A stretch of DNA of 64,000 bases, from the NCBI GenBank assembly GCA_963666835.2, contig CAXXGO010000006.1:832001-896000 (forward strand). The letters run 5' to 3'. The number at the start of each line of letters is the position of its first letter. Position 1 is the stretch's first letter. The notes under the pieces are model-generated. The model ran no database searches. It was not told the DNA's origin and saw only the letters and a list, made by a program, of their open reading frames with translations. Of this stretch, positions 1 to 64,000 are shown one piece after another. Source of the DNA: Phycisphaerae bacterium. Its GTDB lineage: Bacteria > Planctomycetota > Phycisphaerae > UBA1845. Position numbers and translations under genes: made by a program.

Positions 1-902
1 ATGCACTTTTTGAACGCCAGGCTGACGTCCGGGATCTCGTCGATCTTGTCGTATACGCTGGATAGGTTATCGATGCATGGGGGAGTGTTGCCCTCGCAGC
101 TCTGGCCCGGGCCGTCCATGGCCAAGGGGCCGTCGCACTTGTACGCAATCGGGGGCGTGTAGATGATCATCGCGTCCAGGATAGCCGTAACCACTTGCCC
201 GATGATGTTGCCGATCAGAATAAACGTGTTGCCCAGGCTCAGCCCGCGAGGGTCATCCTGACGGTCCAGCAACTGGCAGTGGAGCATCGCCTCGACGGCG
301 TCGTGAAAGCCCGCTTCCGAGGCGGGATCCTCCCAGACGCCCTCCGCAGGCGAATACAACCAGCCCCCGGACACCGGAGGGTCACCGGCCGTGGTCGTCA
401 GAGTGCCGCAGACGCCCAGCCCGCCCGGAGTGACCGAGACCGTAAGCTCCAGCGTGCGGGTTACCGAGCCCTCGGTAAGCTGCACGACCGCGTCGACCGA
501 CGAACCCCAACTCTCGAACACCGCCGTAACCGTGCCCGTCGCCACGAGCGATCCGCCCTCCGACACCTGTAGGGCAGCGTCGAGGTACGAGACCTGCCGC
601 GACTTCTGCGTGACGCGCGTTACTGTGGCAGGTCTCGTACCTCGACCATGCCCTACATAACTGCCGCTGGTTAAGGCGAGATCCTCGTCAGCCCACGCGA
701 AGTAATCGGCAAGGTGCTCGATCCGATCGTATTGCCCCGGGGGACCGGGGTCCGCACCTACCGGCCCGCAGTGCAGGTTTCCCATCTCATCCCGGTAACA
801 TCCATCGATGCTCCTAGCTTCTCCCAGGTAGACCGGAGCCGCCTGCGCCCACGCGGTGCTAGGCATGGCGAGAACCACGCCAAGCCCCGCGACCAGCGCC
901 AT
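1..902 (-). CDS. Secreted hypothetical protein, partial (runs off the left edge; absent from the ORF track)
   Basis: Manual translation from ATG 902 is open to position 1. Signal-peptide-like start MALVAGLGVVLAMPSTAWA-Q. Contains an in-frame REP doublet at 568-657. Confidence 0.7.
   Translation of the reverse strand, partial: MALVAGLGVVLAMPSTAWAQAAPVYLGEARSIDGCYRDEMGNLHCGPVGADPGPPGQYDRIEHLADYFAWADEDLALTSGSYVGHGRGTRPATVTRVTQKSRQVSYLDAALQVSEGGSLVATGTVTAVFESWGSSVDAVVQLTEGSVTRTLELTVSVTPGGLGVCGTLTTTAGDPPVSGGWLYSPAEGVWEDPASEAGFHDAVEAMLHCQLLDRQDDPRGLSLGNTFILIGNIIGQVVTAILDAMIIYTPPIAYKCDGPLAMDGPGQSCEGNTPPCIDNLSSVYDKIDEIPDVSLAFKKC
568..657. repeat. Inverted doublet (REPIN-like) of a GTAG-type REP
   Basis: GTAGGGCAGCGTCGAGGTACGAGACCTGCC (569-598) faces a near reverse complement at 627-656. 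Confidence 0.85.
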
Positions 903-1266
903 TCTCACAAGGGCGGCAGTGCGTCCCCCCCCCTGTTCAAAGGACGAAAACCCGTTTGCCCGCCCCGGCGTATCGCCGCGCCGGCCGTCGTACGACGCAC
1001 GTTCATAACCTGTACTCCCTTCTGTTGGGCCGCTGTTCGAGTGAACTTAGCGATGGGATCGGCGGGCCCGCCCGCGGCCTCCAAGTTCGGGACCGCTGTG
1101 TACCTGAAAAACATAACCACGCTCGCAGGGGATGTCAAGTGCGAGTGTTGAATCGCGGCGTAAGCGCCTGGTAGAACATTGTCATTACGCTTGCGGCCCA
1201 AACTGCTGCAGGGCGGCGTCGCAATACAAGATCTGCCACAGACTTCTGCGCGATGCGGGCCTTCGT

Positions 1267-1354
1267 GGCAGGTCTCGTACTTCGACCGTGCCCTACGAGG
1301 TCTTTGTGCATTCCGCGCGGTTGCGGCAGGTCTCGTGCCTCGACCGTGCCCTAC
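1267..1354 (-). repeat. Two tandem GTAG-type REP copies
   Basis: GGCAGGTCTCGT(A/G)C(T/C)TCGACCGTGCCCTAC at 1267-1296 and 1325-1354. Confidence 0.85.
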
Positions 1355-1362
1355 GCAATCCG

Positions 1363-1436
1363 TCCCCCACCCATGCCGGCGGCGGGGTGATGCGGCTATT
1401 CCAGCACGCTAAACGCCGGCACGGATGGGGCACCCG
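1363..1436. repeat. ~75-nt dispersed palindromic repeat (family 2)
   Basis: Alignable by eye with 45903-45976 and the reverse complement of 50338-50411 (TCCCCCACCCA...AAACGCCGG...ATGGGGCACCCG). Confidence 0.7.
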
Positions 1437-1523
1437 GCCTGACGCGAGAAGGAATACCGAACCGTGCTTCTAAATGAGCGACGCGTTACTCCCCTTTATT
1501 GAAGGGGTTTCGGCCCGAGCGCG

Positions 1524-3587
1524 CTACGCCGGGGCGGGTTCGTCGCCCACGGATTCCAGCAGCAGCTCGGCGATGTCCATCTGGGGCATGTCCTCTTTTT
1601 CGTTGTCGGCCAGGCCGTCAATGAGCATCCGCTGGCAGAACGGGCAGGCGCTGCTGATCGTATCCGGGTTCGTATCGAGTAGTTGCAGCGTACGCACGTT
1701 GGCGATGCGCTCCTTGCCTTCCTCTTCTTCCTTGAACATCTGGGCGCCGCCTGCTCCACAGCACATGCCGCGGTCGCGGGTCGCGGTCGGTTCGACCACG
1801 CTTATGCCCGGAATGCTCCGCAGAACATCACGCGGGGCGTCGTACACCTGATTGTATCGACCCAGATAGCAGGAATCGTGGTAGACGACCCGTTGGTTGA
1901 TCGGCTTGGTCGGTTTGATCTTGCCCTGACGAACCAGGTCGGCCAGGAACGTCGTGTGGTGAATCACTTCATAATGCCCGCCGAAGTCGGGGTACTCATG
2001 CGCCAGAGTGTTGAGGCAATGCGGGCACGTCGTCACGATCTTCTTCTTGTTGACCCCGTACCCGTTCAGAGTTTCCACGTTCGCCTGGGCGTACATCTGG
2101 AACAGGTATTCGTTGCCCGCGCGCCGGGCAAGGTCGCCGGTACACTGTTCCTCGTTGCCCAAGGTGGCGAAGTCCACCCCGGCCATCTGCATCAACCGCG
2201 CAGTGGCGCGAGTCACCTTCTTGGCACGCTCGTCGAACGCGGGAGCGCAACCGACCCAGAACAGGATCTTCGCGTCCGGGTGTTCAGCCAGAGTCTTGAC
2301 GCCGAGGCCTTCGGCCCACTTATCGCGCTCGTCGCTGGGGAAGCCCCAGGGATTCGCGCTGGACTCCAGGCAGCGGAAGGCGGCCTGCAGCTCGTTCGGG
2401 AACTCGCCGCGTTCCTGGACCAGATACCGTCGCATGTCGACGATCTTGTCTACATAGCTGATGAACACCGGGCACTCCTGCTCGCATGCCCGGCAGCTTG
2501 TGCAGGCCCAGAGCACCTCGGGGTCGATCACGCCGTCGACCAGGTCCTTATCCTGCTCCGGCACATCGCCTTCCGCGGCGGCTTCGCCGTTGCCGGCCAC
2601 CTTGGCCGCGACTAGCTCCTTCTCGTGGTCGTAAAGGAAATCGCGCAGGTCGAGCGTAAGCTGCTTGGGCGAGAGTTTCTTACCCGTGCTGGCGGCCGGG
2701 CATTGTTCGGTACATCGCCCGCACTCCGTGCAGGTGTAGAAGTCCAGGATAGCCTTCCAACTGAACTGATTGATCCGTTTGATCCCGAGGGTCTCCTCGC
2801 GCTCCAGCATGCCATCGATATCCACGAGCGGCGGTAGCCGCCCCGGGGGATTCAGGTCTTGCGTGTAGACGTTTGGGATCGCCGTAATAACGTGGAAGTG
2901 CTTCGAGTACGGCAGCAGGTTGAGGAAGATCAGCACCAGCGCGGCGTGGATCCAGAAACCGGCGTGCCGAACGCAATTCAACGCGCCGTCGGGTAAGTTC
3001 TGGACCATGAGCGCCGCGAACGACCCGGCCGGCTCGGCCATGTTGAAGGCCACCGCGGCGGCCGGCGTTTCTGCGCGGGCGTGGCGGACAATGTCCGCCC
3101 CGTCGTAGAAGATGTCTGCAACCATCATCACGACGATGATCCAAATGATAATCAGCCCCTCGGTGCTCAGGGTCATCCGCCCCAGGCGTTTGACCATTCG
3201 GTAGTAGACAAATACCAGCGCACCGAGAATAACCAAGACCGCGAACACGTCCTTGAGAAACGCGTAGATGTGCCCCAGCGGTTGGTCCGACGCGAACAGC
3301 CACATATTGAACGACTCGTCGAAGCCGCGCCCCCACAGGATCAGCGATCGCAGCAGAAGCACGAGGAACCCGAAGAAGATCAGAATGTGCGCGATGCCCG
3401 CCACGGGATAACGCGGCATACGAATTTGCGCAAAGGCGAAGGTCACGGTCCGACGCAATCGTTCGACACGATCGTCCCCGCGGTTGATCGGAGCTCCGAC
3501 CATCATTAACCGCCATCGCCGCACGGCGGAAAAGGCGAAGACTCCCCAGCCCACGATAAGCAATGCGGCCATAATCACCGGACCCAT
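1524..3587 (-). CDS. Membrane-bound Fe-S oxidoreductase (FadF/EMO-like, probable ETF:menaquinone oxidoreductase)
   Basis: N-terminal multi-TM domain, two ferredoxin motifs (CTECGRCTEQCP, CTSCRACEQECP), C-terminal CCG domains (HDSCYLGR, CCGAGG, ACPFC). Directly downstream of etfA. Start placed at MGPVIM. Confidence 0.88.
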   Translation of the reverse strand: MGPVIMAALLIVGWGVFAFSAVRRWRLMMVGAPINRGDDRVERLRRTVTFAFAQIRMPRYPVAGIAHILIFFGFLVLLLRSLILWGRGFDESFNMWLFASDQPLGHIYAFLKDVFAVLVILGALVFVYYRMVKRLGRMTLSTEGLIIIWIIVVMMVADIFYDGADIVRHARAETPAAAVAFNMAEPAGSFAALMVQNLPDGALNCVRHAGFWIHAALVLIFLNLLPYSKHFHVITAIPNVYTQDLNPPGRLPPLVDIDGMLEREETLGIKRINQFSWKAILDFYTCTECGRCTEQCPAASTGKKLSPKQLTLDLRDFLYDHEKELVAAKVAGNGEAAAEGDVPEQDKDLVDGVIDPEVLWACTSCRACEQECPVFISYVDKIVDMRRYLVQERGEFPNELQAAFRCLESSANPWGFPSDERDKWAEGLGVKTLAEHPDAKILFWVGCAPAFDERAKKVTRATARLMQMAGVDFATLGNEEQCTGDLARRAGNEYLFQMYAQANVETLNGYGVNKKKIVTTCPHCLNTLAHEYPDFGGHYEVIHHTTFLADLVRQGKIKPTKPINQRVVYHDSCYLGRYNQVYDAPRDVLRSIPGISVVEPTATRDRGMCCGAGGAQMFKEEEEGKERIANVRTLQLLDTNPDTISSACPFCQRMLIDGLADNEKEDMPQMDIAELLLESVGDEPAPA

Positions 3588-3801
3588 AAGCCTTCTCTTC
3601 CTTTCGTCTATGACAGGAATTGTCTTGGACCAAGCCGCGCGCGGCCGCCGATCCTCTGCCGGATTCGATTGAAACCCGAGACCGCGTTCCACGGCGCTGA
3701 TCAGGAAGCCGTGACGCCTTCCGGAGCAGGGTAAACGCCCAATACTCCGGCACCGGATCGCGAGACCGTGAAACGCGGTATCGGGAGGTTAGTTGAGCGT
3801 A

Positions 3802-4791
3802 CTATCCCTTGAGTCGCCTCAGTTCCTCGGTGACCAACGGGACAACCGCGAACAGGTCGGCAACGCAACCATAAGTCGCTACCTTGAAAATCGGAGCATC
3901 TTCCTTGGTATTGATGGCGACAATCACCTTGCTGCCGCGCATACCGGCCAGGTGCTGAATCGCGCCGTCGATCCCGCAGGCAATGTATAGCACCGGTGTG
4001 ACCACCTTGCCGGTCAGTCCGACCTGCCGCGAGTGGGGCTGATAGCCCGCGTCGCACGCCGCGCGCGAGGCACCTACGGCGCCGTCCAACACCTCCGCAA
4101 GTTCGAGCAGAATCTTGAAGTTGTCCTCGGACTTCAGAGCCCGGCCACCGGAGACGATGGTGTCGGCCTCAGTGACATCCTTGATGCCCGATCCGGTTGC
4201 CGCGATTTCCTTGATCTTCAGACGCTTGTCGTTATCCGAAAGCGTCAGCGCCACGGCCTGGACATCGGCGGTAGCTCCGGATTGCGGTTCGGTTGCGACA
4301 TACGCATTCGGCCGCACGGCCGCAATCTGCAAGCGGTCCTTATCGAGCCGGAACTTCGCGCTGAACTTGCCGGCGTACATCGGCTTAGCCGCGATCAGAT
4401 CGTCGCCGTCGAAAACGACTTCGGTGCAGTCAATTGCCAGGGCCCCCCGCTTGCGGGCGCCGACACGCGCGGTTAAGTCGCGTCCCAAAGCCGTGGCTGG
4501 GGCAAGAAGTACCCTCGGGTCGGCTGCCTCGAGAACTGCGGCGACGGCCGCGGTGTACGGCTCCGGCCGGTACATGGCCAGCTCCGCATCGTCGACCGTG
4601 TAGATCTTCTTCGCCCCTTGGGCAGCGACGGCGTCGGTGAGACCACCGACCCCCTCACCAACGAGACAGGCTTCCGCCAGTCCGCCGGAGGTGCCGGCCA
4701 GCTCACCGGCAAGGGCAAGCAACTGGAAAGACGCCGGGTGGATCTTGCCGCTGCGCTGTTCGATGAAAACGAGAATGTTATTAGTACTCAT
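3802..4791 (-). CDS. etfA: Electron transfer flavoprotein alpha subunit
   Basis: IVSGGR, GASRAACDAG, QVGLTGKVVTP and GAIQHLAGM FAD-binding motifs. Confidence 0.95.
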   Translation of the reverse strand: MSTNNILVFIEQRSGKIHPASFQLLALAGELAGTSGGLAEACLVGEGVGGLTDAVAAQGAKKIYTVDDAELAMYRPEPYTAAVAAVLEAADPRVLLAPATALGRDLTARVGARKRGALAIDCTEVVFDGDDLIAAKPMYAGKFSAKFRLDKDRLQIAAVRPNAYVATEPQSGATADVQAVALTLSDNDKRLKIKEIAATGSGIKDVTEADTIVSGGRALKSEDNFKILLELAEVLDGAVGASRAACDAGYQPHSRQVGLTGKVVTPVLYIACGIDGAIQHLAGMRGSKVIVAINTKEDAPIFKVATYGCVADLFAVVPLVTEELRRLKG

Positions 4792-4793
4792 AG

Positions 4794-5585
4794 CTAAACT
4801 ACTTTCGCCTCCTCGCGCAAGACCCTGACGAGCTCCTTGGCCATCTCTTCCGGCTCACCTTCGATAAGCTTGCACTCCGGTCGCGGAGGCGGTGGGGCGA
4901 CGGACTCGAGGTGCGTTCCCGCCTCGGCCGCATTCTCCCCGGGGATATCCGCCGAGGTCAGCACCTTGACCGGCTTCTTCTTCGCCTTCATCAGATTCGG
5001 CAGGGAGGGGTACCGCGGCTCGACCAGCCCTTTTTCAATCGTAAGGACGGCCGGCAGATCGCACTCGACCACTTCTTCGGCACCCTCGATGCGCCGACGA
5101 GCGGCAAAGCTCTTGCCGTCGTCGGAGACTTCCAGCGCGGTTACAGCGCCCACGTGCGGGAGTCCGAGGAACTCGGCCAAAGCCGGTCCGCCCGCTCCGG
5201 CGTCCAGATCGATGGTGTATTTGCCGCAGAGGATCAAGTCGAAGCCGTCGGCGTCTTTCTTGATCGCTTCCGCGATCACATGGGCGGCGAACAATTCGTT
5301 CTTGGACTCGAATACCGGATCGTTGATGTGGACCCCGGAGTCCGCGCCCATGGCCAGGGCGACGCGGAGGGCCTCGTTCGCTTTGTCCGGGCCCAGGATC
5401 ATTGCCACGACCTCGGTTACATCACTGCGCTTTTCGCGAAGTTGGAGGCCCAGCTCCACGCCGAACTCGTCAAACGGGTCCAGCACGAGCTTGAGCCCGT
5501 TGAGATCGATCCCGGTCCCGTCCGGCAGCACCTTAACGGTCGCGTTGGAGTCGGGGACCTGCTTAACAACGGTTAGAATTCTCAA
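4794..5585 (-). CDS. etfB: Electron transfer flavoprotein beta subunit
   Basis: VKQVPD, ALAMGAD and PRYPSL...KAKKK motifs; adjacent to etfA. Confidence 0.95.
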   Translation of the reverse strand: MRILTVVKQVPDSNATVKVLPDGTGIDLNGLKLVLDPFDEFGVELGLQLREKRSDVTEVVAMILGPDKANEALRVALAMGADSGVHINDPVFESKNELFAAHVIAEAIKKDADGFDLILCGKYTIDLDAGAGGPALAEFLGLPHVGAVTALEVSDDGKSFAARRRIEGAEEVVECDLPAVLTIEKGLVEPRYPSLPNLMKAKKKPVKVLTSADIPGENAAEAGTHLESVAPPPPRPECKLIEGEPEEMAKELVRVLREEAKVV

Positions 5586-5724
5586 TGTGCTGCTCTCCTA
5601 GTACTGGTAACACTGCCCACTCTTTGCGTCCCGGAGTGTCTCGGGGTCGATATGTTAGCGGAAAACCCCGCAGATGGGCAGTACCGGCCCAAGAGGCTCG
5701 GACCCTCGTTTCTCACCGGCCTCG

Positions 5725-6030
5725 CTAGTAAGCGATCGAGAACGAGTCGAACTCGCCGGTCGCGGGCGAGTCAGTGCTGCTGATGTCCGTAATGTTGGAA
5801 CGCATAGCGACGGTAAGAGCTTCGATAAACCGGTCTACCTGCGATCTAGCCCCCTCGGCCACCAACTCCACCCGTCCATCGGGCAGATTCCGCACGAACC
5901 CGGTCACGTGGAACGGAGCGGCGACGTCCCGAGCGGTGGCACGGAAGAACACTCCCTGCACTCGCCCTGAGAAGTAAACGGTTCGGCGTGTGTCGGCGGG
6001 ATCACCTTGAGGTGTGGCGGCACCGTTCAT
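5725..6030 (-). CDS. acyP: Acylphosphatase
   Basis: GRVQGVFFR and GFVRNLPDGRVE signatures. Confidence 0.93.
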   Translation of the reverse strand: MNGAATPQGDPADTRRTVYFSGRVQGVFFRATARDVAAPFHVTGFVRNLPDGRVELVAEGARSQVDRFIEALTVAMRSNITDISSTDSPATGEFDSFSIAY

Positions 6031-6054
6031 ATCCCTCTCCAGCGGCCCGGCGGG

Positions 6055-6483
6055 TCAGTCGCGGCGTTTCATCAGGCGGATCTCCCGACCGCCGTCACGG
6101 TAGCTGACCTCGTCCATGTACGACTCCATCAGCATGATCCCACGTCCGTCCGGCTGGCGGAGCCGTTCGGGGGCGGTGCAGTCCGGGACATCTTCCGGGG
6201 CGAACCCGTGCCCCTCATCCCGCACGATAACGACGACCTTCTCTGGCGACACGGCGTAACGCACGGTTACCGTCTTCGACGGATCGTAGCCGTTGCCGTG
6301 CTTGATTGCGTTGGTTAGCGCTTCCTCCAGAGCCAGCTTCACCGCAAAGGTGGCTTCCTTAGAGAAACTGTGTTGTTTGAGGAGGCCCAGGATAGCCTCT
6401 TTGGGCTTGGACGCCTCTTGAACGTTGCTCGCAATCACATGAACGAGGAACGTTGCCTCGTTGTCGGGATCAACGTTGGTCAT
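6055..6483 (-). CDS. Anti-sigma factor Ser/Thr kinase (RsbW/SpoIIAB-like)
   Basis: EEALTNAIKHG, DEGHGF and GRGIMLM HATPase_c motifs. Confidence 0.9.
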   Translation of the reverse strand: MTNVDPDNEATFLVHVIASNVQEASKPKEAILGLLKQHSFSKEATFAVKLALEEALTNAIKHGNGYDPSKTVTVRYAVSPEKVVVIVRDEGHGFAPEDVPDCTAPERLRQPDGRGIMLMESYMDEVSYRDGGREIRLMKRRD

Positions 6484-6593
6484 ACGCTAACGCCGGGCCG
6501 GAGTTTCGGACATCCCCCTGTGACCACACGATACACTGACAACCGTTTCGAAGAGGCAACCTCCGGACCAACACGGCGTGATGTCCGACACCG

Positions 6594-6959
6594 TTAGAAG
6601 CTCTCCAGTGCTTCCTTCTTCGTGCCGTAAATGTGGAAGAGCTTGTTCAGCCGCGTGATCTTGAAGACCTCGAAGATCTGCGGCGTGATATTCGCCAGTT
6701 TGAGCCGGCCTTTGGCTTCTTCGACAGCCTTGTTCAGTGTAATAAGCGTTCCGAGAGCAGAGCTGGACAAATGGTCGACATTGGCGAAGTCCAGCAACAG
6801 GTCTATCTTTGGCGTCTCGGCCACGAGCTTCAGCAGGGTGTCTTGGATCTCCGCAATGCAGAGCTCTTCGAGGATCTTGCGGTCCGCAAACTCGACAATA
6901 CTCACCCCGCCGGTTTCAATGATCGTCAGGTGAGGCTGCTCGTTCGTCATGACGGCCAC
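6594..6959 (-). CDS. STAS-domain anti-anti-sigma factor (RsbV/SpoIIAA-like)
   Basis: LDFANVDHLSSSALG and FKITRL motifs; next to the RsbW-like gene. Confidence 0.9.
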   Translation of the reverse strand: MAVMTNEQPHLTIIETGGVSIVEFADRKILEELCIAEIQDTLLKLVAETPKIDLLLDFANVDHLSSSALGTLITLNKAVEEAKGRLKLANITPQIFEVFKITRLNKLFHIYGTKKEALESF

Positions 6960-7132
6960 GCTCCCTCATTTACGGTGGCTTGAAAACAGAACCTTCAGCG
7001 CTACAGTCTAGGCAGGCGGGCAGTACTGTCAAGATATCGATGGGGGTCGGTCCCGCGGGAGTGTGCTGGTAGAGTTCTTGCGAGGCGGTCTGGCAGCGTG
7101 CTGCGGAAGGGCAGTTTGCAGGTCGGAACATA

Positions 7133-8062
7133 ATGCGACGTAGGACCTGGGTGATCTTGGCTGTGGCGGGGCTCGTGCTGCTCAACGCGGATCGAGCGTG
7201 GGCGTGGGGCCCGGCTATGCACGTGGGGATTGCGTCCTCGGTTCTCGATAACCTGGCGTTGTTGCCGGCCGCCCTGGCGGCGGTTCTGGCGCGGAATCGG
7301 CTGGCCTACCTGTTCGGGAATATTGCCGCGGACGTCGTCTTCGCCAAGCGACTCAGCAAGACCAAGCAGTTTTGCCACCATTGGTCGACGGCGTTTCGTT
7401 TGTTGGAAGAGGCCGGCGGCGAGCAGACTCGGGCCTTCGCTTGCGGGTATCTGACGCACTTGGCGGCGGACACCGTAGCACACGGCAAGTTCGTGCCGCA
7501 CCAGATTGTGGTCAGCGGCTGCGGGGTGAATTTCGGGCATCTGTATTGGGAACTTCGGGCCGACGCGGCGGAAGCCGAATCATCGTGGCGGCTATTGGAA
7601 GATGTTTTGGATGACGATCACGATCCGCATCACGAGGTGTTGGCGGGACTGATTACTGACACGTTTCTGGCATACCCACTCAACCGGCTGCTCTTCAAAA
7701 GCATGCACGCTTTGACGATTCGGCGGGAGTTCCGGCGGACCATCGACGCGTGGAGCCGGCAATCTCGTTGGTATCTGTCCGACGATCTGATGGGCCGCTA
7801 CCGGGCGGAGAGTTCGGACCGTGCCCTGATGGTGCTGACCGACGGGGTGGAATCCACTTTGCTGAAAGAAGACCCCAACGGCACGTCGGCCCTCATGCAA
7901 CTGCGCGTTCGCCGGCGCGAAATCCGGCGGCTGCGGCGGCGCGGAATGCCGGTCGAGCTGCGGTTGCTGGAGACCTCGCTGGGGTTCTCGCCTACCGTGA
8001 CCGAACGCTCGGCCGCGTTGGTGCGGACCGCAAGCGCCGGGACTACGACCAGTCCCCGATAG
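7133..8062 (+). CDS. Zinc-dependent phospholipase C family protein
   Basis: Signal peptide, then W-G-P-x-x-H, and GYLTHLAADTVAH. Confidence 0.75.
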   Translation: MRRRTWVILAVAGLVLLNADRAWAWGPAMHVGIASSVLDNLALLPAALAAVLARNRLAYLFGNIAADVVFAKRLSKTKQFCHHWSTAFRLLEEAGGEQTRAFACGYLTHLAADTVAHGKFVPHQIVVSGCGVNFGHLYWELRADAAEAESSWRLLEDVLDDDHDPHHEVLAGLITDTFLAYPLNRLLFKSMHALTIRREFRRTIDAWSRQSRWYLSDDLMGRYRAESSDRALMVLTDGVESTLLKEDPNGTSALMQLRVRRREIRRLRRRGMPVELRLLETSLGFSPTVTERSAALVRTASAGTTTSPR

Positions 8063-8190
8063 CAGCCAATGCCGGCTATGCGGGATGGCACCGGGGGGAT
8101 GCCGGGCGTTTGCCTTTATTCCTGACTAGTGCATAATGGAACCTAGCGCAACGACAGAATCTCGGGACTCTTGGCAGGCGAGGGTTTCTC

Positions 8191-9066
8191 ATGCAGAACA
8201 TTACGGATCATCTGGTTGAACTGATCAAATCGGCGTCAACGGCGCTGAGCCCCGATGTGGAGGACGCTTTGCGAAGCGCGCTGACGCAGGAGGAAGCGGG
8301 CTCCGCGGCCCGTGGGGCGCTGGAGGCCGTCTTGACCAACGTGGAGATGTCGCGCGACACCGCCCGGCCTATATGCCAGGATACCGGCACTCCGGTCTTC
8401 TATGTCTGGTATCCCCAAGGTGGGTCGCAGCGCGAGATTGCGGGGCAGATCGACCAGGCCGTGCGCATCGCCACGGAGCGGTCGTTCCTGCGCCCCAACG
8501 CGGTGGACAGCTTGACCGGCAAGAACTCCGGCGACAATACCGGAGTCGCGTTTCCTTCGGTGCATTTCGAGGAATGCGGCGGGTCTGAATTGCGCATCGG
8601 GCTGATGCTCAAAGGGGGCGGCAGCGAGAACTGCGGGAGGCAATACAGCATTCCCTCGCCCGAGTTCGCCGCGTCGCGCGACTTGGCCGGGGTGCGTAAG
8701 GCCGTGCTGGATGCGGCGTTCCAGGCTCAGGGCTTGGGCTGTGCTCCGGGCATTCTCGGCGTAGGGATCGGCGGCGACCGGGCATCGAGTATGGTCAAGG
8801 CCAAGGAGCAGTTCTTCCGTCCGTTGGGCGATGCGAACCCCAACCCGGAGTTGGACAAGCTCGAAAAGCAGCTTCACCGAGAGATCAACGAACTCGGGAT
8901 CGGACCGATGGGGTTCGGGGGCAAGACTACCGTATTGGGCGTTAAGATGACCGCCCTGCACCGGGTTCCTGCTTCGTTCTTCGTGTCGATCGCCTACATG
9001 TGCTGGGCGGATCGGCGCAAGATCATGACTATTAAGGACGGCAACGTTACGATTGCGGCCCCGTGA
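8191..9066 (+). CDS. Class I fumarate hydratase/tartrate dehydratase alpha subunit
   Basis: PICQDTG, KGGGSEN and LGIGPMGFGG motifs. Confidence 0.92.
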   Translation: MQNITDHLVELIKSASTALSPDVEDALRSALTQEEAGSAARGALEAVLTNVEMSRDTARPICQDTGTPVFYVWYPQGGSQREIAGQIDQAVRIATERSFLRPNAVDSLTGKNSGDNTGVAFPSVHFEECGGSELRIGLMLKGGGSENCGRQYSIPSPEFAASRDLAGVRKAVLDAAFQAQGLGCAPGILGVGIGGDRASSMVKAKEQFFRPLGDANPNPELDKLEKQLHREINELGIGPMGFGGKTTVLGVKMTALHRVPASFFVSIAYMCWADRRKIMTIKDGNVTIAAP

Positions 9067-9090
9067 CCCGGGGTGATCGGAGACACGCTA

Positions 9091-9708
9091 ATGGCAACCA
9101 AACTTACCGTTCCAATCAGCGAAGAGCAGATTCGGGCACTCAAGGTGGGGGACCAAGTCTTGGTGACCGGCACCATCTTCACCGGACGCGATGCCGCCCA
9201 TAAGTACATGATCGAGAACTTCGTCAAAGGCTCGTGCCCGGAATCCGAGAAGGAGCTGTATGAGGTCCTCAAGAAGGGGCTGGCCGGGTCGGTGATCTAT
9301 CACTGTGGACCCGTGGTGCGGAAGCGCGACGACGGCAAGTACGAGTTCGTGGCCGCCGGTCCTACGACCAGTATTCGCGAAGAGCCCTATCAGGCTGATG
9401 TGATCGGCCACTTCGGGGTCCGGGCGGTCATCGGCAAGGGCGGGATGCGGGCCAAGACCCTCGCCGGCTGCAAGGAACACGGGGCGGTGTACCTGCACGC
9501 GATCGGCGGGGCGGCCACGTTGATCGCCGAGTGCTGCAAGGAAGTGTGCGACGTTCACAAGCTGGATTTCGGCGTACCCGAGGCCTTCTGGGAGATTAGG
9601 GTCGAAGACTTCCCCTGCGTGGTCACCATGGATTCCCACGGGCAGAGCCTGCACGATACGGTTCAAGCCGACTCGGAAGGCAAGCTAAAGGCCCTTCTGG
9701 CAGGGTAG
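9091..9708 (+). CDS. Class I fumarate hydratase/tartrate dehydratase beta subunit
   Basis: TGRDAAH, YHCGP, GPTTS and IGKGG motifs. Confidence 0.92.
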   Translation: MATKLTVPISEEQIRALKVGDQVLVTGTIFTGRDAAHKYMIENFVKGSCPESEKELYEVLKKGLAGSVIYHCGPVVRKRDDGKYEFVAAGPTTSIREEPYQADVIGHFGVRAVIGKGGMRAKTLAGCKEHGAVYLHAIGGAATLIAECCKEVCDVHKLDFGVPEAFWEIRVEDFPCVVTMDSHGQSLHDTVQADSEGKLKALLAG

Positions 9709-9725
9709 ACCGACGCCGGGCTCAG

Positions 9726-10200
9726 GTGGCCAGCTTGTTGGCCCGTGGAGTGACACTGAACGGACACCAAAAACCCGGAGGGCAGGTCGAGGCACGAGAC
9801 CTGCCGCAACGGCGCGGGCGCCCCATGGCTTCAGCCCGTAGGGCAAGTCAATGACCTGCCTTTGCCGGTCAACGCGTCCAGGGTGGCATGGGCCAACTTG
9901 TTGGCCCGTGGAGTGGCACTGTGAGGACACCAACAATCCGTAGGGCAGGTCGAGGTACGAGACCTGCCGCAACGGCGCGCGTGCCCCATGGCGGGTGGCG
10001 TGGTCCACGCTTGCGTGGCCATGAAGGTGTTTGCCGCGAGTTGGTAGGCCCGGTCGACGATCTGCCCTGTGGGCTGGTCGGCCCCTGGAGTACCACTAGA
10101 TGGTCACCGCTAATGGCGCCTGCCCCATGGCTTCAGCCGTGGGAGATGCTGGTTTGGAGGTAGACTGACGGGTGGCCGACTCGTTGGCCCGTGGAGCGGC
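9726..10200. repeat. Composite intergenic REP cluster
   Basis: GGCCA(G/A)CTTGTTGGCCCGTGGAG units (~9728, ~9891, ~10174), GTAG-type REPs (9777-9805, 9940-9968) and GCCCCATGGCTTCAGCC units. Confidence 0.8.
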
Positions 10201-10301
10201 GCGTTGCGGACAGCAACAACGCTAAGCTCGGATCATCGGCTCCCCCACCTCAGCGCTGCGCTAACGAGGTGGGCCGCCCCTCTATGGTGTAGGAGCAAGC
10301 A

Positions 10302-10886
10302 GTGAAGGTCGTCGCATTCAATGGCAGTCCCCGAAGAGAGGGCAACACGTTCGCCCTGATCAACCACGTCCTGACGCCGCTGCAACAGGAGGGAATCGAG
10401 ACGGAGGTTCTACAAATCGGCGGCAAGAAGACCCGAGGTTGCGGGGCGTGTCTTAAGTGCGCCGAGAACAGGAATAAGCGTTGTGTGGTGGATGACGATG
10501 TAGTGAACGACTGCATCGAGAAGATGCTCGAGGCGGACGGGATTATCCTCGGGTCGCCTACCTACTTCGTCAACGTCAGCACGGAGATGAAGGCCTTGAT
10601 CGACCGGGCCGGCTTCGTGGCCAAGGTGAACGGCGACATGTTCAAACGCAAGGTCGGGGCCGCGGTGGTGGCCGTGCGCCGGGCGGGCAGCGTTCACGTC
10701 TTCGACGCCATGAACCACTTCTTCCTGATCAACCAGATGATCGTCCCGGGCTCCTGCTATTGGAACATGGGCTTCGGCCTGAAAGAGGGCGAAGTGAGCG
10801 ACGACGAAGAGGGCATCCGGACGATGCAGCTTCTGGGTGAGAACATGGCGTGGCTGTTGAAGGCGCTTCAACGCCCGACCTCCTGA
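10302..10886 (+). CDS. Flavodoxin-family iron-sulfur flavoprotein (NADPH-dependent FMN reductase family)
   Basis: NGSPRREGNT, CGACLKC-x7-C and LGSPTYF motifs. Confidence 0.9.
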   Translation: MKVVAFNGSPRREGNTFALINHVLTPLQQEGIETEVLQIGGKKTRGCGACLKCAENRNKRCVVDDDVVNDCIEKMLEADGIILGSPTYFVNVSTEMKALIDRAGFVAKVNGDMFKRKVGAAVVAVRRAGSVHVFDAMNHFFLINQMIVPGSCYWNMGFGLKEGEVSDDEEGIRTMQLLGENMAWLLKALQRPTS

Positions 10887-11020
10887 CGAGTCTGTCGGAT
10901 CCGGAGACCTGTAGTGAAATACGTTGCCCTTGTGATTCTGTCTGCTGCGCTGGTGATGCTTGCCAACGGGGCGGTGGCGTTCTTCTCGAATTCGCAACAA
11001 GGCGAACCGAGGCCCAACCC

Positions 11021-11189
11021 GTAGGGCAGGTCGAGGTACGAGACCTGCCGCAACGGCGCGGGTGCTCTATGGCTTCAGCATGGGTGCCCCATGGCTTTAG
11101 CCGTGGTGGAGGCCCTAACGCTCCACTATGAAGGCATGTCAACTACCCTGCTCGCTTTCTGCATGCCCACGCAAGCGTGGGGCATGGCA
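11021..11189. repeat. REP cluster immediately upstream of the intron
   Basis: GTAG REP at 11021-11049, CCCCATGGCTTTAGCCGTGG, and hairpin CATGCCCACGCAAGCGTGGGGCATG at 11162-11186. Confidence 0.75.
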
Positions 11190-12099
11190 GGAGCAGCCGA
11201 CAAGGCTGCGGATCTTATGGGGTGAGAGTCCCCTCGCCGTCAGTTTCCCGGTTCGGACGGCTAGCTTATTCGATGCACGTGTCTGGTAACAGCACGTGTT
11301 CTGCTCGAACGAAAACGCCACGGCTGCCCTGCAGGCTCAGAACTGCAGCGGTGGGAGCGATCGGGGTGGCAAGCAAACTTGGAGGCCTGAACATTAGTGA
11401 ATGGCTGCAGCTGCGAAAGTACGCCCGCTCGGGAAATCGCTGGAGCGGATTATTGCGGGAAAGCCGACCCGATTGCCATGCGGGGAAGGCCGACGTCATC
11501 GAGGGAAGAAACGGGAATGTGCACCTCGACGACCCGCCGCGGTAGGGGCCCAGGCATCCAAGGAAAGATCTGCAGAGATAACGTCGGGAAGGGCCATCTC
11601 CCAGCAGGGACTGGCGACAACCTGCGAAGACTCGCCGACCAAGGCAACGACCGTAGGCGGCGAGAGGGATTTGGTCCGGCGTATGGGCCCGTATGAGCGA
11701 TGAAGGCGGGGTAATGCCCGCTGACGTAGCCCGCGAGGCTGCGACGTGACGGGTAACGCCCGAAGCGTGCAAAGGGACCCTGGATACTTGGCGGTCCTGG
11801 GGCGCTCCCGGACATTGAGCTGGGATCGAGCGTACCCTTAAAGAGTGGACGAGCGTCGCATGCAAACCACAGCCAAGAGGGGCGTATACGAGCCAGCGTT
11901 TGAGTTTCCTTGGTTGTGGGCAGGCAGTGGCGGGACAAGCCAAGGTCAGAACCGGACTCGGGAAATCCGACCGTCCGGGATCGTAGGGGGGCCTCGGGAA
12001 ACGTGGCTCATGGTGGAACTGTGAACCCACTCCGCAACCGAAAGGGCGGATCTGGAAACCCTCCACCTAAAAGCGCGCGCGCCCGAGTTCTATCCCGAC
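11190..12099 (+). mobile_element. Group II intron RNA without a reverse transcriptase ORF
   Basis: Domain V-like GAACCGGACTCGGGAAATCCGACCGTCCGGGATC (~11949-11982). Domain VI GGGGGCCTCGGG...CCCGAGTTCT-A-TCCC with a bulged A, ending in AC at 12099. GGTGAGAGTCC hairpin near the 5' end. 5' boundary is approximate. Confidence 0.85.
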
Positions 12100-12169
12100 C
12101 CCGTGCCTACACAAGCATAGGACATAGCACCCGTGCAGGGCGATGGTCTACCCTATTATCTGTGTTCGT

Positions 12170-13339
12170 TCAAACAGGCGGAACGTCGAGCTTGCCCTCT
12201 TCCAAGAGCCGGCGAAGGTCGGCACCGACCCGAGCAGAGAGTATTCTGGCTCCGATGTGATTCAGATGTGTCAGATTGAAGAACACTTCGTCCGGGTCCC
12301 GGCCGGGCAGGTCGGCGACGTCGTATTGGAGGAGCGGGATTCCCAACCGTTCGCACAACTGCGATATGCCACGGCGGAACCGCTCGTGCGCGGCGGCCGC
12401 GGGCGTACCTGCGGCAAGTTCAAAGAAAGCCGGGTGCAGCGGCGAATCCAGCACGACAACCTGCGCCCCGGCCGCCTGCAGACCGCGCAGATCAGCTTGA
12501 AGCTGACGCCATCGAATACCATCGACCTTCGGTATCGCGTACCAACAGCGCAGAAGCTCGGCCAACTGCTTCTTAACCACGGCCGGCGCGAACCCCTCGG
12601 AAGCGTAGGCCGGCTTACCCACAAAACCCCGCGCATGCACGGGTGTAGCCCGCTCATAGGCTCGCCCCGTGAGTAAACGCCACAGGGTCCTCTCGGGCAG
12701 AAAGGCGGCTCGAATCGCCCGCCCGGCGGGAACCAGCCGAAACCGATCAATCAGACCCACCGACCACAGAACCTCGTCGTTGATGAACCTGGGATCCTCA
12801 GTACCGTCGTTCACACTGTAAGGAGAGACGCTGACCACCACGATCGGCGACGGAGCGAACCGATCGGCAAACTCCCGATACGAAGCCAGGACCGCTGCAA
12901 CCTCGCAAACCGGCTTGCCGATATTGACTACTCGGTCCGGTGACCACCCTAGTTGCTCAGCGACAATACTCGGCCCGACATGTACTTGGGCACGTGAGTC
13001 GCCGGCGATGATAAGGGCCGGGCGGTCCGTTCGGGTAAGAGCGATTATCTTGCGCCGCAACGGCTCGGAGGCTACGGGTCGAGGAACGATAACGAACGCA
13101 ACAATCGCGTGGATCAGAGTGATTATCGCAACCGCCCAGATCGCTCCGGCCGGCAAACGGCGGATCACTCGCGTGACGGTGCCTGCCCTGGTCCGAGCAA
13201 CCCGGCGCTGCCCGACCACGCGGTCCGGGGCTAGTGGAACGGGTAGACTGCCGACGTTCGCAACACCGCTAAAACTGGAAGTAGATGAAGGGCTTGGCAA
13301 CCGGCTCTCCAAAGATGACGAGGCCAAAGAACAACCCAA
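12170..13339 (-). CDS. SGNH-like membrane-anchored partner of the MBOAT (AlgJ/DltD-like); true start probably downstream of 13264
   Basis: One TM helix, GDSRA block, C-terminal NLTHLN...GA motif; directly after the MBOAT gene. Confidence 0.7.
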   Translation of the reverse strand: MGCSLASSSLESRLPSPSSTSSFSGVANVGSLPVPLAPDRVVGQRRVARTRAGTVTRVIRRLPAGAIWAVAIITLIHAIVAFVIVPRPVASEPLRRKIIALTRTDRPALIIAGDSRAQVHVGPSIVAEQLGWSPDRVVNIGKPVCEVAAVLASYREFADRFAPSPIVVVSVSPYSVNDGTEDPRFINDEVLWSVGLIDRFRLVPAGRAIRAAFLPERTLWRLLTGRAYERATPVHARGFVGKPAYASEGFAPAVVKKQLAELLRCWYAIPKVDGIRWRQLQADLRGLQAAGAQVVVLDSPLHPAFFELAAGTPAAAAHERFRRGISQLCERLGIPLLQYDVADLPGRDPDEVFFNLTHLNHIGARILSARVGADLRRLLEEGKLDVPPV

Positions 13340-14735
13340 CGTACACCAATCCGCGCACCGGCGCGGGCCAACTCAACAACGCGTTCAGGTCACCACGTAG
13401 ATGCTGCAGAAACTGCACTGCCAGCAACGGAACCGCGCAGGCCACCAGGACCGTTACCCCGGTGCCCCGCAGAGTTCCGGGTGAAAGAACCGCGTGAAGC
13501 ATCGTTCCGATCTGTGCCACCGACTCGGCCCGAAAGATCAGGTACCCGAGGCACGTCAGTTGAAAGAACCCCGCGACCGCGACCCATCGCCCCACCATGC
13601 GCGTTCGCTCGGACCACGTCCGGGCGAATTCGCAAACCGCAGGAACGCATCCGCGATAGGCGATGATCAACAGGGCATGGAACAGACCCCATAATACGAA
13701 CGTCCACGCCGCCCCGTGCCACAGCCCGCCCAACAACATTGTGATAAGCAGGTTGATGGCCGTCCGGCGCCTTCCGCGGCGGTCGCCGCCGAGCGGAATG
13801 TACAGGTAATCGCGTAGCCAGCCGGAGAGGCTTATGTGCCAACGACGCCAGAACTCCGCCGGCGTGGCCGAGAAATACGGCAGGTTGAAGTTCAAGGGGA
13901 TCTCGAACCCCATCATCTTCGTACTGCCCCGGGCGATGTCCGTGTACCCGGAGAAGTCGCAGTAGATCTGCAGGGCGAAGGCGTATACGGCAATGATCAC
14001 CGTCGCGCCCGACGGGCTGCCGTCGGAGCTGAACGTGCGGTCGACGACCACGGCCAGGTTGTCCGCCAACACCACCTTCTTGAACAGCCCCCACAGAATC
14101 AGGTATCCGCCCGTATACACCTGCTCGAGTACTAGTTGCCGCCGGCGTGCTATTTGGGGGAGAAAGTCCTTCGCGCGAAGAATCGGCCCGGCCACCAGTT
14201 GCGGAAAGAACGCTACGAACAACGCCAGATCGAGTAGGCTTCTCTCAGCCCGAAGCTGGCCGCGGTAGATGTCGATCGTGTAGCTCAAGGTCTGAAACGT
14301 GTAGAAGGAAATGCCCACCGGTAGCACGATGGCCAGCAGCCGCGGGGTGAGCGGAAGCCCGATCATCTGCAGCAGTTCCGCCCCGCTCTCCACGAAGAAG
14401 TCGAAGTACTTGAAGAAGCCGAGAATCCCCAGGTTGGCTCCGACCGAGACCAGCAGGATCGCCCGGCGCGCGCGAGCGGAATGGGCGTAGGGCGCCGCGT
14501 CCTCTATCGGGCCGCTGCCATCTGAACGACGCCGATCCAACGCCCGCCCACAGGCGTAGTCGATCAACGTAGAGGCGAGAATCAGCCCGAGGAACCGCCA
14601 GTCCCAGCAGCCGTAGAAGAAGTAGCTGGCCACCAACAGCAGCGCGTTCTGCGTTCGCCGGCGCCGCATGCAGGCCAGGTAGGCCGCATACACCACGACG
14701 AAGAACAGCGCAAACGCGAAACTGTTGAACAGCAT
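13269..14735 (-). CDS. MBOAT O-acyltransferase (AlgI/DltB family)
   Basis: MLFNS start, LPVGISFYTFQ, FPQLVAGPI, FWRRWHISLS and GLWHGA motifs. Confidence 0.93.
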   Translation of the reverse strand: MLFNSFAFALFFVVVYAAYLACMRRRRTQNALLLVASYFFYGCWDWRFLGLILASTLIDYACGRALDRRRSDGSGPIEDAAPYAHSARARRAILLVSVGANLGILGFFKYFDFFVESGAELLQMIGLPLTPRLLAIVLPVGISFYTFQTLSYTIDIYRGQLRAERSLLDLALFVAFFPQLVAGPILRAKDFLPQIARRRQLVLEQVYTGGYLILWGLFKKVVLADNLAVVVDRTFSSDGSPSGATVIIAVYAFALQIYCDFSGYTDIARGSTKMMGFEIPLNFNLPYFSATPAEFWRRWHISLSGWLRDYLYIPLGGDRRGRRRTAINLLITMLLGGLWHGAAWTFVLWGLFHALLIIAYRGCVPAVCEFARTWSERTRMVGRWVAVAGFFQLTCLGYLIFRAESVAQIGTMLHAVLSPGTLRGTGVTVLVACAVPLLAVQFLQHLRGDLNALLSWPAPVRGLVYVGLFFGLVIFGEPVAKPFIYFQF

Positions 14736-14868
14736 ACCGAGACCCTCGTCCGGCGGCCCGCGCACACCGTGGGCGCGCGACCGCAATTTGATATCGGACG
14801 TTTAGTGTGCCCGGTTAAGGAGAAGGGCGACCTGTCCGGGTTCTACGGGAGGAGGTTTTCCAGATATG

Positions 14869-14908
14869 CAAAAGGCGCGGCGCCGGCCTATGCCGACACC
14901 GCGCCTTC
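14869..14908 (-). terminator. Probable intrinsic terminator
   Basis: AAAAGGCGCGGCGCCGGC-CTAT-GCCGACACCGCGCCTT hairpin, U-tract on the minus strand, downstream of the 14970 gene. Confidence 0.6.
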
Positions 14909-14969
14909 GTGATTCTCGATTGACGATCCAACCCAAACGCAGAACGAGTCGGTCCGTGGTTGCGGACGA

Positions 14970-16187
14970 CTACCGGCTCGGGCAGAGATTCCGGTCCATG
15001 CTCTTGCCACTCCAGGCATCGAAATCGCCGGCCCCGTTGAGCAGGTCGATCACGCGGAGGATGTCCTGAGCGTTTGTTGCGCCGCTACGGTTGATGTCCG
15101 TGCTGTACTCGGGCGACGTCCCCGGACTGTTCAACGAACTGACCAGGCTGTTGATGTCCAGAGTGTTGCTCTTTCCGTCGTTGCCTGCGTCGCCCGGCAG
15201 GTAACCCATGCACCACTCTCCCCCCGTGGGGGTGTGCTCAATACAGGTCCAATGGTCCGTACTGATGATCCGATCCAGCGTTATGGTCACCGTGTTATTG
15301 ACCGAATCCAGATCAACCGTGTCGATCACGGGAGGGGACAGTTCAAACGGGGTCACTGATACGGTGAAGTCGGAAGCGGTCGCGTCGGTGATATCCGTCG
15401 GATCGCACTGCAAGGTCAGGACCAGCTCGTCCCATCCGTATGACACCGCAGTGTCATAAATATCGTGGGGCTGACGGGCATCCACGTGACAGTTCGGCGG
15501 GAACACGTCCGTGATGTTGGCCGCGCTAAGGTCGCATAGCGGCGGGACCTTGATCACCGCCGGCGTGCGGATCAGGCCGGGGATGAGGTTGGCTGAGTCG
15601 TCGTTCATGAACGTCCATTCGGAATCACTGTCCCAGGTTATGGTGTATCTTCCTGCTGCATCCGCGGGGACGTCAATGATGAAGGTCCCGCCGTAATAGG
15701 CGCCTCCGCCGTCCACCGGAAAATCGCCCATGCAGGTCGAACCCCACACGTATTGCAGGTCGGCGACGAACACCGCGGCCAACGGACTCTCGCCATAGTA
15801 CACAAAGTCTGTGCGGTTTGTGTCGATAAAGCAGCCGTCCTCGGTAAGTGGATTCAGCGGGCCGATGTCCGCTCCATAGCCGTTGCTGTACGACGCCGCA
15901 GCATCCAACCTACCCTGGTACGCACCCAATGTCGGACTGCCGGCAGCCGTACCCCATCCGCTGACACGGAATTCCAGCGTAACCTGTTGCGCGACGCCTT
16001 CCTCCAGCAGGATCTCCGAGGCGACCCACGGCGTGCCTTCGTTATCGGTAATCGTGTAATTGCCGGTAGCGCTGACTGGTTGCCAGCGGATCTCTACGGC
16101 CGCATCGGCCGTCGTGGCACAGGCGACAATAGCGGCAAGTAGCAGGCCTGAGCCCAGAATGCCGGATACACCTTTGCGCGTGTTCAT
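14970..16187 (-). CDS. Secreted protein with a cohesin-like beta domain and C-terminal dockerin-like module
   Basis: Signal peptide (ATTADA-A); duplicated Ca-loop motifs GDAGNDGKSNTLDI and DINRSGATNAQDI. Confidence 0.65.
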   Translation of the reverse strand: MNTRKGVSGILGSGLLLAAIVACATTADAAVEIRWQPVSATGNYTITDNEGTPWVASEILLEEGVAQQVTLEFRVSGWGTAAGSPTLGAYQGRLDAAASYSNGYGADIGPLNPLTEDGCFIDTNRTDFVYYGESPLAAVFVADLQYVWGSTCMGDFPVDGGGAYYGGTFIIDVPADAAGRYTITWDSDSEWTFMNDDSANLIPGLIRTPAVIKVPPLCDLSAANITDVFPPNCHVDARQPHDIYDTAVSYGWDELVLTLQCDPTDITDATASDFTVSVTPFELSPPVIDTVDLDSVNNTVTITLDRIISTDHWTCIEHTPTGGEWCMGYLPGDAGNDGKSNTLDINSLVSSLNSPGTSPEYSTDINRSGATNAQDILRVIDLLNGAGDFDAWSGKSMDRNLCPSR

Positions 16188-16463
16188 GTTTCCCCCTCTC
16201 CGCAACGGGAATCTTGTTATGCCGAACGCGAATCAGGTGGTTTCCCACCCGTTGCGCTCCGTCATCGCGTGGGAGCAACAGCTAGCGGCGGGAAACAGAC
16301 CGGCCGCGAAGTTTGAGGCTGTGCTCCCGTTTATCGACCAAACGGTCCAGCGAGTGATACGTTCGGTTACAGGTTCTTTACCCTCCGATCTCGCGCCGGC
16401 CGCCCGAGATCGAGCACTGCTGGTCTACGCCCCCTTGCGTGCCCCTCCGACAAGGCGGGCCCC

Positions 16464-16513
16464 AAAAAAGACGGCAGCGTAGCGGCGATTCATTTGCCGC
16501 TACGCTACCGTTT
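16464..16513 (-). terminator. Probable intrinsic terminator
   Basis: A6-G-ACGGCAGCGTAGCGGC...GCCGCTACGCTACCGT hairpin downstream of the 16554 gene. Confidence 0.7.
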
Positions 16514-16553
16514 AGAAAATTCCACAGTTACTCAGGCCAAACGCCGTAGACGA

Positions 16554-18326
16554 TTATCTCGACGGGCACAACGTCCGGCTCATGCTCCTGGCATTCCATA
16601 CCTCGAACTCACCCGCACCGTTGATCAGATCGATCACGCGGAGGATGTCCGCAGCATTCCAAGCACCGCTACGGTTGATGTCCGTGTGATACTCAACCTG
16701 CGTTCCCGGCGGGCCATTCAGAGAATCGATCAGCCCCTGGATATCGGCCGCATTGGTGACTCCGCTGTTATCCGCGTCGCCCGGCAGGTATCCCATGCAC
16801 CATTCCTGGTCCGTCGCTATGTGCTTCAGGCACGTCCAGTGGTCCGCGGTGATCGAGCGATCCAGCCGAACTGTGATTGTATTGTAATTGGCATCAGCTT
16901 CGATGGAGTCTATGGCCGGCGGGATTAGCTCGGCCGGGGCGGTGCTAATCGAGAAATCTACTTTCTCGATCTCGTCCTCCATTACGTGCGGATCGCACAG
17001 CATGGTCAGAACGAACTTGTCCCAGCCATCGGCCAGGGTGTTGTCGTTGATCCCGTGAGGCTGCCGTGCGTCCACCTCGCAGTTCGGCGGGAAGATCGAG
17101 ACGACATCCGTCATACTGCAGTCGTCGACGCAGTCGCCACCGAGGCAAACCGTACCGGGGCCACATTCTACGATTGACTCTTCGTGACATTGCCCGGTGC
17201 AGGGATCGCACAAGGCCACGAAGCAGTCCGGATCATCCGGTGGATCGCAGGTGACGCCGGTGCACTGGTCACCACCGAAGTAGACCATCAGCGACTCGTG
17301 TCCACCTACTAATGGATCCTGGTAATACACCGAATGGCGACCCTCGTCGGTCTGCATGTAGGTTGTCTGCAGTTGGTTATCGAACCGCAACTGGACCTCA
17401 AATGTGCCGCAATTGCCCTCTTTGACCTCCAGCAGCATCGCGCCCAGATAATACAGTTCAGATTCGTCCGCACCATAAGGCATGGTAACCGGAGCAGCCC
17501 CCGGCATGATCCCGGATCCAACCTCTACACTCTCGTTCGTTTCGTCACCGGGGAAGACGACCGCGAGGATGTTGACACCCCTGAACATGAAATCGTCATC
17601 AGCCTTGTCGATATACACGGACGACTCCCGTCCACATGAGACGTCGTCTATGCACTCGGAACTGTCGCACGTGCAGAAACTATTGCTCAAATCCCAGTGG
17701 TCGTAGCATGTCTGGTCCCACGAGCAGTAACAGTCGCCATCCTCATATCCGCAGGGCACCGCGGCAATCGCCATCCCCGGGTTCACTCCCCCGTTCCAGA
17801 GCGAAGCGTCAGCATCGAGTGTCCACTGGAACTGCCCGACGTTCGGCCACGGATCGCACGTGTCGTGCACACAAGGCCCATACGCCGCCCCGCAATCGTC
17901 GTCGTCGTCGCATCTCTCTCGATCCTTCAATCCCTGGCAGTGCTTGAACTTACAGGGATCGCTCGAACTACCCTCTTCCCCGCTCCACGCCTGATCGCAG
18001 AAACCGTAGTCATAAATGGCATTGTCACGATGCAGCCAGCATCTGCCCTCCGTTGAGTCGCTGTCCCAGTCGTGTACGAACACCTTGACAAGAATGAAGT
18101 CCCCCTCTTGGAGTCCGCCTGTCACGTCTGCGTCAAACAGCTCATCCGTGAGAGGGGTGCCATTGTACGCCGACTCCCAGGTTCCCTCGTCAAAACGAAG
18201 AACGTCGACCGCCTTGACGGCGAAGGTCGCTCTCGCATACTTCAACGATGCGTTAACGACGGAGCCTGTTGCCAGGAACCCCACGATGCCGCAAACCAGA
18301 CAGAAGCACCACACCGACTTTCTCAT
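16554..18326 (-). CDS. Secreted Cys-rich protein; C-terminal region paralogous to 14970..16187
   Basis: Signal peptide; shares FPPNCxVDARQPH...WCMGYLPGDA...DINRSG...CPSR with its neighbour. Confidence 0.7.
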   Translation of the reverse strand: MRKSVWCFCLVCGIVGFLATGSVVNASLKYARATFAVKAVDVLRFDEGTWESAYNGTPLTDELFDADVTGGLQEGDFILVKVFVHDWDSDSTEGRCWLHRDNAIYDYGFCDQAWSGEEGSSSDPCKFKHCQGLKDRERCDDDDDCGAAYGPCVHDTCDPWPNVGQFQWTLDADASLWNGGVNPGMAIAAVPCGYEDGDCYCSWDQTCYDHWDLSNSFCTCDSSECIDDVSCGRESSVYIDKADDDFMFRGVNILAVVFPGDETNESVEVGSGIMPGAAPVTMPYGADESELYYLGAMLLEVKEGNCGTFEVQLRFDNQLQTTYMQTDEGRHSVYYQDPLVGGHESLMVYFGGDQCTGVTCDPPDDPDCFVALCDPCTGQCHEESIVECGPGTVCLGGDCVDDCSMTDVVSIFPPNCEVDARQPHGINDNTLADGWDKFVLTMLCDPHVMEDEIEKVDFSISTAPAELIPPAIDSIEADANYNTITVRLDRSITADHWTCLKHIATDQEWCMGYLPGDADNSGVTNAADIQGLIDSLNGPPGTQVEYHTDINRSGAWNAADILRVIDLINGAGEFEVWNARSMSRTLCPSR

Positions 18327-18854
18327 TGCTTGTCCCCTTCTTCAACAGCAGATCGCGGAGGACGTCACGGTCCCCGGCATCGCCAATTAAATCAGTCTAA
18401 CCTGTTAAATCCCATCTCTCAACACAAGTCACGACCCGATCACCGGCAGCCAACTTATGCTGTAACACACCACTATAACTAAACTTACGAAGAACTCGCT
18501 ACGGCCGGCTTCGAAACCGCCCTAAGTACCCCCCGGGAGCCAAAACCCGTCACGAAAAGAGCCGATCCGCCCCCTATCCTTCGACAATCGGCCCGTCGTG
18601 ATTAAGCCGAACCCCAAGCGTACAGCTTATCGAGACCCCGCAACAAAATCAATACTTCTTGACGGAGAATCTACCCGCCAGCGCTCCTCAAGCCCATCGG
18701 ACCCAACAAGCGACTTGATTATAGGTAAACTAGGATCAGATGTCCAACGAAATGCCCCCCGGAACATCCAGCAATCTTTGACCGAATGACGTTGTCCTCC
18801 CAAACGAACACACTCGGCAAAACTAGTCCATTGACAGTTATTGGACGTAAAATA

Positions 18855-20141
18855 TCAAAGATGCGTCCTATAATGAAACACCCTGTTGTGGAAGGTCCCA
18901 ATGACCCTGGCAGGCAAAGTCCAGCCTCCGAAAGGCGTGTTCCGGCCCATCGAAACGAACCGGTTCGGATCCACGGTCCACTCGACATTTGGATCGAAAA
19001 CGGTCAGATCGGCGAGCTCGCCAAGCTGGAGTGTCGAACGACGAAGACCCAGCACCGAGGCCGGTGCGATACTCAGCCACCGCACCAAGTCGGGCCAGTC
19101 CGCTAACCCGGACTCCACCATCACCCGGGCCGCTACCGACAACGCCGTCTCCAGCCCTACGACCCCCGGTGGAGCCCGGAGGAGCCCGGCTTGCTTCTCC
19201 TCCGCCGTATGCGGGGCGTGATCGGTCGCGATGCAGTCGATCGTCCCGTCCACCAGACCGCGCCGGCAGGCCTCCACATCGGCCCGCGGCCGCAGTGGAG
19301 GGTTCATCTTGTTGTTTGCGTTGCCCGCCACGCAGGCGTCTTCGGTCAGAGCCAGATGATGAGGACACACCTCCGCAGTTATCGGAACCCCCTCCGCCTT
19401 CGCCTTCCGCACCAGTTCAACGGCGCGGGACGTGGAAATATGGGCGACGTGGTAACGCCCTCCGGTCTCGCGGCTCAGCGAGATGTCACGCTCGATCATC
19501 GCCTCTTCAGAACACGGGTCGATTCCGGCGACCTGGAGCCGGCGCGACACCTCGCCAAGATGGATTACCCCGCCCGACGACATGTCCCGGTAGTCACAGT
19601 GCTGAATGAGAACCGCCCCGGTCTTCTTGGCCAGTTCGAACGCCGCCCGCATGACCCGGTCGTCCTCGACGCCGTCACCGTCATCACTGAAGGCAACGGC
19701 CCCCGCCTTCAACAAGGCCTCAAAGTCGGTCAATTCGCGTCCGGACCGCCCGCGAGTGATCGCGGCGATCGGGCCTAACGTGCAGCTTCCGGCTTCCCGG
19801 GCCTTCTGAAGCACCCAGCGAACCGTATCCTCGTTGTCGATCGGAGGTTGCGTATTGGGCATACACGCCACAAACGTGAAACCGCCTGCGGCCGCAGCTG
19901 CCAGCCCAGTCTTGATCGTCTCCTTGTGAGTCTGACCCGGCTCGCGAAGGTGAACGTGGAGATCGACCAGTCCGGGACAGACGATGCACCCGGGAAGATC
20001 AACGACTGCGGCCTGCGGTGGGGCGGTATCCGTGATCTTCCCGCATTCGATGAACAGATCCGCCACTTCGTCCCGACCAACGGAAGCGTCGATAACGCGC
20101 GCGCCGCGCAGGATCAGGGCATTATGGTCTTCGGCGTTCAC
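18855..20141 (-). CDS. pyrC: Dihydroorotase
   Basis: DLHVHLREPG, MPNTQPPID, KMNPPLR and ATDHAPH motifs. Confidence 0.92.
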   Translation of the reverse strand: MNAEDHNALILRGARVIDASVGRDEVADLFIECGKITDTAPPQAAVVDLPGCIVCPGLVDLHVHLREPGQTHKETIKTGLAAAAAGGFTFVACMPNTQPPIDNEDTVRWVLQKAREAGSCTLGPIAAITRGRSGRELTDFEALLKAGAVAFSDDGDGVEDDRVMRAAFELAKKTGAVLIQHCDYRDMSSGGVIHLGEVSRRLQVAGIDPCSEEAMIERDISLSRETGGRYHVAHISTSRAVELVRKAKAEGVPITAEVCPHHLALTEDACVAGNANNKMNPPLRPRADVEACRRGLVDGTIDCIATDHAPHTAEEKQAGLLRAPPGVVGLETALSVAARVMVESGLADWPDLVRWLSIAPASVLGLRRSTLQLGELADLTVFDPNVEWTVDPNRFVSMGRNTPFGGWTLPARVIGTFHNRVFHYRTHL

Positions 20142-20370
20142 AATCGACGGGCTCCATTCGGATGAGCTTGCTTTACCTTACCGGCTTTACGCCGGCGCTG
20201 CGGATCGCGATTGCACTCCTCCCCGGGGAGCATCTGAAACACAGACACGGATAGCGCCTGCAAACGAGGCAGGCGCACATGAAACGGGCCGGAGGCTCAT
20301 CCGGAGTGTAAGCACTGCCTGCCACTGTGAATGGGTTACGACGGCCCAGCCGAAACGGCCGGCCGAGGGC

Positions 20371-20568
20371 CTAGCCGAATGGAACGACTTCCTCCGCCGG
20401 ATTCGCCTGGTTCGGCACGAAGCTGTCTTCGCATCCTTCGACGTATCCACAACGCTCGCACAGTCTCGCACACTGGCGATCGAACAGAACGCCACGTTCA
20501 CATTGGGGACACTGCAGTACGCTCGTTGTAGTGCTCGCCCCGCCGTACCCGCGTTCCTTACTCTTCAC
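20371..20568 (-). CDS. Small zinc-ribbon protein
   Basis: CPQC-x9-C...CERCGY motif. GTG start at 20568 with GGAG upstream. The longer track ORF overlaps the opposite-strand gene. Confidence 0.5.
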   Translation of the reverse strand: MKSKERGYGGASTTTSVLQCPQCERGVLFDRQCARLCERCGYVEGCEDSFVPNQANPAEEVVPFG

Positions 20569-20727
20569 GTTCCGGCTCCATCCTTGGAAGGGCACCTTGC
20601 AGGTGCCGGCCAACCGTTCCAACGGCACGACAATGACGGTAGTATACGGGCACTCGGCACCCGCCGTCCACACCTGTGAGGCAGGGGTTTGCCAGGATGG
20701 CACCACCGTTAGGAACGATGATTCATC

Positions 20728-22503
20728 ATGTATCGGCCAATACTCGAGCGGGGGCGCCCCGGCCGAATCCCAATCGGTATCGCTATTATCGCGGCGGCGG
20801 TTCTTAATGCCGGGCCGACGGTAATCTGCTGCGCTGCACCAGACCCGTTCGGCGATCCCGCAACGGCGCATGCGGATTTGGTGATCGTTGGAGCCAAGAT
20901 CTGGACCGGCGTACCCAAGAGCGAGGCAAGTAGCGTTCGCCCGGGCTTTGCCACGGCGCTGGCCGTCACCGGTGAAGTGATATCCGTCGTGGGAAGTGAT
21001 GCGGCCGCACGGACGCTCGTGGGTCCGGGCACGACAGTTATCGAGGCGAAGGGTCGACGGGTCATTCCTGGGATTACCGATAGCCACACGCATCTGATTG
21101 CCGGTGGTTTTCAACTTGCGCGCTTGATGTTACGCGATGTGAGTGGCCGAGAGGAGTTCGTTCGCGCGGTGGAGCAAGCGGCCCGAGCCAAGAAGCCCGG
21201 TGAGTGGCTGCTGGGCGGTCGATGGAGCGTCGAGAGTTGGCGTGATCCAACGCCCCCGAACAAGAGCTGGATCGATCCTTCTACACGTGATATCCCGGTG
21301 TACCTGACGCGTATGGACGGGCACCAGGCGCTGGTGAATTCCGCGGCGCTGCAACTGGCCGGGATAGACTCCGTCGGCCCGAAGGACCCGCCCGGAGGCG
21401 AGATCGAACGAGATCCCAAGACCGGCGAGCCGACCGGGATTCTTAAAGAATCAGCCCGGGACCTGGTGAAAGATCTGATCCCCGAGCCGGACGCCGCCGA
21501 ACGGTACGAGGCCTTCCGCCGGGCGATGGAGCATGCGAACTCGCTTGGCATCACCTCGGTCCACGATATGAGTGTGCCGGCGGATCTGGAGGCGTTCCGG
21601 TTGGCTGCCGCTGACAGTGCCATGACCCTGCGCGTTACCACGTACTTGATGGACGTCAGTGATTGGACGGTGTTCTTCGACGAAATCTCGGCAGGAACCC
21701 TGAACACGAAGATGTTCCACTTGCCGGGGTTCAAGGGATTCATGGATGGATCTCTGGGTAGCCGAACGGCCTACATGCGCGAACCGTATAGTGACGCCGC
21801 CCCGGATGCGCCGTACCCCCGCGGGCAGCTTGCCGCCATGGCGGATCCGCCGGAGTCGTTTCGAGAGCGCGTTGCCACGGTAGACGCTCGCGGCCTGCAA
21901 CTGGCCGTTCACTCCATTGGTGACGAAGCCAACCACCTTCTACTTAACGCCTACGAAGCCGCCGCCGCTAAGAACGGAGCTCGCGACGCTCGCCACCGGG
22001 TGGAACATGCCCAGCACCTGCTGGTTTCGGACATCCCGCGTTTTGCCGCCCTCGGCGTCGTGGCTTCGATGCAGCCGCTCCACAAGGCGGACGACGGCCG
22101 CTACGCCGAAAAGGCCCTCGGGCGTAAGCGCCTGGCCGGGTCATACGCCTACCGGCAATTACTCGACTCGGGCGCTTTAGTGTGCTTCGGCAGCGATTGG
22201 CCGGTGGTTTCGCTCAACCCGTTTCTGGGGATGATGTCAGCCGTCAACGCGCGCACTCTTGACGGCAAGGTGTGGTTAGCGTCGCATTCGACGACGTTTG
22301 AAGAGGCGTTGCGGGCGTACACGGTGTCCCCGCCGCGTGCGATCCACTGCGAAGACCGTTTCGGAACGATCGAGCCGGGCAAGCTGGCCGATCTGGTCGT
22401 TCTGGCAGATGACCCGTTTTCGCTGAGCCCGGATCAAATCGGCGACGTCAGAGTGGATCTTACAATCGTCGGCGGGAAGGTCGTCTACACCAGACCGGAT
22501 TGA
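20728..22503 (+). CDS. Metal-dependent amidohydrolase (YtcJ/Amidohydro_3-like), probably exported
   Basis: PGITDSHTH, KGFMDGSLGSRTA, HSIGD, RVEHAQ and GSDWPV motifs. Confidence 0.9.
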   Translation: MYRPILERGRPGRIPIGIAIIAAAVLNAGPTVICCAAPDPFGDPATAHADLVIVGAKIWTGVPKSEASSVRPGFATALAVTGEVISVVGSDAAARTLVGPGTTVIEAKGRRVIPGITDSHTHLIAGGFQLARLMLRDVSGREEFVRAVEQAARAKKPGEWLLGGRWSVESWRDPTPPNKSWIDPSTRDIPVYLTRMDGHQALVNSAALQLAGIDSVGPKDPPGGEIERDPKTGEPTGILKESARDLVKDLIPEPDAAERYEAFRRAMEHANSLGITSVHDMSVPADLEAFRLAAADSAMTLRVTTYLMDVSDWTVFFDEISAGTLNTKMFHLPGFKGFMDGSLGSRTAYMREPYSDAAPDAPYPRGQLAAMADPPESFRERVATVDARGLQLAVHSIGDEANHLLLNAYEAAAAKNGARDARHRVEHAQHLLVSDIPRFAALGVVASMQPLHKADDGRYAEKALGRKRLAGSYAYRQLLDSGALVCFGSDWPVVSLNPFLGMMSAVNARTLDGKVWLASHSTTFEEALRAYTVSPPRAIHCEDRFGTIEPGKLADLVVLADDPFSLSPDQIGDVRVDLTIVGGKVVYTRPD

Positions 22504-22761
22504 CTTCGGCGCCGGACCTGCCGGTGTTCTCCTTCCGGATTGTATCCCAACCCCCGATACGGGGTTGCCGCGCAGAGCGGGATGCCCCGGGGGATCCGGG
22601 GACCACAATCAGCAGCCCATTCTTGGCGCTTGCCGATCGGGCGTTTAGGCTAGGGCTTGGCCGAGGCGGCCTCAAAGCCATCTCGGCGTTTTGAACACGG
22701 GTGGATCAGCACGGTTGCTGCCCCCCGACCGCCTCCGGCATAACGCAAGGCCGAAGGCGAT

Positions 22762-22835
<74 letters not shown>

Positions 22836-22961
22836 TGTTGACAGCGTTTGTCTGGCGTCCATAACTCTTGCCAGCAACGCCACTTATGGCACTTCGGTTT
22901 CTCGGTTCCGGTGACACGCTTCTGTCAGAAATTGCCCCCGATATGCACCGTTTGCCGGAGT

Positions 22962-22985
22962 TTGGTGTAAGCATTGGTGTAAGCA
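22962..22985. repeat. 12-bp tandem direct repeat downstream of the tRNA
   Basis: TTGGTGTAAGCA twice. Confidence 0.8.
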
Positions 22986-23217
22986 AACTCGACCCGTTTT
23001 CGGTGGGTTCGGCCGGTCCGGTTGCCGTCTGCTGACGGTCCTCCCGACACCGTCGGCGGTCCCGTCGAGACTATCGGGCACCATCGGAGACCAGTTTCAT
23101 CGGGTACTCGCTCTTCGCGCATGACCGGAGTTGAGGTCGCTGTTACATAGCATTCTCTCTGTCAAGAGCCGTGGGGCGCGCGACTGGCGGAGGTGGGACA
23201 GTGCCTTCTTCCGCGTG

Positions 23218-23856
23218 TCATCGCGGGGCTGACGCCGCGGAGGTCTTTGCATCGGGCTGGGAGTCGACCCCGTTCCGGACTTCTCTCAGAAGCTGCTTAC
23301 CGTTGCGGACCGCGCCGTCCATTGCCTCAAGCAACTCGTGGGTATCAGTGGGTTTGCCTTCTTTGGCGATGGTTTCCGCACGGTCGCCATGGCTGGCACC
23401 ACGCAATCGGCGGGCAAGTCTGGCCTCTTCAATAAGTGCTGACTGGCGTTTGGTGACCTCAAGCAAGTCGCGGCTTTTCGCGAGCAGGTCCTTTTGTTCG
23501 AGGGCGCGACGGATCGTTATCGCAAGGTCGATTTCGTTGCAGGGTTTGGTGAAGAACTGGTACACCTTCCCCTCGTTAATGGCGCGCAACGCGGTCGGAA
23601 GTGTTGGGTTTCCTGTTAGTACGATCCGGACCGTATCCGGGTACCCCTGCGCCACCCTGCCAAGGAACTCTGTCCCAGACATGCCGGGCATCTCTTCGTC
23701 AGAGACAATGAGATCGACACTGCGATCCTCGAGGAGTGTGGCCGCCTCCTCGGCTGAGTTGGCGGTCAGAATCTCGTACGGCTCCTTGCGCAGAACGCGA
23801 GTCAGTCCATCCAAGACGTTGGGTTCATCATCGATAAGAAGTACGGTGTGGCTCAT
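23218..23856 (-). CDS. Response regulator (REC domain plus unknown tail)
   Basis: LLIDDE, IVSDEEMPGMSG and FFTKP motifs. Confidence 0.9.
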   Translation of the reverse strand: MSHTVLLIDDEPNVLDGLTRVLRKEPYEILTANSAEEAATLLEDRSVDLIVSDEEMPGMSGTEFLGRVAQGYPDTVRIVLTGNPTLPTALRAINEGKVYQFFTKPCNEIDLAITIRRALEQKDLLAKSRDLLEVTKRQSALIEEARLARRLRGASHGDRAETIAKEGKPTDTHELLEAMDGAVRNGKQLLREVRNGVDSQPDAKTSAASAPR

Positions 23857-23875
23857 ATCATCTTCTCCAATTCGC

Positions 23876-25045
23876 CTACGCTCGCGCGGTCACGGGAGAA
23901 CAGACATCGCTTCGTACGAGAACGCGAATAGGCTCGCTGATCTTGCGTTTGCGGGCGAAGTTCTTTAGCCGCTGGCAGACTGAAGACGTTACGTCTTGCC
24001 CTTTCCCAACCAGTATGACGCCATCCTCCGTCGTCACATCCTCCGCCAACGTCATTGAGGCCGTAAGATCCTTCAGTTTGACTTCTTGAATCTCGAAAGT
24101 CTCCTCAAAGCCGATCACCGTTTCGAGTGCCTTGAGAATATCGGGATCGTACCACCCCGAGCGTTGACGCAGCTCGACGGTCACGTTTATTTCGGTCAGG
24201 CCGGTCCATTTGAGCGCGTTGTAGTCCAACGCCACCTTCAGAACACGGGCTCCGAGTGGAATTTCTGTGCCAGCGACAGAGTCCACTGGCGGGCCTGTTC
24301 CATCGAAACGCTTCTGCTGATAGGCAATGATTTGGGCAACACCCTCCAGTCTTGGGATGTTGACGACCAGGTCACGACCGGCCGCCGGGTGCGACTCGAA
24401 TATCTCTGATTCTGCAGGTGTGAGCGTCCTGCAATGGTAGATCTTCTCCAGCGTATCCGGTGGTATCGTGACGCATCCGAGCTGAGACAACATGGCTGCG
24501 ACTTCGACCTCCCAGGCCCGTTCGACGTTCAGTTCCTTGCAGAGTTGACCGACGAGACGGCGACTGCGCGAAGCGTAGCCGAATGCCGTGGGGTTCGTAA
24601 GCGAGAGGACGTCGTTGAGAACCTTGATGCTACCCCGGAGGGTCTTTCCCAGCAGTTCCTTTTCTGCGGTGACAAGGCGGTATTGTTCTATTCCGGCGGT
24701 CAGAGCTTTTGCCAGCTTGTCCGGAGGGCAGGGCTTGGTGAGGAACCGGAAGATGCTGCCTTCGTTCACGGCCTCCATGGCTGTCTGCTGGTCCGAGTTG
24801 CCGGTGAGCATAATCCGCACACTCTCCGGCGCCCGCTTCTTCATGGTGGCGAGAAGCTGGACGCCATCCATGCCGGGCATGCGCATGTCGGACACGATCA
24901 CCGCATAAGGACTCTGGGGATCGAGCATCCCTAGAGCCTGTTCGCCCCCGAGTGCCGTTTCGATCTGGAACTGTTTCCGTAGCCCGCGTTTATAGGCGTC
25001 CAGGATGTTCGCGTCGTCGTCGACACAGAGGATTCTCGCGCTCAT
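23876..25045 (-). CDS. Response regulator with degenerate HD-GYP-like domain
   Basis: REC domain; the HD position reads LSQLG and the GYP position reads FDGTGPP. Confidence 0.85.
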   Translation of the reverse strand: MSARILCVDDDANILDAYKRGLRKQFQIETALGGEQALGMLDPQSPYAVIVSDMRMPGMDGVQLLATMKKRAPESVRIMLTGNSDQQTAMEAVNEGSIFRFLTKPCPPDKLAKALTAGIEQYRLVTAEKELLGKTLRGSIKVLNDVLSLTNPTAFGYASRSRRLVGQLCKELNVERAWEVEVAAMLSQLGCVTIPPDTLEKIYHCRTLTPAESEIFESHPAAGRDLVVNIPRLEGVAQIIAYQQKRFDGTGPPVDSVAGTEIPLGARVLKVALDYNALKWTGLTEINVTVELRQRSGWYDPDILKALETVIGFEETFEIQEVKLKDLTASMTLAEDVTTEDGVILVGKGQDVTSSVCQRLKNFARKRKISEPIRVLVRSDVCSPVTARA

Positions 25046-26253
25046 GCTTCTACTCCGACCTGAGAGACCTCGTTGCGCGCTGATTGCCAGACCGGAACTC
25101 GATCCGCCATGCCGAGTTGATTAAGATAATCGACATCCAGCCCCTCTACAGCTGCAGCCCGGTCTTCACCGTACCACTCGTGTGCCAGGGCATTGGCGAC
25201 ATGTACGGCCGTGAGCGGGGCGAAGGAGTCACCAAAGGACTTGTTCGGGCAGTGGTGGAAGGCGGTGGCCTCCACCATAGACTCCGGGAGACCCCAAAGA
25301 CCGAGTAAGTAGGCCCCCACATCCGCGTGTGTTGCCCCGAGGACCGCTCGCTCCGCCTCGCAGAGTGAGACACGTTTCTCCCGCATGAACACCATGACCT
25401 CGCCGTACTGGTCAGCCATGTTCTGGACCAGGATGAGTTTGCCTACATCGTGTAAGAACCCTGCCATAAAAGAGGCATCTACGGTCTCTTTCGTGGCTTT
25501 CTCGGCTATGGCGATTTGCTTTGCTATCGCCGCGGTTTCCGCACAGTGTTTCTGCAGCGACTCCGGCACGAGGCCCTCAATTGCGGCACCTTCGAACTGT
25601 GAAAAAACATCGATGCTAAGAACAAGAGCCTTGATTGTCTCAGTGCCCAACAGGCTCGCTGCTTGCGCCGGGCTGGAGACCTTCCGGGGAAGCCCGAAAA
25701 ACGCGGAGTTGACCAGTTGAAGAATCTTGGCCGTCATGCCGGGGTCTTCCGCTACGATATCCCCTATGCGTGCTACCGATGCGTCCGGGTATTGCAGCTC
25801 CTCCATTAGCTCCGTGTACAAGGCGGGCAAACTGGGAACCGATTTCACGCGCGATAATGCCTGCTTGAGTGTCTCATCTGACAGGAGGTCTCGCAGGGCG
25901 AAAGTCCGGTTTACCGTCTGCTTCAGTTTCTCCGGGTCGCACGGCTTTGCCAGGAACTGATGTGCCACGCCGACTGACTTCAGGGTCGCCTCCTTGGAGG
26001 ACTGTCCTGAAAGGACGATACGTACGACCTGTGGGTACTGCCGTGTGACCTCCGTCAGCAAGGCCGCTCCATCCATGCCAGGCATGCGCATATCGGAGAC
26101 GATCACATCGAACGGCCGTTCGGCCAGGGCGCCAAGGGCTTCCTGGCTACTCTGTGCGAACGCCATATCCCACTCGCGGCGCATCGGTCGGAGCATTCGT
26201 CGGAGGCCTTCTAGTACGCTCGGTTCGTCGTCGACAAACAGAATGCTCTTCAT
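25042..26253 (-). CDS. Response regulator with HDOD domain
   Basis: REC domain; DPGMTAKILQLVNSAFFG, LHDVGK and WGLP motifs. Confidence 0.9.
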   Translation of the reverse strand: MKSILFVDDEPSVLEGLRRMLRPMRREWDMAFAQSSQEALGALAERPFDVIVSDMRMPGMDGAALLTEVTRQYPQVVRIVLSGQSSKEATLKSVGVAHQFLAKPCDPEKLKQTVNRTFALRDLLSDETLKQALSRVKSVPSLPALYTELMEELQYPDASVARIGDIVAEDPGMTAKILQLVNSAFFGLPRKVSSPAQAASLLGTETIKALVLSIDVFSQFEGAAIEGLVPESLQKHCAETAAIAKQIAIAEKATKETVDASFMAGFLHDVGKLILVQNMADQYGEVMVFMREKRVSLCEAERAVLGATHADVGAYLLGLWGLPESMVEATAFHHCPNKSFGDSFAPLTAVHVANALAHEWYGEDRAAAVEGLDVDYLNQLGMADRVPVWQSARNEVSQVGVEA

Positions 26254-27485
26254 CCGGCTATCCCCTCGCTGCCAGACCAGCAGGTTTCATCGACAAGCAG
26301 CGGGTCGATGAGCTCTCGCCACGCGTCCACCCGGGGGGCAAGGCCAAGTCGGCTTAGATGATCGGTGTCAAGCTGGCTGCGACTACCGCACTCGTGCTGG
26401 ACCTGCCGCTCGTGGGCGAACGCATTGGCGACATGGACGGCGGTTACGGGGCCGAACGCAACTCCCGCCAGCGCGTCGGGTGTGTGGTGGTATGCCACCG
26501 CCGCCACCACTGGATCCGGGAGTCCCCACAGAGCCAGCAGGTACGCGCCGACTTCCGCGTGTGTGGCACCGAATACCTCGCGTTCACTCTGCACGGGTTC
26601 AATGCCTCGTTCGCTGGCCTTGTTCAATGCATCTCGATACTGCGCTGCGAGGGCCTGGCCAAGGACGAGCTTGCCGGCGTCGTGCAGAAGACCGCCCGTG
26701 AACGCTTCGTCTGTTTCTTGCCTATCCAAGCGCTCTGCGAGGGCTATTTGCTTTGCCGCCGTCGCGACACGGACGGAATGGTCCCACAGCGTCTCAAAAT
26801 CAAGGCCGGCCGAAGTGCTATCGCCGAATTGCGAGAACACACCGACACCCAGCACGAGTGCCTTGATTGTGTCGGCGCCCAGCAGGGCGACTGCTTGAGA
26901 GGGGCTTGAGATGTGCCGAGGCATACCAAAGAAGGCTGAGTTGACGAGCTGAAGCACCTTGGCTGTCATAGCCGGGTCTCTTCCTACGATGTCCCCCACC
27001 TTCTTGACGGTCATCCCCTCGCCCTGGACTTCCGCAATGAGCTCTGCATAGAGACTCGGCAGACTCGGCAGGGATTCTACTTGTGTTAGAAGCTGCGCAA
27101 GTGATTGATCTCGCAGTGTTTCCCGGAGTTCAAGCGCCCGCGCAATGGCCCTTTCCAAGGCTTCTCTATCACATGGTTTAGTCAGATACTGGTGTGCCAG
27201 GCCCACGGACCTGACGGCGGTCTTCTTGGACGAGTGCCCGGAAAGTACTATTCGGATGATGTGCGGGTACTGCCGGGCGACTTCGGCCAGAAGCGTTGGG
27301 CCATCCATGCCCGGCATCCGCATGTCGGTTATAAGAACGTCAAAGGGCTCTTCTGTCAGCACTGCAAGAGCATCTTGACCGCCTGATGCGAACCTCATTT
27401 GCCATTGACGCCGTTTGGGGCGAAGCATGCGTCGTAACCCTTGCAGTACGCTTTCTTCGTCATCCACGAATAGGATTCTGGTCAC
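26250..27485 (-). CDS. Response regulator with HDOD domain (paralogue of 25042..26253)
   Basis: Same motifs. GTG start at 27485 overlaps the upstream stop. Confidence 0.9.
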   Translation of the reverse strand: MTRILFVDDEESVLQGLRRMLRPKRRQWQMRFASGGQDALAVLTEEPFDVLITDMRMPGMDGPTLLAEVARQYPHIIRIVLSGHSSKKTAVRSVGLAHQYLTKPCDREALERAIARALELRETLRDQSLAQLLTQVESLPSLPSLYAELIAEVQGEGMTVKKVGDIVGRDPAMTAKVLQLVNSAFFGMPRHISSPSQAVALLGADTIKALVLGVGVFSQFGDSTSAGLDFETLWDHSVRVATAAKQIALAERLDRQETDEAFTGGLLHDAGKLVLGQALAAQYRDALNKASERGIEPVQSEREVFGATHAEVGAYLLALWGLPDPVVAAVAYHHTPDALAGVAFGPVTAVHVANAFAHERQVQHECGSRSQLDTDHLSRLGLAPRVDAWRELIDPLLVDETCWSGSEGIAG

Positions 27486-28141
27486 AGCTGGGCCCCCCGA
27501 CCTATTGAACAACACATATCGTCCGCCAACTCGGCTCGAATTGCCTGGAACTCGTCGATCGTGTCGCTAAAGGCAGCGTACACGTCTGGGGCAAAGTGCC
27601 GTCCGGCTTCATTCGCGATGATCTCGAGTGCCTTGTCCTCAGAGTGGGCTCGCTTGTATGGTCTCTCCGAGCGCACGGCGTCGTACACGTCGGCGACGGC
27701 AACGATCCGCGACTCAAGCGGAATCTCTTCTCCCACCAGTCCGGCCGGATAGCCGCTGCCGTCCCAGCGTTCATGGTGGGTCAGGGCAACTGAGGCGGCC
27801 ATGGCCAGGACCGGATTCCGAGGTCGCGTCAGCGGTACCGCCGGCTCACCATATGAGGCCAGCAGTGCGCTTCGGGGGCGGGGATCCTCCCGGAGAATCT
27901 CTGCCCCGATCTGGCAATGTGCGCTCATGATCTCCCACTCTTCGTCGGAGAACCCGTCCTTTCCTGGCATGCTCACGTCTGACACAACGGCATCGAAATC
28001 GCTCGCGTGCATCACCTCCAACGCTGCATCTGCGCCACCAACGAAGCTCATGTCCCAGCGGCCTCGTTCGGCGCGCAGCATGCGCCGCAGTCCATCCAGG
28101 ACGCTCGGCTCGTCATCAACAAAGAGAATGCGTTTCTTCAT
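27482..28141 (-). pseudogene. REC/HD-GYP response regulator with an in-frame internal deletion
   Basis: REC breaks off at DVSMPGKDGF and joins SDEEWEIM...HHERWDGSGYP. The REC C-half and the HD dyad are missing. Confidence 0.7.
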
Positions 28142-31100
28142 GAGAGTCCGCTCTTGCGTTCTCACCAGGTTTCGCCTCCAGCGGTAGACGGATGACGAAT
28201 GTGGTCCCGTGGCCTGCTTCGCTCTCAACGCTGAGCTCGCCGCCGTGCTTCTTGACTACCGTGGTACGTGCGATGGCCAACCCCTGGCCAGTTCCCTTAC
28301 CGACATCCTTGGTAGTGAAGAACGGGTCAAAGACCTTGGACTGGAGAGTCTCGGGGATGCCGGTTCCCGTGTCGCTGACACGAATCTCGACCCAGTCACC
28401 GTCCCGCCGCGTTGAGATCGTGATGGTCCCCTTGTCACCGCTGTCCTTACCCACTACGTCGGTAATCGCGTGGGCCGCGTTGACGATCATGTTCAGGATC
28501 ACCTGATTGAAGTCGCCCAGTAAGCAAGGCACGAGTGGAAGCAATGAATCGAAGTCGGTGACCATCTCCGCAACATATTTCCACTCGTTCCGGGAGACCG
28601 TGAGCGTGCTCTCGATGGCCTTGTTAAGATCGGCCATTTGCTTTTCGTCGCCGCCGGGATGCGAGAATTCCTTCATGGACCGCACGATCCTGGCCACCCG
28701 TTCCACCCCCTCCAGCGACTGGGCAATCGCCTTGGGAATCTCCTCCCTGAGAAAGTCGATGTCGAGTTCCTCCAGGGCCGCCTTGATCTCAGCGGTTCGT
28801 TCATCCCAGTTGCGCGGTCCTCTGTCGGGGGCCAGGAGTTCGGCATACCGATCCACAATCTTGATTAGGTCCTGTACGCTGTCCTGGAGGAACCGTGTGT
28901 TGTCTCCGACGTACTGCGTGGGCGTGTTGATCTCGTGGGCGATGCCGGCGGCCAACTGTCCGATCGACTCCAGCTTCTGGGCCTCGCCCAGCTGGTGCTG
29001 GAGGATCTTTTGCTCCGTGATGTCCGCAGCGACAAGGAGAAACCCACCATGCTTGTCCGGGCCACCATTCAGAGGATTCAGGGTCATGCCGAGGAACCCG
29101 TCCGTACCGTCCAGCTTCTTGAAGCGTACTTCGTCCAGGCGTGTCGGCTTGGTCTTGGTGAGGCACTCCGATATGCCCTCCGCAACCGCGGCCTGATCCC
29201 ATTCAATCTCCAGTCGATCGAACACGCGCCCCTGAGCATCCTGTGCCCTGATGCCGAACGTGCGTTCAGCTGCCGCATTCCACGCCGTGACTCTGCCGTC
29301 TCTGTCTACGCCGATCAGTATGGATGAGATGGACTCCAGCAACAGCTTGGTTTGCGTGTGCGCTTCTTGTAGCTGCACCTCCGCCCGCTTGCGGGCGGTG
29401 ATATCGGTGAGCACATTGGCATACCACTTGGGGACCCCGTGTTCGTCACGGATCGCGAATATGTTGTTGAAGGTCGGAGTGACCACACCGTTCGCGCCAT
29501 GGATGTCCAACTCGCCCACCCATTGACCTTCTCGGAGAACCGTGGGGAATATCTCGGCCACCAGTCTTTGCTGCGTTTCCTGATCATAGTACCCGGCGAC
29601 AACCTTACCGATCGTGTCGTCGCGGCTCTCCTCGCCAAACATCCTGCACAGCGATTCATTCGTATATTGGATGCGGCCCTCAAGATCTGCCCAGCCGAGG
29701 CCCTGACCGGACGCCTCGGCAAACTCCCGGAACATTGCGAGTTGTTCCTCCGCGCGCTTGCGGTCGGTGATGTCGCGAAACATCCCCTGCAGGAGTCTCA
29801 CATTGTCTATCTGAATGGAATTGACTTTGATGGCAACCTCTTTGATATCGCCCGTGCTGGTGATGATCTGCGTCTCCAGGATCAGCCCCTCGCTGTCCTG
29901 AGTGTGTTGCCTGAAGGTTCCGGAGAGTCCATCAACGAGCTCCGAAGGAGGATGCAGTATCGACTGATGTTGCCCGATCAGTTCAGATTTGTCTCTGCCA
30001 ACCAGTTCGGCACCCGCACGGTTACAGTCAACTAACATGCCCGTATCCGCGTCAGCGAGGAATATACCGTCCCGGGCTTCTTCAAACAGTCTCCTGTGCC
30101 TCTCTTCACTCTTCCGTAGCGCCGTTTCCGCTTGCTTGCGGCTGGTGATGTCCTGGGCAATGCACACGATCCCGTGGACCGTGCCGTCATTGTTGCTCAT
30201 TACGGACCCTGACATGAGCACCGGGATCTTGTCGCCACTCCGGGCCACAAGTGATTTCTCGATATTGCTGATGAAACCGTTTTCCACGAGGTGGTGCAGC
30301 ACCGTGCGTTTGACGGGCAGGGCCCTCTGAGACAGAATAGGCTGGGCGGTGTCTTCTTCTTCTTCTTCTTCTTCTTCTTCTTCGGAGAAGAGCACGCTTC
30401 CTGGCTGTCCGACCAGCTCTTGTTGCGAATAGCCCAGCAACCTGCAGGTAGCCTCATTGACGGAGACAATCCTGCCATCTGGCGCCACAACGACGAGCAT
30501 GTCGATCATGGACTTGATGATGTTCTCGGTGTAGTCCTTTGCAGCTCGCAGCGCTTCCTCCGCCTTCTTGCGTTCTCTTGCCATGCGGTTAAAGGACTCT
30601 CCCAGCTGTGCCAGTTCATCGGCTCCGCTTACGCCGACGGTGGCGTCTAGGTTCCCCCGGCCAAGTGCAACGTTTGCGTCCGCCAAGCGTCTGACACGCC
30701 GAGACAGCGGTATCGCAACCGTGCCGCTCAGTCCCAGGGCTAGAAGCGTAGCACCGGCGGCAATCAGCAGAATATTGCCTCGGAGTGCAGCTACAGGCTG
30801 GAAAACCGTATCGGCAGGGTCTTCGAGCAGCAGGATCCAGCCCAGACCGTCGAAACTGCCAAAGCCCTGGGACTCTGCGTACACCGTCAGGTGTTTCTGC
30901 CCCGTCGCCTTGTCGAAGCGCTCGGTCATCAAGACATCTTCGTCCGTGACAAACGTGACGTTGCTGAAGTAGCGCGAACCATCGGAGAGGAAGGCCTCAG
31001 GGGTTTCTGCAGAGGACCGGATGATGCGCTTGTCCTTGGTGAACAGAACAAGTGGGTGATTGTGATCAGCGTGGTGGCAATTGACCGCCCTGCTGTCAAT

Positions 31101-31769
31101 GATGTTGAGGACCTCCTGGATATTCAGGGCAGCCTTGAGAACCCCCAGTGGCACGCCGCTATTGTCATCAATGCGCATGCAGAGATCGGTCGAGAATATG
31201 GCTGCGCTTTCATCGAATTCCACGTCGCCTACATAGACACCGTCGCGGTTGGCCAACACCCACCAGTCTTCATCGTCCTGGCGGTAATCCGAGGTCCGAT
31301 TGGTCTGTGCGACGTTAGCTCCGTAGCGATTGGTGACAAACACTTCGCCGAAGACTGGGTAGCCGTTTTCCTGCTCGAGCATATCAAGTCGGATGCTCAT
31401 GTCCTCTGCCAACTCGTTGCTCATCAGACGCTCCAGAAGCGACGTCGGTGCGTCTTCTGCGGCAGCGCGCCATTCACGGTCCTGCTCGTCGATGTGGCGT
31501 TGCCTGTCTTTGAGAGGCTCGAACTCGAGATTGGAATCGCGAAGAGTGCGCTGCACGAGCGGGCTGTGTGTGTAGGCCTTCCACTCGGCGATTCGAGTAT
31601 GCATCACCCGGTTGATCTCGTCCAAGATTGCTCTGGCGCGTTCGGCAGACGTTCGTTCGATGGCCTGGCGCAGGCTATCTTGACTGGCGGCCGCGGCGTA
31701 GAAGGCAACCCCCCAGATTAAGGTAACTGGCAGCGCCGTTGCCAAGGTCAGTTTGTGTGTGATCTTCAT
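28116..31769 (-). CDS. Sensor histidine kinase (Cache-like, HAMP, multiple PAS, HisKA, HATPase)
   Basis: Two TM helices, repeated DIT PAS/PAC ends, AHEINTP H-box, DPFFTTK and GTGQGL. Contains a poly-Glu tract. Confidence 0.93.
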   Translation of the reverse strand: MKITHKLTLATALPVTLIWGVAFYAAAASQDSLRQAIERTSAERARAILDEINRVMHTRIAEWKAYTHSPLVQRTLRDSNLEFEPLKDRQRHIDEQDREWRAAAEDAPTSLLERLMSNELAEDMSIRLDMLEQENGYPVFGEVFVTNRYGANVAQTNRTSDYRQDDEDWWVLANRDGVYVGDVEFDESAAIFSTDLCMRIDDNSGVPLGVLKAALNIQEVLNIIDSRAVNCHHADHNHPLVLFTKDKRIIRSSAETPEAFLSDGSRYFSNVTFVTDEDVLMTERFDKATGQKHLTVYAESQGFGSFDGLGWILLLEDPADTVFQPVAALRGNILLIAAGATLLALGLSGTVAIPLSRRVRRLADANVALGRGNLDATVGVSGADELAQLGESFNRMARERKKAEEALRAAKDYTENIIKSMIDMLVVVAPDGRIVSVNEATCRLLGYSQQELVGQPGSVLFSEEEEEEEEEEDTAQPILSQRALPVKRTVLHHLVENGFISNIEKSLVARSGDKIPVLMSGSVMSNNDGTVHGIVCIAQDITSRKQAETALRKSEERHRRLFEEARDGIFLADADTGMLVDCNRAGAELVGRDKSELIGQHQSILHPPSELVDGLSGTFRQHTQDSEGLILETQIITSTGDIKEVAIKVNSIQIDNVRLLQGMFRDITDRKRAEEQLAMFREFAEASGQGLGWADLEGRIQYTNESLCRMFGEESRDDTIGKVVAGYYDQETQQRLVAEIFPTVLREGQWVGELDIHGANGVVTPTFNNIFAIRDEHGVPKWYANVLTDITARKRAEVQLQEAHTQTKLLLESISSILIGVDRDGRVTAWNAAAERTFGIRAQDAQGRVFDRLEIEWDQAAVAEGISECLTKTKPTRLDEVRFKKLDGTDGFLGMTLNPLNGGPDKHGGFLLVAADITEQKILQHQLGEAQKLESIGQLAAGIAHEINTPTQYVGDNTRFLQDSVQDLIKIVDRYAELLAPDRGPRNWDERTAEIKAALEELDIDFLREEIPKAIAQSLEGVERVARIVRSMKEFSHPGGDEKQMADLNKAIESTLTVSRNEWKYVAEMVTDFDSLLPLVPCLLGDFNQVILNMIVNAAHAITDVVGKDSGDKGTITISTRRDGDWVEIRVSDTGTGIPETLQSKVFDPFFTTKDVGKGTGQGLAIARTTVVKKHGGELSVESEAGHGTTFVIRLPLEAKPGENARADSHEETHSLC
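30354..30383 (-). repeat. (GAA)10 microsatellite encoding Glu10
   Basis: Ten perfect TTC units on the plus strand. Confidence 0.95.
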
Positions 31770-31903
31770 CGACGAATCCTCGTCATGGCGGCCCGGCGAC
31801 GATGTCAATCTGCTGCAATGACATCGCTTCCGAAGCTGAACAGCAGGATGGGAAGTGTCTGCTCATAGATCACTCGAGTGCACCAGACCGGTGCACGTTT
31901 GCC

Positions 31904-32122
31904 TCATAAAGACAGTGCCCGGTGCTCCGCAGCGGTGGTAGGGCGCTCCTCAGCGTGCTTGCACATGTAGTGCTCAATGCCGTGCCTGGGAATGCGCCAT
32001 ATTCGTCCGATCTTCCATGCCTGAAGCTCCCCGTTGGCAGCTAGTCGGTAGACCGTATCTGGCGAGACCTGCAGCAGTTCAGCAACCTGCCTTATGGTCA
32101 GGATTTCTCGAGTTGCATTCAC
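31904..32122 (-). CDS. Excisionase-like helix-turn-helix protein (HTH_17)
   Basis: LTIRQVAELLQVSPDTVYRL...KIGRIWRI; AAGGAGG before GTG 32122. Confidence 0.85.
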   Translation of the reverse strand: MNATREILTIRQVAELLQVSPDTVYRLAANGELQAWKIGRIWRIPRHGIEHYMCKHAEERPTTAAEHRALSL

Positions 32123-32311
32123 GTGCACCTCCTTGCGAACTGAGCCCAACAGAACGGCACGAAACCCAACAGACAGGATATCGCCAAACAAGACGTAGAT
32201 GTTGATGAAGGGTTTCCAGCCTGACGGTCTGAGCTGAGGTGGGCAGTGTATAGGACTAAGAACAAGGTGCGCGCGTTAGTCCGTTAATGCGCGCTTAACC
32301 AAACGTCATCG

Positions 32312-33475
32312 GTGCAGTACACGGGTCTTTGTGACCGCGCGCGGAGCGAAATCCCGAGACTCGGATGTGGTGGCTTCGGCACCCTCAAGGGTTGGGTGCC
32401 AGATAACCACCGCATAACGGATACCGGAGAGAGCGTCCTTCTTCCCGGGGCGGCGTTGATCGTGGACGGCTCGTGGACCCATAGCGGAACATTCACCGCC
32501 CTCGACGCCTCTGTGCTATTCAAGATGGCTTCGACGAGTGGGACCATGCATCTGTCCGACGTCGAATTCGTGGCCGGGGAGCTTGCGGTGCTGTCAACCG
32601 GGAGCGTGATCACTCACGGGGAGTTCTACTCCGACGTTCACAACGACGGCGAGATTATAACAACGGCTGACACGTTGATCGTCGGCGATCTCGTCAACAA
32701 CGCAAGCGGAGAGATCACTGTTCAGGTGGGAACAACGACCCTGATCGGGTCCTTAACCAATAACGGCACGATCGTCGGAGATCTACAAACCGCGCGGAAG
32801 ATGGGCGGGCAGCGGGCAGATGGTGATGGAATCGCCGTTCAGGGCGACTACATGGCCGGGGCGCTCTCTGCGCTGGTCATGCCCGATGCGGTCTGGGCGA
32901 TTTCCGTCAAGGGGCGGTATGACAATGCGGTGAACGACAGCTCGCGGTTTGACATGGTGCAAGCCGAGCTGGCCTTCGTCGGCACGGGGCAGACCCAGAC
33001 CGTCGAGGTGATGAGCACGGATATCGGAGCCGACCCCATCGGGCTTGATCGCAGAAGACCGGGGCATTTTCCGATCGGGACGTTTCGGGTCGGACCGACG
33101 GCCACGACCGTGGTGTTGGTTGATGCCCACGACAATGACAACCTCGGGCAGGCCGCTCGGGAGGCGCTCTATGTGCGCGACCTCATCGTGGAATCCGGAG
33201 CAACGTTGGCTACGGGCGAGCATGCGGTCTATTACGAATCGTTGGTGCTAAACGGCGGTGTCGATAATGCTGACAACCTGGTGGCGGTGGTCAGTGCCGA
33301 TCCGGACATCAACGGGGACGGGCAGGTGGACCTAGCTGATTATGCCAAGCTGGCCGAGTGCCTGACCGGCCCGAACGGAGGTATCGCCCCGACCTGCTCC
33401 GCCGCCGACCTCGACGGCGACCAGGATGTCGACCTGGGCGACTTGGCCATACTCCAGTACTCGTTCGTCGATTAG
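32312..33475 (+). pseudogene. Probable C-terminal fragment of a large secreted beta-rich protein with a dockerin-like module
   Basis: No signal peptide or clear RBS; ends in DINGDGQVDLADY...DLDGDQDVDLGDL. Confidence 0.55.
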
Positions 33476-34072
33476 CGGTTCGGTCAACAGGGAGGAAAGG
33501 CGTCAGTGGCGCCTTTTCCTCCCAATATCGTGCGCCGCGCAGATTCGTGGCTGAATATCGTCCACTATGTGGTTGTTTTTCACCTGTGTGGACCTATGTA
33601 GCCGACCGGCCGGCGGCATGACGCGACGTTGCCGTTGTGCTCCGAACTCCTGACTAGGAAAGGACTTACGGCTGCCGGGACGTTCGCCGGTGGTCTTCGC
33701 GGTCGTCCGGCGGGAAACGTGTCAGGGTAGTTCTCTAGCCTGACACCATTTCCCGTTCTTCAAGAACGATGTCTACCTCACGGCCCGTGTGAGTTCGGAA
33801 GTGGAGTAGCTCCCGCCTCGTCTTGCTCCACCACGCCTGCTCGCGACGCTCCATGACAAGGAAGTCCTCCATCAGCGGCCCGGCCTATTGGGGTTGTTCA
33901 TGATACCCAGCGCATTCCACGCTGCCGGCAGCCGTGTTCAGTGCGTTTGAAGGGGCGGGCGACTTCGTGGGGATGCATCGCGTCGTCGCATCTGGTATTT
34001 TGCTCGTTGTCGAGCGTATCAGCGTATGCGGAGACAGTCGTCCTGGGCGAACCACAGTGAAAGGGGGCTGGA

Positions 34073-35140
34073 ATGACGATCGACGAAATCCAATCGATGT
34101 TGGAGGGCCGCGGCAAGCGGTACTCTTCCGAAGAGGTCGCGCGGAGCATGAATGCCTATGGGGAGATCGTCCCGCGCTGGTACGCTGAGCTGTGGACTAA
34201 CGCCGCGATCTTCGATGCCGACATGTACGTGTACGAGGAGGATCTCGATGACGAACTATGGGCAAAGGTCAGCGTGCTTCGACTCGACGGCCCGGACGAC
34301 GGTTGGAAGAAGGAGCAGGTTGAATTGACGGAGGCGGGGTACTTCTCGTTGGGCTCGTGGCAGGGGTATGCCTATTGGCTGATTGCGCCCTCGCGTTCGA
34401 CGGACTTGGAGGCTCCTATCCACATTATCGATCATGAACTCGTCGGTGAGGTGGACGAAATCCACGAGATCGAGGGAATCGAGACCTTCAGGGGGCTGTT
34501 GGACAGCGTAGTGAACTGGCCAATCCTGCGGGCAATTGACAAGTGGCGGGAAGTCATGGAATGCGAGCAACCGACCCCGGATCCGACCGCATCGCTCGAC
34601 GAGGGCGGGGGAGCGGAGACGGTGGCGGAGTTCTGGGAGAAGATCCCCGAGGATCGACAGATCAAGGCCGCGGAGGACTACTCCTTTGGGGTTGTGATGG
34701 GGGCTCTGGCGGGTGAGTATCCTGAGCCCGTCGAACTGGACGAGGATTACGCTGAACTACCTGAGTATATGCAGGCGGCGCTGAGGCTCGATCTTCGCAA
34801 CAAGATGCAGCGCTGGGAAGAGGCGGACATTGGGCCTCTTCCGCACTATGAAAGCGAGGAACTGCCTGACGCGTTACAGTATTTGTGGGAGCACCTCGAG
34901 GGTAGGCCGCTCGGGCCGTGGAGGCTCCAACGGGGGGGCGACCTGCTGCGTTCCCATTCTGCGGCTTTGGAACGCGGGATTCCCCACAACTTCTTCGTTA
35001 TCGGGCGGAAGGGCCAGCAGTTTGTGACGCTGGACCTTACTCGTCCCGGGGAGTTCGGCGATTGCCCGGTAGTAACCTGGCCGGACGGACAGGAGCTGGC
35101 GCCGTCGCTCGGGGACTGGTTGTTGGCACAGACGGCATAG
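34073..35140 (+). CDS. Acidic hypothetical protein, possibly tandem SMI1/KNR4-like immunity domains
   Basis: Segments IIDHE...TFRGLL and FFVIG...LDL...DCPVV...LAPSLGDWL resemble SUKH/SMI1 C-termini. Confidence 0.5.
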   Translation: MTIDEIQSMLEGRGKRYSSEEVARSMNAYGEIVPRWYAELWTNAAIFDADMYVYEEDLDDELWAKVSVLRLDGPDDGWKKEQVELTEAGYFSLGSWQGYAYWLIAPSRSTDLEAPIHIIDHELVGEVDEIHEIEGIETFRGLLDSVVNWPILRAIDKWREVMECEQPTPDPTASLDEGGGAETVAEFWEKIPEDRQIKAAEDYSFGVVMGALAGEYPEPVELDEDYAELPEYMQAALRLDLRNKMQRWEEADIGPLPHYESEELPDALQYLWEHLEGRPLGPWRLQRGGDLLRSHSAALERGIPHNFFVIGRKGQQFVTLDLTRPGEFGDCPVVTWPDGQELAPSLGDWLLAQTA

Positions 35141-35356
35141 TCCTCGAGAATGCGTAGCTGAAGGATGGCGTTCAGTCGGGACGATCGTGGGCCCTGTCCA
35201 TCCATAAGGACGCCCCTTTGTCATCCGTTGCAGAGGGAACCGGGACGGGAACGAGCGTTCTGGAAATGGTCTCGGCATGGCTGAGTGCGATCCTGGAGGC
35301 AAGCTCTTCGACACCGCGGGACCGGGGAGCCGGCAGCACTTACGGATCAACGAATC

Positions 35357-36013
35357 ATGGAAGAACACCGTAACGAGACGATGGGCCGCAGCGGTAACCG
35401 GTGGTTTGGTCGAGTGGTCCTTGCGGTCGGGCTGTTGGCGTTGGGGTACTGCCTGTACGACCTGATGTACCCGGGGCATTTTGTGGGGGACATGTACGGG
35501 TTGGAAGTGATGGGGCGCCTCATGTTGCTTGCGGGCCCGGCGGTCGCTCTTTTGCTGAGCGGCGTGGTCCTCCATTTTGCATGGAAGAGGGAAGGCCGGG
35601 CGCCGCGCGTCGGCGCGGGCGTGGTGCTCTTGGTTTCCGCGTTAGTGCTGGTGGCAACGGCCTGGCACGTTGCCGGTTCCCGGCGGCAGGACGCTATTCG
35701 CGCACAGTATCCCACGAGAGGCACGGACGAGCTCCTTCGAATCGCCCGGGATCAGAAGGATTCGTTTGCCGTTGAGGAGTTGCTGATCCGCAAAGACCCG
35801 GCGGCCGTGCCGGGTTTGTGCGCGATTCTCCTCGACGATGACGAAAACGTGACACTAAGAGGCAGCGCGGCGCACGCCCTGGGTGAGATCGGTGGCGATG
35901 AGGCGAAAGCCGCGCTCGAAAGGGCACGATCCGGTAGCCCTCCCGAAGTGCTGAAGATCGCTATTGACTACGCGTTGGAAGTCAGGATAACGCCACAGAC
36001 TTCAGACGAATAG
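35357..36013 (+). CDS. Membrane protein with C-terminal HEAT/PBS-lyase repeats
   Basis: Three hydrophobic helices, then AVPGL...LRGSAAHALGEIGG. Confidence 0.7.
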   Translation: MEEHRNETMGRSGNRWFGRVVLAVGLLALGYCLYDLMYPGHFVGDMYGLEVMGRLMLLAGPAVALLLSGVVLHFAWKREGRAPRVGAGVVLLVSALVLVATAWHVAGSRRQDAIRAQYPTRGTDELLRIARDQKDSFAVEELLIRKDPAAVPGLCAILLDDDENVTLRGSAAHALGEIGGDEAKAALERARSGSPPEVLKIAIDYALEVRITPQTSDE

Positions 36014-36332
36014 CCTGCGTCTTTTCGGTCGAGAGTGGTCACCCTACGCGAGCGGGGCGTCGCACTTTTTTCAATAAGACCCCTTGCACTGACCAAACTT
36101 ATGGGTATGATCCCGCGATTCGTACCGAGACTACGATGTTGATTGGTTGCTTCGAGGAGAAGTACTTTTGCTCCGTTGGTCGAAACAGATGCATGCTGGT
36201 GTAACACCCCCCCGCAATGACGAAAGTCGTTCGCGCCGTCCGGTCGTCAAGCAAGATGACGGGTTAGCGGCGAACACTGCGGGCACGAGGGAGTTCCCAC
36301 CGGGTCGTAGTTAGGGTGTTTGAGCACGCACT

Positions 36333-36375
36333 CAAGCCCCAGCGGCCCGGACCAGGGTCGCTGGGGCTTTTTTTG
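36333..36375 (+). terminator. Intrinsic terminator-like hairpin
   Basis: AAGCCCCCAGCGGCCC...GGGTCGCTGGGGCTTTTTTT. Confidence 0.65.
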
Positions 36376-36686
36376 TGGAATGAGCCGAAGCCGCCCTCTG
36401 ATGCAGCGGCCGAGCACGCTGCGATGCGGAGAGTGTGCGCGCTGCGCGTGCGTCATCGAGTTGAAACTCATCCCGGATTGTTCATGACGTTCGCATAAAC
36501 GCGCGTGACTCACTATAGCGCCGCCCCTTGCGGGTGGCGTCATGGAAACACCGGAGGCTTTGACGCCAGGGACAAGCCCTGGCGCTACATTGGTTTACGG
36601 CCTGTAATCCGTTTGGATGGACAATACGGATCAGTTGTTTTGAACGGTAGGACTATTCTCCTTCGATTGAATGAAGGCATTGAACT

Positions 36687-38492
36687 ATGAGTATCTTCAA
36701 GAATTGGTTGGAGTTGAATCTGACCCGGGCGGCCCGCGCTGGAAAGCTCGAGCGCGCTGTCGAGGTGGATGATGCATTGCAGGAGCTGGCTAATACGATC
36801 GACGCCGGCTTGAACGCGATCGTTGTGGGCGAGTCGGGCGTCGGAAAGACCACGTTGGTGCATGAGTTAGTAGCCCGGGCGACGCAAGGGCGAGGTTCGT
36901 TGCGGCTGAGGGGTCGGGTGGTCCTGCAGATTTCGTTGCGGCGGCGGCTGTCGGGTCTGGCGCAGCGTTACGAGATCTACGGAGAGGTGCAAAAGCTCTT
37001 CGACGGGATCCGGAATCTGCGTAGCCCTCCGGTCGTGTTCATTCGCGACGTGGACCTGGCCTACTCCTTCGATCTGGAGGACCAACTGGCCGGGCTGGCC
37101 TGTGCCAGTGAGGTTATCCTCATCGGCGAGGGTAGTGAGCAAACGGTGTCGGCGTTGCTTGAGCAGGAAACTGCTTTGCAGCATCGTTTCGGGATCGTTC
37201 GGGTCCAGGAGCCGGATTGGGATCGGGCCACGCGGATTGTAAACGGCTGGGCGTTGCGACAGAAAGGGAAGGAGTTCTCCGCCCTTGCGGTCGAGCAGGC
37301 GGTAGCACTCTCGCACCGTTTTCTGACGCGGAGCAAGCTGCCTCGCAAGGCAATCGATCTGCTGAAGCACGCTTCCGCGGATACGAATGCTAAAACGCCG
37401 GTAACGGCGGCGGCCGTCATCAAGCGGTTGTCCGCGCAGTACCGAATCCCGCGTGTGTTGGTCGACCCGGACGTCCCGCTTGACTTGACGAAGCTGAAGC
37501 ACTCGTTAGCCAAGTCGGTAGTGGGGCAGCAAGAGGCGGTGGCGGCGGTGGTGGACACCATCGGTGTCATCAAAGCCGGTTTGACCGATCAGCGTCGCCC
37601 GTTGGCGGCGATGCTGTTCACCGGACCGACCGGGGTGGGTAAGACGTTGATTGCCCAGACCATTGCCACGCGACTGTTCGGACGGCGTGATCGCCTGATC
37701 CGGGTCAACATGGCCGACTACAAGTCGGAAGCGGACGCGTTGCTGTTGTTCGGCGTTCCCGGTGACGGCAACACCGCGTTGCGGCGTGGCCAGTTGACGT
37801 CGCGAATGGCGGGACATTCGCTGGGCGTGCTCTTGCTGGACGAGTTCGAGAAGAGCCATCCGGCGGTCCACGACCGGTTCTTGCAGCTGATGGACGAAGG
37901 TGAGTTTATCAACGGTGCCGAGGAGCGAGTTTCGTGCCGGTCGTTCATCATTATTGTCACGACCAACGCGGGGCACGCGCACGGCGAAGTAACGGCGGTC
38001 GGGTTCCGACCCGGCTTGAACGGGCCGCAGAGCCCGGTCGACGAGTTGGCAACTCACTTTCGTTATGAGTTGCTGAATCGGTTTGACCGCGTGGTTCGTT
38101 TCAGGTCCTTGACGGAGGACGACGCCCGCGAAATCGTCATTGCGGAGTTGCGGCAGCTTCAGTCGCGTATCGGGCTGAGGCAGCAAGGTCTGACTCTTGA
38201 GGTGGACCGGCATGCGGTCGATCTGTTGGTTCGCCGAGGGTACGACGCTCATTGTGGGGCAAGGTACCTGCGCCGGACGATTGAGCAGGAAGTGACGACG
38301 GCGATTGCTCGGCTGCTGGTGTTCGGTCGGCCGCCGGAGAACGCGCGGGTTCGGATCGTGGCTTGCGGTACGACCATCGGCGCGATGTTTGCCGAACGGC
38401 GTGAGCGGGCTGAGCTTCCGGGGCGGCCGCTGCAACGAGCGGGGCTTTCGCGTCCCCCGAAACAACGGTCGAGGCCGGTCGTCGTTGCATAG
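36687..38492 (+). CDS. ClpA/B-like two-AAA ATPase lacking the N-domain
   Basis: Walker A motifs GESGVGKT and GPTGVGKT; LPRKAIDLL, LLDEFEK, ELLNRFD and GARYLRR. Confidence 0.85.
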   Translation: MSIFKNWLELNLTRAARAGKLERAVEVDDALQELANTIDAGLNAIVVGESGVGKTTLVHELVARATQGRGSLRLRGRVVLQISLRRRLSGLAQRYEIYGEVQKLFDGIRNLRSPPVVFIRDVDLAYSFDLEDQLAGLACASEVILIGEGSEQTVSALLEQETALQHRFGIVRVQEPDWDRATRIVNGWALRQKGKEFSALAVEQAVALSHRFLTRSKLPRKAIDLLKHASADTNAKTPVTAAAVIKRLSAQYRIPRVLVDPDVPLDLTKLKHSLAKSVVGQQEAVAAVVDTIGVIKAGLTDQRRPLAAMLFTGPTGVGKTLIAQTIATRLFGRRDRLIRVNMADYKSEADALLLFGVPGDGNTALRRGQLTSRMAGHSLGVLLLDEFEKSHPAVHDRFLQLMDEGEFINGAEERVSCRSFIIIVTTNAGHAHGEVTAVGFRPGLNGPQSPVDELATHFRYELLNRFDRVVRFRSLTEDDAREIVIAELRQLQSRIGLRQQGLTLEVDRHAVDLLVRRGYDAHCGARYLRRTIEQEVTTAIARLLVFGRPPENARVRIVACGTTIGAMFAERRERAELPGRPLQRAGLSRPPKQRSRPVVVA

Positions 38493-38497
38493 CAGTG

Positions 38498-38557
38498 AAG
38501 AAGGTGCCAGGATGAGTTTTTTTTTGGCCGTCCCCTAGGCCATCCTGGCACCTTCTT
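38498..38557. repeat. 17-bp perfect inverted repeat (terminator or REP-like)
   Basis: AAGAAGGTGCCAGGATG ... CATCCTGGCACCTTCTT just after the AAA gene stop. Confidence 0.7.
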
Positions 38558-38714
38558 GTGTTTTATCGGATCACAAGCGGCGCCGGAGGTGGGGATACGC
38601 GCGGGTCCTCCCCGCGGTTGCTCAATTGGAATGTAGACCGTTGACGGGTTGTACGGCGTTCGCTACATTTGCCCGACTGTGCGTCCGATGACGTCGGTAG
38701 TTACGGCTTTACCA

Positions 38715-38787
38715 GCCCCCATCGTCTAGTGGCCTAGGATACCGGCTTTTCATGCCGGCGACAGGGGTTCGAGTCCCCTTGGGGGTG
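38715..38787 (+). tRNA. tRNA-Glu(TTC)
   Basis: GCCCCCA/TGGGGGT acceptor stem, CCGGC-TTTTCAT-GCCGG anticodon arm, GGTTCGAGTCC T arm. Confidence 0.96.
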
Positions 38788-38813
38788 GTTTTCATTCCCG
38801 TGGTAATGCGCAT

Positions 38814-40562
38814 GTGATGATCAACGCGGAGATAGGCCGGGCCTTTGAGCGGATCGCCGATTTGCTCGAGATCGACGGGGCCGACCGCTTCCGGATCAAC
38901 TCCTATCGCCGGGCGGCGCGGGTCTTCGCCGATCTGGCCGACAACGCCGCGGATCTGGCGTCCGAGGGCCGTCTGACGGATCTTCCCGGTGTGGGGAAGG
39001 GTACGGCCCAGCGGGCTCTGCAGTTCATTCAGACCGGGCGAATCGATGTACTGACCGAACTCGAAAAGAAGCTCCCGGCGGGGCTACCGGCCTTGCTCGA
39101 GATTCCCGGCCTGGGACCCAAGAAGGTCGCCTTAGCCTACCGCGAGCTGGGTGTCGGCGGGCTGGCTGACCTCAAGAAGGCGATCGGCTCGGGGGAGCTG
39201 GCCGGGTTGCCGGGGCTCGGCGAGAAAAGCGTGGCCAAGATCGCCGAAGGGCTTGCTTTTCTGGAAGGGAACCGGGATCGGGCCCTTCTGGGGGTCGCTC
39301 TGCCGATGGCGGAGAGCCTGGCCGAGCGGCTGCGGCTGTTGCCGGGCGTCCGAAGGGTGGAGATTGCCGGTTCGATCCGGCGTGGGGCGGAGACGATCGG
39401 CGACGTGGATCTGCTCTGCGACGCGGCGGACGGGAAGCGCATCGTCAGCGAATTCGTGAAGTTCGAGGAGGTTGAGAGGGTGCTGGCCCGGGGGGAGACC
39501 AAGGGCTCGGTCACGTTGAAAACCGCAAGCGGACGCGAGATGCAGATCGACCTGCGGGTCGTTGCGGGGGAGTCATTCGGGGCAGCATGGCAGTATTTCA
39601 CCGGGTCGAAACAGCACAACGTTCGGCTGCGCGAGCGGGCGGTTCGCAAGGGCTGGCGGTTGAACGAATACGGACTCTACACCGGTGAGCGGCGTCTTGC
39701 GGGGCGCGACGAGGAGGGTATCTACCGTCGCCTCGGGTTGGCCTGGGTGCCTCCAGAGCTGCGCGAGGATCGCGGGGAGTTCGAGCCTGACGCCGAATTC
39801 GGCAACCTGGTGACCGAGAACGACGTGCGTGGCGAGCTTCACGTCCACACCACGGCCAGCGATGGTCACGATTCGATAGAGGACATGGCTCTGGCCGCAA
39901 AACGGTGCGGGTACGCGTTCTTAGCGATCTGCGATCACTCCAAGAGCAGCTCGATAGCCGGGGGATTGTCCATTGCGGAGATGAAGAAGCACATTTCCGC
40001 GATCCGGGCGGCCGACCGGAAGGTCGCGGGGATCTCCGTTCTGGTCGGTTGCGAGGTCGACATCCTCTCGGACGGCAGTTTGGATTATCCGGACGAGATT
40101 CTGGCCCAATGCGATTGGGTCGTGGCGAGTATTCACTCGGCGATGGGTCGCGGGCGGGCGGACCCGCACAATCCGACGGTCCGGACCCTGGCGGCGATGG
40201 AGAATCCGTACGTTTGCGCGATCGGGCATCCTACGGGGCGGCTGATCAACCGGCGGGCGCCGATGGATCTGGATATCAACGCTGTTATCGAAGCGGCCGC
40301 ACGGACCGGGACGATCCTGGAAGTCAACGCCCATCCCGAGCGTCTTGATCTGAAGGATACACATGTTCGCAAGGCCTTGGATGCGGGCGTGGCGTTGACG
40401 ATCAATACGGACGCTCACGAGACGGCGATTGTCGGGCAATTGCGTTATGGGATTCTCACGGCGCGGCGCGGCGGGGCTACGCCGAAGGATGTGGTCAACT
40501 GCTTCACGTTGGCCGCCTTGCGAAAGCGGATTGCGGCCAAGCGCGGTGCGGCGTCCTCGTAG
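38814..40562 (+). CDS. polX: DNA polymerase X with PHP domain
   Basis: HhH motifs, GSIRR...GDVDLL, YFTGSKQHN; PHP motifs HVHT, CDHS, HPTGR and NTDAH. Confidence 0.95.
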   Translation: MMINAEIGRAFERIADLLEIDGADRFRINSYRRAARVFADLADNAADLASEGRLTDLPGVGKGTAQRALQFIQTGRIDVLTELEKKLPAGLPALLEIPGLGPKKVALAYRELGVGGLADLKKAIGSGELAGLPGLGEKSVAKIAEGLAFLEGNRDRALLGVALPMAESLAERLRLLPGVRRVEIAGSIRRGAETIGDVDLLCDAADGKRIVSEFVKFEEVERVLARGETKGSVTLKTASGREMQIDLRVVAGESFGAAWQYFTGSKQHNVRLRERAVRKGWRLNEYGLYTGERRLAGRDEEGIYRRLGLAWVPPELREDRGEFEPDAEFGNLVTENDVRGELHVHTTASDGHDSIEDMALAAKRCGYAFLAICDHSKSSSIAGGLSIAEMKKHISAIRAADRKVAGISVLVGCEVDILSDGSLDYPDEILAQCDWVVASIHSAMGRGRADPHNPTVRTLAAMENPYVCAIGHPTGRLINRRAPMDLDINAVIEAAARTGTILEVNAHPERLDLKDTHVRKALDAGVALTINTDAHETAIVGQLRYGILTARRGGATPKDVVNCFTLAALRKRIAAKRGAASS

Positions 40563-40575
40563 TGCCACCCGCGAT

Positions 40576-41203
40576 GGCAGGTCTCGTGGCTCGACTGTAC
40601 CGCAAGTCAAGCCCCTTGGGGCGACAGGTCCTGTAGCCCCATGGCATAAGCCTGGGGAAACCGTGCGGTTGCTTCGCGTCAAGCCCCGCTAGGTGCGGCA
40701 GAACGCATCGGGGTCTGGATCGGACACCGGTGATTCAACATCATACGGAAAGCGCGTTGGCGACCGCGGGGACCTCTTCGATTATCGAAGTGCCGCCCCG
40801 GGGGGCTTGGGTTGACGGGCGACGCGATCCCGCGGCTCACGCCGCGGGCTGGGCAGAGCTGTCGCCCTGGCGGGCTGGTTCCGCGAGGCGCGCAGTTGGC
40901 GCATGTTCGTGCAACTCGAGCCATTGCGGCGTTGATGGCAGGTCTCGTTCCTCGACCGTGCCCTACGAGGGGGCCGCCCGAGTGGCATGGGGCAACTTGT
41001 TGACCCGTGGGGTGTGACGCGGCGCGGACACCCACGGGCAAGCTGAAACGGCCCATAACCCGAACGCGAGGTCGAGTAGGAAACGGTACTTCACTACGCG
41101 AATCGGCGATGCCCATGCCACCCTCCTCGGCAGGTCTCGTTCCTCGACCGTGCCCTACGGGGGATGCCAACGTTGTATCATGGGGCAACTTGTTGACCCG
41201 TGG
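40576..41203. repeat. REP cluster between convergent polX and flagellin genes
   Basis: GTAG-type REPs (reverse) at 40937-40966 and 41129-41158, each followed by GGGGCAACTTGTTGACCCGTGG; degenerate copy at 40576. Confidence 0.8.
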
Positions 41204-41345
41204 AGGGAAGAATGCGATTACCTTTCTGGAGGCGGCACCAAGAAGAGAAGCGGGCCGAAGGCTCGCACCTTCGACCCGCCCGCTTTAGCCCCGACTCTTA
41301 AAGCGTCTCCCCCCATTGACTACCGTGCGGTGCCGGCGTCCGCTG

Positions 41346-42818
41346 CTAGAGCAGCGACAGAATCTGGGTGGCTTGCTGGTTTACCACTCCGAGCAGGGCA
41401 ACGCCCGCCTGCATGAGCACTTGCTGTTGATTCAGAGTCGCCGTCGCGATGGCGTAGTCCGTATCGCCGATCACCGAAGACGCTTCGGTCAAACCGGTCT
41501 GGCTGGCCTGCAACGCGTTGATTGCGCTACCGACCTGGAACTTCTGGAAGCCCCCGACGCGTCCTTGAATGGAGGCGACGTCGGAGATGGCCGCCCGAAT
41601 CGAGTCCAGCGCTCCGGCCACGTCGGTCCGCAAGTCGACGGAACCACCGGACTTGAGCTCTGACAGCCGCGAGACGGCGCCGCCTCCGCCGAGGTTATAT
41701 GTGGCGAGCGAGTCTATCCCGATCGTAGCCCGGGTGGTCGATTTGGTTCCGAGCTGGAAGGTGGCGCCCCCTGTGGCCCGGACCGTGAACGTCGAGGAGG
41801 TGTTGGCCCCCGTGTTGCCCTTGCCGAAGTCCTCGTCAAGGGTGAACGACATACTCAGCCCGTTGGCGCTGTAGGAAACGTCAAGGCCATCGGTTCCCGT
41901 GGTCTGCCCGTTGATGGTGATGACGGCGTCGGTGCCCACGGTTTTGGTGACGTCGGTGAAGTCGTTGGCGGTGCTGCTGTCGCTGGTCGCGGTGCCCCAC
42001 GAGCTATTGACCGTACCGCCGGAGATCAGCTCGAGGCTCACGAAGGCGTCGGCTCCGTACGCGGTGGAACTCAAGGTGATACCGGTGGCAGCGACCATCG
42101 CGGACACGCCGGTCTGGTCTTTGGCGGCGTTGATGGTAGCGACTACCTGGGCCTGGGTCTGCCCGCTGACGATTGAGAGGGTCGCTGCTCCGTCGGCGCC
42201 GGCGACTACGATCTCGGTCGTGCCGGTAGTCTTGGTCGTAGCGGCCGGAGTCATCAACGCGGCGGTGGCCTGAGCGGTCGCGGCGGAGGTGACCCGCGAT
42301 ACTGAGAGGGTGGTATTCGACGTGCTCTGGCTGCGGGAATAGACCCTCAGCGACTCGACGTAGTCGGAGTCGACGTTAGCCACGGCGATTCCGAAGGTTC
42401 CGTCGAGGAGCTTCTTGCCGTTGAAGTTGGTCTGGTTGACGATGCGGTCTATCGCCGAGAGGGCGTCATCAACCTGCGATTGGTTGGCGGAGATCTCCGA
42501 GGCGGTGAGGTTGGCATCACTCGCCGAGGCCTGGACCAGCGTCTGGATCTCGCCGAGCAGGTTCGATACTTCGGTGATCGCCTGGTCGGCGACCGTGAGC
42601 ATCGAATCCGTTCGCTGGTTGTTGACCAGTGACGTTTGCACCGCCCGCAGCTCGGCGTTGATCCCCTGCAGGGCGATCAGCCCGGCCGGGTCATCCTTGC
42701 CGGCGTTGATCCGCTTACCGGTCGTAAGCTGCGACATCGTCGTGGACTGGGCGGCCGCCTGCTGACTGAGGATGTTCAGCAGTGTCGTTGTGTTCGAATT
42801 CGTAATCGTGAGTGCCAT
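41346..42818 (-). CDS. fliC: Flagellin (copy 1)
   Basis: QLTTGKRINAGKDDPAGL, TNFNGKKLLDG, DTDYA and terminal ILSLL. Confidence 0.93.
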   Translation of the reverse strand: MALTITNSNTTTLLNILSQQAAAQSTTMSQLTTGKRINAGKDDPAGLIALQGINAELRAVQTSLVNNQRTDSMLTVADQAITEVSNLLGEIQTLVQASASDANLTASEISANQSQVDDALSAIDRIVNQTNFNGKKLLDGTFGIAVANVDSDYVESLRVYSRSQSTSNTTLSVSRVTSAATAQATAALMTPAATTKTTGTTEIVVAGADGAATLSIVSGQTQAQVVATINAAKDQTGVSAMVAATGITLSSTAYGADAFVSLELISGGTVNSSWGTATSDSSTANDFTDVTKTVGTDAVITINGQTTGTDGLDVSYSANGLSMSFTLDEDFGKGNTGANTSSTFTVRATGGATFQLGTKSTTRATIGIDSLATYNLGGGGAVSRLSELKSGGSVDLRTDVAGALDSIRAAISDVASIQGRVGGFQKFQVGSAINALQASQTGLTEASSVIGDTDYAIATATLNQQQVLMQAGVALLGVVNQQATQILSLL

Positions 42819-43028
42819 AATCTCGACCCTCGTTTATCACACCGGATTCGGTGCTGGGACTCTGCCATACTAGCTCGGTTGAAACGTAGGATATAAAAAC
42901 GAAGGTGCCAAGCATTTGCCGGCAAAGTCCGCCGGGTCCTTCGTTTCAGGGCCCCAAGACGCGACTTGAGTCAAGTTTCTTTGGAGAATCCCTGGTCCGT
43001 TTTCCGCGTTCGAGGGCGGCCCTCTCTC

Positions 43029-43041
43029 GGGGGGGGGGGGG
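43029..43041. repeat. G13 homopolymer tract upstream of flagellin copy 1
   Basis: 13 consecutive G in the intergenic region. Confidence 0.9.
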
Positions 43042-43193
43042 CGAAGAACTCACGTTTGACGTGCTTATTCGGACCTTGCAGGACGTAGCGTCCGTGACGC
43101 CGGTTGGACAGCGGTAAGAAGTGGATGCGGTTGAGCAGTGCCGGGGCGCGGCACGGTGTGGATTGAACTCAAACCTGTACTGCTAACGACGCT

Positions 43194-44534
43194 CTACCCT
43201 GCTTTGGCCGGCACGTAACGCCGGCCGGCGAAGACAACCGTGCCGGCCACCAGGGCCAGAAGGGTCATAACAATGACACCCCACGCGGAAACGGTCGGGA
43301 TGTCGTCGCCGTCGATCATGATGTCGACAATAACACCCTCCAGAACGGTCAGGCCGTAGGGAAACTCGTCGGGCAGTAAGTACCAGCCGTTGTAAGGCCC
43401 GCCCCAGCCGAAGTTCAGGTGGAAGTAATCGTCCGAATTGTACCCGTCAACCACAACGTTGTGCCCGGAAGTCCATTCCGCGTTGACCACCGCCAGATGG
43501 GCCGGGTAGGCGTCCTTCATGTTCTGCGCCAGGCGGTCGTAGACGTCGGCGTCGCCGTCGTCCAGCAGCTCGGCCGTGGTGCAACTGAACTTCGTGTACG
43601 CGGCCATCGCCTGGCTTACTCCGAACGTGCCGGAGCCGCCGGGGTTGTAGACCTGGGTGGCCGCGACCCCGCAAGCGAAAGTCAAAGCCGCCTTGTCGGA
43701 AGCAGTCAGCGCGATACCTCCGGCGTAGTGGTCTTCGAGCGTATCGAGGTAGCCGTTGAGTTCCGGAAATGAGGGGAAATCGTACGTTGCGTAATCGTTG
43801 TCGATCCAATACTGATTACCGCCGTAGTTGTGGTAGTAATCGTCGCCGTCGTCGAAACGCGTACCGTTTATCCGCTCGTGATAGTTGAGGATCTGCGCCA
43901 TCGCCACCGACGGACAGCCCGCGATGCTCCGAGATCCACTCGACAAATCGATCGGACAGTAGTTGTTGTACGGTGGGTCCTGATCCCAGTTGGTCTCGAT
44001 CCAGCCGCCGGTCGAGGTTGTCCCCGGTGCCGGCCATTGCTCGAGCAACCGTCCGTCCGGGGCGGTGGGGGTCACATCGAGCAACTCCGCCCACGCCCGA
44101 TGGCGGACCCGGCGGACCGCATCCGGAAGAACGGGTACGTTCTGCAGGCGGCGCTTGAGATCCGCCCGCAACATCGCGGCCAGCGGGTTGGCGCGCTCAA
44201 GATCACTACCGAAGTCGTTGTCGAACGAGTAGGCGATGACCGGGGGCAGCTCTCGGTCGGCGGCCACGACCACAAAGCCGCGCGGCTGAAGATCGAATCG
44301 GTGGTACAGGGTGACCTTGTCGTCGTCGTTCGTAACCGAACCTACCTCGCCGACCGTGAAGGTCTCGGCCAGCCCGTGCCGCGCCAGATGCGCTTCGGTC
44401 ACTCGAACGGCGGACGCTTGGTCCACAAATGATGCGCCGGAGTCCGGCAGATCCGGCTCCACCCCGAAGGCGGCGGCGGACAGATTCCAGGCCAGTGCGA
44501 CGGCTAGAAAGCGGACCTTGTACTTCGAAGTCAT
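43194..44534 (-). CDS. Peptidase C10 (streptopain-like) with prodomain and IPTL-CTERM sorting signal
   Basis: WDQDPPYN, AGCPSVAMAQI, GHNVVVDGY, HLNFGWGG; tail IPTVSAWG-TM-RR. Confidence 0.9.
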   Translation of the reverse strand: MTSKYKVRFLAVALAWNLSAAAFGVEPDLPDSGASFVDQASAVRVTEAHLARHGLAETFTVGEVGSVTNDDDKVTLYHRFDLQPRGFVVVAADRELPPVIAYSFDNDFGSDLERANPLAAMLRADLKRRLQNVPVLPDAVRRVRHRAWAELLDVTPTAPDGRLLEQWPAPGTTSTGGWIETNWDQDPPYNNYCPIDLSSGSRSIAGCPSVAMAQILNYHERINGTRFDDGDDYYHNYGGNQYWIDNDYATYDFPSFPELNGYLDTLEDHYAGGIALTASDKAALTFACGVAATQVYNPGGSGTFGVSQAMAAYTKFSCTTAELLDDGDADVYDRLAQNMKDAYPAHLAVVNAEWTSGHNVVVDGYNSDDYFHLNFGWGGPYNGWYLLPDEFPYGLTVLEGVIVDIMIDGDDIPTVSAWGVIVMTLLALVAGTVVFAGRRYVPAKAG

Positions 44535-44955
44535 ACCTACCCCTCCTGTTTGCGGAAACGACTCTGGCGCATTGTAGCGGATCATCGCGTGGGAGCCCAG
44601 ACTTTCTTCTTAGAGGACATACAAACCGACAATTGCCAGCCGCCCTGCTCCATCCGCCACGCGAAACAGCCTCTCCGATTGAAGCCGTTTACGCGGTGAA
44701 ACCGGCCCTGGCGCTCGAGGGGCAAGTCTCTTCGGGTGGTCGGTGCCCGCTTCGTCCGCTCTTGCAGGCCGGCCGATCTTCCAGTCGGCCCACACCGCCC
44801 GGAGGTTTCGGATGAAGTAGCACCACACGCAAGTTCCCGCAATAATACGAGCGTAGCGTACGCGTTTTCGCCGGGAACGGCTGGGGACGGACTCATTGAT
44901 AGGCGACTATCCCGGATTCGCGATATGCCGAGCAGAGCTCCAGAGACTTGATCCC

Positions 44956-45729
44956 ATGACGAAACGCACACGCCCTGCACGCATACGATGGACGATTGCT
45001 GTGTTCTTGCTCTGCGCGACGGCGATTGCTTGTCTGACGATTTACATGAGAGATGTACCGAGCCGACGCTACGCGGAGGCTAAGTGCTTCACGCCGCCGG
45101 TCTGGGGGCGGAATCGAGGCGGGGTCGAGTTGATGACTTTCCCGGACAGCGAGATCCTCTTGATCCGGTCTCTTAGAGCAGGCAGCTCGAAGGGTGTCAA
45201 CGCCAGAGCCGGCAGGATTGGGACCCGTCAGGAAGACCGCGACTACTACTACAGCTTCGATCCAATGGCTGAGATGCTGACGCAGGTCGGCGAGGATAGG
45301 TGGGATGAGGCAATAGGCTCCGTCTCGACTTACACGTACGCCAGGCGCCTTCCCAAGCCTTTTCGTCGTGACACGTCCACATGGCAACTGAAAGCGGGTG
45401 GTACCATCATACCAGCTGCGGGAGATTGGTTTCACAAGATGGCGCTTTCGCCGAGCGGTCGGTTTGCTGCCGTGCTGTCCGCGGATGCGGACGGACAACT
45501 GAACCTCCCGTTCATAGGAGGTTATGCAGGCTGCACTGCCCAGCATTACTGTCAGTTGTTATCGGTGGACGAGCGTGCGTGGGTCGGGGAGCCCATACTT
45601 ATCCCGATGATATCCGTCAAAACAGGGCTTGATGTCTTCTGGTCTCCCGATGAGCGTTACGTTGTTGTCCTTGACATACAATCCGTATGCATAATACCGG
45701 TCGACACGAGTGGAGAGAGCAGGGGATGA
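44956..45729 (+). CDS. Hypothetical membrane-anchored protein, possibly beta-propeller-like
   Basis: N-terminal TM helix; LSPSGRF and WSPDERY motifs. Confidence 0.6.
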   Translation: MTKRTRPARIRWTIAVFLLCATAIACLTIYMRDVPSRRYAEAKCFTPPVWGRNRGGVELMTFPDSEILLIRSLRAGSSKGVNARAGRIGTRQEDRDYYYSFDPMAEMLTQVGEDRWDEAIGSVSTYTYARRLPKPFRRDTSTWQLKAGGTIIPAAGDWFHKMALSPSGRFAAVLSADADGQLNLPFIGGYAGCTAQHYCQLLSVDERAWVGEPILIPMISVKTGLDVFWSPDERYVVVLDIQSVCIIPVDTSGESRG

Positions 45730-46034
45730 GCGCAAGAGATGGGAGCGAGTGTGCCCCATCCTTGCGCAGCAAGGGTGGGGGAAGGATCGCGGCAAGAACT
45801 GCAACCAGCATGGGACGAGACTTGTCAATAAGCGAACATCTCCCCGTGCAGTGTATTGGCGGGGCATGCTTGGCATTCGCTCCGGCTATCGAAGGCAGTC
45901 AGTCCTCCACCCATCCCGGCGGGGAGTTGGCGCGGTGGTCCCGGCTCGGCAAACGCCGGGATGGATGGGGCACACGCGCGGGACGTGGATATGAACGCGG
46001 AGGACGAGTTCAATTAATAGATGACTGTCCCCAA

Positions 46035-47177
46035 TTAAGAGATCGGGTCGCTGGAATCCTCGAAAAGGCGGACGTAGCTCTCGTAGCGGTCCTGGCTTAT
46101 CCGGCCGGTCTCCACGGCCGCCTTGACCGCGCAATCCGCCTCGTGCGTGTGACTGCAATCGGGGAACTTGCAGTGGGCGACGTGCTCCACGAACTCCGCG
46201 AAGTGCAGCTCATACTGGCTACGCGGCACAGTGGAAAGATCAAACGAGCGAATCCCCGGAGTGTCCACTACGAAACCGCCGATCTCGAGCCGGATCAAAC
46301 TGGCCGTGGTCGTTACGTGACGACCCTTGTTGACCTGCTCCGAAATCTCGCCGGTGCGAAGCTGCAAGCCCGGCTGGACCATGTTCAACAGTGAACTCTT
46401 CCCCACGCCGCTCTGGCCGACTACCACGCTGGCCTTGCCCGCAAGAACCCCGCGCAACTCGGTGATTCCCGTGCCCTCGATCGCGCTGGTGACCAACGCC
46501 TCATAGCCGAGTTCAGCGTAAACCTTGAGCAAGGACGCTGCGCAGCCGGCCTGGTCGAGATCGATCTTGTTCATGCAGACCACGGGAGTAATCCTGCCGG
46601 CCAGCGAGGCTACGATGTACCGATCAATCAGGTTCGGCCGCGGGTCCGGCTGACCGGCCGAGCTGACGATGATCGCCTGATCTACATTGGCGACAATGGT
46701 GTGAATCCGTCGTCCGACTCTTCGGCACAGCTCGCCTTGACGCGGCCGGACCCATTCGATGACGCCTTCTCCCGCCCGATCGTCTTCGGCGGGGTCAACC
46801 CGGAACCCGACCCGGTCGCCGACGGTCACCGGGTGACGCTGCTCGATGAGCCGGGTTCGAAGGACCCTCCGCACGGTGCAAGGCCAGATGCGGTCTCCGT
46901 CGTCGACATCTGCGTACAATCCGCGCATCGCCAGCACGACGCCGTGCTGCAAGTCCGACGGCGGTTCCTTATCCTCATCAGCTTTAACGGTACGTTGCCG
47001 CGACAGTTCGCCCTTGGGCACAACACTTTCGGAGTGCTGCGCGTCGATCTCGTGCCCGTCGGCCTGGTGGGCTTGCTCGGTCCAGTCGTTACGGCGCGCC
47101 GGTTTCGTCCGGTTGCGCCGGAAAGCAACCCGGACCTTCTTGCCTTTCTTGCCGCCATGTCCACCTGGTTTACCCAC
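46035..47177 (-). CDS. rsgA: Ribosome small subunit-dependent GTPase A
   Basis: NKID, GQSGVGKSS, GRHVTT, DTPG and the CKFPDCSH...C zinc site. Confidence 0.95.
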   Translation of the reverse strand: MGKPGGHGGKKGKKVRVAFRRNRTKPARRNDWTEQAHQADGHEIDAQHSESVVPKGELSRQRTVKADEDKEPPSDLQHGVVLAMRGLYADVDDGDRIWPCTVRRVLRTRLIEQRHPVTVGDRVGFRVDPAEDDRAGEGVIEWVRPRQGELCRRVGRRIHTIVANVDQAIIVSSAGQPDPRPNLIDRYIVASLAGRITPVVCMNKIDLDQAGCAASLLKVYAELGYEALVTSAIEGTGITELRGVLAGKASVVVGQSGVGKSSLLNMVQPGLQLRTGEISEQVNKGRHVTTTASLIRLEIGGFVVDTPGIRSFDLSTVPRSQYELHFAEFVEHVAHCKFPDCSHTHEADCAVKAAVETGRISQDRYESYVRLFEDSSDPIS

Positions 47178-47372
47178 TAGCCTCTATTGTTCGGAATAGT
47201 ACGTCCGAATGTCAAGCGTCAATCCGGAGCGGCGTCCTTTTCGTCGCGGATCCTTCGGCGGTGGGACCCCTCGTTTGCGTACCGCGAGCCGGTTCCGTAG
47301 ACTGCTCGGCAGATCAGGACGCGCGGCGGGTTCTGCCGCCCTCGCGATAGTCGTTCAAACCGAGGAGTAGCC

Positions 47373-48329
47373 GTGGACCACAACTTTGGCGACCGCTTAG
47401 TCGAAGCGATCCGGGAGAAGGACGCACCCGTCTGCGTGGGGCTGGACCCGCTCATCGAGCGTCTGCCGGCCGCGCTGCTTAAGGAGCACAGTATCGACCC
47501 CGAGCAGGCGCTCGACGTGCGGACCAGCGCGAACCTCGGAGCATTAGCGGACGCGATTTTCGCGTTCGGGACCGCGGTGATCGAGGCCGTGGCCCCGCTC
47601 GTTCCGGCAGTGAAGATTAACATCGCGTTTTTCGAGCGTTACTACTCCGCCGGCATTCGGGCGTATCATCGCCTGGTGCAGCGCGCCGACGAGCTGGGCC
47701 TGCTCGTTATCGGGGACGTCAAGCGGGCCGACATCGGCCACACTTCCGCACAGTATGCCCAAGCCCAACTCGGTTCTCTTTCGCATCCGGGCTTGCAGGA
47801 GGTTGCCACGCCGGACGCCGTCACGGTCAATCCTTATTTCGGCTCGGACGGAATCCAGCCGTTCATAGACCTCGCCCGCGAAACGGGTGGCGGTCTGTTC
47901 GTCCTGGTGCAGACCAGCAACCCGTCGGCCGTTCAAGTGCAGGGTATTGAGACGGCGGACGGTTCAACGGTGGGCGAGAAGGTGGCCTCGCTGGTGCAGA
48001 GCTGGGCGGCCGCGGATGGCTTGGTTGGGGATCACGGCTACAGTTGTATCGGCGCGGTGGTATCCCCGCGCGATCTCGAATCGACGCGGCGGATTCGGGC
48101 ATTGATGCCCAACTGCATCTTCCTCGTTCCGGGCTTCGGTGCCCAGGGGCGTTCCGCTGAAGAGGTCGCGCTGTGCTTCAAACCGGACGGCACCGGCTCG
48201 ATCGTGAACGCTTCGCGCAGCGTTATCTACGCTTATCAGAAGGAACCGAGCGGTGGTGACTGGCGTGGAGCGATCGAAAGTGCCTGCCGTGATTTCGTAT
48301 CCGCGGTGCGGGCCGCGGCGCGCCCGTAA
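47373..48329 (+). CDS. pyrF: Orotidine-5'-phosphate decarboxylase
   Basis: CVGLDP, DVKRADIGHT, LVPGFGAQG and NASR motifs. Confidence 0.95.
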   Translation: MDHNFGDRLVEAIREKDAPVCVGLDPLIERLPAALLKEHSIDPEQALDVRTSANLGALADAIFAFGTAVIEAVAPLVPAVKINIAFFERYYSAGIRAYHRLVQRADELGLLVIGDVKRADIGHTSAQYAQAQLGSLSHPGLQEVATPDAVTVNPYFGSDGIQPFIDLARETGGGLFVLVQTSNPSAVQVQGIETADGSTVGEKVASLVQSWAAADGLVGDHGYSCIGAVVSPRDLESTRRIRALMPNCIFLVPGFGAQGRSAEEVALCFKPDGTGSIVNASRSVIYAYQKEPSGGDWRGAIESACRDFVSAVRAAARP

Positions 48330-48843
48330 CGCACCGTTAAACCGGCGGACCGACGACGGTCGCCGGCAATGCCCCTATAAGTCCGCCGGTTCTCGGCCCC
48401 CGCTAAGCGGACCGCGGCACGTGGGTGGAGCGTCCCATTACCGCCGCCGCTACCGCCGGATAACCACCTGGCATCCGGTAACCGGTTTCGCCGTCTTTTA
48501 TGACCACCGGTAATCACTTCGTTGCGCAGCGTCGCAATGGCTTGTAGCCCTGGAACCCTACCGAGATCGGACTTTCACGGATTCCTGATCGGACGCCGAG
48601 CCCGCCCGGCGAGGTATAATGTCATATCTCTGGCACTCTGCGCCGTTTACGCTCGATAACCACGGTCCTCTTATTTTTTCTCAAAAGGGACTCAATTACG
48701 CGGCAAGGTTGCCCGATTGCAGAACCTGGAATGCGAGAAGTCTCCGCAGACCGAAGACGGTATCGGGGAGAATGCGAATACGGACGTGATGGGGCGCGAC
48801 CGAGCCCCGCCGGTCCGAACGGTGCGACACAGGAGTCACGCAC

Positions 48844-50316
48844 ATGGCACTGACGATCACGAACACTCAGACGATGACGCTGCTGAACATCATCAACCGG
48901 CAGACGTCCGCCCAGACCACCACGATGAAGCAGCTTACCACCGGCAAGCGGATCAATGCCGGTAAGGACGATCCCGCCGGGCTGATCGCGCTGCAGGGGC
49001 TTAACGCCGAATTGCGCGCGGTGGAGACGTCCCTGGTCAATAACCAGCGCACCGACTCCATGCTCACCGTAGCCGACCAGGCCATCGCTGAAGTATCCAC
49101 CTTGCTCGGCGAGATCCAGACGCTGGTACAGTCGTCGGCCAGCGACGCGAATCTCACCGCCGCCGAGATCTCCGCCAACCAGTCGCAGGTTGACGACGCT
49201 CTCTCGGCCATCGACCGCATTGTCAATCAGACCAATTTCAACGGCAAGAAACTGATCGACGGCAGCTTCAGCATCGCGGTCGCTAATGTCGATTCGGACT
49301 ACGTCGAGTCGCTTCGGGTCTATTCCCGTAGCCAAAGCACCTCGAACACGACTCTCGCCGTGTCCCGGGTGACCTCCGCGGCTACCGCCCAGGCCACCGC
49401 CGCTTTGATGACCCCGGCCGCTACCACCAAAACCACCGGCACGACGGAAATCGTCGTTGCGGGCGCCGACGGTGCGGCCACCCTCTCGATCGTCAGCGGG
49501 CAGACCCAGGCCCAGGTGGTTGCCACGATCAACGCCGCCAAGGACCAGACCGGCGTATCCGCTATGGTCGCCGCTACCGGGATCACCTTGAGTTCGACCG
49601 CTTACGGGGCCGACGCCTTCGTAAGCCTCGAGCTGATCTCGGGCGGTACGGTCAACAGCTCGTGGGGAACCGCGACCGGCGACAGCAGCACGGCCAACGA
49701 CTTCGCCGACGTCAGTAAGACCATCGGTACGGATGCGGTCATCACTATCAACGGACAGAGCACCGGCACCGACGGCCTCGATGTATCCTACAGCGCCAAC
49801 GGGTTGAGCCTGTCCTTCACGCTCGATGAGGACTTCGGCAAGGGTAACACGGGGGCGAATACATCCTCGACCTTCACCGTGCGGGCTACCGGAGGGGCTA
49901 CCTTCCAACTGGGGACCAGCTCCGCCACCCGAGCGACAATCGGGCTCGATTCGCTGGCGACGTATAACCTCGGCGGCGGAGGGACGATTGCCCGACTGTC
50001 TGAGCTCAAGTCCGGCGGGTCCGTCGATCTGCGGACCGACGTTGCCGGAGCGTTGGATTCGATTCGGGCGGCTATCTCCGACGTCGCGTCCATCCAGGGG
50101 CGAATCGGCGGGTTCCAGAAGTTCCAGGTCGGCAGTGCGATCAACGCCCTGCAGGCCAGCCAGACCGGGTTGACCGAAGCGGCAACCGTGCTAGGCGACA
50201 CTGACTTCGCCGTGGCAACCGCCGAGCTGAACCAGCAGCAAGTGCTGATCCAGGCGGGTATCTCTCTGCTGGGCGTAGCGAATCAGCAGGCGGCCCAGAT
50301 TCTGTCCCTGCTCTAA
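48844..50316 (+). CDS. fliC: Flagellin (copy 2)
   Basis: Same flagellin motifs; about 91% amino-acid identity to copy 1 by manual count. Confidence 0.93.
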   Translation: MALTITNTQTMTLLNIINRQTSAQTTTMKQLTTGKRINAGKDDPAGLIALQGLNAELRAVETSLVNNQRTDSMLTVADQAIAEVSTLLGEIQTLVQSSASDANLTAAEISANQSQVDDALSAIDRIVNQTNFNGKKLIDGSFSIAVANVDSDYVESLRVYSRSQSTSNTTLAVSRVTSAATAQATAALMTPAATTKTTGTTEIVVAGADGAATLSIVSGQTQAQVVATINAAKDQTGVSAMVAATGITLSSTAYGADAFVSLELISGGTVNSSWGTATGDSSTANDFADVSKTIGTDAVITINGQSTGTDGLDVSYSANGLSLSFTLDEDFGKGNTGANTSSTFTVRATGGATFQLGTSSATRATIGLDSLATYNLGGGGTIARLSELKSGGSVDLRTDVAGALDSIRAAISDVASIQGRIGGFQKFQVGSAINALQASQTGLTEAATVLGDTDFAVATAELNQQQVLIQAGISLLGVANQQAAQILSLL

Positions 50317-50558
50317 TGCTCTGTAACATACAGCCCGCGGGTGCCCCATTTATCCCGGCGCTTGCCGGGCTGGGAAAGCCGCGCCGATTCACCACCGGGC
50401 TGGGTGGGGGACGGACGAAGACGCGAGCGTGATTCGCATTCCGTAATCAATCCCCCACCCTTCGCGCGGTGAATAGCGTGTACGCCGTAACTACGCCTGT
50501 ATCCGGGGCTCTTTCTCCACTGCGACACAACTCAGGGCGAAGGATGGGGCACCCGCCG

Positions 50559-51575
50559 TCAGGCGGAGGGGTGGGCGTCGAGATCGAGCGGGGAGACCTG
50601 TCCGGCTTCGAGCAGGTGGTATCCCAAAGCTGCGATCATGGCGGCGTTGTCCGTGCAGTAGGCTAACCGGGCCGCGTGGATGTTCAGGTTGCGGTGCTCG
50701 CACTCCTGCGTAAGTGACGTACGCAAGGCACTGTTGGCCGCAACACCCCCGCCCAGCACAACCGTAGACAGGCCGGTTTGAGCGACCGCCAACATCGTCT
50801 TGCGGACCAGCACGTCCACCACCGCCTGTTGAAACGAAGCGGCGATGTCGGACAGCTCGCCGGCCGAGAGCTTCTCCAATCCGCCGCTGGTCTTTCCGTG
50901 ACCGTGGACGTGGTAGAGCACGGCCGTCTTGATCCCGGAGAAGGAGAAATCCAACGAGCCGTGGGCCAGCATGGTACGCGGGAAGTTCACGGCTGCCGGG
51001 TCACCGCCGCGGGCGGCGGCTTCAATCTGGGGACCGCCGGGATAGGCGAGCCCCAAGATAGCCGCGACCTTGTCAAAAGCCTCCCCGGCCGCGTCGTCCG
51101 TGGTAGATCCGATCGTTTCGATCTGTGTGGGGCTGTCGATGCGGAAGAGCGACGTGTGCCCGCCGGATACGATCAGTCCGACGGCGGGCCACGGTGGTTC
51201 GTCCAGTTCGATGGCGGCGCTGTAGGCGTGGGCGTGAATGTGGTTCACGGCGACCAACGGCTTTCCCCAGGCCCAGGAGAGCGTCTTGGCCCCGGTGACG
51301 CCGATCAGAAGCGCTCCCACCAATCCCGGCCGGTTCGTTACGGCAATGGCGTCGAGGTCGTTGCCGGCGCAGCCCGCGTCGGACAGAGCCTCTTCGATTA
51401 CCGCGTCGAGCTGTTCGAGATGCGCCCGCGAGGCGATTTCCGGCACGACGCCGCCGTACTTGCGGTGCAAATCAACCTGCGACGCAACGACGCTACTGCG
51501 CACATCTTTGGCGTCGACCACGACTGCGGCCGAGGTCTCATCGCAAGAGGTCTCGATTCCGAGAATCACAGTCAT
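50559..51575 (-). CDS. tsaD: tRNA threonylcarbamoyltransferase
   Basis: GIETSCDET, GGVVPEIASRAH, VSGGHT, DDAAGEAFDK and CTDNAAMI motifs. Confidence 0.97.
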   Translation of the reverse strand: MTVILGIETSCDETSAAVVVDAKDVRSSVVASQVDLHRKYGGVVPEIASRAHLEQLDAVIEEALSDAGCAGNDLDAIAVTNRPGLVGALLIGVTGAKTLSWAWGKPLVAVNHIHAHAYSAAIELDEPPWPAVGLIVSGGHTSLFRIDSPTQIETIGSTTDDAAGEAFDKVAAILGLAYPGGPQIEAAARGGDPAAVNFPRTMLAHGSLDFSFSGIKTAVLYHVHGHGKTSGGLEKLSAGELSDIAASFQQAVVDVLVRKTMLAVAQTGLSTVVLGGGVAANSALRTSLTQECEHRNLNIHAARLAYCTDNAAMIAALGYHLLEAGQVSPLDLDAHPSA

Positions 51576-51826
51576 ACCGCGTCTGTCTCTCTATCCTCTA
51601 CCGGTTTCGCTCGTCCGGCCGCGCCTCGTTCGAGGTCGTCGGTTCCGCGGCGTCCGTACCGGCATTCGACCTTTCAACCCTACCGCACCGATCGGCGGAA
51701 GTCCACAAACGCGGCTCTTCACCAGTACCGCGTGTCATTGAAGAAGACGGGCGGGATCGGCCGAAGCCGATCCCGCCCGCGATTGCCAAGCCCTGACGGT
51801 TACGCCTGTCGGGTCCGGGATACGTG

Positions 51827-53425
51827 CTATTTGCATACTCCTTTGAAGCACCGGTTCGAGCAGCATTCGTCGTTCGACGAACACGATTCGCCGCGCGAGA
51901 GGCACGACGTGCATCCGGGGATCGGGGTGTACACGCACCCACTCACGGAATCGCACGTGTCCGTTGTGCATTCGTCGCCGTCGTTGCAGGTGATCGGATC
52001 GTTGACACACGTGCCGCCCGAGCAGCTATCGGTAGTGCAGGCGTCCGCGTCGTCGCAGTCCATCGGGGTGTTCACGCACAGGCCCGCGTCACACGTATCG
52101 ATCGTGCAGGAGTCTCCGTCAGCGCACTGCGAATCAAGGCTACACGTGAATGAACAGTCGATGGCACAGTTGACTTCGTCTTCAGTCCCTTCGCAGACGG
52201 CATCACCGCAGCACGAGCCGACCGCCGGCTCAGTGGTGCAGGTGTTGCCGCTCGCGGTGCAGCGCGCATCGCCGCAGCCGACCGGGTTCGTGCCGGCGCC
52301 GTCACCGCAGCAGTACCGGCCGCTGGGCTTGCCGCCCTGGTTCCCATTGCAGTCGGCCGGGCACGACAGGCAATCCTCCCCGTCGCCGATCTCGCACACG
52401 CCGTTACCACAGCTTGCTCCGCTGCCGGCAAAGCAGTCGGTGGGGCAGTTGTTGCAGTCTTCTCCGACTTCGCAGGTCCCGTCGGAGTCACAGTCACCCG
52501 TTCCCATGCAGACCAGTTGCAGGCCGCAATCCATGAGGTCGTCGCAGTCGGTGTAGCCGTCGCAGTCCTCGTCGATACCGTCATCACAGACCGACTCGTG
52601 CAGCGGTGGAGCCCCGCAATCCGTGAAGCAATCGCAGGCAATCTCACCCGGATCGCACACCAGGTCCCCGTCACAGACAACGTCCGCACAAAGCGGATCC
52701 GCCGAGCAATCCTGGTCGGTGCAATCCGGGAAGCCGTCACAGTCGTTGTCCTTGCCGTCGCCGCAGGTGGACTCGCTGACCGGAGGAGCTCCGCAATCGG
52801 CCGGACAGTTGCAGCCGTCTTCGCCGGCAAAGCACGTGCCGTTGCCGCACTGAATCGGTACTCCCGTCAACGTAACGGAATCGAAGAAGTGCGTCCGTTG
52901 CGTCTCCCAGACGATGTCGTAGCCGAACGCGACGTATACCGTGGTGAGAGAACTGACCGACAGGGTCCGCTGCATACTGAATGAATCCCAACCGTCCTCA
53001 GTGATGGCGTCGATGCGCTCTCCGTAGCTGGTCTGCGTAAAATCCGATTCCATGGTGGGCTCGTAGGGGCCGATGAACCCGATCGCGTACCACGACGTCA
53101 GGTCGTTATGGCCATCGGACCACAGGTGATAATTCAGCCCAATCGTCCACGTGCCGGCGGGGAGCTGCAGCTCACGCACCATGTAGACCTGGCCGTCGTC
53201 ATTCCTGCCGTCGGCCGTGAAATCAAGTGATGACAGACCATCCTGGGCCTGCTCCGTGGAGGGCCACACCGACCACGCGATGGGTGGATTGCCGATCCGA
53301 GCGCGCCAGGGCCCGAACCCGTCCTCAAAGGACTCGAAGATCGTGTCTGCGGTCGCTGGGGCCCCCGCCGTCAACAACCCGAACACAAACGCGATCGCGC
53401 AGATTGCTCGCATGCTTCTCAACAT
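51827..53425 (-). CDS. Secreted protein with a long Cys-rich repeat region
   Basis: Signal peptide; CGNGxC, CxDGxDxDCDGxxDC and CxDxDxCTxDxC repeats; C-terminal C-C-CC-C-C unit. Confidence 0.8.
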   Translation of the reverse strand: MLRSMRAICAIAFVFGLLTAGAPATADTIFESFEDGFGPWRARIGNPPIAWSVWPSTEQAQDGLSSLDFTADGRNDDGQVYMVRELQLPAGTWTIGLNYHLWSDGHNDLTSWYAIGFIGPYEPTMESDFTQTSYGERIDAITEDGWDSFSMQRTLSVSSLTTVYVAFGYDIVWETQRTHFFDSVTLTGVPIQCGNGTCFAGEDGCNCPADCGAPPVSESTCGDGKDNDCDGFPDCTDQDCSADPLCADVVCDGDLVCDPGEIACDCFTDCGAPPLHESVCDDGIDEDCDGYTDCDDLMDCGLQLVCMGTGDCDSDGTCEVGEDCNNCPTDCFAGSGASCGNGVCEIGDGEDCLSCPADCNGNQGGKPSGRYCCGDGAGTNPVGCGDARCTASGNTCTTEPAVGSCCGDAVCEGTEDEVNCAIDCSFTCSLDSQCADGDSCTIDTCDAGLCVNTPMDCDDADACTTDSCSGGTCVNDPITCNDGDECTTDTCDSVSGCVYTPIPGCTSCLSRGESCSSNDECCSNRCFKGVCK

Positions 53426-53992
53426 AAAACGCCTCCTTCGTGTGTACAGGCGGCACTTTCCGCCATCCGGAATTACCGTTCTCGCCGTTCGACCGACTCA
53501 ATGCCGCTCCCGGAAGGTGGCCGCGGATCTCAAGCTGCCGTTGGGCTGTGAGCAGTGTTGAACTCGCGGGATGCGAGGCACGGCTCAAGCGGTATCAGCA
53601 CACCCGTATCTGCGCACTACTTCCTCAGGATACGGCTCTAGAAAGGCGTCTGTCCCGATACGCACTTCCTGCGGCGCGGTCCAACACCGGTTACCGGCAC
53701 TGCGCCGCCTTCACAGAGACAAACCTACCGCCGGGTGCGATCCCCTGCATCCGCACCACATGGCCCTCCCCAGAAGCTGACGACCAGACGACGGCGACCC
53801 CGGTTCCTTAGTCTGCCGGAAACCGAGGGCATCGTATAATGCAACCAATCCCTCTATTAGGCAATCCGTATTCGGCGCCGGTTTTCGCTAATCGGGCACC
53901 GAAGAAGTCCCTCTCCAGGCGTTGGGGGGCACGGTTGCACGAATCGTCAGGCGGTCTATCATCGCGCAAGGTCAGGATGAGGACTAAAACAC

Positions 53993-54286
53993 ATGACATT
54001 TGACGAGTTACAGGCGATCATCGAGAAGATGTACAGTGACAAAGACAGAGCGCGGGGCACGCCGGCGACGTTTCTGTGGTTGACCGAGGAGATCGGCGAG
54101 CTGGCGTCCGCATTGCGCGAAGGCACTCACGCGGAGAAGTGCGCGGAGTTCGCCGACGTGATCGCCTGGCTGGTGACCCTGGCCAACATCAACAACGTGG
54201 ACCTGACCGAGGCACTCCACGCCAAGTACGGCAACGGCTGCCCGGGATGCGGGCATTTTGTTTGCGAGTGCGACTCCAAGCCCTGA
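53993..54286 (+). CDS. MazG-like nucleotide pyrophosphohydrolase
   Basis: WLTEEIGELA and EFADVIAWL; C-terminal CPGC...CEC. Confidence 0.88.
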   Translation: MTFDELQAIIEKMYSDKDRARGTPATFLWLTEEIGELASALREGTHAEKCAEFADVIAWLVTLANINNVDLTEALHAKYGNGCPGCGHFVCECDSKP

Positions 54287-54597
54287 TCGCCTCGCAAGAC
54301 CGCGTTTTGGTTCCTATAACCACCAACTGCAAATGCCGTCTGGGAAAGGCGTCTTTGTTGCGCGTGGTACTGCGTCGATGCTACTCTCGCCGGCACTACG
54401 CTCGCACTCAGACTGTGATTGAGGCGATGTGCTGATGACGCCGAAACCCCGGATTTTCTTGAGTTCGGATGCTCCTCCAGCTATTATTGGTATTCATTAA
54501 GAGCAGGTACGCGGGGCGTCTTGGGTCGGTTTTCGCCAATCCGAACGGGGTGTCTCTGCAAATACGTTTTTGATGCAAGCAGCATGGAGTGCTGGTG

Positions 54598-57069
54598 ATG
54601 AATGACTATCCATTCCGGGTCGCCCGCCGGTTTCAGCGGGCCGGTTCGCTCGGAGTTGCCGTGGCCTTCGGTATCGTGACCCTTGGCGGGGTAGGCGCGG
54701 CACACGCGGCCGATCGCATGGTGTTATGCGAGGAATTCACGAACCAATATTGAGCGGCGTGCTCTTACGCGGGTCCCGCGTTAGGCTACCTCGTCGACAT
54801 CTACCCTGAGTCGTTCGCGTTCGTACAGTATCACATGTTCGACGACTACGATGACCCGTGGAGCGATGGTCGGTGGTCGTATTTCGGCGCCGAGCACACT
54901 CCGACGACCATCTTCGACGGGGTTGATTACGTCGAGGGCGGAATCAGCGATACTAACCAGCAGTATCACATCTTCCGAACCAACCACTTTCTCCCGCAGC
55001 GCGCGGTGCCGACGGATGTGACGCTCGAGCTGGCCGGTGAGTTCGTTACCGGGCAGACTTACCAGATCACGGCCACCGTGGGCATCGAGGCGGGGGGAAC
55101 GGGCAAGACCGTCCGGGTCTACATGGTGCAAGTTCTGGACCACTGGCCGGCGTCGCCGAGCTACTCGCGCAACACGTTCAAGCAAGCGGGCGACGTCAAA
55201 GAGATCACCCTCGCTCCCGGCGAGACCGATGCTGCGGTGGAGATGTTTACGTTCGACGCGGATAGCTGGGCGAATCAGGAGGAGATCCGGATCATCGCGT
55301 GGGCCCAGGCCGCGGAGGATGCCGGTCCGGTCGAAATGTACCAAGCCGCGGTTCTGAACTGGCCGCTGGTCTCCGCCCCCGGCGACGCCGACGGTGATGG
55401 CATTCTGGACGGGGCGGACAACTGCCCGCAGCACTACAACCCGACCCAGGACAACGGCGACACCGACGATTTCGGCGACGTGTGCGACAACTGCGATACG
55501 ACGGACAATGCGGACCAGGACGATGGTGACGACGACAGCGTCGGCGATGCCTGTGACAACTGTCCGGCACTACATCATCTCGATCAGGGCGATAACGACG
55601 GCGACGGGGTCGGTAATCCGTGCGACTGGTGCCCCGACGTTTCCGCTCCCGGCGGGGTGGACGAAGACGGGCGTTCCCTGGGAACGATCGACCTCGATTG
55701 CGACGTGGACGGCGACGACCTGGCCCTGTTCAACGGGTGTTTCACCGGTCCGGATATCACGGAACCGCCTCCGGGATGTGATCCGGCCGATTTCGCCCGG
55801 GCGGATCTCGACGGAGACATTGACGTCGACCTGGGCGACCGGGCGATCTTCGATCAGAACTACACCGGCCCGCTGGTCGGGCCGGCGTTGTACACCGGGT
55901 CCACCGCCTGTTCTACTTGCCACTCGACGAATCACACGGAATGGGCCGAGACCATCCACGCCACCGCGTTCGATACACTGGTAGCGAGCGGAGACGGAGA
56001 CAACCCCTTGTGCTTCCCGTGCCACACGGTGGGGTACGCGGAGGCGAGCGGTTTCGTCGACTTGGCCACCACACCGCAACTTGCGGACGTTCAATGTGAA
56101 AACTGCCATGGAGCCGGCAGCAACCACATCGCGTCTCCCGGCAGCGCGTCGATGACGATTGACCTGGCCTCGAACCTCTGCGGAGCGTGCCACCAGTCAT
56201 GCCACGGGTTGTGCGGGGACGATCACCATCCCCAGTTCGAACAATGGTCGGAGTCCAAGCACTCCACGGCGCTGAGCGACATTCAGTGGGAGCCCGGCAC
56301 GGTTGCAGAGTGCCTCGAATGTCACTCCACGGACTACCGCATGGCCCCCGCAGGGGATAAGCCCGGCCTGTTCGAAGTAGTGTTCGATCTAGAGTGCGTG
56401 GCCTGCCACGACGCTCACGGAGGGCCCAACGTCGGCCAGCTTCGCCTGCCGCCGCGGCAGTTGTGTGCCGAGTGCCACACCACCGGCGTGGTGGTGCCCG
56501 GCGAAGAGCCCGAGCAACCGCAACTCGAAGCCCTGCACGGGGAAGGCGGCTTCAAGCTGGACGGCACCTCGTTGAAAGGGCCTTATACCGAGCACTGGTG
56601 GGGAATCCCGACGGAATGCGCCGCCTGCCATGTGTTCGCCGAGCCCTACGGCGGGCCGGATCAGCCGGTCAACAGCGGGCACACCTTCGAAGCGAACCGG
56701 CGGGCTTGCGGCCCGTGCCACACGGAAGAATCCGCCAACGCCCTGCTGGGCATGTTGCAGGGAGAGATCTCGGCACGCCTGGCGGGCATCGCCCATTACT
56801 TCGATCCTGGTGATCCGCTGTATGTTGACCCGGCGACCCTGACCCCGGAGCAGTTGGCCCGGTACAACGTTGCCAAGTTCAACTACGAGTTCGTGATCGC
56901 GGACAGGTCCCACGGCGCGCACAATCCCGGCTACGCCCGGGCGTTGCTGGCCCAGACTGAGTTCTTTTTCGGGATCACACCCTGGTTGCTTCAACCGGGA
57001 GGAGACGATATTCCCGCGCCGGCCGACGGTGTTCTGGAGATTGCAGAAGGAGCGGAGGTGGGCCGATGA
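54598..57069 (+). CDS. Putative selenoprotein: UxxC thioredoxin-like (Omp28-type) domain, TSP3-type repeats, dockerin-like module and nonaheme cytochrome c
   Basis: GGAG then ATG 54598, signal peptide ending AHA, then RMVLCEEFTNQY-TGA(54751)-AAC, in frame with track ORF 54835..57069. Nine CxxCH motifs. Confidence 0.85.
54766..54783 (+). promoter_or_regulatory. Candidate bacterial SECIS hairpin
   Basis: ACGCGG-GTC-CCGCGT stem-loop; apical G about 20 nt after the in-frame UGA. Confidence 0.65.
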
Positions 57070-58058
57070 GGATCACTCGACGTGAGTTCCTGAAAGCGGC
57101 TGCGGCCATGGTCGCGGCGGGGAAGATGGCTCCCGTAGCATTCGCGAACCTGCAGGAGACTCTGCGGGGCGAAGGCGCGCCACGAGTCATCTGGCTGCAA
57201 GGGGCGGGTTGCGACGGATGTGCGATCTCGCTGTTGAATTCCGTGCATTACACGACGGTCGACGACCTGCTGGTCAACACGATCGATCTGGAGTTCCAAA
57301 ACAACCTCATGGCCGCGGCCGGTGATCTTGCGGTATCGATCGCGCAAGCCGCCGCCGCCGAGCCCGGCTATATCCTAATCGTTGAGGGGGCCGTCCCCAC
57401 CGGAGCGAGCGGCCAGTATTGCCGGCTGTGGTCGGGAATGACGATGCACAGTGCCCTGCTCGCGTACGGCCCGGACGCCGGCAGTATTATCGCGTTGGGG
57501 GCTTGCGCATCGTTCGGGGGGGTCTCGGGTGGGGCGCCGAACCCGACCGACGCCCAAGGTGTGGGCGACATCATCGGAGACGACCCGCGGTTGATTAACA
57601 TCCCAGGTTGTCCGGCCCACCCCGATTGGCTTGTGGGCACTCTGACGTACCTGCTGACCACGGGGCATACTCCGCCGTTGGATGAGTATCACCGGCCTTT
57701 GGAGTATTTCGGCAAGCGGATTCACGACAACTGCTTCAAGCGGCGCGAGTATTGCGGTACCGGGGTTTTTGCCTCCAACCTCAGCGAAGAGGGCTGCATG
57801 GAGTTCCTCGGCTGCAAGGGCAAGAAGACCTACGCTGATTGCCCGATCCGCAAGTGGAACAGCGGTGAAGAGGGCGGCAGCGGTGTGAACTGGTGCATCG
57901 GGGCGCGGAGTCCGTGTCTTGGTTGCGTGGAGCCCACTTTCCCGGACGGGATGTCTCCGTTCTACGTGTATTCGCCTACCCCGGAGAAACTCGAGGGGGG
58001 CGCCGGCTCCGAAACGCTGCAGACCAAACCGCAATCGATTGACAAGAAGCCGAGTTGA
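57066..58058 (+). CDS. [NiFe]-hydrogenase small subunit, Tat-exported (group 1a-like)
   Basis: TRREFLK Tat motif; CDGC, GACASFGG, PGCP, HDNC and WC...PCLGC. ATGA overlap with the cytochrome gene. Confidence 0.95.
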   Translation: MRITRREFLKAAAAMVAAGKMAPVAFANLQETLRGEGAPRVIWLQGAGCDGCAISLLNSVHYTTVDDLLVNTIDLEFQNNLMAAAGDLAVSIAQAAAAEPGYILIVEGAVPTGASGQYCRLWSGMTMHSALLAYGPDAGSIIALGACASFGGVSGGAPNPTDAQGVGDIIGDDPRLINIPGCPAHPDWLVGTLTYLLTTGHTPPLDEYHRPLEYFGKRIHDNCFKRREYCGTGVFASNLSEEGCMEFLGCKGKKTYADCPIRKWNSGEEGGSGVNWCIGARSPCLGCVEPTFPDGMSPFYVYSPTPEKLEGGAGSETLQTKPQSIDKKPS

Positions 58059-58106
58059 AACACCGGCTGGTGAGCTAAGAAGCCCTAGTCATTTGGGGAG
58101 AGATAT

Positions 58107-59555
58107 ATGGCGACGACGATCACAATTGACCCGGTAACCCGCATTGAGGGCCACCTCGAGATCGAAGTGACCGTCGATCTGGTCGGCGGTGACCAGCAGG
58201 TCATCTCCGCCAAGAGCGTGGGGAAGATGTTCCGCGGGTTCGAGATGATCCTGGCCGGTCGGGACCCGCGCGATGCCGCGCAATACACCCAACGCATTTG
58301 CGGAGTGTGTCCGGTGTCTCATGCGATGGCCTCGACCAGGACGCTGGACAACGCCTTTGGGGTCACTCCCCCGGACAACGGCCGGATCGTGCGCAACTTG
58401 ATCCTCGGGGCGAACTTCATCCAATCCCACGTGTTACACTTCTACCACCTTTCGGCGGTAGACTTCATTGATACGACGGGACTGCTGGATCTTTCGCCGT
58501 GGGCTCCGCGCTACGTCACTGCGGACATGGCGACCGGGGCTACGGCCGGCACGCTGGTGAACAACTACCTCGCGGCACTTGCTATCCGACGTAAGGCGCA
58601 TCAGATGGGGGCTATTTTCGGAGGCAAGCTCCCGTGTACCGGTTCTTTTGTGGTCGGTGGGGTCACTGAAGTAGTCAGCGCGGAGAAGATCGCCGAGTTT
58701 AGGAGTCTCCTGACGGAAATTCGCAGCTTCATCGATAACGTGTATATAGCGGATGCCACGACGGTGGCAGGTCTGTTCCCGGATTACTACTCGCTTGGTG
58801 TCGGAAACGGCAATCTGCTTGCCTATGGCGCTTTCGACCTTAACTCCGCGGGCACCAGCAGACTCTTCGCAAGCGGGCGGCGTACGGACGGCTCGGCGCA
58901 AGCGATGGACCCGGCCGACATAACCGAACGGGTAACGTATTCGTGGTATACGCCGGCCTGCGACGACCTTAACCCCGCCGCCGGCGCGACGGAGCCGGAC
59001 GCCGCCAAGCCCGGGGCCTATTCCTGGATGAAGGCCCCGCGCTATCTGAATAAGGCGCACGAACTGGGACCGCTGGCGCGGATGTGGATCAACGGGTATT
59101 ACACCAACGGCGTATCCGTGCTCGATCGGATCGTAGCCCGGGCGCAGGAGGCGAAGCTGATTGCCGATACGATGGACGGCTGGCTGGATCAACTGGTTCC
59201 GGGCGATCCGGTTTATCAGTCCAGTTCGATTCCAACTACCGCCAGTGGAGTGGGGCTGACGGAGGCGCCTCGCGGAGCGCTGGGGCATTGGATGGACATC
59301 GATAGCTCGGTGATTTTGCGTTATCAAGTGGTTACGCCGACCAATTGGAATGCCTCGCCGCTGGACCATCTGAATCAACCGGGTCCGATCGAAGCGGCGC
59401 TGGTGGGTACTCCCGTTGCGGATATGAGCCAGCCGATCGAGGTTCTGCGCGTGGTTCACTCCTTCGACCCGTGCCTGGCTTGTGCGGTCCACATGGTCCG
59501 GCCGGACGATCGATCGAAGGGTTCGAGAATAGTGATTCAGCCGGGTATCGCCTGA
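58107..59555 (+). CDS. [NiFe]-hydrogenase large subunit
   Basis: DPVTRIEGH, RICGVC, EAPRGAL and DPCLACAVH (TGC, so Cys) followed by a cleavable tail. Confidence 0.96.
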   Translation: MATTITIDPVTRIEGHLEIEVTVDLVGGDQQVISAKSVGKMFRGFEMILAGRDPRDAAQYTQRICGVCPVSHAMASTRTLDNAFGVTPPDNGRIVRNLILGANFIQSHVLHFYHLSAVDFIDTTGLLDLSPWAPRYVTADMATGATAGTLVNNYLAALAIRRKAHQMGAIFGGKLPCTGSFVVGGVTEVVSAEKIAEFRSLLTEIRSFIDNVYIADATTVAGLFPDYYSLGVGNGNLLAYGAFDLNSAGTSRLFASGRRTDGSAQAMDPADITERVTYSWYTPACDDLNPAAGATEPDAAKPGAYSWMKAPRYLNKAHELGPLARMWINGYYTNGVSVLDRIVARAQEAKLIADTMDGWLDQLVPGDPVYQSSSIPTTASGVGLTEAPRGALGHWMDIDSSVILRYQVVTPTNWNASPLDHLNQPGPIEAALVGTPVADMSQPIEVLRVVHSFDPCLACAVHMVRPDDRSKGSRIVIQPGIA

Positions 59556-59592
59556 CCGGGTCGGCCGGCTGATGGTGTAGGTTCTAACTGAC

Positions 59593-60138
59593 ATGATCTT
59601 GCCACCACGACAAACCGAACGCGCCCGCGTGGAGAAGTGTCCGGTCCTCATTCTGGGCGTGGGCAACATCCTGATGCGCGACGAGGGCGTGGGCGTGCGG
59701 GTAATAGAGGCGATGGGAGAACGCCCGATCCCGCCCGGCGTCGAGTTGTTCGACGGTGCCACGGCCGGGATCGATCTGCTCGATGCCCTGGCCGATCGGC
59801 GCAAGGTCATCGTGATCGATGCGATGGACGGACATTGCGAGCCGGGCACCGTACTGCGGCTGTGTCCGGAGGATCTGACTCCCAGCCCCGGGCAGAGCGT
59901 CTCGTTGCACGAGGTCGGCTTCCTGGAAACTCTGACAATTGCCGGGCGGCTTGGCGCCGCTCCGGAGGAAGTGGTTATCTACGGCGTCCAACCCCAAGTG
60001 GTGGAGTGCGGATTGGATCTGTCCCCCGAGATCTCGCGGTTGGTCCCGCGGATCATCGAGCTGGTGATGGCGGATGTGGATAGTGGCGTGTGCGGCTCCG
60101 TTCCGCGGCAAGAGCCGGAAAGAGAAAGCTCATTATGA
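59593..60138 (+). CDS. Hydrogenase maturation protease (HyaD/HybD family)
   Basis: LGVGNILMRDEGVG, VIDA and SLHE motifs. Confidence 0.95.
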   Translation: MILPPRQTERARVEKCPVLILGVGNILMRDEGVGVRVIEAMGERPIPPGVELFDGATAGIDLLDALADRRKVIVIDAMDGHCEPGTVLRLCPEDLTPSPGQSVSLHEVGFLETLTIAGRLGAAPEEVVIYGVQPQVVECGLDLSPEISRLVPRIIELVMADVDSGVCGSVPRQEPERESSL

Positions 60139-61286
60139 AGCGTTTGGCACTTTCATCGATAGTCCTTTTGGCAGCGCTGGGTTTCTCCGGAACGGCTTGG
60201 GCGGAGCCCGCGTGGGGCGTCAACTGTTTGAGTTGTCACGGTGGCTGGCAGACCGACACGGTGTTCATCTTGAACGAAGACGGGACGGCCGATCCCGACG
60301 AGAGCGCCACCGGCGCACCGGATCGCGGGAGCCTTCCCGTTTTCATGGCTTCCCCGGGTGACACCAAGACGCTGGAGATGGAGCTGGTCGGGCTGTCCCC
60401 CGAAGATACTTATGCGGTCGAGCTCAAGCGGCTGCGTTTCCTCGGAGTTGTCTCCGGCAAAGAGCTGACGTACACCGGTGATTGTGCGTGGCCTTACTGG
60501 GGCGAGCCCGGAAAATACTTCACAGAACCGCCGATTAGCTATGAATGGGGCTCAGATCCGACAGCATTCAGCTTCGATCTGACCGTGCAACCGGATGCAC
60601 CCTACGACTACTATGACCTGGTTTTCGCGGTAGCGGGCAAATGGGCGGCCGACGGCGGCCTTTTCTATGATGAGCAGCATTTCTATCTGCGCGTGACCGA
60701 GATACCTTCGGCCCCTCTGGCTATCGATGAGCCCAAGAACCGGTACATCTCCTTCAATGCCCAGGCCGTGGGTACGTCAGCCATCCAAGTGGAATTGGTG
60801 GCCAGCGATCCGTTCCCGGGTTCCAGCGGAATGCTCGGCTGGGTGGAGGAGCCGGACGCAAACGGTCTGGCCGGTATTGGGGATACTCCGGTCTTCCGCA
60901 CTTGGGATGAATCGGCCGTTCACATTGGTGACTGCGGAATCGTGCCGGGATCCGAATACCAACTCCGGGCTTCATTCGACGGAGAGACGATGTCCGATCC
61001 GACAACGGTTAACACGGCGGACGTACCGGCTCCGAAGTATTGGGCGGACATGGTCGGCGGGTTCGTCGGCGATGCGTGGTTGGGCCCGAACGGGATCGTC
61101 AACATGAGCGACATCCAGGCGGCCCTGCAGCGTTTCTCCGGGTCCCCGAGTGCCCCGCCGTTGACCTGGGTCGATCTCGACAGCGAAACGCCCAACGGTC
61201 TTATTAATATGACGGATATTCAGCAAGCGGTCGGCGGGTTCAAAGGCATGCCGTACCCGTTCGGCGATCCGGTATCCTGCCCGTAA
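60135..61286 (+). CDS. Secreted monoheme cytochrome c-like protein with C-terminal dockerin-like module
   Basis: ATGA overlap with the protease gene; signal peptide ending AWA; CLSCH; paired PNGIVNMSDI and PNGLINMTDI loops. Confidence 0.75.
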   Translation: MKRLALSSIVLLAALGFSGTAWAEPAWGVNCLSCHGGWQTDTVFILNEDGTADPDESATGAPDRGSLPVFMASPGDTKTLEMELVGLSPEDTYAVELKRLRFLGVVSGKELTYTGDCAWPYWGEPGKYFTEPPISYEWGSDPTAFSFDLTVQPDAPYDYYDLVFAVAGKWAADGGLFYDEQHFYLRVTEIPSAPLAIDEPKNRYISFNAQAVGTSAIQVELVASDPFPGSSGMLGWVEEPDANGLAGIGDTPVFRTWDESAVHIGDCGIVPGSEYQLRASFDGETMSDPTTVNTADVPAPKYWADMVGGFVGDAWLGPNGIVNMSDIQAALQRFSGSPSAPPLTWVDLDSETPNGLINMTDIQQAVGGFKGMPYPFGDPVSCP

Positions 61287-61328
61287 CCAAATGGGGATTG
61301 CCGAGCGGAAGGTAGTGGCAGAATCCAA

Positions 61329-64000
61329 TCAGGGCGCGGTGTCGGAACGCGCCGCGACGAGGTCGGCCACCTCGACGGGTCGAGCCGCTTGGGGCACGCC
61401 GTCAAGCAACAGCTCGGACCCCGTTTGAACGACGGTGGTCTGGGCGCAGCCGTCGAAGACGACATCTCGGGCGGTGAGACTCGCCGGGCCGAAGACCGCC
61501 TTCTTCTGGTAAGCGGTAAGTCCGAGACGGGCTCGGCTGATCGCCGCGCCTGAGATTTGCACGACCGACTCGTCCTTGCCGGCCACCCCAATACCGACGT
61601 CCGATGCGGTGAGTGACGTGATTGTGACATGACTCTTCTCGCCGACGGACACGGCCTTGTCGCTGACTCGCTCGGCGATGATCCGATCCGTTCGCACGGT
61701 GCTGCCGGAGAAATCGAGCGCATCACCGCCGATGTCCGCAAACCGGCAGTCCTCAATCACACCGGTAATGTAATCACCGTCGAAAGCGTCGGAGGCGCAC
61801 CGGGAGAATGTACATTGACGAATATCGCTGCGCGCGTGAATGACGTTAAGAGCGTCCTCGCACAGGCTGTCGGTGAAATCCACATGAGCCAGACTCACGG
61901 CACTCTTGTAGAATGTAACACCTCCGGTGAGCAGCCAGCCGCCGCGATGGACTCCGGAAGTGTGGCGGACTACCGCGTGCTCCCAAGTGGACTCGACTGG
62001 GGACTCGGATACCGCTACTCCTCCCCATTTGCCGGATTGTGAGTCGAGTACGATCGGTTCTGCCGCTGTGCCCGTAAGGTGCAGCGGCCCCGTCGAATAC
62101 AGAACGGCCGTCGGTTCAAACCGAAGCGTGGCCCCGGCTGCGATGTCCAGGCTTGCTCCCGCAGGCAGAACCAGGTCGCCCTCGACGTTCCAGTCTCCCG
62201 GTGGGACCCGAAACGCGTTGTCATCGGTGCGTTCGAGGAACGGATGTGAACCGAGAACTTCTTCGGTACTGGGCGGAGGCGGGACCGGGCCTTGCTCGGA
62301 ACGCGGCGGGCGCTTCGGCACCTTCGCCCAGCGATAGTCACCCTGCCCGGGGAAACGCAAGGCCACTTCGATGTCCGGGGTCTTTCCGGATTCGCTCCGC
62401 GGTCCGCTCGGAGCGATGGGCACGCGGAATGACGCCAATACCAGCGAATGGAGTTCGTCTTCGCGGTATCTCATCTCGTCGAGACCCGAGGGTACCATCG
62501 CTACTGAGTGGTCCGGGTTCTCCCAGACGCCGATCTGTCGCCCGCCGACCCACACCCGCGATGCATGGATCAACGGACCGGAGTTTATGCGAAAACCGAC
62601 GATCTCAATCGGCAATACCGTCGTGTTCCGCAAATCCACGGCGAATACCGGATGCTCGAACCCCGCGGTGCGGTCCCGGGTAGCCGAGGCGAGAACCATG
62701 TTGTCCGTATGGATGGTCTCGCGGATATACTGCTGACGCTGAGCGAGTTGTCCCCACGGTGGGGTAAGATCGGATCCGGTCCGGCACTTCGGATCGGACT
62801 CGAACTCCCGTTTCAACGCCAGTTGCAACTGCTCGAACCGTGGTTCCAGCTCCTTACGCAACTGCTCGAGGTAGGTCGGGTCGCTGATCCGCTCGAGTTC
62901 CTCTAAGTACAGCCGGGCGACGGCGGGGTCGCGTAACGGGCCGCTGATAGTGCGATCGTCCAATTGCCCGGGGATCAATACGGCGTCGGAATCCCCCCAC
63001 AGAGGCATGGCATCGAAGCCGATAGGCTCGAGCCTGGCCGTGACCGGGTTGAAATAGAACCGGCTGTTTTGCCAGAGCACGGCATGCCACGCCCGCCACA
63101 GATCGACGATGGCCGTGTAACGTGCCAACTTTCTGGCATCGAAGACCTGATCCGCCGGTCGGCGGCCCTCCTGAAACGCCCGAAGGGCTTCGAAGGCCTC
63201 ATCGCGCTGCGCGCTGAGAATGCCGTCTCTTTTGACTCGGTGAGTATCAAAGGACCTAAGATCCTGAACCTGCCATGCCGACATCCGTGTGGCGATGTCC
63301 CAATCGGACCAGCGCCAACCACGCAGATCGGTCTCGTTGTTCCACCAGACCCAGCGGCGCGAGACTTCGTCGCCACGCCACTCGCCGGAGTCATCGAAGG
63401 CCACAATTACGCCCTCGCGGCGACCGTGGGCTTCGAGCAGCTCCTTGGAGAAATGTTCTTCGAGGGCGTAAATGCCCTTGTCTTCTCCGTTAATAACCAA
63501 GCGAACGAATTGGTAGCGCACCGCGAGTATCCCCTCACGACGTAGGTTCTCCAGGAAGCCCCACTCGTTGAGGTAGAAGCGGGTCATAGGATGCTGGAAG
63601 GACATCGTCCGCATGCCGAACGGGCGATCATCCCCTTTCACTTTCACTCGGAAAGACCATTTGTCCGTGCTCCAATGGGCGGTCCGACCGCCCTTGAGCC
63701 TGATCCGCACGGGAGTCACGCGGCCGTCATGAGTGAGTTGCCCGGGAACGAAATCCTCGTCGGTTTGGCGGAGGAACCCGTCACGCAGAGCGGTCTCGCC
63801 TTGTTCCTTCAGTTTGCGGATGTGCTTCGGTTTGATATCCACGAGGACTACTGGTAGTTGCTCTTCCGCGGCCACTTTCGCGAAGTGTTCGGAGATAAGC
63901 TCGGGCGCGTTAGTTGCGGCCGCTACGGCGGATTTGAGCTTCCCCACCGCAATCCAATCCCAGTGCTGCCACTTAGCGTACGCCCCGGCGAGAAACACCG
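61329..64000 (-). CDS. CotH kinase family protein with C-terminal beta-helix, partial (start beyond the window)
   Basis: RLKG...KWSFRVK, GIYALEEHF and NSRFYFNP...EPIGFD; C-terminal DALN/DAFDGD/DALDFS/DKAVS repeats. Confidence 0.8.
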   Translation of the reverse strand, partial: VFLAGAYAKWQHWDWIAVGKLKSAVAAATNAPELISEHFAKVAAEEQLPVVLVDIKPKHIRKLKEQGETALRDGFLRQTDEDFVPGQLTHDGRVTPVRIRLKGGRTAHWSTDKWSFRVKVKGDDRPFGMRTMSFQHPMTRFYLNEWGFLENLRREGILAVRYQFVRLVINGEDKGIYALEEHFSKELLEAHGRREGVIVAFDDSGEWRGDEVSRRWVWWNNETDLRGWRWSDWDIATRMSAWQVQDLRSFDTHRVKRDGILSAQRDEAFEALRAFQEGRRPADQVFDARKLARYTAIVDLWRAWHAVLWQNSRFYFNPVTARLEPIGFDAMPLWGDSDAVLIPGQLDDRTISGPLRDPAVARLYLEELERISDPTYLEQLRKELEPRFEQLQLALKREFESDPKCRTGSDLTPPWGQLAQRQQYIRETIHTDNMVLASATRDRTAGFEHPVFAVDLRNTTVLPIEIVGFRINSGPLIHASRVWVGGRQIGVWENPDHSVAMVPSGLDEMRYREDELHSLVLASFRVPIAPSGPRSESGKTPDIEVALRFPGQGDYRWAKVPKRPPRSEQGPVPPPPSTEEVLGSHPFLERTDDNAFRVPPGDWNVEGDLVLPAGASLDIAAGATLRFEPTAVLYSTGPLHLTGTAAEPIVLDSQSGKWGGVAVSESPVESTWEHAVVRHTSGVHRGGWLLTGGVTFYKSAVSLAHVDFTDSLCEDALNVIHARSDIRQCTFSRCASDAFDGDYITGVIEDCRFADIGGDALDFSGSTVRTDRIIAERVSDKAVSVGEKSHVTITSLTASDVGIGVAGKDESVVQISGAAISRARLGLTAYQKKAVFGPASLTARDVVFDGCAQTTVVQTGSELLLDGVPQAARPVEVADLVAARSDTAP

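Follow-up and report, generated by a model that had tools for sequence, protein, structure and literature searches.

A predicted selenoprotein joining a UxxC thioredoxin-fold module to an OcwA-type nonaheme cytochrome c heads a [NiFe] hydrogenase operon in uncultured Phycisphaerae

Analysis of a 64,000-nucleotide stretch of DNA from a Phycisphaerae bacterium (the window) identified a gene for an 823-residue protein that almost certainly carries selenocysteine at position 52. The protein comprises, in this order, a signal peptide, a UxxC thioredoxin-fold and Ig-like module, TSP3 repeats, a dockerin-like EF-hand pair and an OcwA-type nonaheme cytochrome c; its gene heads a five-gene operon specifying a [NiFe] hydrogenase. 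We read the product as an exported (seleno)protein and hydrogenase partner that may act as an H2-driven disulfide or polysulfide reductase by way of its hemes, the cysteines of an insert and the UxxC site, and give this reading as a whole a probability of roughly 0.4. A literature search found no description of the fusion architecture or of the operon. The features are as follows, with the evidence for each in brackets.

54586..54589, + strand: GGAG ribosome binding site-like motif, 8 nt 5′ of the ATG at 54598 (sequence)
54598..57069, + strand: full gene, 823 amino acids with U52 (sequence, profile and structure searches)
54598..54708, + strand: signal-peptide-like N-terminus, residues 1-37, ending AHA (sequence)
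54712..55365, + strand: HBP35/DUF1223/Omp28-type module, thioredoxin fold plus Ig-like domain (structure model, fold matches, NF045500)
54751..54753, + strand: TGA, predicted selenocysteine 52 (TGA/Cys column, Sec machinery, second-study contigs)
54767..54781, + strand: putative bacterial SECIS hairpin, ACGCGG-GUC-CCGCGU (comparative conservation in TGA genes)
55366..55635, + strand: thrombospondin type-3-like Ca-binding repeats, residues ~257-346 (PF02412, under cut-off)
55675..55875, + strand: dockerin-like paired EF-hand module (alignment, motif counts)
55885..56985, + strand: OcwA/OmhA-type nonaheme cytochrome c with C-terminal helical bundle (PDB sequence search, Foldseek, superposition)
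56197..56229, + strand: insert S-C535-H536-G-L-C539-G, then His-His 543/544, the pair capping open heme 2 in OcwA (alignments)
57066..58058, + strand: [NiFe] hydrogenase small subunit with a twin-arginine signal, lacking a C-terminal membrane anchor (profiles, motifs)
58107..59555, + strand: [NiFe] hydrogenase large subunit, Cys-type, DPCLAC (profile, PDB search, motifs)
59593..60138, + strand: HyaD/HybD-type hydrogenase maturation protease (profile matches)
60135..61286, + strand: monoheme protein, predicted exported, CLSCH just behind the signal peptide (sequence, locus comparison)

Reading frame and selenocysteine at codon 52

The standard-code frame begins at 54835 and, as a first-pass annotation had pointed out, extends upstream to the ATG at 54598. 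The ribosome binding site and signal peptide proposed for this start are borne out by the GGAG motif and by a hydrophobic, signal-like stretch 5′ of the U/CxxC motif, seen at each of the 45 fusion loci; cleavage would follow AHA. Likewise confirmed are the single in-frame TGA (context EEFTNQY-U-AAC) and the nine CxxCH motifs enumerated in that annotation (CSTCH, CFPCH, CENCH, CGACH, CLECH, CVACH, CAECH, CAACH and CGPCH). The frame ends with a TGA at 57067-57069. Promoter and terminator scans stayed at chance level. The fusion has been hidden in databases by gene calls starting 3′ of the internal TGA: 71 of 85 homologues (a set that includes the window's own shortened entry) have at least eight CxxCH motifs, and the N-terminal motif is missing from 38 of these 71, as expected from such calls.

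Across the fusion loci, codon 52 is TGA in 23 cases and a cysteine codon (TGC or TGT) in 22, and the second cysteine of the U/CxxC motif is kept in all 45. The full-length rows of alignment A1 have C52 throughout (34/34, one row being the recoded query), and none of the 1,369 cysteine codons 3′ of codon 52 in 43 complete genes is a stop. The selA, selB, selC and selD genes, which the annotation had proposed to look for along with the TGA/Cys alternation, are all present in the genome above cut-off, with a tRNA-SeC(TCA); one of two selD genes itself contains an in-frame TGA.

The G-looped hairpin that had been noted about 20 nt 3′ of the TGA was found with its GUC loop at 19 nt, a 6 bp stem and an energy of -9.7 kcal/mol. 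It agrees on every point with the bSECIS model, for which PMC13188914 gives a 3-9 nt loop with a G within the first two positions, a 4-16 bp stem, a distance of 16-37 nt from the UGA and an MFE of -7.5 or lower. A complete GGU-loop SECIS occurs in 20/23 TGA genes versus 2/22 Cys genes, and its presence follows the TGA in four sister pairs. The stem sits on synonymous sites, its wobble pair being G-C, C-G or A-U across loci, and the same G-GU(A/C)-C apex lies 3′ of the TGA in selD and in both paralogues. The folding energy was not above that of shuffled sequences (z -0.97 to +0.41); thermodynamics alone was therefore left out of the evidence, and the support is comparative.

That the TGA is instead a true stop (a nonsense mutation or an assembly error), with the cytochrome beginning 3′ of it and lacking a signal peptide, is extremely improbable. 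A single step turns TGC into TGA, and the unexceptional hairpin energy also speaks for a stop; against it, TGA recurs at this one column and at no other cysteine codon, the SECIS tracks it, the Sec machinery is complete, and contigs X3 and X4 from a second study (one sample) are identical across the TGA. Together these largely refute a stop, and the contigs dispose of the assembly error that the annotation had considered. Decoding as Trp or general read-through was rejected: the genes for the fusion, hydS and hydL all use TGA as their stop, Cys takes turns with TGA at codon 52, and the genome encodes tRNA-SeC. At least five TGA/Cys switches are forced on the quick-search tree used for counting. 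Since half of the orthologues use Cys, selenium is optional in the family; the proposed UxxC selenoprotein thus stands as to recoding, but not as to any need for selenocysteine.

Thioredoxin module, linker and cytochrome

The N-terminal module consists of a thioredoxin fold (residues ~39-136, with U52-x-x-C55 and an invariant T101-P102) and an Ig-like domain (137-256); both U/C-x-x-C and the cis-Pro-like TP are conserved in the fusion family. Its predicted structure (pLDDT 95.9) matches HBP35 (5Y1A; Z 22.5, rmsd 2.5, 208 aligned) and 2AXO (Z 18.9), supporting, together with the profile matches, the thioredoxin/Omp28-type fold put forward earlier; the domain order is likewise supported. A PDB sequence search with this domain alone returned 0 matches, the relatives coming from profile and fold searches. 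The NF045500 profile gives 100.1 bits (E 1.6e-28; 86 bits in the genome scan) against a cut-off of 200, and we class the module as a relative of that family rather than a member. The claim of novelty has to be divided: selenocysteine at this place in such a domain is already catalogued (GOS_C, i.e., NF045500), but the fused architecture does look uncharacterised.

Between the thioredoxin and cytochrome redox modules lies a TSP3 and dockerin stretch of ~170 residues. Its TSP3-like segment has many invariant Asp and Cys residues, and the TSP3 repeats of the annotation do give a Pfam match, albeit under cut-off. As for the annotated dockerin-like pair, the paired EF-hand-like motif is present but the window protein has no match to type I dockerin (Dockerin_1, PF00404); homologous segments in loci L189 and L190 reach 20.8-21.3 bits, under the cut-off of 22.9. 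A similar motif occurs in 65 frames of the genome and terminates heme-free paralogues, and a cohesin scan of the genome gave one weak match (E 2e-4). We regard the module as a generic tag of the lineage's secreted proteins.

The cytochrome part finds OcwA (6I5B, E 7e-24) and OmhA (6QVM, E 2e-11) in a PDB sequence search. OcwA/OmhA-type structures are also the top Foldseek matches (superposition Z 11.6, 330 aligned, rmsd 4.5), and the nine CxxCH, c554-like and NrfA-like modules and three-helix bundle of this type are all found. Each of its hemes has a counterpart in OcwA. H543 (60/62 rows) and H544 align with the OcwA heme-2 His-His (H281/H282). The heme-5 His-His (OcwA H380/H381), conserved in all OcwA/OmhA (PMC9250108), is E-Q in the window protein, with Q in 55/62 rows.

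Just before H543/H544, next to heme 2/4, lies the C-H-G-L-C insert. C535, H536, C539 and H544 are each present in 62/62 aligned rows, and the insert occurs in 71/71 multiheme homologues versus 0/14 unfused frames caught by the pattern. It is also kept in four dockerin-cytochrome proteins (L169 and L189-191) in which no UxxC module was seen; a search of 300 genomes of the phylum outside the order, its sensitivity limited to the exact pattern, found none. Of the 40 copies linked to a hydrogenase, 39 have the His-His pair unaltered; unlinked copies have Tyr-His. C535 and C539 are candidate heme-ligating cysteines, in a region modelled at pLDDT <50. Complex prediction with the thioredoxin module and cytochrome domain of a natural Cys orthologue and four hemes scored 0.00, which is evidence neither way.

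The hydrogenase operon and the proposed function

The fusion gene is followed by the small and large hydrogenase subunits, the protease and the monoheme protein. The small-subunit start overlaps the fusion stop (ATGA), such overlaps being seen in fusion loci; the small subunit lies immediately 3′ of the fusion in 42/48 loci, and all four downstream genes are present in 35/48. The large subunit scores 603 bits with NF033181 (cut-off 600), and its best PDB matches are [NiFeSe] periplasmic (group 1a) enzymes. The [NiFeSe] profile NF045518 gives 526 bits versus a cut-off of 780, and DPCLAC has Cys in place of Sec, as does the C-terminal motif in every operon locus where it was read. No membrane anchor or cytochrome b is encoded in the operon. 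We call the enzyme group-1a-like, from its closest relatives, its Tat signal and this lack of anchor and cytochrome b. The monoheme protein belongs to no Pfam or NCBIfam family, has a variable tail (dockerin-like or sorting) and is encoded next to 6 of 13 fusion-less hydrogenases of the same clade. Neither a sulfur-respiration gene nor a copper-delivery gene was found in the operon. The conserved operon and the two-cysteine insert were both absent from the first-pass annotation.

The full fusion occurs in 36 of 251 genomes searched of one order of uncultured Phycisphaerae, in several families, and 35 of the 36 have the same hydrogenase clade; of the 49 order genomes with this clade, 11 lack the fusion. 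At three of the 13 fusion-less loci there is a decaheme, unrelated but bearing the same TSP3 and dockerin tags, which we count as convergence, and seven have no cytochrome in the stretch examined. Every module of the fusion is similarly conserved (57-65% identity to the query). A metagenome scan listed 80 loci, at least one of them a full fusion (L050) and the rest mostly unfused cytochromes.

Operon structure, co-occurrence in the clade, ATGA overlaps and the decaheme convergence make the fusion very probably the dedicated electron partner of the hydrogenase encoded 3′ of it. The fusion may use hydrogen for sulfur-bond chemistry outside the cytoplasm, as is suggested by its gene coming first in a conserved hydrogenase operon. 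H2 would be oxidised there by the co-encoded hydrogenase, and its electrons would enter the nine-heme chain, perhaps via the monoheme protein. The cysteines of the insert, either ligating a heme or forming a disulfide close to one, would be the point at which one-electron heme chemistry becomes two-electron thiol chemistry. They would re-reduce UxxC on its tether, and that site would then split the S-S or S-Se bonds of a substrate outside, be it polysulfide/S0 or the disulfides of proteins. The net result would be a disulfide/polysulfide reductase driven by H2, MccSep-like in its working and built from unrelated parts. For MccSep, PMC13510729 proposes that a Sec-S-Cys intermediate at a His/Cys heme is reduced by electrons from the hemes. 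We infer the H2 oxidation, the electron entry and the insert-to-UxxC step, the last being the least secure.

The relay from hemes to UxxC through the insert is tentative, with odds somewhat under even. For the reading as a whole we further counted the second cysteine kept in every locus, the invariance of the insert and its restriction to the fusion clade, the His-His kept in hydrogenase-linked copies and, as precedents, the MccSep proposal and the thioredoxin activity of HBP35 (PMC2907840). Counted against it were the promiscuity of the UxxC module, the proteins having the insert without UxxC, insert gain as a single evolutionary event, the ~170-residue spacer, the low pLDDT of the insert region, the fusion-less genomes and cytochrome-less loci of this hydrogenase clade, and the missing sulfur-respiration gene. 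As to promiscuity, the UxxC module stands at the front of many secreted proteins without hemes: of the 150 best clusters (50% identity) carrying it, 149 have no multiheme part, and it also occurs in fusions with Ig, FN3, DUF7901 and FGE-sulfatase domains. In the most far-reaching version, one exported chain could combine a thioredoxin reductase based on hemes with the seleno-thioredoxin that it serves, H2 electrons passing from nine hemes to Cys-x3-Cys to UxxC; the chance of this is perhaps one in three. It would provide uncultured Phycisphaerae with an extracytoplasmic oxidoreductase of the H2:polysulfide (or H2:protein-disulfide) kind, using no flavin, Fe-S or molybdenum disulfide reductase, within a tethered hydrogenase-cytochrome assembly.

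Other functions deserve weighing. The cytochrome could relay electrons for the hydrogenase or be a terminal reductase of the OcwA kind, delivering to Fe(III) oxides, shuttles or N-oxides at open heme 2 or to the HmcA/HybA/HybB-like quinone modules of the genome, while the UxxC site, re-reduced elsewhere, maintains or protects the complex as an accessory oxidoreductase. This is unlikely, if not greatly so: it leaves the invariant, clade-limited insert cysteines unexplained, and the heme-5 His-His of OcwA/OmhA is lost here. Distinctly less probable is a passenger role for the UxxC module, a complete stand-alone UxxC-TSP3-dockerin gene having fused to a neighbouring cytochrome gene to give independent halves sharing a signal peptide and tether. 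The minimal paralogue is a heme-free signal-UxxC-dockerin protein, NF045500 itself contains TSP3-like columns, a heme-free UxxC-TSP3 gene lies directly 5′ of the fusion in L163, and dockerin-cytochrome proteins with other N-termini exist. Yet the fusion is intact in at least 36 genomes with its modules evenly conserved, and no split form was seen beside the hydrogenase among 48 loci.

Slightly more improbable still is a copper site at heme 2 formed by C535-x3-C539 with H536/H543/H544, making an MccA-like heme-copper reductase of sulfite or a similar oxyanion in which UxxC keeps the cysteines reduced for metal loading. CX3C is a copper motif in Sco proteins, which we counted for this view. OcwA hemes 1-4 and 6-9 superpose on those of MccA, heme 2 being the active site (PMC6703420), two catalytic-site cysteines are conserved in MccA (PMC9250108), and a heme 5 with no pocket fits the MccA scheme. 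However, the MccA cysteines lie ~100 residues apart (C399, C495; PMC9250108) versus three here, the PDB search gave no MccA sequence match, and the operon has no copper-delivery gene. MccA binds Cu through two Cys at heme 2 and has a CX15CH heme motif; all nine motifs of the fusion are CxxCH. The fold matches listed include neither MccA nor MccSep, which excludes nothing.

Returning to the preferred H2-driven reductase, a heme-to-UxxC relay, if real, would be a new means of linking heme wires, which carry single electrons, to the two-electron chemistry of thiols, and the natural Cys orthologues make function testable without Sec expression. The apparently undescribed architecture joins a short list of multiheme selenoproteins and provides a likely electron partner for a hydrogenase clade that is frequent within an order of uncultured Phycisphaerae.

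Comparison with known systems

The closest solved large subunits are those of the Desulfovibrio/Desulfomicrobium periplasmic [NiFeSe] hydrogenase (group 1a), also a Tat-exported, unanchored, two-subunit enzyme in need of a soluble cytochrome partner, which for those enzymes is cytochrome c3. In the window the large subunit is Cys-type, selenium would reside in the partner cytochrome, and the partner is co-encoded and OcwA-like. OcwA (Thermincola potens) and OmhA (Carboxydothermus) share with the fusion the CxxCH order, six aligned distal His, the heme-2 His-His and the C-terminal helix bundle. The fusion differs in having lost the heme-5 His-His, in its insert and N-terminal UxxC/TSP3/dockerin parts, in a His near the OcwA heme-9 Met position (approximate alignment), and in its Planctomycete host and uptake-hydrogenase setting; a cytochrome type characterised as a Gram-positive terminal reductase is thus found beside an H2-uptake enzyme.

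HBP35 of Porphyromonas gingivalis, a surface protein with thioredoxin activity (PMC2907840), shares the two-domain thioredoxin and Ig fold with Atu2684/DUF1223 (2AXO), Omp28 (2R2C) and the fusion; identity to the fusion is 13-16%, and these proteins lack Sec, covalent hemes and a hydrogenase link. GOS_C/NF045500, the 'Omp28-related selenoprotein' family (PMC2398784), resembles the fusion in its thioredoxin-like fold and the position of UxxC, in having Sec/Cys pairs and an in-frame SECIS, and in the TSP3-like repeats that follow; the fusion scores half of the cut-off and adds the nonaheme cytochrome and the hydrogenase operon. The UshA-like (seleno)protein NF041198 is likewise a selenoprotein, and its C-terminal heme module is c554-like as well. 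Its profile gives 110 bits over residues 430-535 (hemes 1-4 only) versus a cut-off of 275; its N-terminal domain is different and its Sec motif is CxU. MccSep/ExtKL of Geobacter (NF040886; PMC13510729) is also an exported multiheme selenoprotein with Sec/Cys variants and a model of heme-driven S-S cleavage by Sec and Cys. NF040886 gave no match to the fusion protein at E 0.05. MccSep/ExtKL has five hemes and carries its Sec within the cytochrome fold itself, whereas the fusion has nine hemes and its predicted Sec is paired with a resolving Cys in a thioredoxin module apart from the cytochrome.

Reading frame and recoding

The forward-strand interval 54598-57069 comprises 823 open codons interrupted solely by TGA 54751-54753. 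The first-pass annotation, which had proposed a hidden selenoprotein here, described the frame accurately: it has a GGAG ribosome-binding-like motif upstream, a signal-like N-terminus and the EEFTNQY-U-AAC motif, and these are followed by TSP3 repeats, a segment of paired EF-hands and the nine CxxCH motifs. The standard-code ORF indeed begins at 54835, and the protein collection entry is exactly that 744-aa form. The 45 homologous loci are labelled Phycisphaerae or Planctomycetota, except two Thermoanaerobaculia and one unlabelled bacterium. Both Thermoanaerobaculia-labelled genomes (L162, L174) hold the entire operon and cluster together in the tree, which may reflect transfer or mis-binning. 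Other genes in the window include:

41346-42818, reverse strand: flagellin, 490 aa
48844-50316, forward strand: second flagellin, 490 aa, about 6 kb from the first
51827-53425, reverse strand: exported, very Cys-rich repeat protein (Dicty_CTDC match), upstream of the operon on the opposite strand

The TGA is a predicted selenocysteine codon. The genome contains selA, selB, tRNA-Sec and two selD genes, each above cut-off; one selD itself has a TGA, followed 33 nt on by a G-GUA-C apex of the same G-GU(A/C)-C kind as in the fusion hairpin. Two heme-free paralogues of the UxxC module have TGA at the equivalent codon. The proposed tally at codon 52 gave TGA in 23 and TGC/TGT in 22 of 45 loci with a readable column (the locus in the window, L050, L037, L038 and 41 members of a 45-locus homologue set), leaving out L144, L160 and L167, whose contigs begin past the column, and L169 and L051, which have no N-terminal module. 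Assembly error, raised at the outset, finds no support: contigs from a second study (run X1, a possible source assembly, excluded) cross the TGA with unchanged sequence. No stop occurs among 1,369 downstream Cys codons in 43 complete fusion genes. On a quick tree, 11 state changes are needed at codon 52, at least five forced by strong branches. The Cys state is not due to loss of the Sec system, since selA is present in 210 of 251 genomes of the order, many with a Cys-form fusion, and TGA paralogues adjoin several Cys-type loci.

Because the hairpin overlies codons A-G-P-A, it can be tested at synonymous sites. A GGT glycine codon with four Watson-Crick pairs occurs in 20/23 TGA genes as against 2/22 Cys genes, and in 11/15 TGA as against 0/3 Cys paralogues, all counts coming from related, non-independent loci. 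A wobble-wobble pair recurs as G-C, A-U and C-G, and in four U/C sister pairs (L139/L145, L135/L134, L146/L154, L162/L174) the better hairpin is always in the U member. Under a looser filter, 1,071 of 35,493 TGA frames in the genome pass (3.0%). Folding energy by itself is unremarkable; the hairpin satisfies the bSECIS model as given in the available text of PMC13188914. By every test run the product is a predicted selenoprotein, and a true stop at this TGA would be most surprising.

Besides the fusion, unannotated UxxC selenoproteins with a SECIS of the same kind lie at G000:C6:954496(+) (L008) and G000:C1:1961944(+) (L009); one has an FGE-sulfatase-like domain, and such paralogues often adjoin the operon in other genomes. 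G000:C1:1903505(-) probably encodes another selenoprotein, peroxiredoxin-like with the motif RGHWUPWC; its hairpin has a GGUC loop, and its family was assigned by eye.

The UxxC module and the nonaheme cytochrome

Residues 39-256 are predicted to form a thioredoxin plus Ig structure (pLDDT 95.9), in line with the suggested thioredoxin fold. The two best fold matches, HBP35 (Z 22.5; 208 residues aligned at rmsd 2.5) and the DUF1223 protein Atu2684 (2AXO; Z 18.9), stand far above the next one (Z 12.1). The NCBIfam match, NF045500 "Omp28-related selenoprotein", scores 100 bits, half the cut-off of 200, and by sequence the module is a relative, not a member, of that family. The available text of a 2026 selenoprotein catalogue equates NF045500 with GOS_C, motif UxxC; the available text of the first GOS_C report gave no functional evidence (PMC2398784). 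The module is promiscuous: a multiheme part occurs in just one of its best 150 clusters (50% identity), and paralogues bear a terminal dockerin-like tag or Ig, FN3, DUF7901 or FGE-sulfatase domains. With copies in 65 frames across the genome, the dockerin-like motif is a generic tag.

Over residues 430-796 the protein aligns with OcwA (E 7e-24) and with OmhA, its nine heme motifs keeping the same order. The segment that runs from the heme-4 motif to H543/H544 contains a seven-residue insert whose C535, H536 and C539 are invariant (62/62 rows). It is present in all 71 multiheme homologues and absent from all 14 unfused cytochromes among 16 pattern-caught frames (87 loci). Four dockerin-cytochrome proteins in which no UxxC module was seen (L169, L189-191) keep it. 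In seven hydrogenase-unlinked copies (L160, L161, L163, L169, L189-L191) Tyr-His replaces His-His; those printed in full also have no H666, and three adjoin transposase-like ORFs, as judged by eye.

The hydrogenase operon

The fusion's stop codon shares bases with the start codon of the next gene, which encodes a [NiFe] hydrogenase small subunit exported by Tat. Behind it come the large subunit, then a HyaD protease, and last a monoheme protein that is exported; the operon has neither a membrane anchor nor a cytochrome b. The large subunit is nearest to periplasmic [NiFeSe] enzymes, but Cys-type. At its medial-cluster position the small subunit carries N-W-C, presumably the motif that marks a [4Fe-4S] cluster in [NiFeSe]-type small subunits. 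Outside the operon the genome also has hypD and a gene for cytochrome c assembly.

57066-58058, forward strand: hydrogenase small subunit
60135-61286, forward strand: monoheme protein, PAWGxxCxxCH at the mature N-terminus, no Pfam/NCBIfam family

Among 48 two-module loci the small subunit follows in 42 and all four genes in 35; the six without operon genes are three at contig edges and three unlinked copies (L160, L161, L163), probably one clade. His-His is kept in 39/40 linked copies, with Tyr-His in those three. Full-length fusions occur in 36/251 genomes of the order, 35 of them with the same hydrogenase clade; the exception, G054, is masked there. The fusion is in turn missing from 11 of the 49 genomes that hold this hydrogenase clade. 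Of 13 fusion-less hydrogenase loci, six keep the monoheme gene, and in three of these it is joined by a decaheme of unrelated type that bears TSP3 and dockerin tags; seven show no cytochrome within the stretch fetched. From such loci, the clade is paired in two ways with a tagged multiheme cytochrome, yet needs neither the fusion cytochrome nor the UxxC module.

Unrelated decaheme proteins (Cytochrome_cB-type, TSP3, dockerin, no UxxC) that flank the same hydrogenase clade in a sister family:
L177:6861-9206, reverse strand
L180:3159-5318, reverse strand
L183:3418-5643, reverse strand

The monoheme gene has a wider association with the hydrogenase than the fusion has, and in L175 two copies flank it. 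Its variable tail (dockerin-like, hydrophobic-plus-basic or DGFEG ending) suggests tethering.

Possible function and known systems

The fusion likely receives electrons from the hydrogenase. Overall we favour, at roughly 40%, a path in which electrons would pass from the hemes to C535/C539, then to U52/C55 and finally to an S-S substrate. It is favoured because the insert never varies, adjoins the only open-heme motif left and is restricted to the fusion-holding clade, and because heme electrons are proposed to reduce a Sec-S-Cys intermediate in MccSep (available text of PMC13510729). Against it stand an insert-region pLDDT below 50, too low for any geometry, a single evolutionary gain of the insert, the promiscuity of the module and the length of the spacer; a heme-to-thioredoxin relay as such is less likely than not.

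It is slightly less probable that the cytochrome is an OcwA-like relay or terminal reductase with UxxC as accessory oxidoreductase, for which two HmcA/HybA/HybB-like modules in the genome speak. That the UxxC module merely rides along as a passenger of the cytochrome is improbable, and an MccA-like copper site a little more so. Other redox loci noted include:

L204:4302-7767, forward strand: own-genome module of HybA/HmcB, HybB/HmcC and 13-heme cytochrome, possible quinone-pool link
L205:6714-10150, reverse strand: second such module
L202:3613-10105, reverse strand: hydrazine synthase alpha and beta-gamma-like genes (matches below cut-off), the latter with 10 CxxCH
L197:5054-6934 and L198:6267-7964, forward strand: tetrathionate-reductase-family octaheme (above cut-off) plus pentaheme

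For the pentaheme the match to ExtKL/MccSep is weak (E 1.5e-10) and far under cut-off.

In the open literature searched the architecture is not described; subscription papers lie outside it, and supplementary selenoprotein datasets or homologue tables could contain members. The terms "omp" and "planctomyce" do not occur in the available text of PMC13188914. The fusion is real, conserved and recoded. Its parts are known, while fusion, insert and operon appear undescribed. It is not MccSep. In OcwA hemes 2 and 5 are open, and a His-His pair lies over each of them (available text of PMC6703420); the fusion keeps the heme-2 pair, aligned with H543/H544, whereas the heme-5 pair is replaced, making its cytochrome, by sequence, OcwA-like yet without the heme-5 feature.

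Follow-up and report, generated by a model that had tools for sequence, protein, structure and literature searches.

Five genes on the plus strand at positions 54598..61286 of the window (the whole 64,000-nucleotide stretch of Phycisphaerae DNA analysed here) encode a secreted nonahaem cytochrome (P1), the small (SSU) and large (LSU) subunits of a [NiFe] hydrogenase, a maturation endopeptidase and a secreted monohaem protein (P5). Start and stop codons overlap in ATGA at 57066-57069 (P1/SSU) and 60135-60138 (protease/P5), and the remaining intergenic gaps measure 48 and 37 nt. The initial annotation had described the five co-oriented genes, both overlaps and the monohaem protein correctly; the latter has a single CxxCH motif. 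The same applies to its statements that the five-gene cluster contains no gene for a cytochrome b or a HybAB-type protein and that SSU has no C-terminal anchor: in a Kyte-Doolittle scan, no 19-residue segment of SSU, LSU or the protease exceeded 1.6, and the N-terminal signal peptides were the only segments of P1 and P5 that did. P1 orthologs are conserved from the P1 signal peptide onward. With a Tat signal on SSU (TIGR01409, 19.3, cut-off 16.7) and Sec-type signals on P1 and P5, the proposed extracytoplasmic location is upheld as well.

Table 1 Features of the hydrogenase cluster, with positions in the window.
Feature	Position	Strand	Basis
P1, secreted, putatively selenocysteine-containing nonahaem cytochrome	54598..57069	+	823 aa + stop, TGA translated as U; Pfam and NCBIfam matches
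P1 Sec-type signal peptide, residues 1-38	54598..54711	+	predicted cleavage after AHA
P1 redox module, residues ~38-255: thioredoxin-like [U/C]xxC part and Omp28-type beta-sandwich	54709..55362	+	NF045500, 2r2c
In-frame TGA, credible selenocysteine codon (U52, motif U-A-A-C)	54751..54753	+	ortholog column, tRNA-Sec, selB
SECIS-like hairpin	54764..54784	+	stem 54767-54772/54776-54781, loop GTC 54773-54775; MFE fold
P1 thrombospondin type 3 (TSP3) calcium-binding repeats, residues ~262-353	55381..55656	+	A2 profile, Pfam TSP_3
P1 dockerin-like pair, residues ~361-427	55678..55878	+	two Asp-rich loops with a helix after each
P1 OcwA-like nonahaem cytochrome c domain	55885..57066	+	PDB profile matches, Pfam, conservation
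[NiFe] hydrogenase small subunit (SSU)	57066..58058	+	TIGR00391, TIGR01409, PDB 2wpn_A
[NiFe] hydrogenase large subunit (LSU)	58107..59555	+	NF033181, PDB 5jsu_B, motifs
HybD/HyaD-type maturation endopeptidase	59593..60138	+	TIGR00072, Pfam HycI
P5, secreted monohaem protein, 383 aa	60135..61286	+	signal peptide, one CxxCH
P5 N-domain, residues 24-200	60204..60734	+	one CxxCH (C31, C34, H35) on modelled beta-sandwich
P5 C-terminal module	60735..61283	+	two degenerate N-x-x-D-I-Q repeats at end; pLDDT mostly <50

SSU scores 230 bits against TIGR00391 (cut-off 179.5). Its nearest structures are 2wpn_A, the best match (E 4.5e-64), and 1cc1_S, and it carries the extra cysteine of NiFeSe-type enzymes at the medial cluster, where 'NWC' is aligned to 'SWP' of the standard enzyme 3myr_A. 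LSU contains the motifs RICGVCPVSH and DPCLACAVH, ends in a C-terminal extension of 20 residues and reaches 603.2 bits against NF033181 (cut-off 600). The [NiFeSe] large subunit 5jsu_B is its best PDB match (E 3.6e-126, 425 bits), followed by the Desulfovibrio [NiFe] enzymes (about 344 bits) and E. coli Hyd-2 and Hyd-1 (about 284 and 270 bits). Against the HysA model NF045518, LSU scores 526, below the cut-off of 780, and the position of selenocysteine is occupied by cysteine in all 70 relatives in which the motif was found. The protease matches TIGR00072 (141 bits, cut-off 47.45) and Pfam HycI; hypD is found elsewhere in the genome. Judged by its sequence, the hydrogenase is a soluble periplasmic Desulfovibrio-type [NiFe] enzyme of the NiFeSe clade with an active-site cysteine rather than selenocysteine.

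For both subunits, HysAB of Desulfovibrio vulgaris and Desulfomicrobium baculatum (PDB 5jsu, 2wpn, 1cc1) is the best sequence match. Periplasmic [NiFeSe] hydrogenases of the HysAB type belong to HydDB group 1a, and soluble periplasmic hydrogenases of sulfate reducers reduce soluble cytochrome c3. HysAB and the window enzyme have in common the Tat signal, the lack of a membrane anchor and a cytochrome b, the extra medial-cluster cysteine, a dedicated endopeptidase and a presumed c-type cytochrome as acceptor. They differ in the active-site residue (cysteine in DPCLACAVH), in the planctomycete host, and in the presumed acceptors: instead of cytochrome c3, these are an OcwA-like nonahaem fusion and a monohaem protein with a beta-sandwich, both encoded in the cluster itself. 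The initial annotation had stressed the missing membrane subunit. This is not unusual, because the nearest solved enzymes are soluble periplasmic [NiFeSe] and [NiFe] hydrogenases of sulfate reducers, for which such a lack is normal. The hydrogenase itself is ordinary; what is new are its two partners, P1 and P5.

Several lines of evidence make the in-frame TGA in P1 a credible selenocysteine codon. In the corresponding alignment column, which lies in a [U/C]xxC motif, 12 of the 21 P1 orthologs have TGA and nine TGC or TGT. Compensatory changes occur in the stem of the SECIS-like hairpin, which keeps five to six of its six pairs in 17 of the 18 TGA forms, and the loop starts with GT in 17 of 18 TGA forms versus three of nine cysteine forms. 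The genome also encodes a tRNA-Sec (C6:1320413-1320508) and a selB that scores above its cut-off. The original reading of P1 as a selenocytochrome is thereby supported and a link to selenol/thiol chemistry is therefore plausible. Since nine of the 21 orthologs carry cysteine, the design does not depend on selenium.

All 21 orthologs comprise 801-859 residues and share nine CxxCH motifs with window P1. The redox module at the N-terminus resembles NCBIfam NF045500 (Omp28_seleno, 'Omp28-related selenoprotein'; E 1.6e-28, model positions 32-312 of 377), albeit with 100 bits at half the curated cut-off of 200 and, in contrast to that family, fused to a cytochrome. For its Omp28-type sandwich, modelling gave pLDDT values of 84-96 and a structural match to the Omp28 domain of Porphyromonas gingivalis (2r2c, E 4e-5, TMt 0.59). 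A pLDDT of only 25-40 was obtained for the [U/C]xxC part, for which a thioredoxin-like identity is weakly indicated by the NF045500 match at half the cut-off and by faint profile similarity to thioredoxins (2ypm, E 0.0045; Pfam Thioredoxin at E<=0.01 in two of 21 orthologs). The module is fused in the 20 orthologs with an intact N-terminus and in the window copy (L040, cut by a contig end, was excluded), and E9, E10, C16(U) and C19 are invariant. Near some of the loci, the module has stand-alone relatives that share its U/C site. For the adjoining repeats, the A2 profile matches COMP and thrombospondin-2 (3fby, E 1.9e-42); Pfam TSP_3 is found at E<=0.01 in 21/21 orthologs, the window copy scoring 21.1 bits, below the cut-off of 25.

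The haem domain matches OcwA (6i5b_A, E 3.3e-24), 6qvm (E 2e-11) and cytochrome c554 (E 1.4e-6) as well as Pfam Cytochrome_C554 and Paired_CXXCH_1. In addition to the haem motifs, ten histidines and the pair Cys535/Cys539 next to haem 4 are invariant, and the cysteine pair may point to thiol chemistry in this domain as well. OcwA of Thermincola potens (PDB 6i5b) is described as a nonahaem protein of the cell surface that serves as terminal reductase in extracellular electron transfer and also reduces nitrite and hydroxylamine (PMC6703420). Both proteins contain nine CxxCH motifs, are similar over most of the haem domain and have cytochrome c554 and the NrfA/octahaem families among their relatives. 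P1 differs by three additional N-terminal modules (selenocysteine redox module, TSP3 repeats, dockerin-like pair), its Gram-negative-type envelope, the position of its gene beside a hydrogenase and the extra cysteine pair after haem 4. A precedent for haem-fed selenocysteine catalysis on S-S bonds is provided by MccSep of Geobacter sulfurreducens (PDB 9wt8), reported as a pentahaem selenoprotein polysulfide reductase (PMC13510729) and, like P1, a periplasmic multihaem cytochrome c with one selenocysteine. Their sequences are not truly related (E 0.17 over 24 residues). The selenocysteine of MccSep is described as adjoining a Cys-ligated haem within the haem domain, while that of P1 would sit in a thioredoxin-like [U/C]xxC module of its own, with about 380 residues between it and the first haem motif downstream.

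Searches of P5 against Pfam and NCBIfam yielded no match, and on this basis P5 founds an unannotated and undescribed family. After its signal peptide (MKRL...AWA) comes the conserved EPAWGxNCLSCH. The N-domain (P5N) was modelled with pLDDT values of 81-94 (residues ~41-100) and 71-90 (~131-190) flanking a loop below 50 (101-132), and a Foldseek search returned generic beta-sandwich matches and no cytochrome. The P5N profile collects 309 representative clusters at E<=1e-3. CxxCH is kept in 113/113 full-length family members; no His, Met or Cys outside this motif, as candidate sixth haem ligand, is conserved across the wider family. The C-terminal module has no Pfam match and was detected by tblastn only at L025, L033 and L044, in L033 as a separate gene.

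The initial annotation had staked its reading on conservation of the neighbourhood. Among 72 related loci, anchored on LSU, the order P1-SSU-LSU-(protease)-P5 recurs in 21, while the flanks are not conserved and no further gene cluster is common to more than a few of the loci. P1 lies directly upstream of SSU in these 21 loci, P5N follows downstream in all of them and the protease is kept in 18. Neither P1 nor P5N accompanies the related hydrogenases at 44 of the 72 loci, and this hydrogenase clade can therefore work with other partners. Beyond the genome of the window, a P5-type gene is present in 57 of 278 genomes from the same order, compared with none of 400 from the rest of the phylum. 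Of the 64 P5N matches in the order's other genomes, 49 are co-oriented with an LSU ortholog at a distance of at most 3.5 kb (43 downstream, six upstream), and one database protein (P0010) is a fusion of the protease with P5N. In variant loci, a P5-type gene upstream of SSU adjoins a decahaem cytochrome that differs from P1 and ends in the same kind of TSP3 and dockerin-like tail. We thus state with confidence that the cluster is conserved in Phycisphaerae bacteria and that the P5 family is tightly linked to the hydrogenase.

The claim that both haem proteins carry dockerin-like calcium-loop pairs is borne out only partially, more so for P1 than for window P5, which lacks a canonical module, has no Dockerin_1 match and bears a different C-terminal module. 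In P1, the modelled helices (A2 336-345, 360-366 and 376-384) have pLDDT values of 68-79, and profile matches are weak (8x39, E 0.0037; GH9 dockerin 4fl4_A, E 0.35). Residues ~361-427 find no Pfam match at E<=1, and two of the 21 orthologs match Dockerin_1 at E<=0.01. The pair is 42% identical to the TSP3 and dockerin tail of the L038 decahaem cytochrome (22.6 bits on Dockerin_1) and is homologous to modules of relatives that reach or nearly reach this model. As to dockerin identity, Dockerin_1 was recovered in 15 of the 30 scanned members of the P5 family (best 4.2e-9) but in neither window protein; two of the 30 end in an IPTL-CTERM-like sorting tail. Dockerin matches number 31 in the genome, several of them on unrelated proteins within the window. 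Two cohesin candidates, a 1388-aa disintegrin, cohesin (23.0 bits) and dockerin protein and a 469-aa protein (29.9 bits, cut-off 24.1), share one locus beside a lamin-tail-domain protein; no cohesin gene lies near the hydrogenase cluster.

For other Phycisphaerae, cohesin/dockerin/TSP3/lamin-tail assemblies termed 'planctosome' have been proposed for peptidases (Andrei et al. 2019, PMC6461901). The same domains occur in the window genome, also on cytochromes of the cluster family; in contrast to the hypothesised planctosome, which concerns peptidases, the proteins here are redox proteins and the window modules remain below the Pfam threshold. Clostridial type I dockerins serve as comparison alongside the planctosome.

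On balance, it is likely that electrons derived from H2 by the hydrogenase go to P1 and P5, with no membrane cytochrome b as acceptor. The protease would trim LSU, and the SSU-LSU dimer would be exported by Tat and stay soluble in the periplasm. Upon H2 oxidation, electrons would rather probably exit via the distal [4Fe-4S] cluster to P5, which is the most faithful companion of the hydrogenase. P5, or the hydrogenase directly, would then reduce the OcwA-like domain of P1. Should oxidation and reduction both take place in the periplasm and bypass any quinone step, this path would not account for energy conservation. As terminal reductase, P1 could act directly at its haems, as OcwA does, or feed the N-terminal [U/C]xxC module, perhaps a selenol reductase; this second route, with cleavage of S-S, Se-S or O-O bonds (polysulfide, disulfides, selenite, peroxide), is put forward tentatively. 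It is somewhat more doubtful whether the TSP3 repeats and the dockerin-like pair would fix the cytochromes to an envelope structure that depends on calcium. The proposed coupling to extracellular electron transfer or thiol/selenol chemistry, with a credible selenocytochrome and a haem domain nearest OcwA, is plausible.

In principle, P1 could also be a mere electron wire or an OcwA-type terminal reductase whose haems reduce soluble or extracellular acceptors (for instance Fe(III), humics, nitrite); the [U/C]xxC module would then be an accessory, for example in disulfide maintenance or protection, and not the catalytic end point. The haem domain is indeed the part of P1 that is clearly homologous to a characterised terminal reductase, cysteine replaces selenocysteine in many orthologs, the decahaem cytochromes of the variant loci lack the [U/C]xxC module, and 17 frames of the genome have at least three CxxCH motifs. 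We nevertheless consider this rather unlikely: the module with its invariant residues is fused in every intact ortholog, a SECIS under selection in 12/21 would be costly for a mere accessory, and the cysteine pair at haem 4 hints at thiol chemistry. Another reading takes a cohesin scaffold of the cell envelope as the defining feature, onto which P1- and P5-type cytochromes would dock in a calcium-dependent manner near a free hydrogenase. This reading is compatible with the preferred path but appears similarly improbable. It would agree with Dockerin_1 in half of the P5-family members scanned, with the TSP3 and/or dockerin-like cassette shared by three different cytochrome types beside the hydrogenase and with the planctosome-like locus. 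The tethering originally proposed is not borne out as stated, however, because the window modules fail Dockerin_1 and dockerins are a general tag in this genome; the sorting tails of two P5 orthologs and the lack of a nearby cohesin gene also speak against it.

Electrons might also flow in reverse, from reduced periplasmic cytochromes to a hydrogenase that evolves H2 as a sink. [NiFeSe]-clade enzymes are good H2 producers and fermentation is often ascribed to Phycisphaerae relatives, yet the potentials of haem c carriers usually lie too high for proton reduction, the nearest characterised relatives work in periplasmic H2 uptake, and a terminal-reductase-like haem domain combined with a reductive [U/C]xxC module suits electron acceptance; we judge this direction to be quite improbable. 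That the haem proteins are chance neighbours, functionally unlinked to the hydrogenase, is very unlikely in view of the recurrence of this gene order in different genomes (21 loci) despite flanks that are not conserved, the proximity of most P5N matches to a hydrogenase and the overlapping codons at both junctions.

The hydrogenase cluster comprises five co-oriented genes that encode P1 (a predicted secreted, selenocysteine-containing cytochrome with nine haem motifs), the small (SSU) and large (LSU) subunits of a [NiFe] hydrogenase, a maturation protease and P5 (a secreted one-haem protein, whose N-terminal domain, residues 24-200, is termed P5N). ORF listing and translation confirmed this arrangement, which had been reported in the initial annotation, along with its two ATGA start/stop overlaps at 57066-57069 (P1/SSU) and 60135-60138 (protease/P5); the remaining intergenic gaps measure 48 and 37 nt. 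The accompanying claims that the cluster lacks a gene for a membrane subunit and that SSU has no C-terminal anchor also held up. No cytochrome b or HybAB-type gene is present among the ORFs of 52000-64000, and in a Kyte-Doolittle scan hydrophobic 19-residue windows were confined to the signal peptides at the N-termini of P1 and P5, with none in SSU, LSU or the protease. The earlier observation was right for the most part. Promoter-like and terminator-like sites occurred at chance level in a consensus scan and are uninformative. Seven sequencing data sets from two studies are on record as containing the stretch, none of them from RNA. The neighbours are genes for a MazG-like protein, a Cys-rich secreted protein and a CotH/beta-helix protein on the opposite strand. 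The very Cys-rich protein encoded just upstream on the opposite strand carries Dictyostelium-type CTDC repeats. Elsewhere in the window, a pair of flagellin genes makes up an inverted repeat whose 1472-nt arms are 83% complementary and separated by 6025 nt; genes for a C10 peptidase, RsgA and OMP decarboxylase lie in this interval.

Coordinates of the cluster genes (ORF listing and translation) and of further features in the window and in related hydrogenase loci of other genomes (L numbers)
Feature	Sequence	Position	Strand	Remark
P1	window	54598-57069	+	readable only with TGA 54751-54753 decoded
SSU	window	57066-58058	+	
LSU	window	58107-59555	+	
Maturation protease	window	59593-60138	+	
P5	window	60135-61286	+	
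Very Cys-rich secreted protein	window	51830-53425	-	532 aa
Flagellin	window	41347-42818	-	490 aa
Flagellin	window	48844-50315	+	490 aa
C10 (streptopain-like) peptidase	window	43197-44585	-	secreted
Dockerin_1 protein	window	32312-33472	+	secreted, otherwise unannotated; C-terminal Dockerin_1 over Pfam cut-off
Dockerin_1 protein	window	14973-16187	-	as above
Dockerin_1 protein	window	16557-18326	-	as above
Stand-alone redox-module paralog	L027	11175-11840	-	
Stand-alone redox-module paralog	L032	12848-13564	-	
Stand-alone redox-module paralog	L032	14877-15608	-	
Stand-alone redox-module paralog	L033	12238-12921		
Stand-alone redox-module paralog	L043	9659-10348		
Stand-alone redox-module paralog	L045	10830-11558		
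Stand-alone redox-module paralog	L051	11104-11754		

Judged by its sequence, the hydrogenase of the cluster is probably an ordinary soluble, Desulfovibrio-type group 1 periplasmic [NiFe] enzyme of the NiFeSe clade. LSU scores 603.2 bits with NCBIfam NF033181 (cut-off 600), and its translation contains the metal-binding motifs RxCGxCxxxH and DPCxxCxxH as RICGVCPVSH and DPCLACAVH. SSU matches NCBIfam TIGR00391 (230 versus 179.5 bits) and bears the twin-arginine signal MRITRREFLK, which reaches 19.3 with TIGR01409 (cut-off 16.7) and 17.8 with Pfam TAT_signal, under the cut-off of 22.7. The protease gene encodes a HybD/HyaD-type endopeptidase according to Pfam and NCBIfam, and hypD resides elsewhere in the genome. 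The nearest solved structures for both subunits, 5jsu_B for LSU (E 3.6e-126) and 2wpn_A for SSU (E 4.5e-64), are soluble periplasmic [NiFeSe] hydrogenases of Desulfovibrio vulgaris and Desulfomicrobium baculatum; ordered by PDB bit score, these are followed by Desulfovibrio [NiFe] enzymes and then by the membrane-linked enzymes of E. coli and Ralstonia. An [NiFeSe] hydrogenase proper is ruled out by the active-site cysteine, as the codon for the Ni ligand specifies Cys and not Sec (DPUxxCxxH) in the window LSU and in 70 of 70 readable relatives, and by scores of 526 versus 780 for NF045518 (HysA) and 253 versus 470 for NF045520. SSU shares with the [NiFeSe] enzymes an extra cysteine at the medial cluster, where its NWC aligns with NWC of 1cc1 and 2wpn, while the standard enzyme 3myr_A has Pro (SWP). 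From this NiFeSe-type residue we infer a chain of three clusters, all of them [4Fe-4S]. The absence of a membrane subunit, highlighted in the initial annotation, is ordinary for such an enzyme: members of this clade (HydDB group 1a) are soluble and reduce periplasmic cytochrome c3, so that a missing membrane subunit is the expected state and no anomaly. That a soluble periplasmic hydrogenase hands its electrons to a cytochrome c is textbook knowledge for sulfate reducers. The genome encodes a second group-1-like LSU (40% identity, contig C6:433349-434836) and one more distant LSU.

When one genome per species was scanned, 72 loci with an LSU relative were obtained, mostly from Phycisphaerae, Phycisphaerales and Planctomycetota MAGs. 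The DPCxxCxxH-type motif is readable in 70 of them, the remaining two sequences being cut. P1 resides directly upstream of SSU in 21 of the 72 loci, and in all 21 P5N follows downstream of LSU (tblastn). The protease is kept between LSU and P5N in 18 of these and absent in L044, L046 and L091; L030 is cut by a contig end. The neighbourhood proposed earlier is thus conserved in relatives as P1, SSU, LSU and P5N, while its flanks are not shared: crude ORF calling revealed no flanking genes common to the loci and, among 23 loci, no further conserved neighbours such as a membrane complex or hyp genes, antisense frames sometimes having won in these calls. Variants of the arrangement exist. P5-type genes precede SSU in L038, L039, L042, L047 and L050 and are found on both sides of the hydrogenase in L086, which has no P1, and neither P1 nor P5N was detected by tblastn in 44 of the 72 loci. 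In L038, L047 and L050 the hydrogenase unit has another cytochrome at its side, a decahaem protein (Cytochrome_cB, MtrC-like) that ends in thrombospondin type 3 (TSP3) repeats and a dockerin-like module, the latter 42% identical to the corresponding P1 segment. P5N was present in 57 of the 278 other genomes sampled from the order, spread over four families, and in none of the 400 sampled from outside the order but within the phylum, where eight candidates per genome were scored. Most P5N matches in the order (49/64) are co-oriented with an LSU ortholog and lie within 3.5 kb of it; weaker paralogs or fragments at contig ends account for the remaining 15.

P1 is assigned as a selenoprotein fusion in which the in-frame TGA (residue U52) is decoded as Sec. 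Read in this way, it comprises 823 aa, with a signal peptide followed by '...VLCEEFTNQYUAACSYAGPAL...'. Without read-through, a 744-aa ORF starting at 54835 remains, which has no signal peptide; c-type cytochromes need one. In 21 full-length P1 sequences (20 orthologs and the window copy) the Sec column contains TGA in 12 and Cys in nine cases, and nearby paralogs of the P1 redox module likewise show TGA or Cys at this site. A hairpin (stem 54767-54772/54776-54781, loop GTC) starts 11 nt past the UGA, a spacing judged against the bSECIS spacing rules. Among 18 TGA-bearing family members, the SECIS-like stem has six of six pairs in ten, five of six in seven and four of six in one, compensatory changes convert a G-C pair to C-G and to A-T, and the loop starts with GT in 17 of 18 TGA forms versus three of nine Cys forms. 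Note that the conserved peptide YAGPA partly forces the stem, so that the signal sits in synonymous positions. Single-sequence folding of the RNA around the TGA gave no better result than shuffled sequences (z -0.30), and the SECIS assignment therefore rests on the comparison of orthologs. The genome possesses tRNA-SeC and selB (302 bits versus a cut-off of 242). In six loci, stand-alone paralogs of the redox module are encoded within a few kb of the hydrogenase cluster; they share the hairpin, and their [U/C]xxC motif contains either TGA or Cys.

The redox module of P1 (residues ~38-255) is, as far as profiles can tell, a relative of the Omp28-related selenoprotein family NF045500 (E 1.6e-28) and not a member by the NCBI rule, as it scores 100.1 bits against a cut-off of 200. 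Its beta-sandwich half is modelled with pLDDT 84-96, matches the Omp28 domain 2r2c and takes up the Foldseek matches of the P1 model. The [U/C]xxC half reaches a pLDDT of only 25-40 in the model. Weak profile matches hint that this half is thioredoxin-like: it matches 2ypm with an E value of 0.0045, two of 21 P1 orthologs match Pfam Thioredoxin, and one database relative of the module is named thiol-disulfide isomerase/thioredoxin. Residues ~262-353 are TSP3 calcium repeats (DxDxDGxxDxxDNCP; COMP 3fby, E 1.9e-42), which are matched at E<=0.01 in 21 of 21 P1 orthologs. The nonahaem domain (residues 430-823) has OcwA of Thermincola as its nearest solved structure (6i5b, E 3.3e-24), with 6qvm and cytochrome c554 next in rank, and the likeness to OcwA extends to nine CxxCH motifs and homology across the haem domain. 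OcwA is described as a cell-surface nonahaem terminal reductase akin to the NrfA/HAO/MccA families, a dimer with a C-terminal three-helix bundle and two high-spin haems that also reduces nitrite and hydroxylamine (PMC6703420). All 21 full-length P1 sequences have nine CxxCH motifs at matching positions and share ten extra invariant His as well as the invariant pair C535 and C539. This pair, Cys535-x3-Cys539, directly follows haem motif 4 (CGACHQSCHGLCG; window 56197-56214, P1 residues 534-539) in all 21; it might form a disulfide, bind a metal or relay electrons or thiol exchange to the selenol module. No second copy of the nonahaem domain was found in the genome. The same genome contains 17 open frames with at least three CxxCH motifs (two of them have 16 and another two have 13), which suggests a cytochrome-rich periplasm.

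P5 is the founder of a family that lacks annotation: neither Pfam nor NCBIfam has a model that matches it. The signal peptide ends in AWA and is followed by the conserved EPAWGxNCLSCH and about 165 further residues. Most of residues 36-195 are modelled with confidence as a beta-sandwich, the loop at 101-132 being modelled poorly. Foldseek returned only generic beta-sandwiches for this model (glycosidase accessory domains, LPMO, cohesin, SoxYZ, reeler, p53) with TMq of at most 0.23 and no cytochrome among the matches. A PDB profile search with P5N yielded nothing below E 0.16, and the ESM Atlas gave unnamed clusters with a best feature score of 0.85 and no lead. A profile built from 30 members collected 309 representative clusters at E<=1e-3; tightening the threshold to 1e-10 and to 1e-30 left 192 and 47, respectively. 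In 113 full-length family members the CxxCH is invariant, W119, Y160, D158 and Y184 are nearly so, and no His, Met or Cys outside the CxxCH is conserved that might serve as the sixth haem ligand. His/Cys ligation via Cys117 was considered and rejected, since this residue is near-invariant in close orthologs only; when the wider family is considered, 28 of 113 members have it. A 450-aa database protein, P0010, combines a hydrogenase maturation protease with a P5-type domain (residues 202-385); be it a true fusion or a read-through gene call, it shows the adjacency of the two in another genome.

The initial annotation had placed dockerin-like calcium-loop pairs on both haem proteins, and this proved half right. 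Residues ~361-427 of P1 form paired Asp-rich loops and helices (three helices in the model, pLDDT 68-79) and look dockerin-like by pattern; Pfam Dockerin_1 (PF00404) finds nothing in this segment at E<=1 and has no match in the window P5. It does match at E<=0.01 in two of 21 P1 orthologs and in 15 of 30 P5-family members (best 4.2e-9). A typical P5 ortholog is about 250 aa long and has a dockerin pair at its C-terminus, the L041 ortholog being an example with a canonical dockerin; an IPTL-CTERM-like tail is present in 2/30 members and a Big_7 domain in three. The window P5 is exceptional in that a poorly modelled tail of 183 residues replaces the dockerin, a tail common only to L025 and L044 and encoded as a separate gene in L033 (tblastn). 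An IPTL-CTERM-like sorting tail as on some P5 orthologs is also present on the C10 peptidase of the window, which has a Spi inhibitor prodomain. The genome contains 31 Dockerin_1 matches, three of them on unrelated proteins of the window, so that the dockerin tag is general in this genome. Candidate partners are the two cohesins of L097, a putative scaffold locus in the same genome (G000:C1:921000-931000): a 469-aa protein (C1:928641-930047, L097:7642-9048) contains a cohesin (29.9 bits, cut-off 24.1), and a 1388-aa protein (C1:924165-928328, L097:3166-7329) combines nine disintegrin repeats, a marginal cohesin (23.0 bits, residues 465-598) and a dockerin; a 965-aa lamin-tail-domain protein is encoded alongside. 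This domain set resembles the 'planctosome', which Andrei et al. 2019 (PMC6461901) proposed for other Phycisphaerae.

The cluster is best regarded as a probable periplasmic hydrogen-uptake module in which electrons would pass from the hydrogenase to the cluster's own cytochromes, all of these electron-transfer steps being ones that we infer. As the most constant partner of the hydrogenase, P5 would probably accept these electrons first, and P1 would act as terminal reductase. The fusion of the [U/C]xxC module and the retention of the SECIS in 12 of 21 sequences suggest that the P1 haems may supply a selenol/thiol site with electrons, which would act on S-S, Se or O-O bonds. A mechanistic precedent for P1, and not a relative (E 0.17), is MccSep, a pentahaem selenoprotein of Geobacter described as a polysulfide reductase (PMC13510729). 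A far more elaborate version, which we consider improbable, is a quinone-independent, calcium-assembled extracytoplasmic machine: a free periplasmic hydrogenase would reduce a P5 shuttle and this in turn a scaffold-docked P1, whose Sec-containing thioredoxin-like head would serve as an H2-driven reductase of polysulfide, disulfide, selenite or peroxide. Were it true, such a machine would be a new enzyme class that unites haem wires with a U-x-x-C site, and it would give a planctomycete cohesin-dockerin system its first redox cargo.

In the literature searched, we found no description of P1 or P5 as hydrogenase acceptors, nothing on group 1a hydrogenases in Phycisphaerae or on Omp28 together with selenoproteins and, judged by title and abstract, nothing relevant on Phycisphaerae with NiFe and multihaem proteins. 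The novelty lies in the two partner proteins, as the hydrogenase type is already known. The P5 family, with about 300 representative clusters, offers hydrogenase research a new redox partner that can be tested and whose fold is not that of a classical cytochrome, and in P1 a Sec/Cys redox module is naturally fused to an OcwA-like haem wire. The TSP3 and dockerin-like tail shared by three kinds of hydrogenase-linked cytochromes makes the 'planctosome' testable with defined cargo and cohesin candidates. If the haems feed the P1 selenol, haem-driven reduction of S-S bonds would have been solved a second time, independently of MccSep, and H2 oxidation would be tied to the chemistry of sulfur, selenium or peroxide in a group that is widespread but uncultured.
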